Of a DNA stretch of 39,552 bases, positions 1 to 39,552 are shown in pieces. The notes beneath the pieces are model-generated. The model was not told where the DNA came from. It worked only from the letters and a program-made list of their open reading frames with translations, and did not search any database. Origin of the DNA: an uncultured Verrucomicrobiae bacterium (lineage in GTDB: Bacteria; Verrucomicrobiota; Verrucomicrobiia; Chthoniobacterales; UBA10450); assembly GCA_963726745.1 (NCBI GenBank), contig CAVSDR010000001.1, positions 1 to 39,552 of the forward strand, given 5' to 3'. A program made the translations under genes and the position numbers. Every line of letters begins with the position of its first letter. Position 1 is the stretch's first letter.

Positions 1-426
1 TCGCAGAAAGCAGTGAAGCTCTCGGCGGCATCCGCGCGCCCTTGAAAACGGGCGAAAGCTTTCTCGAGCAAGGCGCGCTTTAGCTTCCGCACCTCCCGGT
101 AGCTCACCGGTCCCGTGCGCAATTTAGCCAGCGAGATGTGGCTAGAACCTCATCGTAATCTTCTTGCGTAAGGTCCTCTGGCGAGCCCGGGGCAAGATGT
201 AAGGTCAGCGGCTCGATCGCAGTCGCGCTGATCGCATTATAAGGGCTGTTGTCCCCGCCGGTTTCGTTGATCGGGAGCAACTGCACGAGCTTGAACCCAA
301 TACTCGCGGCCCAATCGACGAACTGCCGGAGCGCCGCGAGGTCGCCAATCCCGAGGTCGTCCTCTGTGCGCAAGGCGAAAAGCGGAGTGAGCACCCGGCT
401 ATTTTTTGGTCAGGGGTGAGGGTCAT
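1..426 (-). CDS. malQ: 4-alpha-glucanotransferase (amylomaltase, GH77), N-terminal part, runs off window edge; two apparent frameshifts (~395, ~138)
   Basis: Joined frames give MTLTPDQKIAG|VLTPLFALRTEDDLGIGDL...VQLLPINETGGDNSPYNAISATA...|ISLAKLRTGPVSYREVRKLKRALLEKAF, matching GH77 N-terminal motifs (GIGD, QLLP, SPY). Confidence 0.85.
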
Positions 427-430
427 TTGG

Positions 431-515
431 GTCCACAGATTACGCAGATTTCACGGATCGTTTTACCAACAGATTCACCACAGAGAACTGCACTCATCGG
501 CGGGATCTGTGGGAC
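431..515. repeat. Imperfect intergenic inverted repeat (REP-like) built from CAC(A/G)GAT units
   Basis: Left arm gtccacagattacgcagatttcacggat (431-458); right arm ends atctgtgggac (505-515), complementary to the left-arm start. A related arm lies at 2602-2630. Confidence 0.55.
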
Positions 516-518
516 AAC

Positions 519-2520
519 TCACCGCCGCGAGACCTGCCAGTCTTCGAGGAGCTCGGTTGGGATCTCTTTCAGGAAGCGCGAGGGGCGCTGGAACATCTCG
601 CCGTAGCCGGCGTTCAGGCGCATGTGCGGGTAGGTCAGATAAAGCTCGTCGCGGGCGCGCGTGACCGCGACGTAAAACAGCCGGCGCTCTTCCTCGATCG
701 CTTCGCGGGTGTCGAGCGAGCGGGTGCTCGGAAACATCCCATCGGTCAGCCAGATAACGAAGACGGTGTGATACTCCAGGCCTTTCGCCTGGTGTACCGA
801 GGAAAGATTCACCGCTTCCTTGTCCTCGTTAGGCTGCGGCGCGGCCTCGGCGTCGACGTTGCTGATCAAGGCGAGTTGCGCGAGGAACTCGTTCACGTCT
901 TTGAACTGGCGCGAGAAAGCTGCGAGCTGGTTCAGATCCTCGCGCCGGAGCTCGTAGTTGCTGAAGTTCGCCTTGGCGTAGTCGTCGTAGATCGCTTCCA
1001 CGATCGAGATGATCATTTCCGCGGGCGGATTCGGCACTCCGCCCGGAGCAATCTCGTCCAAAGTGTAGGCTAATTGCTCCCACGATTTCTTCGAGCGCGC
1101 GCCTACCGGCAACGCGCGCAGGCGTTCGCCCCAGTTCTTCAGGTCGCCGTCCGCATCGAGCGATTTTTCCCAGGCGCTCCAGAGCCCGTCGGCGCTTTTG
1201 TTCCCGATACCGGGGAGAAGTTTTACCATCCGTTTGAACGCCACTTCGTCGCGCGGGTTGGCCACGAAACGGATGAAGGCGGCCACGTCCTTGATGTGCG
1301 CCTGCTCGAAGAAACGCACCCCGCTGGTGATCTGGTAAGGGATGCCGCGGCGCGAGAGTTCGAGCTGCAGCTCGACCGCGTGATAATGCGCGCGATAAAG
1401 CACCGCGATCTCGTCCAGCTCGATCCCCTCGTCGCGTAACTCCAAGATGCGCTGCGCGACAAAGGCGGCCTGCTCGCCGCCATCGTTCAAAGCCACCACC
1501 GCGGGTTTCAGCTCATTCGTCGGCCGCGTGGAGCTGAGCTCTTTTTTGAACTGCTCGACGTTCGGCGCGATCGCTGCGTTCGCTACACTCAGAGATCTCC
1601 GGCACGCTCCGGTAGTTGAGCTCGATCTTGAAGACCTGCGCGTCCGGATAACGATCGGGAAAGGCGAGGATGTTTTTGAAGTTCGCCCCGCGCCAGGAGT
1701 AGATCGATTGCGCGTCGTCGCCTACGACCATGACGTTCCGATGCTCGGCCGCGAGCGTGTCGATCAGGTCGGCCTGGATCTTGTTCGTGTCCTGATACTC
1801 GTCCACGAGGATGAACTGGAACTTTCGCTGGTAGAAATCGGCCACCTCGCGGTGCTCCTTCAGCATCCGCAGGGTCTTCTCGAGGAGATCGTCGAAGTCC
1901 ATCGAGTTCGTCGCCTTTTTCTTCCGCTCGTAGCGCGCTTGCACGTCCTTGATCTGCTCGATCAAGGGCAGGAAATACGGGAACTTCTCCGCGAGGATTT
2001 CCTCCATCGTGCGCTCGGTGTTCACCGTGAAACTGAAGAGGTCGGCCAGCACATCGCCTTTCGGGAAACGGATTTCCTTGGGGTTAATTCCGGCCGCCGA
2101 GACGACGGTGTCGATCAGATCTTTCTGGTCTTCGCGATCGAGAATGGTGAAGCCGCTGGAGTAACCGAGCACGCTTCCATGGCGCCGCAGCATGCGGTTA
2201 CCGATCGAGTGGAAGGTTCCGCCCCAAAGTCCGCTCGCGTCCACCGGGAGCAGGTTGGCCACGCGGTCGAGCATCTGGCGCGCGGCTTTGTTGGTAAAAG
2301 TAAGCAGCAAGATGTTGCGCGGATCGACCCCGTTCTCGAGCAAGTAGGCCACGCGATAGGTCAGCGTGCGCGTCTTCCCGGAGCCCGCGCCCGCGATCAC
2401 CAGCAACGGCCCGGGCGGCGCCGTGACTGCGGCATGCTGCTGCGGATTCAGCTCTCCGGCATAGTCGATATGAATGCCCGTGGCCGAAGGAGCGCGTTGC
2501 AGGATGTACTCGCGAGGCAT
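519..2520 (-). CDS. uvrD: UvrD/PcrA/Rep-family SF1 ATP-dependent DNA helicase; one frameshift near 1592 joins ORFs 1513-2520 and 519-1499
   Basis: Motifs LNPQQ, AGAGSGKT, DEYQD, GDDAQSIYSWRGA, NYRS, then VLYR, SVHQAKGLEY, EERRLFYVAVTRA, PSRFL. Removing one base gives ...SVPEILSVANAAIAPN... Confidence 0.9.
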
Positions 2521-2601
2521 GGTAAAAAAATGGGATCAACGGTCCGCTGATCGGGCAGCGCTCGTGATCTTGATTACGTTCGGGGTCACCACAGGATTGA
2601 G

Positions 2602-2630
2602 CCACAGATTAATACGGATGAAACACGGAT
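2602..2630. repeat. Second copy (single arm) of the CCACAGAT...CACGGAT intergenic element
   Basis: ccacagattaatacggatgaaacacggat resembles ccacagattacgcagatttcacggat at 433-458. Confidence 0.45.
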
Positions 2631-2654
2631 TCGCAGGCGCTCAGCCGCCGACGA

Positions 2655-2966
2655 TCACGCTGACCCACGGGCTCCATTGACCGACGCGGTTGTCGCGAAC
2701 GCAGTAGCTTTGCTTGGTAGGTCCACTTTGCGGGGACGGCTCCGGTGGTTCTCGGTGCCCATTTTTGCGAGTAGGTTTTTGCCGTGCGTCTTCACGGTTT
2801 CGACGCCGAGAGTGAGAATGTCGGCTATTTCTGCGTCGGTTTTCCCGGAAGCGGGGTTCCTCGAAAGAGGGAGATTTGATTGGCCGATGGGCCCGGGAGT
2901 TATCCGTTCTTTACATCGACGACACGGGATGGGCTTGCATCTAGAGCGCGTAAGTAGTCGGATCAA
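2655..2966 (-). pseudogene. Isolated or degenerate LuxR-type HTH fragment
   Basis: ASGKTDAEIADILTLGVETVKTHGKNLLAKMG matches the LuxR C-terminal HTH consensus (G.sn.eIA..L.is..TVk.H...i..Kl). Flanking residues do not look like a real protein and there is no sensor domain. Confidence 0.55.
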
Positions 2967-3006
2967 TCATTGAGTTCGCGCGGTCGGCGCGGGCCTCCTT
3001 CTTGTT

Positions 3007-6000
3007 ATGATTTCACTCGGCCTTGGTCGCGCTGTCTCGTCACGGATTGTTAGCCTTAGCTTCTGGCTTGCGGCGGCGGCTCCGCTTATGCCCGGTATTT
3101 TGTTCGGCCAGACGGACAAGGCTTACGTCGGTCCCTTCAATGGGAACTGGAATAATGCCGCAAACTGGAGCCCGGTTGGTGTCCCCGCTTCCGTCGACAA
3201 TGTCATCCTCGGCACCAATTCGACCACGTTTCAAAGCGGTCCCGCGGTCGTCGATTTCGATTATTCCTATGCTGGACAGACGTTGTCCAACCTGACACTG
3301 GACGCGACGGGGGTGAACAGTTCCATCACCTTGCGCCAGTCGTCCGCTGATTCAGCGATGGTCGCGCTGCAAGTGTACGTCGGCAACACCGTCGGCGGTA
3401 ATTTCTATACACAAAGTGCGGGGAGCTTTAACGCGCAGCTGTTTTTGGTCCTAGGGAATGAAGCGGGATCTTCAGGCGCTTACACGCTGACTGGCGGCAC
3501 CTTCGCTGCCAGCAACCTATACGTGAGTTTCAGTGGCAATGGAACTTTCACGCAGAGCGGTGGCACCATTACGATCCCAAGCTCAGTTGGTACCGGCAAC
3601 CTGTACGTAGGGTTCATTGGCAATGGAACTTTTACCCAGAGCGGCGGCACCAACACGATCTCAAATACTTTGTATCTGGCCGCCCAATCGGGGGCCGCAC
3701 ATGGAACTTATACGCTGAGCGGCACCGGCGTTCTTCGCGCCACTTCTGAACACGTGGGCGAGCAGGGGACCGGTATCTTCACGCAATCCGGCGGCACGCA
3801 CACGGTCTCGTCGATGTTTGAGGTTGGACAGGATAATGGCAGCGGAACCTTCAACCTCGATGGGGGCACTTTGGAGGTGCCGGCAATCTCCATCGGCGTC
3901 AGCGCGAAGGTCTCGCGCTTTAACTTCAACGGCGGCACTGTGCGCGCGCGAGCGAGTAACGCGAATTTCTACGACGTCGCCCCGCAAAATGTCGCGACTG
4001 CCGCAACCGTAAAAACCGGCGGCGCGATCTTCGACACGAATGGCTTCGACATCGGCGTGGCGCAGCCGTTGCTCCACGACACGGATTTGGGAAGCGCGGC
4101 CGATGGCGGGCTGGTGAAAAGAGGTCTTGGAACTCTGACCTTGAAAGGTGCGAACACCTACACCGGTCCGACCCACGTGGTGAATGGCACGGTGGCCGCT
4201 GGCATTGCGACGAATGCCTTTGGCAGCAAGTCGGCCGTGACGCTTGATAACACGGTGGGCGTCACCTTGGACCTCACTGGCTTCAATAACTCGATCGGCT
4301 CCCTCACTGGCGGCGGCGGCAATGGCGGCGGAGTAAGTCTCGGCGCGGCGACGCTGACCATCGGTGGCGATAACACCAGCCCCGCTGCTTATGCAGGCCT
4401 GATTAGTGGGACCGGCGGCGTGACCAAGACCGGCACTGGCACCCTTACACTCACAGGGTCGAATGCCTACAGCGGTAACACCGTAGTGACCACCGGCACC
4501 CTGCTGGTGGATAACCCACGTGGCTCAGCAACGGGAACAGGCGCGGTGTTTGTCCAGGGCTCGCAATTGCAAGGTGCGCCGCGGCCGACACTGACGGGCG
4601 GCGCAGGTGCGAGTAATGGCGGGAGTCTTACCATCTTCAAAACCTACGGCAGTGGTCGAGGGACCATCGCCGGGACTGTATCCCCCGTGCTGCACGGGAT
4701 GATCGCGCCCGGTAACAACGAAATAGGAACCCTCACGGTTGGCGGCCTCAACCTGGTCGGCACTTCGGATCTCAACTATGACATGTCCGCGACGGCGAAT
4801 GACGCCATTTTTGTCACCGGCACGAACGCTCTCACGATCAACGGCGGCACCATCTACCTCTACCAGGCAGGCACGACGAACAGCTTCGCCACGCCTGGGC
4901 TCTATTTCGTCCTGGCCTACAACGGCGCGCTGCAAGGTTCGGCCAGTAATCTCGTTGTGGGGAATCCCGTCGCAGGGTTTACCTACACGTTCGCGGATAA
5001 CGGGGCCGGCTCCGTAGTGCTAACCATCGCCCCGACTCCGACTCCGACTCCGACTCCGACTCCGACTCCGACTCCGACTCCGACTCCGACTCCGACTCCG
5101 ACTCCGACTCCGACGCCAACTCCGACGCCAACGCCAACGCCAACGCCAACGCCAACGCCAACGCCAACGCCAACGCCAACGCCAACGCCAACGCCAACGC
5201 CAACGCCAACGCCAACGCCAACGCCAACGCCAACGCCAACGCCAACGCCAACGCCAACCCCGACACCAACCCCGACACCAACCCCAACGACACCAACCCC
5301 GACACCAACCCCGACACCAACCCCGACACCAACCCCGACACCAACCCCGACACCAACCCCGACACCAACCCCGACACCAACCCCGACACCAACCCCGACA
5401 CCAACCCCGACACCAACCCCGACACCAACCCCGACACCAACCCCGACACCAACCCCGACACCAACCCCGACACCAACTCCGACTCCAACTCCCGTCCCGT
5501 CGCCGGTTCAGGTTGCTAATATGTCCACTCGCGGACGGGTCAGCTCAGGAGAGCAGGTCCTCATCGGAGGTTTCATCATCACTGGCAGCTCTCCGAAGGA
5601 AATCGTCCTGCGCGCTCTTGGGCCAAGCCTGCAGACAAAAGGCATCAGCGATCCGTTGCCTGACCCGGTCCTCGAATTACACGGAGGCGACGGCGCTCTT
5701 TTGCTGACGAATAATAACTGGGGCGACACTCAGGGAACTGAGATCACCGCCACCGGTCTCGCCCCGGCTGATCCGCGCGAAGCCGCAATCCTGTTCGAAG
5801 CGTCGCCCGGGACTTACACCGCGGTCGTGACAAGCCACACCGGCGAGAGCGGCGTGGGACTCATCGAAGCCTACGATCTTAATCCGACCTCGAAGTCGAA
5901 GCTCGCGAACATCAGCACCCGGGGCCTGGTGCAGACTGGCACGGATGTCCTCATCGGAGGCCTGATGTTAAATGGAACTGGCGGCACGGCGTCGGTCGTG

Positions 6001-6327
6001 GTGCGAGGCATCGGTCCATCCCTTGCCGCTGCCGGAGTAAAGAACCCGCTGGCCGACCCAACGCTCAAAGTCCACGACGGGAATGGTGCGCTCATCTTCG
6101 CGAACGACAATTGGCTGGATGACCCGGTGCAGGCTGCCCGGATCGCAGCTGCCGGCCTCTCGCCGACGAATAGGATGGAGTCAGCGATCATTGGAGATCT
6201 TCCGGCCGGGAACTACACCGTGGTCTTGAGCGGCCAGGCAGGAGCCACTGGGATCGGATTGGTTGAGATCTACACGCCGGTGGGACCGGCGGCTTCGTCT
6301 CGCGCGGACGTGACGGGAGCTAAGTAA
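3007..6327 (+). CDS. Large secreted adhesin-like protein: signal peptide, Gly/Thr-rich beta-helix with autotransporter-associated (PATR) repeats, long PT linker, two tandem C-terminal 'NxSTRG' domains
   Basis: Hydrophobic N-terminus; repeated [13 protein letters not shown]-like [24 protein letters not shown] and [23 protein letters not shown]; (PT)n; C-terminal repeats [17 protein letters not shown] and [17 protein letters not shown]. Confidence 0.85.
5032..5493 (+). repeat. Coding tandem repeat encoding (Pro-Thr)n in three blocks: CCGACT, CCAACG, then 12-bp CCAACCCCGACA
   Basis: Directly visible; one irregular unit near 5285 gives 'PTT'. Confidence 0.95.
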
Positions 6328-6382
6328 CGCTCATCGCGGTGCTGAGCGACCATCGCCTGAGATAAGGCCGGTGCGAGCCATG

Positions 6383-7099
6383 TTAATCAGCTCTCTTCCC
6401 GCGTCCCTGGCTACTGAGTTCCTCGAGCAACTCGATCTGGATCTGCTGAATTTCGAAGAGTCGCTGGTATTGCCGGCGCAAGAGGTGATCCACCTTCTCG
6501 TGCAAGTGGCGAATCTCGAGCTCGGCCTTCAGGTTCACCTTGTAGTCGTTTTCCGCCTGGAGGCGATCGCGCGCCTGCGCCCGGTTTTGGCTCATCATGA
6601 TCACCGGCGCCTGCAGCGCCGCGAGGCAGGAGAGAATTAAGTTCAGGAGAATGAACGGGTAGGGATCGAAACCTTTCTCCGCCAAAGCCACCGCATTGAG
6701 CACAATCCAACCAACGAGGATGGCGCCAAAGAGCAGGATAAATCGCCAGCTGCCGCCAAATTCCGCGATCCGGTCGGAAAGGCGCTCGCCGAAAGTAAGC
6801 TTGCGTTCGAACCGGTGCTCGATGTTCTCCGAGAGCAGCTCGTGCTGCTGCAAACTCTCGACCACTTCCTGGTCGAGCGTGGAGAGCTCGCCCAGCTCGT
6901 CCTGCAGGGTGCGCTTGACGTATTCCTTCCGGAAGCGGCCCAGGTCCTCGAGGCAAATCGGTTGCCCGCTGTCCCATCCCGGATGCTCCGCGGCGATGAA
7001 CTCCGCCAGCGAAGGCCGCAAGCTTTCGCCGATCGCGACTTCGTCCGGGGCTTTGGCGCGGCCGCAGATTTGGCAGACGACACTTTCAGGGCCAGCCAT
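6383..7099 (-). CDS. DUF1003 family membrane protein with N-terminal CxxC
   Basis: TFGERLSDRIAEFGGSWRFI...FDPYPFILLNLILSCLAALQAPVIMMSQNR is the DUF1003 signature. Start placed at MAGPESVVCQICG. Confidence 0.85.
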   Translation of the reverse strand: MAGPESVVCQICGRAKAPDEVAIGESLRPSLAEFIAAEHPGWDSGQPICLEDLGRFRKEYVKRTLQDELGELSTLDQEVVESLQQHELLSENIEHRFERKLTFGERLSDRIAEFGGSWRFILLFGAILVGWIVLNAVALAEKGFDPYPFILLNLILSCLAALQAPVIMMSQNRAQARDRLQAENDYKVNLKAELEIRHLHEKVDHLLRRQYQRLFEIQQIQIELLEELSSQGRGKRAD

Positions 7100-7180
7100 G
7101 GTCGCGCCAGAATATCGTTCGCCGGCTTCCTGTCGATTCCTTGGTTGAACCAACGGGCGCGCTTTCTACCGTCACGCGCC

Positions 7181-7708
7181 ATGGAAGAAATCGAAGTGCC
7201 CCTGGAGCATTGCCACGAGCAAACGCATCACGCTGCCGAGCATGGCGGTGCGCCATGGATTTCGTGGGTCGCATTGAGCACCGCGATTCTGGCGGTGCTC
7301 GCGGCTATCACTGGTTTGCTTTCCGGCACGCGCGCGAATGAAGCCGTCATGAGTCAAATCGAGGCGGCCAATCGTTGGTCCTACTACCAGGCCAAGGGAA
7401 TCAAGGCCGCGGTCCTCGACGCCAAGATGACCCTCGGCGCTGCGCCCACAGAGCAGGATCGCGAAAAGGCGCACCGCTACCAGGAAGAGCAGGCCGAGAT
7501 TCAAAAAGAAGCGCGCGAGAAAGAGACGGAAGCGAAGCATAACTTCCACCAACACGAAGTCTTCGCGCGCGGCGTGACCATGTTCCAGGTCGCGATCGCC
7601 GTTTCCGCAATCGCCGCGTTGACCAAGCGCCGGCGCTACTGGTTTCTCGGGCTCGCGCTCGGCGCCGCCGGCGGCGTCTTTCTCGTGCTCGGATTTCTCA
7701 CGCACTAG
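7181..7708 (+). CDS. DUF4337 family membrane protein
   Basis: WISWVALSTAILAVLAAI...AANRWSYYQAKGIK...FQVAIAVSAIAALTKRR; ATG at 7181. Confidence 0.75.
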   Translation: MEEIEVPLEHCHEQTHHAAEHGGAPWISWVALSTAILAVLAAITGLLSGTRANEAVMSQIEAANRWSYYQAKGIKAAVLDAKMTLGAAPTEQDREKAHRYQEEQAEIQKEAREKETEAKHNFHQHEVFARGVTMFQVAIAVSAIAALTKRRRYWFLGLALGAAGGVFLVLGFLTH

Positions 7709-7741
7709 CGGGCGGCCGCGCGCGCTCCTAGTTTAAGGGCG

Positions 7742-8245
7742 ATGCGTGTCCTCGCGATCGATGCCTCCCTGCGTTGCTCCGGTGTGGCCGTGGTCGATGC
7801 CGGCGCGGGGAAGCCGCGCGCGCTTTATTTCGGCGTGATCCAAAACCATTCAAAGCTCCGGCCTTCCGCCTGCCTGGTGGCCATCCGCGAGCAGCTCTCC
7901 GATTTGATCCAGCTGCACCAGCCGGATTGCTGCGCGCTCGAGTCGGTCATCTACGTGCAGAGCCACAAAACAGCCATCGCTCTCGGCGCGGCGCGCGGTG
8001 CGGCCATCCTCGCGGCCGCAGAGCGCGGGCTGCCGATTTTCGAATACGCGCCCACGCGGATCAAGCAGGCCACGGTCGGCCGCGGCAGCGCGGACAAAGG
8101 CCAGGTCGCGTTCATGATCCGCGCGCTGCTCGGGTTAACCGAAACGCCGCAGAGCGACGCGGCCGACGCGCTCGCCATCGGCCTGACGCACCTGCGCGCG
8201 CAGGAAGCCGCGAAGCTCGGCGTGCCTACGGGAGCGCAGATTTGA
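7742..8245 (+). CDS. ruvC: Holliday junction resolvase RuvC
   Basis: MRVLAIDAS...ALE...GAARGAA...EYAPTRIKQATVGRGSADKGQV...DAADALAIGL. Confidence 0.93.
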   Translation: MRVLAIDASLRCSGVAVVDAGAGKPRALYFGVIQNHSKLRPSACLVAIREQLSDLIQLHQPDCCALESVIYVQSHKTAIALGAARGAAILAAAERGLPIFEYAPTRIKQATVGRGSADKGQVAFMIRALLGLTETPQSDAADALAIGLTHLRAQEAAKLGVPTGAQI

Positions 8246-8883
8246 AAGCGCGCTGGCTTGGTCGCATCGGCTACGGCGAAGCGCTCGCGCTCCAGGAGGA
8301 GATCGTCGCGCGGCGTAAGGCCGACCCCTCGTTAGGCGACGAGCTCTTGCTCCTCGAGCACGAGCCGGTCTACACCATCGGCCGCACGCCCGACCGCTCC
8401 AGCCTGCGCGACGCGGAACACTTGCCGCATCCGCTTTTCCCGATCAACCGCGGCGGCCAGGCGACCTACCACGGACCGGGCCAGCTTGTCGGCTATCCGA
8501 TCATTAACCTGCGGCCCTACGGCCAGGATTTGCATCGCTACCTCCGTTGGATCGAGGAAACGCTCATTGTCCTCCTGGCGGAGTACGAGGTCGGCGCACA
8601 AACGCGGGCCGGTCTCACCGGTGTCTGGGTGGCGGAACGTAAGATTGCCTCCATCGGCGTCGGCGTGCGCCAGTGGATTACGATGCACGGCTTCGCGCTT
8701 AACGTCGGCGGCGACCTCTCGCCCTTCGACCAGATCGTCCCCTGCGGAATCGCAAACGTGGCCATGACTTCGATCGAAAAAGAGTCCGGCGCGGCCCCGA
8801 CGGTCGAACATGTGGCAAGGAGCGCCGCGCGGCTGTTCGCCGACCGGCTGCCGCTCCTGCAACCAGCATCCATCGCTTTATGA
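8242..8883 (+). CDS. lipB: Lipoyl(octanoyl) transferase LipB
   Basis: LLEHEPVYTIGR, RGGQATYHGPGQLVGYPI, KIASIGV, TMHGFALNV, IVPCGI. TTG start overlaps the ruvC stop. Confidence 0.93.
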   Translation: MKARWLGRIGYGEALALQEEIVARRKADPSLGDELLLLEHEPVYTIGRTPDRSSLRDAEHLPHPLFPINRGGQATYHGPGQLVGYPIINLRPYGQDLHRYLRWIEETLIVLLAEYEVGAQTRAGLTGVWVAERKIASIGVGVRQWITMHGFALNVGGDLSPFDQIVPCGIANVAMTSIEKESGAAPTVEHVARSAARLFADRLPLLQPASIAL

Positions 8884-9704
8884 TTCCACTGGAAGACAAC
8901 GCTTTCGACATCCTTGGCAAGGCTCAGCGCGGCCTCGGCCTTTCCGACAGCCAGCTGGCCGAGAAGTCCGGCCAAACAGTTGAGCAAGTGCGCCAACTCC
9001 GCGAAGGCCGCCTCAACGAGGCAACGGTGCGCGCGGTTGCGCCGATCCTTGGACTGCACACCGACTCCCTCTTGAAACTTGCGCGCGGCGAGTGGCAACC
9101 GGAAGCGGTCACGCCGCCCGAGGGCCTGGCGATGTTCAACACCACCTATGGCGACATGACGGTGAATGCTTACCTCATTTGGGATCCGCAGGCGCGCGCC
9201 GCGATTGCCTTCGATACCGGTGCGACCTGCGCGGAAATGCTCCAGCGGATCGAGCAGGAGAAGTTGTCGGTTAAATTCATCCTGCTCACGCATGCGCACG
9301 CCGACCACATCGAGGATCTCGCGAAGCTTCAGGAAAAAACCGGCGCCCCCACGTATCTCTCGAGCAAGGAATCCGCCCGCAACGCCCAGCCGATCGAGGA
9401 AGGAATGCATTTCGAGTGCGGCGCTTTGCAGGTCGAGGCCCGCCTGACCTGCGGCCATTCCGCCGGTGGCATGACTTTCTTCATCAAGGGGCTCGCCCAA
9501 CCGATCGCGGTGGTGGGCGACTCGATGTTTGCCGCTTCCATGGGCGGCGGCTCCGTCTCCTACGCGGACGCCATTCGGAACAACCTCGAGAAAATCCTGA
9601 CTCTGCCTAACGAGACCATCATTTGCCCGGGCCACGGCCCGCTCACGACCGTAGCCAAAGAGAGAGCGGAGAACCCGTTCTTCGCCGGGAGGATTGCCCC
9701 GTGA
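8880..9704 (+). CDS. MBL-fold metallo-hydrolase (glyoxalase II-like) with N-terminal XRE-like HTH
   Basis: THAHADH (HxHxDH), GHSAG, VGDSMFA, PGHGP. N-terminus GKAQRGLGLSDSQLAEKSG is HTH-like. Confidence 0.85.
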   Translation: MIPLEDNAFDILGKAQRGLGLSDSQLAEKSGQTVEQVRQLREGRLNEATVRAVAPILGLHTDSLLKLARGEWQPEAVTPPEGLAMFNTTYGDMTVNAYLIWDPQARAAIAFDTGATCAEMLQRIEQEKLSVKFILLTHAHADHIEDLAKLQEKTGAPTYLSSKESARNAQPIEEGMHFECGALQVEARLTCGHSAGGMTFFIKGLAQPIAVVGDSMFAASMGGGSVSYADAIRNNLEKILTLPNETIICPGHGPLTTVAKERAENPFFAGRIAP

Positions 9705-10585
9705 ACATTGGCTTTGTCGGCGTCGGCCGGATGGGCGCAAACATGGCGCGTCGCCTGAAGGATCGCGGCTATCACGTGACCACGCTTTACGACGCGCATC
9801 GCCCAAGCGCGACCGCGCTCGCCCAGGAAATCGGCGCAACCGCGGCGCCGACGTTGGGCGACGTGACCGCGGGCGCGGATGTGATTTTCACCGTGGTCAC
9901 GGACGACGCGGCGATGCGCGGGATCTTTTCCGGCGAGGACAACTTGCTGGCTAATTCCCGCGGGAAGATTTTCGTAAACTGCGCCACGGTCTCGCCGCAG
10001 GTGCATGAGGAGGTGGAAGCGCTGGCGGAGAAAGCTGGCGCGCGCAGCCTCGAAGCCTGCATGGCCTCGAGCATCACCCAGGCTCGCGAAGGTTCGCTTT
10101 ACCTGATGTGCGGCGGGAAGCAGGAGGTCTTCGCGCAGGTCGAGCCGCTCCTGAAAGATCTGAGCAGCTCGCTCCGTTTCGTCGGCCGGGCCGGCGAAGC
10201 CGCAAAGGTGAAAGCGCTGGTTAACATGGTGATGAACATCAACACCGCCGGCCTCGCGGAAGGCCTGGGTCTGGGCGACGCCCTTGGGCTCGACCTGACG
10301 ATGCTGCGCGAAGTTTTTGGGCAAACCGGCGCCGCTTCCCGCGTTCTCCAGACCGACGGCGAAGACATGCAAAACCGCGACCACGCTTGCTTCTTCTCCG
10401 CGGCACATGCGGCCAAGGATAGTGGCATCGCGCTCGCGCTGGGCGACGAAGCCGGGCTCGACCTCCCGCTGGCGCGCGCGACCAAAGCGCAGTTTGAGCG
10501 CATGATCGCGGCCGGATTCGGCGAGCTGGATAAATCGGGCATCGCCGAGCTGACTTTCCGGGGACGCGGCCAAACGAAAGGCTGA
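9701..10585 (+). CDS. NAD(P)-dependent oxidoreductase, 3-hydroxyisobutyrate / 6-phosphogluconate dehydrogenase family
   Basis: IGFVGVGRMGANMARRL Rossmann motif, KALVNMVM, AAKDSGIA. GTG at 9701 overlaps the upstream stop. Confidence 0.88.
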   Translation: MNIGFVGVGRMGANMARRLKDRGYHVTTLYDAHRPSATALAQEIGATAAPTLGDVTAGADVIFTVVTDDAAMRGIFSGEDNLLANSRGKIFVNCATVSPQVHEEVEALAEKAGARSLEACMASSITQAREGSLYLMCGGKQEVFAQVEPLLKDLSSSLRFVGRAGEAAKVKALVNMVMNINTAGLAEGLGLGDALGLDLTMLREVFGQTGAASRVLQTDGEDMQNRDHACFFSAAHAAKDSGIALALGDEAGLDLPLARATKAQFERMIAAGFGELDKSGIAELTFRGRGQTKG

Positions 10586-10589
10586 CGCA

Positions 10590-10907
10590 GTGGAAGGAAC
10601 GTGCGCGATCTGTGGTCGCGAGGAGACGCTCACGCGGCATCACCTGATCCCGCGCACGCGGCACCACAACAAACGGAACAAGCGCGAGTTCGAGCGTGCG
10701 GTCGTCCGGCAGATCGTCGGCCTCTGCCGGCCGTGCCATTCACAGATTCATCAACTCCTCTCGGAAAAGGAACTCGAGCGCGAATACCACACGGTCGAGA
10801 AACTGCGCGCCCATCCCGGGATCGCGAAATTTGCCGAATGGATCGCAACCCGGCCGCGCGGTTTTAAGGCGGCGATGCAACGCGCGCGGGCGCGGAAGTT
10901 GGCGTGA
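10590..10907 (+). CDS. Small HNH-like zinc-binding protein
   Basis: CAICGR...LTRHHLIPR...LCRPCHSQIH (CxxC, HH, CxxCH). Confidence 0.75.
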   Translation: MEGTCAICGREETLTRHHLIPRTRHHNKRNKREFERAVVRQIVGLCRPCHSQIHQLLSEKELEREYHTVEKLRAHPGIAKFAEWIATRPRGFKAAMQRARARKLA

Positions 10908-11694
10908 GGATTCGCTCCGCGCCGGCGTAGACGTTCATCGTTTGGCCGCGCAGGAAGCCGACGAGCGTTTGCCCGCTCTCGGTCGCGAACTCGACGGCTA
11001 AACTCGTAGGCGCGGAGATCGCGGCCACGATCGGGATGCCGGCGGCGAGCGCCTTTTGCATCATCTCGAAGGAAACGCGGCCGCTGAGCAAAAGCACGCG
11101 TCCGCGCAACGGAAGCGCGCCCTCGAGAAAAGCGCGGCCGATGATTTTATCCAGCGCATTGTGCCGGCCCACGTCTTCGCGCGCGACTTCCAGGTTGCCG
11201 TCTAAATCAAAGAGCGCACAGGCGTGGAGGCCGCCGGTGCGGGCAAAAGTTTCCTGCGCGGCGCGCAGCGCATCGGGCAGGCGAAACAACGTCTCCGCGG
11301 ACACGTGGCACCCGTCGGCAATGGCCGGAAAGCTTTGTTGCACCGCCGCGATCGTGGCCTTGCTGCAGATGCCGCAGCTTGAAGAGCTGAAGACATTCCG
11401 CGTGAGCTTTGCCGGATCGAAGGCGGCCGGATTGCGCAGGGTGACGTTAACCACCTGGTCGCCGGTCTCGCCGCATTGCGTGATCTCGAAAAGGTCGCGC
11501 GGATCGCGCAGCAGATTTTCCGTGAGGAGAAAACCAGCGGCGAGCTCGCGGTCGTGCCCCGGGGTGCGCATGAGCACGGCGACGCTCTGGCCTTCGACGC
11601 GCAATTCCAGCGGCGCTTCCGCGGCGACTTCATCCGGTTCACGGCGCGCGGCGCCGTCGGCGTGCAGGCGCAAAATCGAAATCGGCGAACTCAT
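10864..11694 (-). CDS. fdhD: Formate dehydrogenase accessory sulfurtransferase FdhD
   Basis: MRTPGHDRELAAGFL, SSCGICSK, FARTGGLHAC, REDVGRHNALDKIIG, SGRVSFEMMQK, SAPTSLAV, LVGFLR. Confidence 0.93.
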   Translation of the reverse strand: MSSPISILRLHADGAARREPDEVAAEAPLELRVEGQSVAVLMRTPGHDRELAAGFLLTENLLRDPRDLFEITQCGETGDQVVNVTLRNPAAFDPAKLTRNVFSSSSCGICSKATIAAVQQSFPAIADGCHVSAETLFRLPDALRAAQETFARTGGLHACALFDLDGNLEVAREDVGRHNALDKIIGRAFLEGALPLRGRVLLLSGRVSFEMMQKALAAGIPIVAAISAPTSLAVEFATESGQTLVGFLRGQTMNVYAGAERILTPTSAPARVASPP

Positions 11695-12246
11695 GGCAGA
11701 TCGGCGGGCGTGTTGAGATTGGTGAACAGCGGCGCCTCCTCCTCGGTGATGGGTTGCGCCCTAACGAGTCCTTCCAGGAGGCACTCGCGGACGAAGTGTT
11801 GCAGCGAGAGTTGGCCGGTAGCCAGCAACTTCTCCGCGAGCGGCCGTGAGCTTGCCGGGTAAACCGCGCAGAGCGGCTCGAAAAGATCCGTGCGCTGCGG
11901 GACCACACCCTCACCCCGGGCAAGCAAAGCTTGCAGATAATCCGCCCGCATCGCTGGCAGGTCGACCGCGAGCACGAGCAGCCGCGTCGTCTGCATGCGC
12001 CGCAGGCCGGCGACCAAACCGCCAAGCGGCCCACAACCCGGCAAAGCGTCGGCTAAAATTTCGTAGTCGCTCCATTCCGCCCGCGGCGGCCCGGCGAGGA
12101 AAAGCTCGACCGGCGCGAGCGCCTGGAGCAATGCGCATTGCCGCTGCCAGAGCGGCTGCGCCGTCGAACTCGAGGAAGGCCTTGTCGCGGCCCATGCGGC
12201 TCGACCTTCCGCCGGCGAGCAGGAGCGCGCTGAAGGCGGCGTTCAC
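11691..12246 (-). CDS. mobA: Molybdenum cofactor guanylyltransferase; frameshift near 12160
   Basis: LLAGGRSSRMGRDKAFL in one frame continues as QPLWQRQ...GPLGGLVAGL...LAVDLP...EPLCAVY after removing one G. Confidence 0.88.
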
Positions 12247-12722
12247 GCGAGGAGCGCAAGCTCGGCAACACCGGTGGTGAGCCAGCCATCCGAGAGAATC
12301 TCGGCGCGCAGACCACCCTTCCCTTTCAAGGCCTCGAAAGCGCCGGGGGCGAAGGCGGTGTCCATCCAGAAGCACGGCTTGCAGTGTTGCGTCCCGCGAA
12401 AGCGCACGCCCTGGAGCTCGAATTCTTTCCCGATCAAAGCCTGGAGATCGGCGCCGGAGACAAGGACGTTTCGGCGGAGCGCGCCGGCTGATTTCTCCAC
12501 GCCGGGAAATTGCGCCTGCAGCCACTCGAAAACCTCACGCGCGAAAAACGTGACCTGGCCCTGGTAGTCGTCCTTGAAATCAAAGAAGCGATCGCCGCGC
12601 AGGCCGCGGCCGGCGACGCACTCGACGCGCGCGACTTCCTCGAGCGGAAATTGATCCGGCTCGCGCCCGGCGTGGCCGAAGTAGTTGTGACCGGCCGAAA
12701 TGAAAATCTGGTGGATGATCAC
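12243..12722 (-). CDS. MOSC domain protein (molybdenum cofactor sulfur carrier-like)
   Basis: GRGLRGDRFF, LRRNVLVSG, HCKPCFWMD, GGLRAEILSDG; GTG start at 12722. Confidence 0.85.
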   Translation of the reverse strand: MIIHQIFISAGHNYFGHAGREPDQFPLEEVARVECVAGRGLRGDRFFDFKDDYQGQVTFFAREVFEWLQAQFPGVEKSAGALRRNVLVSGADLQALIGKEFELQGVRFRGTQHCKPCFWMDTAFAPGAFEALKGKGGLRAEILSDGWLTTGVAELALLA

Positions 12723-12782
12723 GCCGGCAAAATAGCACACCCGCCTTGCACCCAAAGCCTGCGTCACGGACTTTTCCGGTCC

Positions 12783-14540
12783 ATGGGAACTGTCTGGCGA
12801 GTCTTTGCCTACCTGAAGCGTTATCCGTTGCTCGCCGCCGGGACGATGACCTGCGCGATCGTGGGCACGCTCATGGTCGTGGTCTTCCCGGCCGTCACCA
12901 AGGTGGTGATCGACGAGGTGCTGGTGAAAGGTCGGGCGGAGCGGCTGACTCCGCTGGTCCTGATCGCGGCACTCGCCTTCGTCCTGCAGCACGGGCTGAA
13001 CGCGGTCCGGATTATTTTAAACAACACTTTCGAGCAGAAGGTGATCTTCGACCTGCGGAGCGATCTGTATTCGCACATCCAGATGCTCCCGCTGCGGTGG
13101 TTCGACAATCGCGCCACCGGCGACCTGATGACGCGCATCCTCGAGGATGTGAACTCGGTCGAGCGGATGCTGATCGACGGCGTGGAGCAAGGCGTGGTCG
13201 CGCTCCTGCAGGTGGTGATCGTGCTCGGGATGATGTTTTACGTGAGCACCTCGCTCACGCTCGTGGGCCTGGCGCCGGCGCCGTTCCTCGCGGGCGGCGC
13301 GCTCTGGTACACGCTCACCGCGCACCGGCGCTACCGGCTGCAGCGGCGCGCTTCCTCGGCGATGAATTCGCTCCTGCACGACAACCTTGCCGGCATCCGC
13401 CAGATCAAGAGTTTCGTGCGCGAAGCGGAGGAGCACGGGCGTTTCAACAAGGTCAGCGACCAGCTCCGCCACGCGACTCTGGTGGTGATGAAAGTCTGGG
13501 CGGTCTATCACCCGTCGATGTATCTCATCGGCTCGTTAGGCATCGTCCTCGTGGTCTGGGTGGGCGCACGCGGGGTGCTCGCCGGCTCGATGCAGGTGGG
13601 CGACTTGATCGCGTTCCTGATGCTGACCGGTTTCCTCTACGAGCCGATCAACAAGCTCCATCAACTCAACCAGCTGATGCAGGCCGGCCGGGCCGCGGGC
13701 GAACGGGTCTTCGAGATTATCGACCAGCCGATCGAGCCGGGCTGGGAGACCGAGACCGCGGTCGTCCCGGTGACCGGCGACGTGCGCTACGAGAATGTCG
13801 GCTTTAACTACGGCGACGAGAACGCGCCCGCGCTCCAGGGAATTACCTTCCACGCGCGGCCCGGCGAAACGATCGCGCTCGTCGGGACGACCGGCGCAGG
13901 GAAATCGACATTGGTGAACCTGCTCACGCGTTTCTACGAGCTGACCGCGGGAGAAATCCTGGTCGACGGGAAACCGATCCGCTCCTACGGCGTGCGCACC
14001 TTGCGGAAAATGGTGGGCCTGGTGACGCAGGAGAGTTTCCTCTTCAACGGCTCGATCCGCGAGAATCTGCTCATGGGCAATCCGCAGGCGACGGACGAGG
14101 AAGTCTTGCGCGCGGCGGAAGCGGCAAACGCGCGCGTCTTCATCGATCGCTTGCCCGAAGGACTCGGCAGCGTGGTCGGCGAGCGCGGAGTGAAATTGAG
14201 CGTGGGCGAGAAGCAGCGGCTCTCGATCGCGCGCGCGCTGCTGAAGGACCCGCCGATCCTGATTCTCGACGAGGCGACCGCGAGCGTGGACACGACGACC
14301 GAGCGGTTGATCCAGGAAGCGCTGGAGCATCTAATGGCGCACCGCACTTGCTTCGTGATCGCGCACAGGTTGTCGACTATTTTGCGTGCGGACCAAATCC
14401 TGGTCCTCGAGCGCGGCCGGATCATCGAACGCGGGACGCACGATGAGTTGGTCGCCCTCGGCGGAAAGTATGCGCGCCTTTGGGAACAATCTTTCCTCGA
14501 CGCGACGACTGGCGCGCCGGCGGAAGGCGCTGCGGCCTAA
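12783..14540 (+). CDS. ABC exporter, fused TMD + NBD (MsbA/MdlB-like)
   Basis: N-terminal TM helices; Walker A GTTGAGKST; signature LSVGEKQR; Walker B ILILDEAT; IAHRLST. Confidence 0.92.
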   Translation: MGTVWRVFAYLKRYPLLAAGTMTCAIVGTLMVVVFPAVTKVVIDEVLVKGRAERLTPLVLIAALAFVLQHGLNAVRIILNNTFEQKVIFDLRSDLYSHIQMLPLRWFDNRATGDLMTRILEDVNSVERMLIDGVEQGVVALLQVVIVLGMMFYVSTSLTLVGLAPAPFLAGGALWYTLTAHRRYRLQRRASSAMNSLLHDNLAGIRQIKSFVREAEEHGRFNKVSDQLRHATLVVMKVWAVYHPSMYLIGSLGIVLVVWVGARGVLAGSMQVGDLIAFLMLTGFLYEPINKLHQLNQLMQAGRAAGERVFEIIDQPIEPGWETETAVVPVTGDVRYENVGFNYGDENAPALQGITFHARPGETIALVGTTGAGKSTLVNLLTRFYELTAGEILVDGKPIRSYGVRTLRKMVGLVTQESFLFNGSIRENLLMGNPQATDEEVLRAAEAANARVFIDRLPEGLGSVVGERGVKLSVGEKQRLSIARALLKDPPILILDEATASVDTTTERLIQEALEHLMAHRTCFVIAHRLSTILRADQILVLERGRIIERGTHDELVALGGKYARLWEQSFLDATTGAPAEGAAA

Positions 14541-14549
14541 CGAGCGATT

Positions 14550-15095
14550 TTACTCGGACTGTGCGGCCAGCAGCTCGGCGTATTTCGCCTCGAGCTCGCG
14601 GTAGCGCTGCTCGGCCTCGGCCGCGGCGCGGCGTTCCTCGCGCAGCGCCTGCTCGAGGTCGCGGATGCGCTCCTGGACGGCGATCGACATCCCGGTGGAC
14701 CCGGGGCCGCTGATGAACTCCCCGGTTTGCTCAGCCTCATCCGCGGCTTCGAAAAGCGGCGCGAGGTCGGCGATTTTTTGCCGGGTGGCGTCGCAGGAAT
14801 TGATCACGCTGGTCTGCTCGTCGATCTCCTCCAGGCGAAGAAATTCCCGGATCGACCCGAGGGTGGTCGGGCCGTAAAGCCGCTCGCTCGTGACCTCGAC
14901 GATCCAATCCATTCCCAGCTCGGGGAGCATCGGCGCCTTGATCCAATGCTCCTGGTCGTGGGAGATGGAGTCGTTAGGCGCGACTTGTGCGGAAGAGGCC
15001 CAGCGGGTCAACTGGGCGAAAGGCATCGGCCCAAAGACACTGCCATCATGCTGTTTCCGGAGAAACCATTGATGGACTGCGGGAGACTCGATCAT
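14550..15095 (-). CDS. Hypothetical protein with two GYF_2/DUF4339-like motifs and a C-terminal coiled coil
   Basis: WFLRKQHDGSVFGPMPFAQL...W and WIVEVTSERLYGPTTLGSI repeats; C-terminal heptads. Start overlaps the LysM gene stop. Confidence 0.65.
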   Translation of the reverse strand: MIESPAVHQWFLRKQHDGSVFGPMPFAQLTRWASSAQVAPNDSISHDQEHWIKAPMLPELGMDWIVEVTSERLYGPTTLGSIREFLRLEEIDEQTSVINSCDATRQKIADLAPLFEAADEAEQTGEFISGPGSTGMSIAVQERIRDLEQALREERRAAAEAEQRYRELEAKYAELLAAQSE

Positions 15096-15571
15096 GGATT
15101 AGGCGACGGGCTGGGCGATGCGGACGCGCCCGGCGTGGGAATTTGAATCGTCTGGCCGATCTGGAGCGCGCGGTCGTTCTCGATGTGGTTAAAGCGCTGC
15201 AATTCCTGCACCCCCACTTTGTAGGCCTTGGCGATGGAAGTCAGCGTCTCGCCTTTCGCAACCACGTGGCTGTTGCCGCCGGAGACCGCCGGGGTCGCGC
15301 TCGCCGTGGCCGCGGCGGAGGCGGAAGCGGGCGCAGGCGTGCTTTCGCCGATCATCACGCCGGGACGTTGGCTCGTGAGCATCTGCTCGAGCTTCAGGAT
15401 TTGCTGGGAAAGCGCGTCGAGCTTCAGGTTTTGCTCGTCGATTTTCTTGGTCAATTCGGCGAGCGCCGCGGCCTCGGAGCGTCCTTCAGTGACGGCACTT
15501 TGCGCGGCGGCCATGGGGAGGGAGTTGAGCGCGAGCAGAACGAGGGCGGTGTGCGCCAGGAGCAACTTCAT
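15092..15571 (-). CDS. Secreted LysM peptidoglycan-binding protein with coiled coil
   Basis: Signal peptide MKLLLAHTALVLLAL; C-terminal HVVAKGETLTSIAKAYKVGVQELQRFNHIENDRALQIGQTIQIP. Confidence 0.88.
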   Translation of the reverse strand: MKLLLAHTALVLLALNSLPMAAAQSAVTEGRSEAAALAELTKKIDEQNLKLDALSQQILKLEQMLTSQRPGVMIGESTPAPASASAAATASATPAVSGGNSHVVAKGETLTSIAKAYKVGVQELQRFNHIENDRALQIGQTIQIPTPGASASPSPSPNP

Positions 15572-15632
15572 GGGCAGGGAGCTTGGCACCGGCGTAGAAG
15601 CGTGGCAAGCCTCGCGCACGGTCGTGGGCGGC

Positions 15633-15661
15633 TTGCACTGCAGGGCAATCTTCCATAGCTT
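15633..15661 (+). promoter_or_regulatory. Putative sigma70 promoter of the ubact-prcB-prcA operon (probably leaderless)
   Basis: TTGCAC (15633-15638), 17-bp spacer, TAGCTT (15656-15661), then 6 nt to ATG 15668; no Shine-Dalgarno sequence. Confidence 0.5.
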
Positions 15662-15667
15662 TTTCCC

Positions 15668-15841
15668 ATGCCAGAGCGGATCGAGAAACCGACGGTGCCG
15701 TGGGGCCCGAAGCAGGGCGGCGAGGGCGACGGGCCGAAGGCCCCGGACATCACCCGCCCGGACACGCGCGATCTTCTGAAGAAGATGCGGAAGGTGGATC
15801 CGAACCAGTCGAAGCGCTATCGCCAGCGCACCGGCCAGTGA
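15668..15841 (+). CDS. ubact: Prokaryotic ubiquitin-like protein UBact (57 aa; absent from the supplied ORF track)
   Basis: Manual translation MPERIEKPTVPWGPKQGGEGDGPKAPDITRPDTRDLLKKMRKVDPNQSKRYRQRTGQ*. C-terminal R-T-G-Q fits the UBact R[T/S]G[E/Q] motif; the stop overlaps the proteasome beta start (TGATG). Confidence 0.92.
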   Translation: MPERIEKPTVPWGPKQGGEGDGPKAPDITRPDTRDLLKKMRKVDPNQSKRYRQRTGQ

Positions 15842-16644
15842 TGGACCAGCCCGGGGTGGCGAGCGGTGCGGCGGATTTCGTCGCCTTGCTCCAACGCACG
15901 GGAAATCTCGGCCTAACGAGTCTTCCGACCACGGCTTCGCCCGCCGCGCTCCCACCACAGACGCAGGCGACCACCATCCTGGCGTTTAAGTTTTCCGGCG
16001 GCGTGCTTGTGGCCGGCGACCGGCGCGCCACTGCGGGCAATACCGTGGTCTACGATCGCGCCGACAAGGTGCTGGAGATCGACCGGCACTCGATCATGGC
16101 GATCGCGGGCGTGCCTGCGACCGCCTGGGAGATGGCGCGCGTGCTCGAGCATTCCTTCCAATTTTTCCGGCGCACCCAGCTCCAGGAGATGAGCGTGGAC
16201 GGCAAGGTGAGAGCGCTGTCTAAATTGCTGCGCGACAATTTTGGCTTCGTGATGCAGGGCGTGGGCGTGGTCGTGCCGATCTTCGCGACCTACGACGCCG
16301 CGGGTGAAGGCGGGGCGCGGCTTTACTTTTACGACGCCATGGGCGCGAATTTCGAGGTTGCTGAATATGCCGCCACCGGCTCCGGTTCACCCGCAGTCCG
16401 TGGTGTTCTCTATTACGAAAACCAATGGGGTCCAAAGCGGCTCGCGGAATTGGACCGCGACGAGGCGGTCACCCTCGCCCTGCGCGCACTCGACACCGCG
16501 GCGGAGGCGGACACGGCCACTGGCGGAGTCGATCGACACGGGAAAATTTTCCCGGTGCTGAAAGTGGTCGCGCGCGATGGCATCACAACATTGCCGGACG
16601 AGGAGATCTCGGCGCTCTTCGGGCGCGGAGTTGCTGGACGATGA
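15841..16644 (+). CDS. prcB: 20S proteasome beta subunit (43-aa propeptide)
   Basis: Mature chain starts TTILAFKFSGGVLVAGDRRATAGNTVVYDRADK with Thr1, Asp17 and Lys33 in register; TGSG and DTATGG motifs. Confidence 0.92.
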   Translation: MDQPGVASGAADFVALLQRTGNLGLTSLPTTASPAALPPQTQATTILAFKFSGGVLVAGDRRATAGNTVVYDRADKVLEIDRHSIMAIAGVPATAWEMARVLEHSFQFFRRTQLQEMSVDGKVRALSKLLRDNFGFVMQGVGVVVPIFATYDAAGEGGARLYFYDAMGANFEVAEYAATGSGSPAVRGVLYYENQWGPKRLAELDRDEAVTLALRALDTAAEADTATGGVDRHGKIFPVLKVVARDGITTLPDEEISALFGRGVAGR

Positions 16645-17403
16645 CCGAGGAGCCGTATCGCTGGGTAGAAGCGGTGGCGAACCGCCGGGAATACATCGAG
16701 ACGCAGCTCGCGGAAGGGCAGCCGATCGTAGCCCTCGCCTGCGCGGAGGGAGTCCTCCTGGTCACGCTCGGGAGCACGCGGCAGAAGTTGTTTGAAATCT
16801 ACGATCGCATCGCCCTCGGTGCGATCGGGCATCCGGGCGACATCGAGCGGCTCCGCATGGCGGCGATCGAGCTCGCGAGCACGGAGGGTTTCACCCGCTC
16901 GGCCGCGGATGTGTCGCTCCGGCGGCTGGCCTACTACTCGCTCAGCCCGATGCTCAAGGGCGCCTTCGAGCAAATCTACGGCGCGCCTTTTCTCGCGCGG
17001 ATGCTCTTTGTCGAAATCGGCGAGCGCGCGGAAAACGATCTTTTCCTGCGGGTGGAATACGACGGCGCGATCGCGACCAATGGCGCCACGATTTCGGAAA
17101 GCCGGCAGGAGTTCGGGGTTTTAAGCGGCACTTTCGCCTCTGCGGAAATGATGGAGACGTTTCTCCGGCGCGAGCACCAAGCGTCCGCGCCGCTGAAGGA
17201 TGCGCTGCAAACCGCGATCAACGCCTGGACCGTCGGGAAGCATGGCCCTCGCCGAAAACAGCGCGCGCGAACTCCCGGCTGCGGAAACGATCGCCGCGCG
17301 GCGGCGGGAACAGCAGGGCGCGGTCGAAGCGGTCCTGCTCGAGCGACACGCGCGCAGCGCGCTCTGCTACCGTCCGCTGACGCCGGCAGAGATTGCTGCC
17401 TAA
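16641..17403 (+). CDS. prcA: 20S proteasome alpha subunit; frameshift near 17240
   Basis: MTEEPYRW...RREYIETQLAEGQPIVAL...GVLLV...KLFEIYDRIALGAIGHPGDIERLR...SAADVSLRRL; C-terminus SMALAE...VEAVLLER...YRPL lies in another frame ending at 17403. Confidence 0.88.
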
Positions 17404-17416
17404 CGAGTGCTGCCCC

Positions 17417-18206
17417 ATGCCTCCTGGAACTCCCACGGTCAGCGCGCCTTTCCGGCGCTGGTTGCCTTGGCTCGGGCTCGGGTTGATGGCGGTTTCCTCT
17501 CGCCTGGCTGCAACTCGTGCCGCCCCGCGCGCGCACCACCGCGGCCACCGCCGACGCGCGCGATTCGCGAAGCCTCGCGCGGGTGGTGATCGATGCCGGG
17601 CACGGTGGAAAGGATTCCGGCGCGATCCGGCGCGGAGTGCAGGAAAAAGATCTCACGCTCGACGTGGCCCAGCGGGTGGAGCGCCTGCTCCAAACCAAAG
17701 GGTTGGACACGATCATGACTCGGAGCCGCGACGATCGCGTCTCGCTGGCAGCGCGCGCGGCCCTGGCGAATCGCGCGCGCGATTGCGTCTTCGTGAGCAT
17801 CCACTTTGACGAAGGGGCACGCGCCAGCGCCACGGGCGTGCAAACCTTCTACGCCGCGCGCCAGGCGCAGGACTCGATCATCCCCAGCTGGCTGCCGTTC
17901 CTCCAGCCGGCGGCTTCGGCGGAGCCAGGCACGCGCAGCCAAAGCCTCGCCGGCTTTGTGCAGGAGGCGCTCGTTAGGCAAACCGAAGCGGTCAATCGCG
18001 GAACGCGCGCGGAGCAATTCTACGTGGTCGCAAACGTGCGGCACCCCGCGATTCTGGTCGAGGGCGGGTTTCTTTCAAACGACGCCGATCTCGGCAAGCT
18101 GACCGACCCGGTCTATCGCGAACAGCTGGCCGTGGCGATTGCCGACGGCATCCTGCGCTACGCTGCCGCCACAGCCGTGCCAGCCATGGTCGCCCGGGCT
18201 GAATAG
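17417..18206 (+). CDS. N-acetylmuramoyl-L-alanine amidase (Amidase_3); probable frameshift near 17500-17520 between membrane anchor and catalytic domain
   Basis: VVIDAGHGGKDSGA, EKDLTLDVA, MTRSRD, FVSIHFD, PAILVEGGFLSN; upstream frame has hydrophobic RRWLPWLGLGLMAV. Confidence 0.85.
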
Positions 18207-18239
18207 CGTGTCGCCGCCGGCGTCCAAAAACAAAACCAC

Positions 18240-18978
18240 ATGATGAAACAAGCGCTTCTCCCCCTGCTGGCCGCGTGCCTCCTCCTGCCCGCGAGCGTGC
18301 GCGCCGATGCCGTCCTCTCGACCGTGCAGCAAAAACTCAAGGACCAGGGCTTTTATTACGGCGAGATCAGCGGGCAAAAAGATACCGACACGACCGCGGC
18401 CATCCGGCGCTATCAAATTCGGAACGGCCTCCAGATTACCGGCGAATTGAATGCGGAAACGCAGAAGTCGTTAGGGGTGAAAGGCGCCGTAGCCAGCGCC
18501 CCGCCCCCGGCGGCCACGCCCGCGCGAGTCGCGCCGCCAGCACCGCCCCGGCCCGCCCCACGACCGGAGGAAACCGCGAACCTGCAGGCGCCGGCTCCCC
18601 GCGGTTTCGAGGAAACGACCGCGCCTAACGAGAGCCGGATGACGCTGTCTATTTTTGCCGGCACGCCCTACGAGGGAGCGCCGGCGGAGGTGCAGCAACG
18701 CGTGGTCGTGGGCACGCAGGTGCTCCTGTCGCGCCAGGGACTTTATCGCAGTGGAATTGACGGCAGCTTCGGGCCCGGGACGGCCTTCGCGCTTGCGAGC
18801 CTTCCAGGCGCGCCTCGGGATGGAAGCGAACGGCCGCCTCGACCTGCCCACCCTGGCCGCGCTCGGTCTGCTCCCGGGCCAGCAGTCGCCCGGGATGGTG
18901 GTTCCGCGGCGCGGGAACAGCGTGCGCCGCCCGCTGCGGTATGCGCCCACTGGCGAGCCGGTTTACCAGGGTCGCTAG
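18240..18978 (+). CDS. Secreted peptidoglycan-binding protein (two PG_binding_1 domains); frameshift near 18795
   Basis: Signal peptide; VQQKLKDQGFYYGEISG...TTAAIRRYQIRNGLQITGELNAETQKSLG; second domain QVLLSRQGLYRSGIDGSFGPGT|LRAFQARLGMEANGRLDLPTLAALGL. Confidence 0.85.
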
Positions 18979-18987
18979 GCTGCCGGA

Positions 18988-19818
18988 TCAGGGCTTGGCC
19001 ACGCCGCCCTCGAACTGGACCGACTGCAATTCCAGAAACACAGTCCCCAGGAAGATTTGCGACTCCGCGCGCAGGATGAGGCGGTCGTTGTCGTCCGAGA
19101 GCCAGGCGGTGGCCTGCTTGAATTTCTTGTGCGGCTGGAGCACGTGCTGGTCATTTATCTTCTGCAACTGCACGTCGACCTTGATCGCCGGAAAGGTGCC
19201 CAAGGGCACGGTGATTTGCTCCCGGCCCAGCACCGTCACGGTGCAGAGGTAACCGGTCGTTTGGGGATAAACGACCACGCGTTCGACCGCGCCTTGAGCC
19301 AGCGGTTTCGAACGCAGGTAGAGGAGCGCCGAGCTAAGGCTCATGGTGTCTGGCAGAGTGAAGCTGCGGGTCTTATCCTTCGATTGCCCGTTCTTTTCCT
19401 CCAGCCGCCGACTGGTCGCGCCCTGCGGGGTGAAAGTAATTTCAGTCGTTAGGCGCTTGTTTCGCGCGCGCTCCACTTCCCGCACCTGGATGGGGCGCAG
19501 GGTGCGTGGCTCCGCCGTGCTCCGGTGCTCGACCTCGAATTTCCAAAGCTTGCGCGCCAGCCCTTCGGTGCGGCCGGTGGCCTCGAGTTGCAAAAGTCCC
19601 TCGGCGGTGCGCGAAAAGCGCAGTTCCGCGGTCGCGGCGGTGACTCCGTTCCAGCCGAAATTGTAGTGCGCCCGCGCGGGCCGCAGCTCCGGAAAATTGC
19701 CGGGCGCATACGGGCCGAGGGTGGCGCGCCATTCTTCGCCGGCGCGGAGCCCGCCCAGACCGGCGCACGCGAGCGCGAGGACGAGGAGGAGGCAGGCGGA
19801 GAATTTGCGGGACAACAT
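18988..19818 (-). CDS. Secreted DUF3108-like protein
   Basis: Signal peptide; HYNFGWNGVTAATAEL, LSSALLYLRS, GREQITVPLGTFPAIKV, WLSDDNDRLILR. Confidence 0.7.
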   Translation of the reverse strand: MLSRKFSACLLLVLALACAGLGGLRAGEEWRATLGPYAPGNFPELRPARAHYNFGWNGVTAATAELRFSRTAEGLLQLEATGRTEGLARKLWKFEVEHRSTAEPRTLRPIQVREVERARNKRLTTEITFTPQGATSRRLEEKNGQSKDKTRSFTLPDTMSLSSALLYLRSKPLAQGAVERVVVYPQTTGYLCTVTVLGREQITVPLGTFPAIKVDVQLQKINDQHVLQPHKKFKQATAWLSDDNDRLILRAESQIFLGTVFLELQSVQFEGGVAKP

Positions 19819-19872
19819 TGAGTGGAGATGCGCGTGGTAATATCGCCCGGGATGGCGCGACCGGCACGGAGC

Positions 19873-19911
19873 AAAAAAAAACACACGCAGGCGAACCTAC
19901 GTGTGTTTTTT
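19873..19911 (-). terminator. Rho-independent terminator after bamA-skp (possibly bidirectional)
   Basis: aaaaaaaaacacacg-c-agg-cgaa-cct-a-cgtgtgtttttt hairpin with A/T tails, just downstream of the skp stop. Confidence 0.8.
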
Positions 19912-19928
19912 CTAAAGCAGGAAAGCGC

Positions 19929-20573
19929 TTAGGGCTTCTTGGCCGGGGCGGGCGTGCTGCTGGCGGCGGCCGAGGCGGCCGGCGAAGCATCGGCGGTCGA
20001 GACCCGGCCGGGCTTGTTGAGCACGGCGACGATGTCGTTGGTGAATTCCATCGGCTCGCGCGAATACATCAGGACGGGGACGCCATTAAGGCTCATGCCG
20101 CTTTTGTCGAAGACGAGGTCGAGGTTATTAGCCTTCACTTTGTCCATCACGATGTCGGTGATTTCCTTGACGATACCTTCACGCATGCGGAGCGCCTGCT
20201 CCTGCAACTGACGCTCGCGCGTCTGGCGGAATTCGTTGATCTCGCGCTCCATGTTCTTGATGTTCGCGATCTTTTCGTCGCGCTCTTTGGCCTTCTGCGT
20301 CTTCGCATCGGCGCTCAAGGTTGGGCCTTCGAGCTGCTTGTTGAGATTGTTGATCTCGTCCAGCGCCTTCTTGTAAGACTCGGCGCGATCCTCGTATTCC
20401 TTGCGCGCGGCGTCCTTGGCCTGGTTGATCTTGGCCTCGGCGTCCTTGGTCTTGTTATATTCTTTGAAGGCCATGTTCATGTCGACCGTGCCGACTTTCA
20501 GATTGCCCTGAGCATAGCTCGCGAGCGGAAGGGCAATCGAGGCGAGGACGGCGACAGTAAGGAACTTTTTCAT
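19929..20573 (-). CDS. skp: OmpH/Skp periplasmic chaperone
   Basis: Signal peptide, KVGTVDMNMAFKEY, long coiled coil, NLDLVFDKS, FTNDIVAVLN; lies downstream of bamA. Confidence 0.9.
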   Translation of the reverse strand: MKKFLTVAVLASIALPLASYAQGNLKVGTVDMNMAFKEYNKTKDAEAKINQAKDAARKEYEDRAESYKKALDEINNLNKQLEGPTLSADAKTQKAKERDEKIANIKNMEREINEFRQTRERQLQEQALRMREGIVKEITDIVMDKVKANNLDLVFDKSGMSLNGVPVLMYSREPMEFTNDIVAVLNKPGRVSTADASPAASAAASSTPAPAKKP

Positions 20574-20620
20574 AAACGGGTAATTAAGAGAGGGTATAGA
20601 CCGCAGGGTTGTCGGTTCGT

Positions 20621-22927
20621 TCAAAATTGATAACCGACATTGAAATTGAAGCGGCCGGAGCTGCTGTTATTTCCGCCAGTCTGAACCGGGAAGCCGTAAT
20701 CAATACGGATTGGTCCGATTGGCAAGTCCAGACGCAGCCCGATGCCGACGTCGGACGCGAGGCGTCCGCCAAGATCAAAGGCATTCGGATCGACGAAACC
20801 GGCGTCGGAAAAGACCGCGCCGCGCACCTTCTCGATGATCGGGAAAGTCAACTCCACGGTCATGCGCGCAAGGGTGCGGCCGCCGATGGGCTCGCCGTTG
20901 GCGTCCTTCGGTCCGACATCGCGGAAGTTGAAGCCGCGGAGGTTATTTGCGCCACCGAGGAAGAGGCGGTCGAAGAGGGGCACGTTCTTGGCCGAGCCCC
21001 AGGTGTCGATCGTCGCCAGCTCGCCGTTGACCAGCACGATGAGGTCGTAAGGCAGCGGGATGTATTGCGACATTTCCAGATCGCCGCCGAAGGTTTGCGT
21101 ACTTCCACCGAGGAAGCCGCCGGCGATGAAGGGCGTGAAGACGATGCGCTGGCCGCGGCGGGAAAGGAAGGGATTGTCGCGCGTGTCGAGCAGGAGCTGA
21201 GTCGAAACCTGGCTCTTGGTGCGGGAACCGGCCTCAATCTTGATCAACGAAGAGGCGTCCTGCGAGACGTTGAAAATGTCCACGTCTTCCAGGCGATACT
21301 CCACGCTGGCGGACATGAAGCGGCCGATGCCGCGGCGGGCCACGACGGAGAAGCCGTAGTTCCGCTGGTCGTAGATCGAGCTGAGGAAGTTTGCCTCGCG
21401 GTAGTAGGCTTCGCCGCCTAACGAGAGCTGGCGATCGAGGAAATACGGCTCGGTGAGCGAGACGACAAAGTCTTTCCGCTGCGAGCCAAACTGCACGCGG
21501 GCGCGGAATTTCTGGCCGCCGCCGGTGAAGTTCGGCCAGTTCATCAGGTCGAAGTTGCCCTGCGTCAGCTCGATGAAACCGATCACGCTATCGATCGTGC
21601 TGAAGCCGGCGCCGAAGTTGAGCGAGCCGGTGCGCTTCTCGTCCACCTGCACGACCAGGTCCTTGCGGCCGGCCACGCCGGTGTCTTCCGGGAACGTCTC
21701 GACGCGCGAGAAATAGCCGAGATTCTCCAGGCGCTTCTTGCTTGTTTCCACGCGAGTGGTGCTGAAGACATCGCCGGGTGCGATCAAAACCTCGCGGCGA
21801 ATGACCTTATCCTTCGTGCGGGTGTTGCCGATGATGTTGACCCGTTGCACGAACGAGCGCGTGCCTTCCTCGATCTGGTAATTGATGTCGATCTTGCCCG
21901 GGCCGCTCGGCACCCCTTGCGGCTGGACCACGAGGTCGACGTAGCCGCCGCTGCCGTAGCCGTCCGCGATGCGCTTGGCGTCTTCGCGAATCTGTTTGGG
22001 CGAATAAGGATCGCCTTCCTTCATCTTGATCAGGAGGCGGACCTTGTCGGCGGGCGCGACCTTGGTGCCTTTGATCACGATTCGGCCCACGTGATACTGC
22101 GGCCCTTCATTGATCGCCACGATCAGGATCATCCGGCCGCCCTGGCGCTCGCGGCGGGTGTCCTTCACCTCGACGTCGATGTAGCCCTTGTTCTGGTAAA
22201 ACTCGCGCACCGCGTCCACGTCTTGTTGCAATTGGACCTCGTCGAGTCGGCCGGATTTATCGAGGAAAGAGATGAGCGTTTTGCCCTTGGTCTTCATCTG
22301 CTTGCGCAGGATGTAATCGCTGAACGCGCGGTTGCCCTCGAAGCGAATCCGGCTGATCGCGCCCTTCTGGCCTTCGTTGATCGTGTAGACTACGCGCGAA
22401 GTGCCGCGCGCTTCGTTCGTCTCCACGCGATACTGCACGTCGACGTCGTTGAAGCCTTTCGCGCGATAGGCATCGATGATCTCCTGCTTGCCTTTCCCGA
22501 GCGCGTCTTCGTCCAGCGGCGCGTTCGGTTTCGCGCCGATTTTCTTGCGCAGAAATTTAGCCGACAATTTGGTCGCGCCGTTGATCTCGATCTCGTGCAC
22601 GAGCGCGCGCGTCTGCACGGCCACGATCACCCGCACGCCTTCACCGGTGGGCTGGCCGAAGATGCGGACGTTCTGCACCTGGCCGGTGTTGTAGAGATTC
22701 TTGATGTCCTGCTCGACGATGTTGTCGGAATAATTCTGCCCCACCTTCGTGCGCATCTGCGCGAGGATGCGGTCGCGGCTGATCGTTTCCGGACCAGTGT
22801 ATTGCACCTCGATCGACCGGATGGTCATGCCGCTGTTCTGCGCCGAGAGGGGCGAAAGTGGGAGCAGCGCCAACAGCAGAGTGCAAAGGGCCAGGAGGCT
22901 GCGAACGGGACCAACGGAGCTTTTCAT
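20621..22927 (-). CDS. bamA: Outer membrane protein assembly factor BamA
   Basis: POTRA domains (GNTRTKDKVIRREV, RLENLGYFS), TGSLNFGAGFS, LRGF (VRGF-type motif), PIGPIRIDYG, terminal Phe. Confidence 0.95.
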   Translation of the reverse strand: MKSSVGPVRSLLALCTLLLALLPLSPLSAQNSGMTIRSIEVQYTGPETISRDRILAQMRTKVGQNYSDNIVEQDIKNLYNTGQVQNVRIFGQPTGEGVRVIVAVQTRALVHEIEINGATKLSAKFLRKKIGAKPNAPLDEDALGKGKQEIIDAYRAKGFNDVDVQYRVETNEARGTSRVVYTINEGQKGAISRIRFEGNRAFSDYILRKQMKTKGKTLISFLDKSGRLDEVQLQQDVDAVREFYQNKGYIDVEVKDTRRERQGGRMILIVAINEGPQYHVGRIVIKGTKVAPADKVRLLIKMKEGDPYSPKQIREDAKRIADGYGSGGYVDLVVQPQGVPSGPGKIDINYQIEEGTRSFVQRVNIIGNTRTKDKVIRREVLIAPGDVFSTTRVETSKKRLENLGYFSRVETFPEDTGVAGRKDLVVQVDEKRTGSLNFGAGFSTIDSVIGFIELTQGNFDLMNWPNFTGGGQKFRARVQFGSQRKDFVVSLTEPYFLDRQLSLGGEAYYREANFLSSIYDQRNYGFSVVARRGIGRFMSASVEYRLEDVDIFNVSQDASSLIKIEAGSRTKSQVSTQLLLDTRDNPFLSRRGQRIVFTPFIAGGFLGGSTQTFGGDLEMSQYIPLPYDLIVLVNGELATIDTWGSAKNVPLFDRLFLGGANNLRGFNFRDVGPKDANGEPIGGRTLARMTVELTFPIIEKVRGAVFSDAGFVDPNAFDLGGRLASDVGIGLRLDLPIGPIRIDYGFPVQTGGNNSSSGRFNFNVGYQF

Positions 22928-23064
22928 AAAAACAAGGATTTGCGCGGGCCTGTCAAAGCCAGCCCGGTGCAGGCGGTATTAGTTGGTAGTGGCAAGGGAT
23001 CGTCAAGGCGGATTTCCCGCGGACGCTTTCGGTTTGGCGCGGGGGAAGAACGCATTCCGCGGCT

Positions 23065-24140
23065 CTAATTCAAGAGTTGATACCAATTATTCCGGCGGCG
23101 CGGCTCGTAGCCGGCCTCGCGGATCAGGCGCTCGATGTCCCCGGCGGTCAGGCGAAACGTCGTGCCTGCGCTGCTGACCACGTTCTCCTCCATCATCACC
23201 GAGCCGAAATCATTTGCCCCGTAGCGCAGCGCGATCTGGCCAATGTCGGGCCCCTGCGTGACCCAGGAGCTTTGCACGTTTGGGAAATTATCCAGGAAGA
23301 TGCGCGCGAGCGCCTGCATCCGGAGATACTCGGCCACGCCGGCGCGTTGCTTGATTTTCAAGACCGTGTTTTCCGGCTGGAAGGTCCAGCAAATGAACGC
23401 GGTGAAGCCGCCGCTCGCATCCTGCTGGTCGCGCAACCGCTGCAAATGCTCGATCCGGTCCTCGATCGTCTCCACATGGCCGAACATCATCGTCGCGCTC
23501 GAGTTCAGGCCGAGCTCATGCGCGATCTGCATCACCTCGAGCCATTGGTCGGAGTTGCACTTCAAGGGCGAGATCCGGTTGCGCACCCGATCGACCAGAA
23601 TCTCCCCGCCGCCGCCCGGGATCGAGCCCAGGCCTGCGGCCTTGAACTCGCTGATTATTTCCCGCAGCGATCGCCCGAAGACCTTCCCGAAATGCTGGAA
23701 CTCCGGCGGGCTGAATCCGTGGATGTTGATGTGCGGATACTTCGTCGCGGATATGCCGCAGGAGATTGAGATACCACTCGAAGTCCAAGCTTCGGATGAT
23801 GCCCGCCCTGCATCAAAATTTGCACCCCACCGACTGCGGTCAGCTCGTCGAGCTTCTGGTCGAGTTCCTCAAAGCTCAACACGTAATGATCGGCATCCTT
23901 TTCCGTGCGGTAGAACGCGCAGAACTTGCAGTAGACATTGCAGACGTTGGTGTAGTTGATGTTCCGGTCGACGATATAGGTTACGGTTTCGTCCGGCACC
24001 GCGGCGCGGCGCCGCGCATCCGCGAGTGCGCCCAGCTCGGCCAGCGGCCAGCGATAAAGCTCGAGCGCGTCGGCCGCGGAAATGCGTTCGCCCGCGAGCA
24101 CGCGCTCGCTCAAAGTTTGTTCCGTCGCCAGGGCTACCAT
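23065..24140 (-). CDS. mqnC: Cyclic dehypoxanthinyl futalosine synthase (radical SAM); two frameshifts (~23785, ~23745)
   Basis: YIVDRNINYTNVCNVYCKFCAF (CxxxCxxC), LMQGGHHP, SIPGGGGEIL, ATMMFGHVE, VQSSWVTQG, GANDFGSVMMEENVV across three frames. Confidence 0.9.
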
Positions 24141-24203
24141 CGAGCCAAAGTGTAGGTTAATCCCCCGCCGCGCGCATCAAGATCCGCGCGCCGAAGTTGC
24201 CGG

Positions 24204-25106
24204 CTATTTTCGCAGGAGGTCGTGCTTGGCGGCGAACTCCAGGAGCGCGTCATTGAACTTCTGCGGCTCGTCGATCATCAGGAAATGCGAGACGCCGCTC
24301 CAGACTCGGTAGTCCAGATTGGGGCAAAGCGAATGCGCGAATTCTTCATACTCCGCGGTCCAGGCCGGCTGCTTTGCCATTAGCATCAACACCGGCACCT
24401 CGATCCGGTCGGGCTTCCACAAGTCCGCCTCCTGCATACTTTCCATCTCGCTCACGGCCACGTTCTGCGCACCGCGCTGCATCATCGCCCGCACCTGTGC
24501 GCGCGCATGCTCGTCCTTCATCGGTTCGGTCATCCCGTCGACAAATCGTCTCACCGTCGCGGCGTACTCCGGACCGCGCAGCGGCGCGATAAATCGCTCC
24601 ATCATCGCCGCATCGCCAAACGGCCGCAGCGCCCCATCCACGATCACCAGCGCGCGCACCTTCGCCGGAAAACGTCGGAGAAATTGCCGGATCACCGGCG
24701 TGCCGTTGCTGTGGCCCACGAGGATCGCAGCGGTCACGCCCGCATCGCGCAGGACCGCGTCGAGCGCCTCCGCCTGCCGATCCATGGTATAGTTCACCGA
24801 CGGCCGATCGCTTTCGCCGTGGCCCAGGAGGTCGACCGTGAGCACGCGCGCCTTTTCCGTGAGCGCGAGGATTTGGCGCGTCCAAACGCTCTCGTCGCAG
24901 TTCCAGCCGTGCACCAGCACGAAGGCCACCGGGCCTTCCCCATGGCTGCTGTAGTGCACCTTGGCGCCCTCAAACGCGGCGAACCGCGAGACCCGCGGCA
25001 CGCTCGCGGACGCGACCTCCCCGAGGCAAAAGAACAGCGCCGCCACCAGCCGAAGTTTTCCTTTCGACACGCTCGCGAGGTTATGGTTCCGCTCAGGCGC
25101 GTGCAA
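24204..25106 (-). CDS. Secreted alpha/beta hydrolase (start uncertain)
   Basis: LVHGW, DLLGHGES, nucleophile elbow GHSNG, C-terminal SHFLMIDEP; N-terminal hydrophobic segment. Confidence 0.88.
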   Translation of the reverse strand: MHAPERNHNLASVSKGKLRLVAALFFCLGEVASASVPRVSRFAAFEGAKVHYSSHGEGPVAFVLVHGWNCDESVWTRQILALTEKARVLTVDLLGHGESDRPSVNYTMDRQAEALDAVLRDAGVTAAILVGHSNGTPVIRQFLRRFPAKVRALVIVDGALRPFGDAAMMERFIAPLRGPEYAATVRRFVDGMTEPMKDEHARAQVRAMMQRGAQNVAVSEMESMQEADLWKPDRIEVPVLMLMAKQPAWTAEYEEFAHSLCPNLDYRVWSGVSHFLMIDEPQKFNDALLEFAAKHDLLRK

Positions 25107-26057
25107 TTCGAAAGCGGAAGCGAGATCGCGGTCATCGGCGCCGGCGTGGCCGGGCTCACCTGCGGCATCTTGCTGGCTAAAGCCGGCGCGCGCGTGCGGC
25201 TCTACGCGGAGGAAACCGGCGCACGCACTACTTCCGCCGCGGCCGGCGCGATCTGGTTTCCCTACGATGTCGAGCCGCTCGAGCGCGTCCTCCCCTGGGC
25301 GCTCGCGACCTTTGAAACACTCCGTGGCCTTGCGCGCGTGCCGGGCACCGGCGTGCGCTTGCTCGAGCTGCGCTGCTTTGCCCGCGCGGGCGAAATCGCA
25401 GTGCCTTCGTGGGCCAGGCAGCTCGGAGCGCGCTGCCTAACGAGCAGTGACTGCGCGCTTCACGGCTTCGCCAGCGGCTACGCGCTCGAGGTGCCGATGA
25501 TCGATACCGGGATCTACCTCGCCTGGCTGACGGATGAACTCCTGGCCGCCGGCGGAAGGATCGAGGGCGGCATCCGCTTCGCGCGGCTCGAGGAGGTCCC
25601 GCGGAAACATCCGCTCCTCGTGAACTGCGCCGGCGTGGGCGCGCGCGAACTGGTGCCCGATCGCGAGGTCGAGCCGCACCGCGGCCAGGTCGTGCTGGTC
25701 GCAAAATACCCGCTCGCTTACGCGATCGTCTGCGACGATCCGCCGTTGATGTACGCCTTCCCGCGCACGCACGATTGCGTCCTCGGCGGAACCAACGAGC
25801 TCAGTGCCGACCGCACCCCGCGCCCGGCCGAGCGCGCTTCTATATTAGAAGCGTGCGCGCAGGTCCTGCGCTGGCCGGCACCGCCGGCAATCCTCGGAGA
25901 ACGCGTGGGGCTGCGGCCCTTCCGCCGGACCGGCGTGCGGCTGGAGCGCGCGTCGTTAGGCGATGGCCGCGCGGTGATCCACAACTACGGCCACGGCGGC
26001 TGCGGCTTTACCCTCTCGTGGGGTTGCGCCGCCGAGGCGGTTGAACTTGCCGGCTAA
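25101..26057 (+). CDS. D-amino acid oxidase-like FAD-dependent oxidoreductase
   Basis: IAVIGAGVAGL, TTSAAAGAIW, VNCAGVGAR, PHRGQV, GLRPFR, IHNYGHGGCGFTLSWGCA (DAO signature). Confidence 0.9.
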   Translation: MQFESGSEIAVIGAGVAGLTCGILLAKAGARVRLYAEETGARTTSAAAGAIWFPYDVEPLERVLPWALATFETLRGLARVPGTGVRLLELRCFARAGEIAVPSWARQLGARCLTSSDCALHGFASGYALEVPMIDTGIYLAWLTDELLAAGGRIEGGIRFARLEEVPRKHPLLVNCAGVGARELVPDREVEPHRGQVVLVAKYPLAYAIVCDDPPLMYAFPRTHDCVLGGTNELSADRTPRPAERASILEACAQVLRWPAPPAILGERVGLRPFRRTGVRLERASLGDGRAVIHNYGHGGCGFTLSWGCAAEAVELAG

Positions 26058-26068
26058 TTTTGCCGCGG

Positions 26069-26467
26069 TTACGTCAGCGAGATCGCCTGGAACGAGCTTA
26101 CGACGTCGTCCGGGCCGGCATCGGTGAAGAAGCACTCGTAGAAGCCCGGGCCGAGATCCCAATGGTCGCCCTTGTAATAATCGTCGCGATAGAAGCGCCA
26201 GACGCCGCTGACCACGATGAGCGAGCTGATCCGGTCGTTCCAATAATCGCCCAGGAAATGGAAGCTCAGGTTAGTCCGCGCGTAGGCGCCCTTGAAGCCG
26301 GCGTGATCGTAGATCACCACTTCCGGCAGGCGCACCAAGCCCTCCGCCGGCTTGTCCGTCATCATCTGCGCGGCGCAGGCATGATAACTCAGCGGCCCGA
26401 CTTTCCATTTCGTGTCGATGATACAGCCATTGTCTGGCGACAGCTCGGTCTTCGGTAGGTCTCTCAT
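26069..26467 (-). CDS. Beta/gamma-crystallin domain protein
   Basis: IYDHAGFKG...WNDRISSLIVVSGVWRFYRDDYYKG...LGPGFY...DDVVSSFQ shows two Greek-key motifs. Confidence 0.8.
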   Translation of the reverse strand: MRDLPKTELSPDNGCIIDTKWKVGPLSYHACAAQMMTDKPAEGLVRLPEVVIYDHAGFKGAYARTNLSFHFLGDYWNDRISSLIVVSGVWRFYRDDYYKGDHWDLGPGFYECFFTDAGPDDVVSSFQAISLT

Positions 26468-26525
26468 GGTCGTGGGGAATTCCAGCAGTTGCTCTTGGGG
26501 TTGTCGAGTTTTTCGAAGGCGCCGG

Positions 26526-27590
26526 CTAAATCCGGTGCTCCCGGTTCGTCGAACGTAATCGGATCGTCTTGTTCTGCAGGTCGTGCTGCGCACGGATGAA
26601 GCGCACGGTTTTGCTCTTCGCCCGCATGAGCACGGAATGCGTGATCGTCTTCGCACCGCGCGTTTTCACGCCCGGCACGAGCGCGCTGTCGCTGATCCCA
26701 GTCGCGCAGAAAATGATGTTCTTCCCATGCGCCAGGTCGTCGGCAAAAAAGACCCGCCCAAGATCGTCGCCGTAGCCGTCGGCGATCAACTGCGCGCGCT
26801 CCTTCTCATCGCGCGGCCACATCCGGCACTGCATGTCGCCGCCCAGGCACTTGATCGCCGCCGCCGCCAGGACCGCCTCCGGCGAACCGCCAATGCCAAG
26901 ATAAAGATCGATCCCGCTCTCCGGAATCGCCGGCCCGATCGCGGCCGCGATGTCGCCATCGCTGATCATCCGCAGCGACGCGCCGACGCGCCGGATTTCC
27001 GCGACCATCTCCTTGTGCCGCGGCCGGTCGAGCAACATCACCACCACATCCTGCACGCGCTTGTTCAACGCCTTCGCCACCGTAATCAAAATCTCCTCGA
27101 TCGGGCTCTCGAGCTTCACGCTTTGCAACCCGGAGATCTGCATGCTCCGCACCACTTCCGGTCCGTAGGCCAGCTTCATCATGTAGAACGCCGGGATGTC
27201 GCGCAGCGCGACTTTCACTCCTTCTTCTGGGCTCGCGGCCGCGATGCAGGCGATCGAATTCGGCGCGCCTTTCGAGATGTTCGTCGTGCCGTCGATCGGG
27301 TCGAGCGCGATGTCGAACGGCGGGCAACCCGGCAGCCACGTGCCCAGATGTTCGCCTTTGAAAATCCCCGGCGCGTCGTCCTTGATCCCCTCGCCGATCA
27401 CGACCTCGCCGCAGATGTTCATCAAGTCGAACATCCCGCGGATCGCATCGCAGGCGGCGGCATCAGCCAGCTCTTTCTCGCCGCGCCCGAGCCATTGGAG
27501 GGAATTCAAAGCCGCGGCTTCGGTCGCGCGCACGAAGTCGAATTCAATGATGCGCTCGATGTCCTGGTAGGCCTGCCGCTGGAGTCTCAT
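26526..27590 (-). CDS. glpX: Fructose-1,6-bisphosphatase class II
   Basis: RATEAAAL, VVIGEG, DIALDPIDGT, LDRPRH, ISDGD, GIGGSPEAV, FCATGISD. Confidence 0.95.
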   Translation of the reverse strand: MRLQRQAYQDIERIIEFDFVRATEAAALNSLQWLGRGEKELADAAACDAIRGMFDLMNICGEVVIGEGIKDDAPGIFKGEHLGTWLPGCPPFDIALDPIDGTTNISKGAPNSIACIAAASPEEGVKVALRDIPAFYMMKLAYGPEVVRSMQISGLQSVKLESPIEEILITVAKALNKRVQDVVVMLLDRPRHKEMVAEIRRVGASLRMISDGDIAAAIGPAIPESGIDLYLGIGGSPEAVLAAAAIKCLGGDMQCRMWPRDEKERAQLIADGYGDDLGRVFFADDLAHGKNIIFCATGISDSALVPGVKTRGAKTITHSVLMRAKSKTVRFIRAQHDLQNKTIRLRSTNREHRI

Positions 27591-27654
27591 GCGCGCCTAC
27601 TCTGCGCCGGATCGACGAAGCGCCGCAAGCCGCAGTTTCCGCTGGAGGCCGGTT

Positions 27655-28215
27655 TTAGCGCAGGCGGATCAAGGCCTCGTTCCGACGCAGGAAGAGCGGC
27701 GTCCAAGGCGGGTCGTAGTAGGCCACCCGGCCTTCCTCTGCGGCGGTCAGGCCATTGGCCGTGATCCAGGCGCGCAATGTCTCCAGCGCCTGGCGCGCGT
27801 TTTCCGGAGAGGCGTTTCCGCGAAAGCGGTAGCTTGCGAAACGCCCGGCTGGAATCACTTCCTCCAACAGCGCTGGATCATTCGGGCGCGTCTTCGTGCT
27901 CTCGTTAGGCAAAATGAAACTCATCCGCGCCGTCGTCTGCAGCACCGGCGAGGTCATGGGAATTTTCTCGCCGCGGGCGTTGGCCCCGGAGATGAAGCGA
28001 AAGAGCCGGCGGAAAGCTCCCTCGCGTTCCCCCTCCTCGCCGTGCAAGGGCGCACTCACCGTCACCAGCTGCCCGTAAAGTCGCACCTCGAAGCGCTCGC
28101 TTTTTATCAGCACCTGGTATTCCGGCGTCGCTGTGGCCGCCCGGGAATTCCGCATCGTCCAGAACAAGCCGCACGCGAGCGCGATCGTGCCAAGGAAAAG
28201 TGCGCGACGAGACAT
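27655..28215 (-). CDS. SOUL heme-binding family protein
   Basis: FEVRLY, AFRRLFRFISGAN, KIPMTSPV, MSFILP, YDPPWTPLFLRRNE. Confidence 0.88.
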   Translation of the reverse strand: MSRRALFLGTIALACGLFWTMRNSRAATATPEYQVLIKSERFEVRLYGQLVTVSAPLHGEEGEREGAFRRLFRFISGANARGEKIPMTSPVLQTTARMSFILPNESTKTRPNDPALLEEVIPAGRFASYRFRGNASPENARQALETLRAWITANGLTAAEEGRVAYYDPPWTPLFLRRNEALIRLR

Positions 28216-28252
28216 CGCAAAAGTTACGTCCGGCAACGCCCGGAGGCTGCTT

Positions 28253-29302
28253 TCAAGGAGCGAATTTTCGCTCGTGTTCCAGGAGCCACTTCTTGCGCCA
28301 CAAGCCGCCGCCGTAGCCGCAGAGCGTTCCGTCCGCGCGGATCACGCGATGACACGGAATGATGATCGCGAGCATATTGGTGCCGTTCGCGCGCCCGACT
28401 GCGCGGCGCGCGCCGGGGATCTTCAAGCCGTCGGCCATCCAGGAATACGAGCGCGTTTCCGCGACCGGGATCGAGCGCAGCAGCTCCCAGGTGCGCAATT
28501 GAAACTCGGTCCCGACCGGCGCGAGCGGCGTGCGGAATTCCAACATCTCGCCGGCAAAATAGGCGGCAAGTTCAGCGCGAATTTGCGCGAGAAAACGATG
28601 CTCGCCGGGAACGATCGAGCGGCCCAGGCGCGTCCGCAAAAGCCGCAGCTCCCGCTCCGTCGCGCGGCGATCGGCAAACTCCAGCAAGCGCAGGCCGGCG
28701 TCGTCCGCCACCGCCAGCATCACGCCGAGCGGCGTCTCGATGCGCTCCGCAAAGAGGCAGCCGCGCGCCTTCGCATCGCTCGGCGGCTCGCCAAAAATCC
28801 GCACAAACGCTTCGCGAAATCCGCTGGCGGATTCGAATCCGCTCTCGCCTTGCGCTTCCTCGACGCGCGCGCCATTCCGCACTTCGCGCAGGGCCAGACC
28901 CATCCGCCGCGCGCGATGGTAGGCCTGGAAGGTCATGCCGTAATGCCGCAGGAATTGCCGGCGCGCGGTCGAGGGATCGATCGCCAGGTCGCGCAATTCT
29001 TTCTCCGTGATCCGGCCACCCGGCGCCCTCTCCACTTCCGCGCGCAGGCGCTCGATCAAGGCCGGCGCGCGTTGCGCCGGATCCATCGGATGGCAGCGCA
29101 GACACGGCCGGTAGCCGCCCAGGAGCGCATCGGAAGCAGTCGCGAAAAACTCCACGTTTTGCGGCTGCGGCTTGCGCGCGCTGCACGTCGGACGACAAAA
29201 AATTCCGGTTGTGCGAATGCCGGCGATGAAGATGCCTTCAAAGCTCGCGTCCCGCTCGCAGAGCGCGCGATACATCGTGTTCGGGGGAGGGAGAAGTTCC
29301 AT
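28253..29302 (-). CDS. ada: Bifunctional Ada regulator / O6-methylguanine-DNA methyltransferase
   Basis: TTGIFCRPTC...GYRPCLRC Zn-binding site, AraC-type HTH, GTEFQ, AVGRAN, active-site IPCHRV. Confidence 0.93.
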   Translation of the reverse strand: MELLPPPNTMYRALCERDASFEGIFIAGIRTTGIFCRPTCSARKPQPQNVEFFATASDALLGGYRPCLRCHPMDPAQRAPALIERLRAEVERAPGGRITEKELRDLAIDPSTARRQFLRHYGMTFQAYHRARRMGLALREVRNGARVEEAQGESGFESASGFREAFVRIFGEPPSDAKARGCLFAERIETPLGVMLAVADDAGLRLLEFADRRATERELRLLRTRLGRSIVPGEHRFLAQIRAELAAYFAGEMLEFRTPLAPVGTEFQLRTWELLRSIPVAETRSYSWMADGLKIPGARRAVGRANGTNMLAIIIPCHRVIRADGTLCGYGGGLWRKKWLLEHERKFAP

Positions 29303-29347
29303 GACGCCAGCTTACAAAGCGCAGCCTAAACCCCGCATCCACGAAGA

Positions 29348-30643
29348 TCAGGCACGGAATTCCTCCGGCGCGAGCGTGCCGGAAGTCACGCCTTCTGGCG
29401 GGACGACATCCGTCTCGTGAGGCGCCGTCGCGCGCGGGATCGCCGGGCGCCGCGCGATCCGCGTGGCCAGGAGCATGGAGAGGAAAAGCAGCGCGCCGGC
29501 GAGATACCAAGGCGCTCCGGGCACGTGCCAGCGGCGCGCCGGATTGATAAAATAAGCGAAGGTAAACGTGAACAACCCCGGCCCGAAAAGCACCGCGAGC
29601 GAGCGCAGACTGCTGATCGCACCCTGCAATTCCCCCTGCTCCTGCTCGCGCACCCGATGGGTCATCATCCCCTGCGCCGCCGGCCCGGAGATGCCCCAAA
29701 GCGAGAGCACCGGGATCGAGGCCAGGAGCATCGGCCCGCTGCGCGCGAGCCCGGCCAGCACCATCCCGATGGCGCCAAAAAGCTGTCCGTAATAAAGTGT
29801 CCGCCGCTCGCCCAGCCAGGCGACGATCCGCCCCACGAAGAAGCCGGAGACAATCACCGACATCGCGCCAAAAACCGCCAGCGAGAGGCCGATCATCCCC
29901 GTGCTCCAGGTGTAGCGATAGATCGAGTAAAGCGCCCAGACGGTGAAAGCCTCGTGCGCCAGGTAGCCGATGAATTGCACCGCCGCGAGATGAAACAACT
30001 CCGGATGCGACCGGAGCAAAACCAGCGAGCCGACCGGATTCGCGCGGCGAAAAGTAAAGGCCTGGCGCTTCTCCAGCGCGAGCGATTCCGGAACGAAGAA
30101 GTAGCTGTAGATTGCATTCGTTAGGCTCAACCCGCCGGCGACCCAGAACGGCAGCCGCGGATCGGCGTTGCCCAGGAGCCCGCCGAGCGCCGGCCCGAGG
30201 ATGAAGCCCACCCCGAAGGCCGCGCCGACCAATCCGAAGGCGCGGGCGCGTTGCTCCGGCGCGACCACATCGGAGATGTAGGCCATCGCCGTGCTGATGC
30301 TCGCGGCGGTGATGCCCGCGAGCACCCGGCCGAGAAAGAGCCAGCCGATGGTTGGCGCGAGCGCCATCACCAGGTAATCCAGGCCCAGGCCGAGATTAGA
30401 CAGCAGGATGATCGGCCGGCGCCCGAAGCGATCCGAGAGGACGCCCAGGACCGGCGAAAAAATGAACTGCATGAGCGCGAAGACGGTCCCGAAAATGCCG
30501 AACCATTTCGCCGCCGAGGTGGAATCGCCCCCGAGGAAATCGAGCACCAGCCGCGGCAGGACAGGCGCGATCAAGCCGAGCGCGAGCATGTCGAGCGCGA
30601 CCGTGACCAGGACGAAAAAGACCGCTGCCTTGCGTGCGCGCAT
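29348..30643 (-). CDS. TCR/Tet-family MFS efflux transporter
   Basis: Motif A GVLSDRFGRRP, GRVLAGIT, GFILGPALGG, EQGELQGA; multiple TM helices. Confidence 0.9.
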   Translation of the reverse strand: MRARKAAVFFVLVTVALDMLALGLIAPVLPRLVLDFLGGDSTSAAKWFGIFGTVFALMQFIFSPVLGVLSDRFGRRPIILLSNLGLGLDYLVMALAPTIGWLFLGRVLAGITAASISTAMAYISDVVAPEQRARAFGLVGAAFGVGFILGPALGGLLGNADPRLPFWVAGGLSLTNAIYSYFFVPESLALEKRQAFTFRRANPVGSLVLLRSHPELFHLAAVQFIGYLAHEAFTVWALYSIYRYTWSTGMIGLSLAVFGAMSVIVSGFFVGRIVAWLGERRTLYYGQLFGAIGMVLAGLARSGPMLLASIPVLSLWGISGPAAQGMMTHRVREQEQGELQGAISSLRSLAVLFGPGLFTFTFAYFINPARRWHVPGAPWYLAGALLFLSMLLATRIARRPAIPRATAPHETDVVPPEGVTSGTLAPEEFRA

Positions 30644-30736
30644 CTCCCGCGAATGAACAGCTGCATCGCGCCGCCGCAATCCAGCGTGCGCGTTAATTCC
30701 CGTCGCGCCGCTGGGATTTCGCGCTCATCGTTTCGC

Positions 30737-31555
30737 ATGGCCAAAGGCGAAACTGATTACGTCCTCGGGACGCACGATGAAGAAGTGGCGCGGCTCGGCT
30801 TGCAGCATCGCGTCTGGCGCGCGGCCGCGGCGGAAAGCTGGCGCACGGCCGGGATCACGCACGGCACGCGCGTGCTCGATGTCGGCTGCGGCCCGGGCTA
30901 CGCCACCGCCGATCTCGCCGAGATCGTGGGCCCGACCGGCGCCGTCCTTGGGATCGAGCGCTCGGCGCGCTTCCTCGATTCGGCCCGGGAACGTTGCCAG
31001 CGCCGCGGCCTGGCGAACGTGGAATTCCGCGAGGCCGACCTGATGGAGCACTCGTTAGGCGAGCTCGGCTACGACGCCAGCTGGTGCCGCTGGGTGGCCT
31101 CGTTCGTGAGCTCGCCGGCTAAATTAGTCGACACCCTGGCCGCGGCCCTCCGCCCCGGCGGCCTCGCGATTTTCCACGAATACAGCGACTACGAAACCTT
31201 CTGCTTCATGCCGCGGCAGCCGCACCTGGAGGGCTTCATCCGCGAGGTCATGGACAGCTGGCGCGCGGCCGGTGGCGAGCCAAACATCGCCAAGGAACTG
31301 CCGCGCTTGCTCGGCGCTGCCGGCTTCCGCGTGCGCTCGATCCGCCCGCAGGTGCGCTGCGTCACCCCGCGCGATTTCACCTGGCAATGGCCGAAAAGTT
31401 TCATCGAGATCAACGCCGCGCGTCTGGTCGACCTCGGCCGCGTGACCCCGGAATGGGCGGCCGATCTCCGGCGCGAATTTGCCGCCGCCGAAGCCGACCC
31501 GCAGACCCTTTTCACCACGCCGATGTTTCACGAAATTATCGCGGAGAAAGCGTGA
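30737..31555 (+). CDS. Class I SAM-dependent methyltransferase
   Basis: YVLGTHDEEVARL, VLDVGCGPG, LRPGG. Confidence 0.88.
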   Translation: MAKGETDYVLGTHDEEVARLGLQHRVWRAAAAESWRTAGITHGTRVLDVGCGPGYATADLAEIVGPTGAVLGIERSARFLDSARERCQRRGLANVEFREADLMEHSLGELGYDASWCRWVASFVSSPAKLVDTLAAALRPGGLAIFHEYSDYETFCFMPRQPHLEGFIREVMDSWRAAGGEPNIAKELPRLLGAAGFRVRSIRPQVRCVTPRDFTWQWPKSFIEINAARLVDLGRVTPEWAADLRREFAAAEADPQTLFTTPMFHEIIAEKA

Positions 31556-32797
31556 TCCGGTTCGCGCTCCTTCTCCTCCTGGCCGGCACGCTCGACCTGC
31601 GTGCGGAAGAGGTCTTGCTCCTGCAACCGGCGGCGGTTTTCGATGGCCAGGAGATGCACCCCGGCTGGAGCGTGCTCGTGCGCGGCGAACGGATCGCGGC
31701 CGCCGGTCCCTGCGGTGGAGGCGCCGCCCGAAGCGCGCCCGATCTCGCTGCCTAACGAGACCTTGCTGCCCGGCTTGATCGAGGGCCACGCACATCTTTT
31801 CCTCCATCCGTATAACGAGACCAGCTGGAACGACCAGGTCTTGAACGAGTCGTTAGCCGAGCGCGTGGCCCGCGCGACGGTGCACGCGCGCCGAACGCTC
31901 GCGGCCGGCTTCACCACCGCGCGCGACCTCGGGACGGAGGGCGCAGGCGACGCCGACGCCGGCCTGAAGCGGGCGATCGAGCTCGGCGTGATCCCGGGCC
32001 CGCGCCTGCTCATCGCGACACGCGCGCTCGTGGCTACCGGCAGCTACGGGCCGAAGTTGCTGGCTAATTTCCCAGTGCCGCAGGGCGCGCAGGAAGCGAG
32101 CGGGGTCGAGGAATGCACGCGCGCGACCCGCGAGCAGATCGGTAAGGGCGCGGACGTGATCAAGGTCTACGCCGATTATCGCTGGGGCCCGAACGGCACC
32201 GCGCAGCCGACTTTTTCGCAGGAGGAATTGAACGCCATCGTGCAAACCGCGCGCTCCGCCGGCCGCCCAACGGTAGCGCACGCAACCACCCCGGAGGGGA
32301 TGCGCCGCGCGGTGCTGGCAGGCGTGGAAACGATCGAGCACGGCGACGAAGGCACGCGCGAGATCTTCGATTTGATGAAGCAAAAAAGCGTCGCGCTTTG
32401 CCCCACGGTCGCGGCCGGCGACGCGGTCTCGCGTTATCGCGGCTGGAAGAAAGGGAGCGAGCCGGAGCCGCCGCGGATCGCCCAGAAACGCGCGAGCATG
32501 AAAGCCGCGCGCGCCGCCGGGGTGACCTTTGTTTTCGGCGGCGACGTGGGCGTTTTTGCGCATGGCGAAAACGCGCTCGAGGCGGAGCTGTTGGTGAACG
32601 AATACGGTTTCACGCCGCTGGAAGTGCTGCGGCAGGCGACGAGTGGAAATGCGGCCGCGTTTCATCTGGCCGATCGTGGATTCGTTAGGCCAGGGCTGCT
32701 GGCCGACCTGGTCGCGGTGGAAGGCGATCCGTCCAAGGACGTGAGCGCGCTGCGGCGGGTGAAGCTGGTGCTTAAGGGCGGCGTGGCCGTGCCCTGA
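31552..32797 (+). CDS. Secreted metal-dependent amidohydrolase (prolidase-like); frameshift near 31710
   Basis: Signal peptide and VLVRGERIAAAGP, then LLPGLIEGHAH, GFTTARDLG, IKVYAD, AHAT, TIEHG, GGDVG, GLLADLVAVEGDP. Confidence 0.88.
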
Positions 32798-32848
32798 TTT
32801 CCGAGAAGCGCCTTCCGCTCGCCCGCGCGATCGGCTAAAAACGGGAGC

Positions 32849-33628
32849 GTGACGTCGGACGCAACGACCCCGGCAAGGCCAAGACGCTGGCCGCTGGGTT
32901 TGCTCGTGGGCTTGCTCACGGGTGCGGCGGGCGCGTTCCTCGCGATCCCGGTTTCCGACTGGGCGATGCAGGCGCACCACGTCTCGGCGATGGAGGGCCA
33001 GCGGGCGTGCGCGGCCGTAGGGCTCTGGGCGCCGCTGGCGTTCGTGGCCGGCGGGCTCGTGGGATTACTCGTTAGCCTGCTCCTTGGCGGCACTGGTTTT
33101 GCCGGCTACTTGCGACGGCAAGGCGTGGCCTTGGCCGCGATCGCGCTCCTGGTGCTGGGCGCGGGTGGCCTCGGCTATCTCACGGCCGAGCATCCGCCAA
33201 CGCTCGACGGAAAAGCGCTCGCGCTTGAGATCGAAACGCGCGTGCCTGCGGCAGGACGAACCGTGGCCGAGCTCCGGGCGGCCGAGTTCAACGTGGCCCT
33301 GCTGGTGAGCGCCTCGGATCGCAGCTACGCCGAGATCCGCTGGAGCGAGGCGCGCAGCGAAGAGGATGCGATCATCGTGCCGGCCTGGGCCGCGCTGCGC
33401 TCGCGCAATTTCAGCCGCGAAATCTCCGCCGGGCCCGCGGGGGAAAATCTCCAGCTGTTCCCGGTTGCGCTCCCGGCTTCGCCCCGAGCAGCCGACCGGA
33501 TGTGGTCTGGGTGGATCGCGCCCGACCGGCGTTTCGAGGGCGGCCCGCCGCCGCCGCTCGAGCAATATCGCGTGCGCTACCGCGTGCGCCTGGCCGAGGA
33601 ACAGCCGCCCGCGGAGGTGGAGCCATGA
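32849..33628 (+). CDS. Hypothetical membrane protein (3 TM helices + soluble C-terminal domain)
   Basis: Three hydrophobic segments; stop overlaps the next start (ATGA). Confidence 0.65.
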   Translation: MTSDATTPARPRRWPLGLLVGLLTGAAGAFLAIPVSDWAMQAHHVSAMEGQRACAAVGLWAPLAFVAGGLVGLLVSLLLGGTGFAGYLRRQGVALAAIALLVLGAGGLGYLTAEHPPTLDGKALALEIETRVPAAGRTVAELRAAEFNVALLVSASDRSYAEIRWSEARSEEDAIIVPAWAALRSRNFSREISAGPAGENLQLFPVALPASPRAADRMWSGWIAPDRRFEGGPPPPLEQYRVRYRVRLAEEQPPAEVEP

Positions 33629-34678
33629 AGATGCGTCCGCACCTGGCGGTTTCCATCGGCGCGCTCGGCGCCGTGCTCCTCCTGGCCTCGGGGGCGGAGG
33701 CGCAGGAAGCGCTTTGGAAAACCTACCTCGAAACCGCAAACCAGGCCTCGACCGACCAACGCCACGCGAGCGCGGAGACGCTCTACCTCGCGGCCTGCGC
33801 GGAGGCGGCGCGCCTGGGCGGCGGCGCGCCGCTGGCAACCTGCCGGGCATACCTGGCGCAACTGTATTTCCAGACGGATAAGGAAGCTCGCGGCCGGGAG
33901 GAGCTCGCGGAGGCGCTCGCCCTTTGGGAGGCGGCGGGGAAGCCGAGCGTGGAGTTTGCCAGCGCGCTCAACCGCATGGCCGGACTGCGCGAAGAGGCGG
34001 GCGAAATGGCGGAGGCGGAGAAGCTCTACACGCGCGCGGTGGAAGTGCGCGAGCAAGTGCACGGCGCGGATTCGCTGGAGTTGATCACGCCGCTCACGCG
34101 CCTGGCTTACCTGCTCCAGAACCAAAAGGAATACGTGCGCGCGGAGGACCTTTATGCGCGCGCTGATCGTATCGCCCGGCAGTTCCCGCTCTCGACCCGC
34201 GCCGAGGTGGCCGCGCTTCTATTTACAATGGGGCGGCCTGCGCAGTGCCCAGCGCCATTATGCGGAGGCCGCGCCGCTCTTCGCGCGCGCCAGCCAGCTG
34301 GCGGAGAAAATCCACGGCGCCAACGCCAGTGAAACCGCCGGCGCACTGGCGACCGAAGCCTCGAATCTTTTCCTCCAAGGCGAGTACGCCGCCGCGGAAG
34401 CGCCCGCCCGCCGGGCAAACGCGATCATCGAGAAACTTCACGGCGTCGACTCGGCGGAGGCCGCGCTCGGGCTCGCGCTGGTGGCGAACATCGTTTGCCT
34501 GCGCGAGCGCGGCCCGGAAGCGGAAGCGCTCTACCAACAAGCGCTGGCGATCATCGAGAAATCGCCGCACCCGGAAAGCGCGCGCAACGTTCTCCTGATG
34601 TATGCCGGCTGCCTCCGGCGCGCCGGACGCGAGGCCGAGGCGGCGGCGCTGGAAGCGCGCGCCCAACCTGCACCCTAA
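33625..34678 (+). CDS. Secreted tetratricopeptide repeat protein (TPR_12 / kinesin light chain-like); frameshift near 34230
   Basis: Signal peptide; ALNRMAGL...EAEKLYTRAVEVREQVHG and EAEALYQQALAIIEK repeats across two frames. Confidence 0.8.
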
Positions 34679-37600
34679 CGAGTCCTCTCCGCGGCGGGCA
34701 GGGCCTCGAGACGGGCCCGCTCCACCGCGATCGCTTCCTGCCAGCCGGCAAAACGTTCCGTCGCCGCGGCCACGCTCCAGAACTCGAGTGCGCGCGCGCG
34801 CGAACCGAGACGAATGATCGTGCGCGAGACCGGTTCGAAAGCCGCAGCCAAGGCGGCCGGCGAGGGCGGGGCCGCGCTCGTGAGGACGGCTTCGAGGCTT
34901 TGCCAATAGGCCTGGAAAGCCTCGCTTTTTTTCGCCCGCTTCATCTCGATGTCGCCCACCACCCGCAAGCCCGCGGCCAGCCGCTCCTGGATCTCCGGCG
35001 CCGGCCGACCGAGCGCCTGCTCGAGGCGCGCCCGCGTCTCATACCACTTCGCCTGGTCGTTCTTGATCGCGATCGCTTTTTCCAGGGAGGCGAGCGCTGC
35101 CTCCGGCTTCTCCTGGTCCTGGTAAATCTCCGCGATCTCCGCGTGCACGTGGGGCAGGTCGAAGTAGCCGATGTTGGCGGTAAGCGCGCGCTCGAGGAGC
35201 GCGAGCGCTTCCGCCGGCGCGCTCCACCGCACGAGGGAACTCAGGCGCCGCATGGCTTGGGCGTCGAGCGGAGAAATCTCGAGCACCTTTCGGAGGTCGG
35301 CGATGACTTCCTCGTTAGGCGCACGCAGGCCTTGCTTTGCATAGGCACGATACGAATAGGCGTTGGCTGAGTTCGGCGCCTGCTCCAGAACCGCATTTGT
35401 ATCCGCGACGCTGGCGGCATACCAGAAGGCGTTCTCGGGTTTGCCTTCGCTCTCGAGCTTCCAGGCGCGGCGCGCGTCGAAAGCAGCGCGCATGAGCAGG
35501 TATTGCACGTTCTTCGGACGGAGCGCGACCACGCGATCCAGGCAGGCTTGCGCTTCCTCCCATTCCCCGCTGTTCTCGTGGTCCCAGGCGTCGAAGACGA
35601 GCGTGTCGGGATCGCTCGCCGGCTCCGGGAGTTTTTCATCCTGCAAGGCGCGCAAGCGTCCTGCGACCCAACGGCTGAGCTCGGCGTAGCGCGGGTCGCG
35701 CGCTTGTTCATGTCGCTGGCTAAATTCCAGGAAGACGCGCCGGGCCCACGGCTTATAGCCAGCGCCTTCCCACCAGGCGCCCTGGGCGGCGAGCGCGCCG
35801 TAATCTTGCGGGCGGAATTTCAACTGCAGCCAGCACCAGTTGATCGCGGTCAGGTAGGTTTCGACTTGATGCTCGGACCGGTGCACCGCGCGCACCGCCT
35901 CCTCGAATCCAGCCACGCCTTCGAAGGCCTGGAAGTTTGCCATGGCCGCGGCGGAGGCCTCATGGACCGCGGCGTCCTCCACCAACAAGACCGTGCGGCC
36001 GGTGGCCTTTGGGATGTCGGGCGCGAGGACCGTCTCGAGGAACTCGATTCCTTCGGGATGAAAAGTCTCGTCCGCTTTTGCCAGCGCCTTCTGCGCCTCG
36101 TGGAAACGCCCGAGCCCGGCCAGAGCGATCGCGCGATTCTGGTGGCCTACCCAGCTGTTCGGGTCGGCCGCGAGCGCGCGCTCCGTGTGCTCCAGGGAAG
36201 GCGCGACTTTCCCCGCCACGAGATAATGATAACCCAGGCTAAAGTGCGCCGCGGCGTCGTCGGGATTTTGCTCGAGGATGGCCTCGTAAGTCTGCGTGGC
36301 CTCGTCGTGCTTCTGCAGCCAGGAGAGCGCGTTCGCCTTGCTCGATTGCCACAGCGCCGCCTCCTCCGGCACGGTCAACTCCACCAGCCGTTCGGCCATG
36401 GTCACAAAGGCAAACTTGTCCAGGTTCTGCCGGCGCACGCGCAATTGCTCGCTCCGCGCGGAGCGTTCGCCGGCGAGCGCTTTTGCTTCCGCGCGCTCCG
36501 CTTTCTTCCGGGCCACGCGCGCCTGGCTGGCGAAAATCCAGGAGACGATGCAGCCGATCGCGAGCGCCGCGATGACGCCGTGGCGCAGGAGGCGGCGTTG
36601 CCGGCGGTCGCGTTCCTCGGCGGCGCGCGCGCGCTTTTCCGCGGCCTGGCTTTGCTCGAGAAAGGCGAGCGCGCGGGCGAAATCGGCCTGGTAACGGCGG
36701 GCCCAGGTTTCCGTGGGGGCGTTGCGCGTGCGCCAGTCGAGCGCGAGCTGGAGATCGGGGTCGCGCCAAAGCCCGGCCTGCCCGGCGGCGTGCAGCTCCG
36801 CCGTCTCGGCCAGGCGGTGATACATCTCGGCGGATGCGGCTTCCTCCTCGACCCAGGCGCGCAGCCGCGACCAGCCGCGGATCAAGCTCTCGTGCGAGAT
36901 ATCGACGGATGAATCCGGCGCGAGCACGCGCCCGACCGGCGGCATGAGAAACGAACGCCCGGGCGCGCGGAAGACCTCGATCACCGCGACCACTTCCGCG
37001 ACGCCGGCGCCGCTGACTTCGGCCAACTCCGCGACCGTCGCGGGGCGGCGGACCTCACGATTGTCGGCGCCTTTCTCGGTCAGCCGTTTAAAGATCCGCG
37101 GCGCGAGTTCCTGCCCGCGCGGCGTGAGCTCGGCGAAAGCTTCGTCAGCTTGCTGGTTAAGCGCGCCGGTAAGCGTGCCGATGCGCTCGTAATGCTCGAG
37201 ATCGATCGCGCCTGCGGGCGCGCCGGTTTGCCAGCAATCCCACATGCGCATGAGCGCATGCTGCAACAGCGGAAGCTGGTCGGGATTGTCGCCGACATCG
37301 TTTAGCAGCCGGTTCACCAGTCGCGGCGCGATCGCCCCGCCCCCGACCGCGACTGGGCCGGTGATGGCTTCACGGCGTTGCTCGCGTGTCATCCGCGGAA
37401 TCAGGTAAAGCCCTTCGTTGATCGCCTCCGGCAAGCCGCCGAATTGCGCGCAATCGCCCAGGTAATCGCTCCGCATGGTCAGGACCACGTAGATCGATTG
37501 CTCGCTTTGGCGCGCGGCCTCGAGCAACAACCGCACGAACGCCGCGGCCTCATCTTCCGGATGGCGCGCATCGGAGACCTCCTGGAAACGGAAGACCTCC

Positions 37601-38037
37601 TCGAACTGATCCGCGACCACCAGGAGATTGCCGGGCGCGCGTTCCTGCCGGACTGCTTCCACCAGGCCGAGCGCGCTCCGGCGCAGGGTGCTCTCGATGA
37701 TCGGCGCTTTCCCGCCTTCTTCGCCAAACGCTTCCGGCGCACTCAAAGCGCGCGCTAAATTGCCGACCGGATCATTCCCTGGCTTGAAGAGCGCGACCCG
37801 CCAGGCCGAGCCCGCGCCGACCATCAGCCCGCCGTAAATATCGGGAAGCAGCCCTGCCCTAACGAGCGATGATTTCCCGCTTCCGCTCGTCCCGACGACC
37901 GCGAGGAAATGGAAACGCCGCAGGCGCGCGAGGAGCTCATCGGTCTGTCCGTCGCGTCCGAAGAAAAGGTGATTTTCGTCGAACTCAAACGGCCGCAGCC
38001 CCGGGAACGGATTGGGCGAAGGATCAGGCGCCGCCAT
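34675..38037 (-). CDS. STAND-class (nSTAND1-like) NTPase with coiled coil, one TM helix and C-terminal TPR array
   Basis: NPFPGLRPF, FFGRD, Walker A GTSGSGKSS, Walker B LLVVADQFEE, TMRSD, LPLLQHAL, DISHESLIRGW; TM GVIAALAIGCIVSWIFA; TPRs. Confidence 0.88.
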   Translation of the reverse strand: MAAPDPSPNPFPGLRPFEFDENHLFFGRDGQTDELLARLRRFHFLAVVGTSGSGKSSLVRAGLLPDIYGGLMVGAGSAWRVALFKPGNDPVGNLARALSAPEAFGEEGGKAPIIESTLRRSALGLVEAVRQERAPGNLLVVADQFEEVFRFQEVSDARHPEDEAAAFVRLLLEAARQSEQSIYVVLTMRSDYLGDCAQFGGLPEAINEGLYLIPRMTREQRREAITGPVAVGGGAIAPRLVNRLLNDVGDNPDQLPLLQHALMRMWDCWQTGAPAGAIDLEHYERIGTLTGALNQQADEAFAELTPRGQELAPRIFKRLTEKGADNREVRRPATVAELAEVSGAGVAEVVAVIEVFRAPGRSFLMPPVGRVLAPDSSVDISHESLIRGWSRLRAWVEEEAASAEMYHRLAETAELHAAGQAGLWRDPDLQLALDWRTRNAPTETWARRYQADFARALAFLEQSQAAEKRARAAEERDRRQRRLLRHGVIAALAIGCIVSWIFASQARVARKKAERAEAKALAGERSARSEQLRVRRQNLDKFAFVTMAERLVELTVPEEAALWQSSKANALSWLQKHDEATQTYEAILEQNPDDAAAHFSLGYHYLVAGKVAPSLEHTERALAADPNSWVGHQNRAIALAGLGRFHEAQKALAKADETFHPEGIEFLETVLAPDIPKATGRTVLLVEDAAVHEASAAAMANFQAFEGVAGFEEAVRAVHRSEHQVETYLTAINWCWLQLKFRPQDYGALAAQGAWWEGAGYKPWARRVFLEFSQRHEQARDPRYAELSRWVAGRLRALQDEKLPEPASDPDTLVFDAWDHENSGEWEEAQACLDRVVALRPKNVQYLLMRAAFDARRAWKLESEGKPENAFWYAASVADTNAVLEQAPNSANAYSYRAYAKQGLRAPNEEVIADLRKVLEISPLDAQAMRRLSSLVRWSAPAEALALLERALTANIGYFDLPHVHAEIAEIYQDQEKPEAALASLEKAIAIKNDQAKWYETRARLEQALGRPAPEIQERLAAGLRVVGDIEMKRAKKSEAFQAYWQSLEAVLTSAAPPSPAALAAAFEPVSRTIIRLGSRARALEFWSVAAATERFAGWQEAIAVERARLEALPAAERTR

Positions 38038-39523
38038 GTTTTCCCTGTGCCTGCGTCTCCAGGATTTTGCCGACAAATTGCGCGAGCGCGCCCGCGTCGA
38101 AAGCGCCCGGCATCCGGATCACCTCCGCCTCATGCGTGCGGAAGGCGGCCTTCCCCGGCGTCTCCGGCGGGCCGAGGACAATCGCCTGAAACTGCAACGG
38201 ACGAGTGCGGAACGCGGCCGCCTTTTGCAGATCGCGCCGCTTCGTCCGCAGCCAGATTTCGCTCGCGGTGCCTTGGTAAATCACGACCGCATCGCAAGTG
38301 CTCAGGTTCTCTTTATGATCTTCGCGCACCTGCGCTTCCTCGCCTTCGGTCGCGGGCAGGATCGTCTCCAGGCCCGCGGCAAAAAGGTGATCGGCCAGCG
38401 GCGCCACCGCCGCCGCATCCGCTGGGTCGCAGATCAGGTAAACTCGCGGCGGGCTGGTCTCGTTAGGCAGCACTTTCTCCGGCGCCGGGCGCTGCAGCGC
38501 GGCCAGGGTTTCGCCCACACACGTCTTGAGCTTGTCGAGCGAGCCTTCGATAAATTCGACTCCGCTCTGCGCCGCCGGATCGGACTTCAAATACTCGAGA
38601 AACTTCTGCTGCCGCTCGTCCGCCGGTTCCAATCCCGGCGGCAGCCAGACGATGCGCGCGCCGCCGCGCTGCACCGCAAACTCATTTTGCAGGTCCACGA
38701 TTGAGCGCTCCTCCCGCTCTGGGATAAGGCCGTAATTCTGCCCGATGAGATGAATCGAAAGCTGCGTGCGCGCGAGGTCGGCCTCGACCGCGGCGGTGAA
38801 ATCGGCCGCGGCGATCAGCGGCTTATTCGGCAGGATGGTGCAGCCGCGTTCCTGGAGCTCGCGGCGGATGGCGTCGCGCGCGGCGTTTTGGTCGGAAGTG
38901 GTCTCCGCAAGGTAAACTACCGGTCCCGCCGCCGCCGGCACCGGCTCACCCGCTTCCCGGCGTTTCAATAACGACAGGAGCTCGGCGACGTCGTAGGCAA
39001 GGTCGCTGATTTTTTCGAGATACTTTCGCTGCGCCTCCTCGCCGAGCGCGGGATCGAATTCCCGCGGCTTGTTCGTCATCACGTCGATGCGAAAGAACTC
39101 GTAGCCGATGAAGTCCTTCACTTCCGGCGGATGGCGCTCAAGCGGGATCAGGGTTGGCAGAACTTTGAAGAGCCGCGTCTTGTCGTCTGCGACCCGTAGT
39201 CCGCCGCTCTCCTCCGCGACCGCGCAAAAGGCGCGCAGCTCCGTCAGGCAGGAGTTCGACTCGAGATAACGCGGCGAGATGATCGAGATCAGGATCGCGA
39301 CCTTCTTGATCTCGTTCCTGAGCTTGTCCCAGAGGACTTCATTCCCACCGAGCGCAATGTCCCGCCAAATCTCCGGATCCACCCCCAGCCGCCGCCGCAG
39401 ATAGACCTCCAGGGTCCGGTGAAACGACGAGACCCAACCAGGCTGCCCCTCAATCAGCGGCTCGTCATCGAAATGCGAGTAGCTAATGAAGATGTCGTCC
39501 TGGAATTTCGCGAGGTAGGCCAT
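38024..39523 (-). CDS. TIR-domain protein with two further TIR-like (DUF4062-like) domains
   Basis: DIFISYSH...IWRD...ISPRYLESNSCLTEL; second domain VYLAETTSD...LSIHLIGQNYG; third domain VYLICD...CDAVVIYQG. 3' end overlaps the STAND gene start. Confidence 0.85.
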   Translation of the reverse strand: MAYLAKFQDDIFISYSHFDDEPLIEGQPGWVSSFHRTLEVYLRRRLGVDPEIWRDIALGGNEVLWDKLRNEIKKVAILISIISPRYLESNSCLTELRAFCAVAEESGGLRVADDKTRLFKVLPTLIPLERHPPEVKDFIGYEFFRIDVMTNKPREFDPALGEEAQRKYLEKISDLAYDVAELLSLLKRREAGEPVPAAAGPVVYLAETTSDQNAARDAIRRELQERGCTILPNKPLIAAADFTAAVEADLARTQLSIHLIGQNYGLIPEREERSIVDLQNEFAVQRGGARIVWLPPGLEPADERQQKFLEYLKSDPAAQSGVEFIEGSLDKLKTCVGETLAALQRPAPEKVLPNETSPPRVYLICDPADAAAVAPLADHLFAAGLETILPATEGEEAQVREDHKENLSTCDAVVIYQGTASEIWLRTKRRDLQKAAAFRTRPLQFQAIVLGPPETPGKAAFRTHEAEVIRMPGAFDAGALAQFVGKILETQAQGKHGGA

Positions 39524-39552
39524 GGGGAAGGCTCTTTGCGCCGGATGCTAGC

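Follow-up and report, generated by a model that had tools for sequence, protein, structure and literature searches.

A UBact conjugation-proteasome system of Gram-negative phyla is reportedly the subject of work by Lehmann, Udasin, Livneh, and Ciechanover from 2017 (BBRC 483:946). Earlier publications (Iyer 2008, Brewer 2016, Fuchs 2017, Lehmann 2017) have already described the UBact-proteasome system. According to excerpts of the sources, Verrucomicrobia and Nitrospirae carry Pup-like tags and PafA homologues (PMC2588565), an armatimonadete-nitrospira-verrucomicrobial subcluster of alpha and beta subunits forms the Gram-negative proteasome subcluster (PMC5666114), and all proteasome components are reported for Candidatus Udaeobacter copiosus (bioRxiv 10.1101/053942). 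UBact is named once in the accessible part of PMC11354881, and a term search of the accessible parts of two reviews (PMC12288473 and PMC8223512) returned no mention of these phyla. The initial annotation of the locus analyzed here implied that a proteasome with a Pup-like tag would be surprising in a diderm bacterium; that combination is already in print for Gram-negative Verrucomicrobia. With this operon, the list of genomes carrying a catalogued system grows by one, and the fresh point is a pattern formed by the tail of the ATPase ARC and the pocket of the alpha subunit. The available text of bioRxiv 10.1101/053942 and PMC5666114 contains no discussion of ATPase tail or alpha pocket. In the literature searched, the scope of which ended short of subscription papers and supplementary alignments, we found neither the ARC tail pattern nor bench work on UBact. 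Lehmann 2017 and De Mot 2007 may already mention the ARC tail.

The reference for docking is the mycobacterial system, as described in excerpts of the papers cited here. The mycobacterial ATPase docks by its GQYL motif, in which the tyrosine contacts Arg26 or Glu119 of the alpha subunit, the carboxylate contacts Lys52, and the glycine backbone contacts Asp144 and Ser146 (PMC9599533). In mycobacteria, gate opening is said to require GQYL (PMC12288473, PMC8142254); for proteasomal ATPases, the principal determinant of binding is given as a penultimate tyrosine (PMC8755798). Neither the R26A nor the K52A variant supports PafE-driven degradation, and Arg26 is called conserved in prokaryotes; in the same source, PA26/11S activators bind the 20S particle through a C-terminal carboxylate and a conserved alpha lysine (bioRxiv 10.1101/249060).

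We analyzed a stretch of 39,552 nucleotides (the window) from the genome of an uncultured Verrucomicrobiae bacterium (G000; 94.7% complete, 7 contigs). Its relevant features are the following:

15092..15571, minus strand: LysM protein (PF01476), divergent upstream neighbor, outside the system
15668..15841, plus strand: ubact, 57-aa tag precursor with the end RTGQ (NF033388, 84.2 bits; PF20513, 79.6 bits)
15841..16644, plus strand: prcB, 20S beta subunit, 267 aa (PF00227, 105 bits; TIGR03690, 172.8 bits, under the cutoff of 191.9)
16641..17403, plus strand: prcA, 20S alpha subunit, ~253 aa on read-through (TIGR03691, 83.9 bits, under the cutoff)
17235..17239, plus strand: one base too many in a short run (GGGAA), which puts prcA out of frame, probably an assembly error (DNA alignment with eight relatives; genome-wide frameshift background)
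17517..18206, plus strand: N-acetylmuramoyl-L-alanine amidase (PF01520, 174 bits), co-directional neighbor
19929..20624, minus strand: skp (PF03938), convergent neighbor, outside the system
20621..22927, minus strand: bamA (TIGR03303, 535 bits), convergent neighbor, outside the system

We favor, with a probability of about 0.78, the reading that this stretch contains the core operon of a six-gene, three-locus UBact-proteasome system that would carry out pupylation-like tagging and degradation, and that the breaks seen in its genes are probably errors.

The 57-aa open reading frame exceeds the cutoffs of both family models (35 bits for the UBact model NF033388 and 27.8 bits for PF20513). Because the UBact model matched none of 14 control genomes, the match is not attributable to chance. 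No Pup family was among the profile matches of the open reading frame at E ≤ 0.1, and a PDB sequence search with it returned no match at E ≤ 10; these two results ruled out Pup as the identity of the tag. The initial annotation had described this frame, its YRQRTGQ end, and a TGA overlapping the prcB ATG, and the coordinates agree: the two codons have a common A at 15841, an overlap of 1 nt. Its identification as a UBact modifier likewise held when the frame was run against HMMs of the UBact and Pup families, whereas its description as unannotated applies only to the open reading frame track of the stretch, since the family is already modelled in NCBIfam and Pfam. A small protein with an R[TS]G[EQ] end is what we take to be the hallmark of the UBact family. 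An RTG[EQ] terminus was present in 30 of 30 homologues that a script checked for that motif, with GQ ends in 23 and GE ends in 7, and the presence of both ends is expected where a deamidase acts. If UBact is Pup-like, its RTGQ end would need deamidation of Gln to Glu.

The beta subunit has a 43-aa propeptide, so numbered that Thr1 is residue 44 (15970-15972), and its Asp17 and Lys33 align in register with those of the Rhodococcus and Mycobacterium beta subunits. It matches a solved beta subunit with E 1.5e-29 and had no match in a plasmid collection. The catalytic triad Thr1/Asp17/Lys33, claimed earlier to be intact, is confirmed by alignment to solved beta subunits. The claim of an alpha subunit entered through an ATGA overlap of the prcB stop and the prcA start (16641-16644) also holds. 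Residues 1 to 196 of PrcA are 63 to 79% identical to intact relatives. At 17235-17239 the DNA alignment places one extra base in G000 compared to 8 of 8 aligned relatives, after which the remaining conserved alpha sequence continues in the +1 frame to a stop at 17403. Calls made with a strict motif at 17 of the 26 relatives' loci printed (27 were given) yielded prcA genes of 256 to 264 aa in 16 cases, and one, from a 20-contig genome, cut at 179. A search for sigma-70-like promoters found none, and terminator-like sites were at chance level (1 seen, 1.9 expected).

The remaining components are encoded elsewhere in G000. The arc gene lies directly upstream of dop on contig C3 (G000:C3:335154-338396), and a second, pafA-like gene of the Pup-ligase family lies on C2 (about 366276-367690) and is split by one extra base at about 367220. 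With ubact-prcB-prcA on C1, the six genes occupy three loci rather than one operon. We had considered an orphan operon, which the arc, dop, and pafA-like genes rule out. Dop has an intact frame and scores 513.4 bits with TIGR03688 (cutoff 492.3). ARC scores 452.8 bits, under its cutoff of 504.75, and matches Mpa with E 1.6e-101; most of its nearest named relatives, at 70 to 86% identity, carry the labels Chthoniobacterales, Spartobacteria, Udaeobacter, or Verrucomicrobiota, and the host is accordingly assigned to the order Chthoniobacterales. The profile for Bpa/PafE (PF10759) had no match in G000 and was silent in the controls too. A single, intact arc-dop-ubact-prcB-prcA-pafA operon is found in G170, a genome of the same class, and in L252 and L286, two Nitrospira-like metagenome loci, the former with an alpha subunit that shares 84% identity with a protein labelled Nitrospira sp. 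The earlier proposal of a functional tag-and-degrade system stands as regards its parts (UBact, prcB, prcA, arc, an intact dop, and a pafA-like gene are all present) and remains putative as regards function.

The pafA-like enzyme was characterized from the intact copy in another genome, G013. It scores 309.9 bits with the Dop model and 307.5 bits with the PafA model (TIGR03686, cutoff 551.3), under the cutoff in both cases, and of the two solved enzymes Dop is the nearer to it and PafA the more distant. Both alpha-loop threonines, described in excerpts of PMC7947786 as conserved in Dop and PafA, are absent, as is the His of EPHAD. Its alpha-loop is unlike that of solved Dop, and its Dop-loop region is about 24 residues shorter. 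Operon position and the shorter Dop-loop region suggest that the gene is PafA, an assignment we consider uncertain. The ligase label is the weakest assignment among the parts of the system.

We surveyed 40 relatives, 24 from the same genus and 16 from other families of the order; this set includes two unpublished genomes, G001 and G008, and no conclusion hangs on these two alone. UBact was detected in 24 of 24 same-genus genomes and in 5 of the 16 others. The Pup-ligase family was found in 23 of 24 genomes of the genus and ARC in 22 of 24 (E ≤ 1e-60), each together with the same 5 genomes outside it. All three components thus occur together in those 5 genomes from other families, and none of the three occurs in the other 11.

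What the sequences show directly is which genes are present, the families they belong to, that they co-occur, and the catalytic residues of the beta subunit; from this we infer every biochemical step of the following scheme. By analogy with pupylation, Dop would deamidate the terminal Gln of UBact to Glu, and the PafA-like enzyme, with ATP, would join this Glu to lysines of target proteins. An ARC hexamer would bind the tag by its N-terminal coiled coil and unfold the target. ARC would then dock on the alpha ring without the tyrosine of GQYL or HbYX, by inserting a C-terminus of two Val/Ile residues: the conserved alpha Lys49 (Mycobacterium tuberculosis [Mtb] Lys52) would hold the carboxylate of the tail, and the tail side chains would pack on a pocket made apolar by replacement of Glu119 with Leu, Ile, or Val and by loss of Arg26. 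The Thr1 sites of the beta ring would cut the target, and Dop may also recycle the tag.

The docking step draws on a comparison of ARC tails. ARC of G000 ends in SGII, not in GQYL or HbYX. An [VI][IV] end is present in 10 of 10 translated relatives, in G170 and G078, in 3 of 3 translated metagenome loci (of 80), in all 23 displayed rows of an alignment of G000 with the 44 of 80 loci that match to the last residue, and in 5 of 5 loci examined among the other 36 as a check on selection; these sets overlap and are kin, and do not constitute independent samples. The last two residues are conserved, and the linker preceding them varies in length and sequence. We also compared 18 of 150 ARC-like representatives. 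Six with the signature GPEILNMW end in SGVI, RNVI, SQAI, RTIE, RSII, and SQII, all without tyrosine and two of them off the strict pattern. Among the 12 without the signature, five have a tyrosine motif (GQYL three times, GHYF, and RQYL), one ends in NII, and six have unpatterned tails.

The alpha pocket differs from that of Mtb at the corresponding positions. In the window PrcA, Lys49 and Asp141 correspond to Mtb Lys52 and Asp144; Gln22, Glu25, Leu118, and Ala143 occupy the positions of Gly23, Arg26, Glu119, and Ser146. Lys49 and Asp141 are present in every one of the 19 intact alpha subunits compared, which come from four lineages, and neither Arg26 nor Glu119 has a same-position equivalent in any of them (0/19 each). 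Position 118 is Leu in 15, Ile in 3, and Val in 1, and position 22 is Gln in 17, Lys in 1, and Arg in 1. In 60 of 120 listed Nitrospira-like alpha homologues, Gln22, Lys49, Ile118, and Asp141 are invariant and Gln25 and Lys24 nearly so; Lys24, one place before the Arg26 position, might replace Arg26 there. Gln22 presumably fills the space of the tyrosine. The tyrosine-type pockets in this comparison number two, both actinobacterial. A predicted complex of two PrcA copies and a 32-residue ARC tail (the G013 pair) scored 0.02, with the fold of the partner uncertain, and is given no weight here. Given that the contacts for terminus and backbone are kept, and that the tyrosine contacts are lost along with the tyrosine, a co-adapted, tyrosine-free pair is the simplest reading. 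At roughly even odds, UBact-type proteasomes across Gram-negative phyla may use tyrosine-free docking, with a Val/Ile-Val/Ile ARC tail and a co-adapted alpha ring.

Two of the six genes are broken in G000, and the system could in principle be decaying in this strain, with real frameshifts in prcA and pafA, no proteasome assembly, and loss of ligation. Loss does happen: in a phylum-wide draw, the alpha model for prcA had a match in 8 of 151 Verrucomicrobiota genomes, one of the 8 weak, so most of those searched lack the system. To set against this, a single base disrupts each gene, conserved sequence lies to either side of it, no other stops interrupt the frame, and the relatives' genes are intact. 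In addition, the rate at which housekeeping genes are broken in this assembly predicts an outcome of this kind. We took open reading frames from five relatives with many contigs (400 kb of sequence) and compared them with G000, finding frame changes in G000 in 24 of 164 conserved genes (31 events in 63,824 aligned residues). For 17 of these 24, tested with NCBIfam, a family match spans the break in 11 genes, including purB, ahcY, nrdJ, ppdK, pyrR, a PcrA-like helicase, a DNA ligase, and pilT; metK, at least, is a false positive, one gene is ambiguous, and four have no family at E ≤ 1e-60. At that rate 1.0 breaks are expected in the six genes of the system, and the probability of two or more is 0.28, slightly overstated owing to the false positives. 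The reciprocal control, at 11 of 177, is confounded, as 8 of these genes are ones already counted as broken in G000, viewed in the opposite direction. Within the window, mobA, a peptidoglycan-binding gene, and an mqnC-like gene look split too. Of the 10 genomes with ≤30 contigs, 7 have split matches to dop or pafA, against none of the 19 with ≥60, a pattern that we infer to be the one expected of long-read assemblies. Errors of assembly are the most likely source of the extra base in prcA and of that in pafA. This argument is statistical, because no read or contig bridges either break; among the contigs listed from three DNA runs with small word shares, none spans 17235-17239. Decay is very unlikely in our view, and with the prcA frameshift most likely traceable to the assembly, the best reading is a putative tag-and-degrade system that works.

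An intact system might still tag without degrading. UBact, Dop, the ligase, and ARC would then tag targets and unfold or disassemble them, the 20S particle would act by itself or with a different activator, and the aliphatic tail of ARC would have some other role, such as packing on the beta-grasp domain or serving as a degron or adaptor-binding end. Corynebacterium, which lacks a proteasome, is a precedent for tagging without degradation, with targets unfolded or disassembled. Such uncoupling would fit the lack of a penultimate Tyr in any UBact-type ARC seen, GQYL being required in mycobacteria according to excerpts of PMC12288473 and PMC8142254, and the absence from 19 of 19 alpha subunits of Arg26, which is essential in mycobacteria; it would also fit the separation of arc from prcAB, which are unlinked in Chthoniobacterales. 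We nevertheless consider it unlikely, given that ubact overlaps prcB, that the genes for ARC, tag, and 20S particle co-occur and form one operon in G170, L252, and L286, and that the equivalents of Lys52 and Asp144 are invariant in 19 of 19 and 60 of 60 alpha subunits. Two conserved final residues behind a variable linker are also how a docking terminus behaves, and several ARC representatives outside the clade have unpatterned tails instead. A specialized role in envelope biogenesis, tied to bamA, skp, and the cell-wall amidase, is scarcely credible. The amidase comes immediately after prcA, at the downstream end of the operon, in 18 of the 24 genomes of the genus and in one of five others, and bamA is found 5 to 7 kb from ubact in 14 of the 24; bamA is unlinked in one (G014), 9 are not judgeable, and outside the genus linkage is 0 of 5. 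The operon of G170 has other neighbors, identified by translation as an orotidine decarboxylase-like and an SRP-like gene. Tag and proteasome belong to the cytoplasm, and the site of action of Bam and Skp is beyond the inner membrane. The earlier remark that bamA and skp lie nearby was accurate as to distance and diderm host, but a functional link is rejected on the grounds of convergent orientation and linkage confined to the genus; it is genus-level synteny.

The tag-and-degrade reading, if accompanied by tyrosine-free docking, would mean that HbYX and GQYL are missing from all six ATPase tails of an ATPase-20S pair, and this pair would probably be orthogonal to actinobacterial activators. 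In a lineage without the tail Tyr and Arg26, either the gate is opened in another way or tagging is uncoupled from degradation. Either outcome bears on the mechanism of gate opening, and the pattern lends itself to a test with peptides and point mutants. The UBact system, for which our searches found no bench work, is carried by very abundant soil bacteria; the tail-and-pocket pattern is of more consequence than the operon itself.

The locus resembles the described UBact system in its tag, which is above both cutoffs, has an R[TS]G[EQ] end, and directly precedes prcB-prcA, and in the Dop, PafA-like, and ARC homologues of G000. It differs from the one-operon form of that system in the distribution of its genes over three loci, which is typical of the order, and in the one-base breaks that the assembly has in prcA and pafA. 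The proteasome of Candidatus Udaeobacter copiosus comes from the same order of soil bacteria. With the actinobacterial Pup system, the locus has in common homologous beta, alpha, ARC, and Dop proteins, Thr1/Asp17/Lys33, a terminal G[EQ], and the retained alpha Lys52 and Asp144. Unlike the actinobacterial system, its tag has no detectable similarity to Pup, ARC ends in SGII rather than GQYL, and the window PrcA has Glu for Arg26, Leu for Glu119, and Gln for Gly23. Further differences are that the Dop and PafA models give the pafA-like enzyme equal scores, that its alpha-loop is its own, and that prcA, prcB, arc, and pafA of the UBact set are all under the NCBIfam cutoffs. PA26 lacks HbYX, is independent of ATP, and acts on an unchanged pocket by way of a separate activation loop. 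PA26/11S activators are thus a precedent for docking free of HbYX, whereas in the UBact case the AAA+ ATPase and the pocket both appear to have changed.

Amidase_3 and peptidoglycan-binding genes lie downstream of prcA on the same strand. Of the 24 same-genus genomes, 18 keep the link between the amidase and prcA, as does the compared genome G030. These and the remaining window features are as follows:

3007-6327, plus strand: long ORF
11691-12525: mobA, apparently split across frames
14550-15095, minus strand: GYF_2-domain protein with a coiled-coil-like tail
17517-19079, strand of prcA: Amidase_3 and peptidoglycan-binding genes
18240-18978: peptidoglycan-binding gene, apparently split across frames
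23065-23586: mqnC-like gene, apparently split across frames
24507-26057, plus strand: long ORF
29348-30679, minus strand: MFS transporter resembling efflux pumps of the Tet(A)/(B)/(C) type (321 bits, below the 475 cut-off)
34675-38076, minus strand: long ORF
38024-39523, minus strand: long ORF

The three apparent splits fit the indel background seen across the source genome. The GYF_2 gene overlaps a LysM gene and sits upstream of ubact, from which it diverges. Because a homologue of the MFS transporter was found in a relative, this gene is probably a resident transporter. None of the four long ORFs matched an NCBIfam family at E<=1e-15, and some of them may be shadow frames.

Among the ARC-like representatives, the ARC match of P0002 (894 aa) falls in two stretches, and this protein is possibly a fusion or a read-through product. 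P0022, an ARC ending in GQYL, belongs to a cluster that includes a fragment named Candidatus Tectomicrobia; the cluster is a possible non-actinobacterial control for comparing ARC tails with the alpha pocket.

In the marine arc-dop-prcA-prcB-pafA operon (L233:8614-13596), alpha precedes beta. No tag ORF was found between its dop and prcA, the interval searched; a 25-codon ORF there is similar to the prcB N terminus.

PafA-like genes of UBact-type systems were located at:

G000:C2, about 366276-367690 (source genome; L002, L003)
L107:2927-4234
L213, L233, L252 and L286, as the last gene of the operon

On C2, compared genome G005 carries a pafA-like gene with multiple breaks; additional Pup-ligase-family fragments lie at G005:C12:321178-321499, about 7 kb from dop. 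The enzymes at the listed sites match Dop and PafA equally well by score and are missing both alpha-loop threonines. Their ligase chemistry may differ from that of actinobacterial PafA. Where Dop has EPHAD, the UBact-type PafA-like enzymes have EPL[AS]D.
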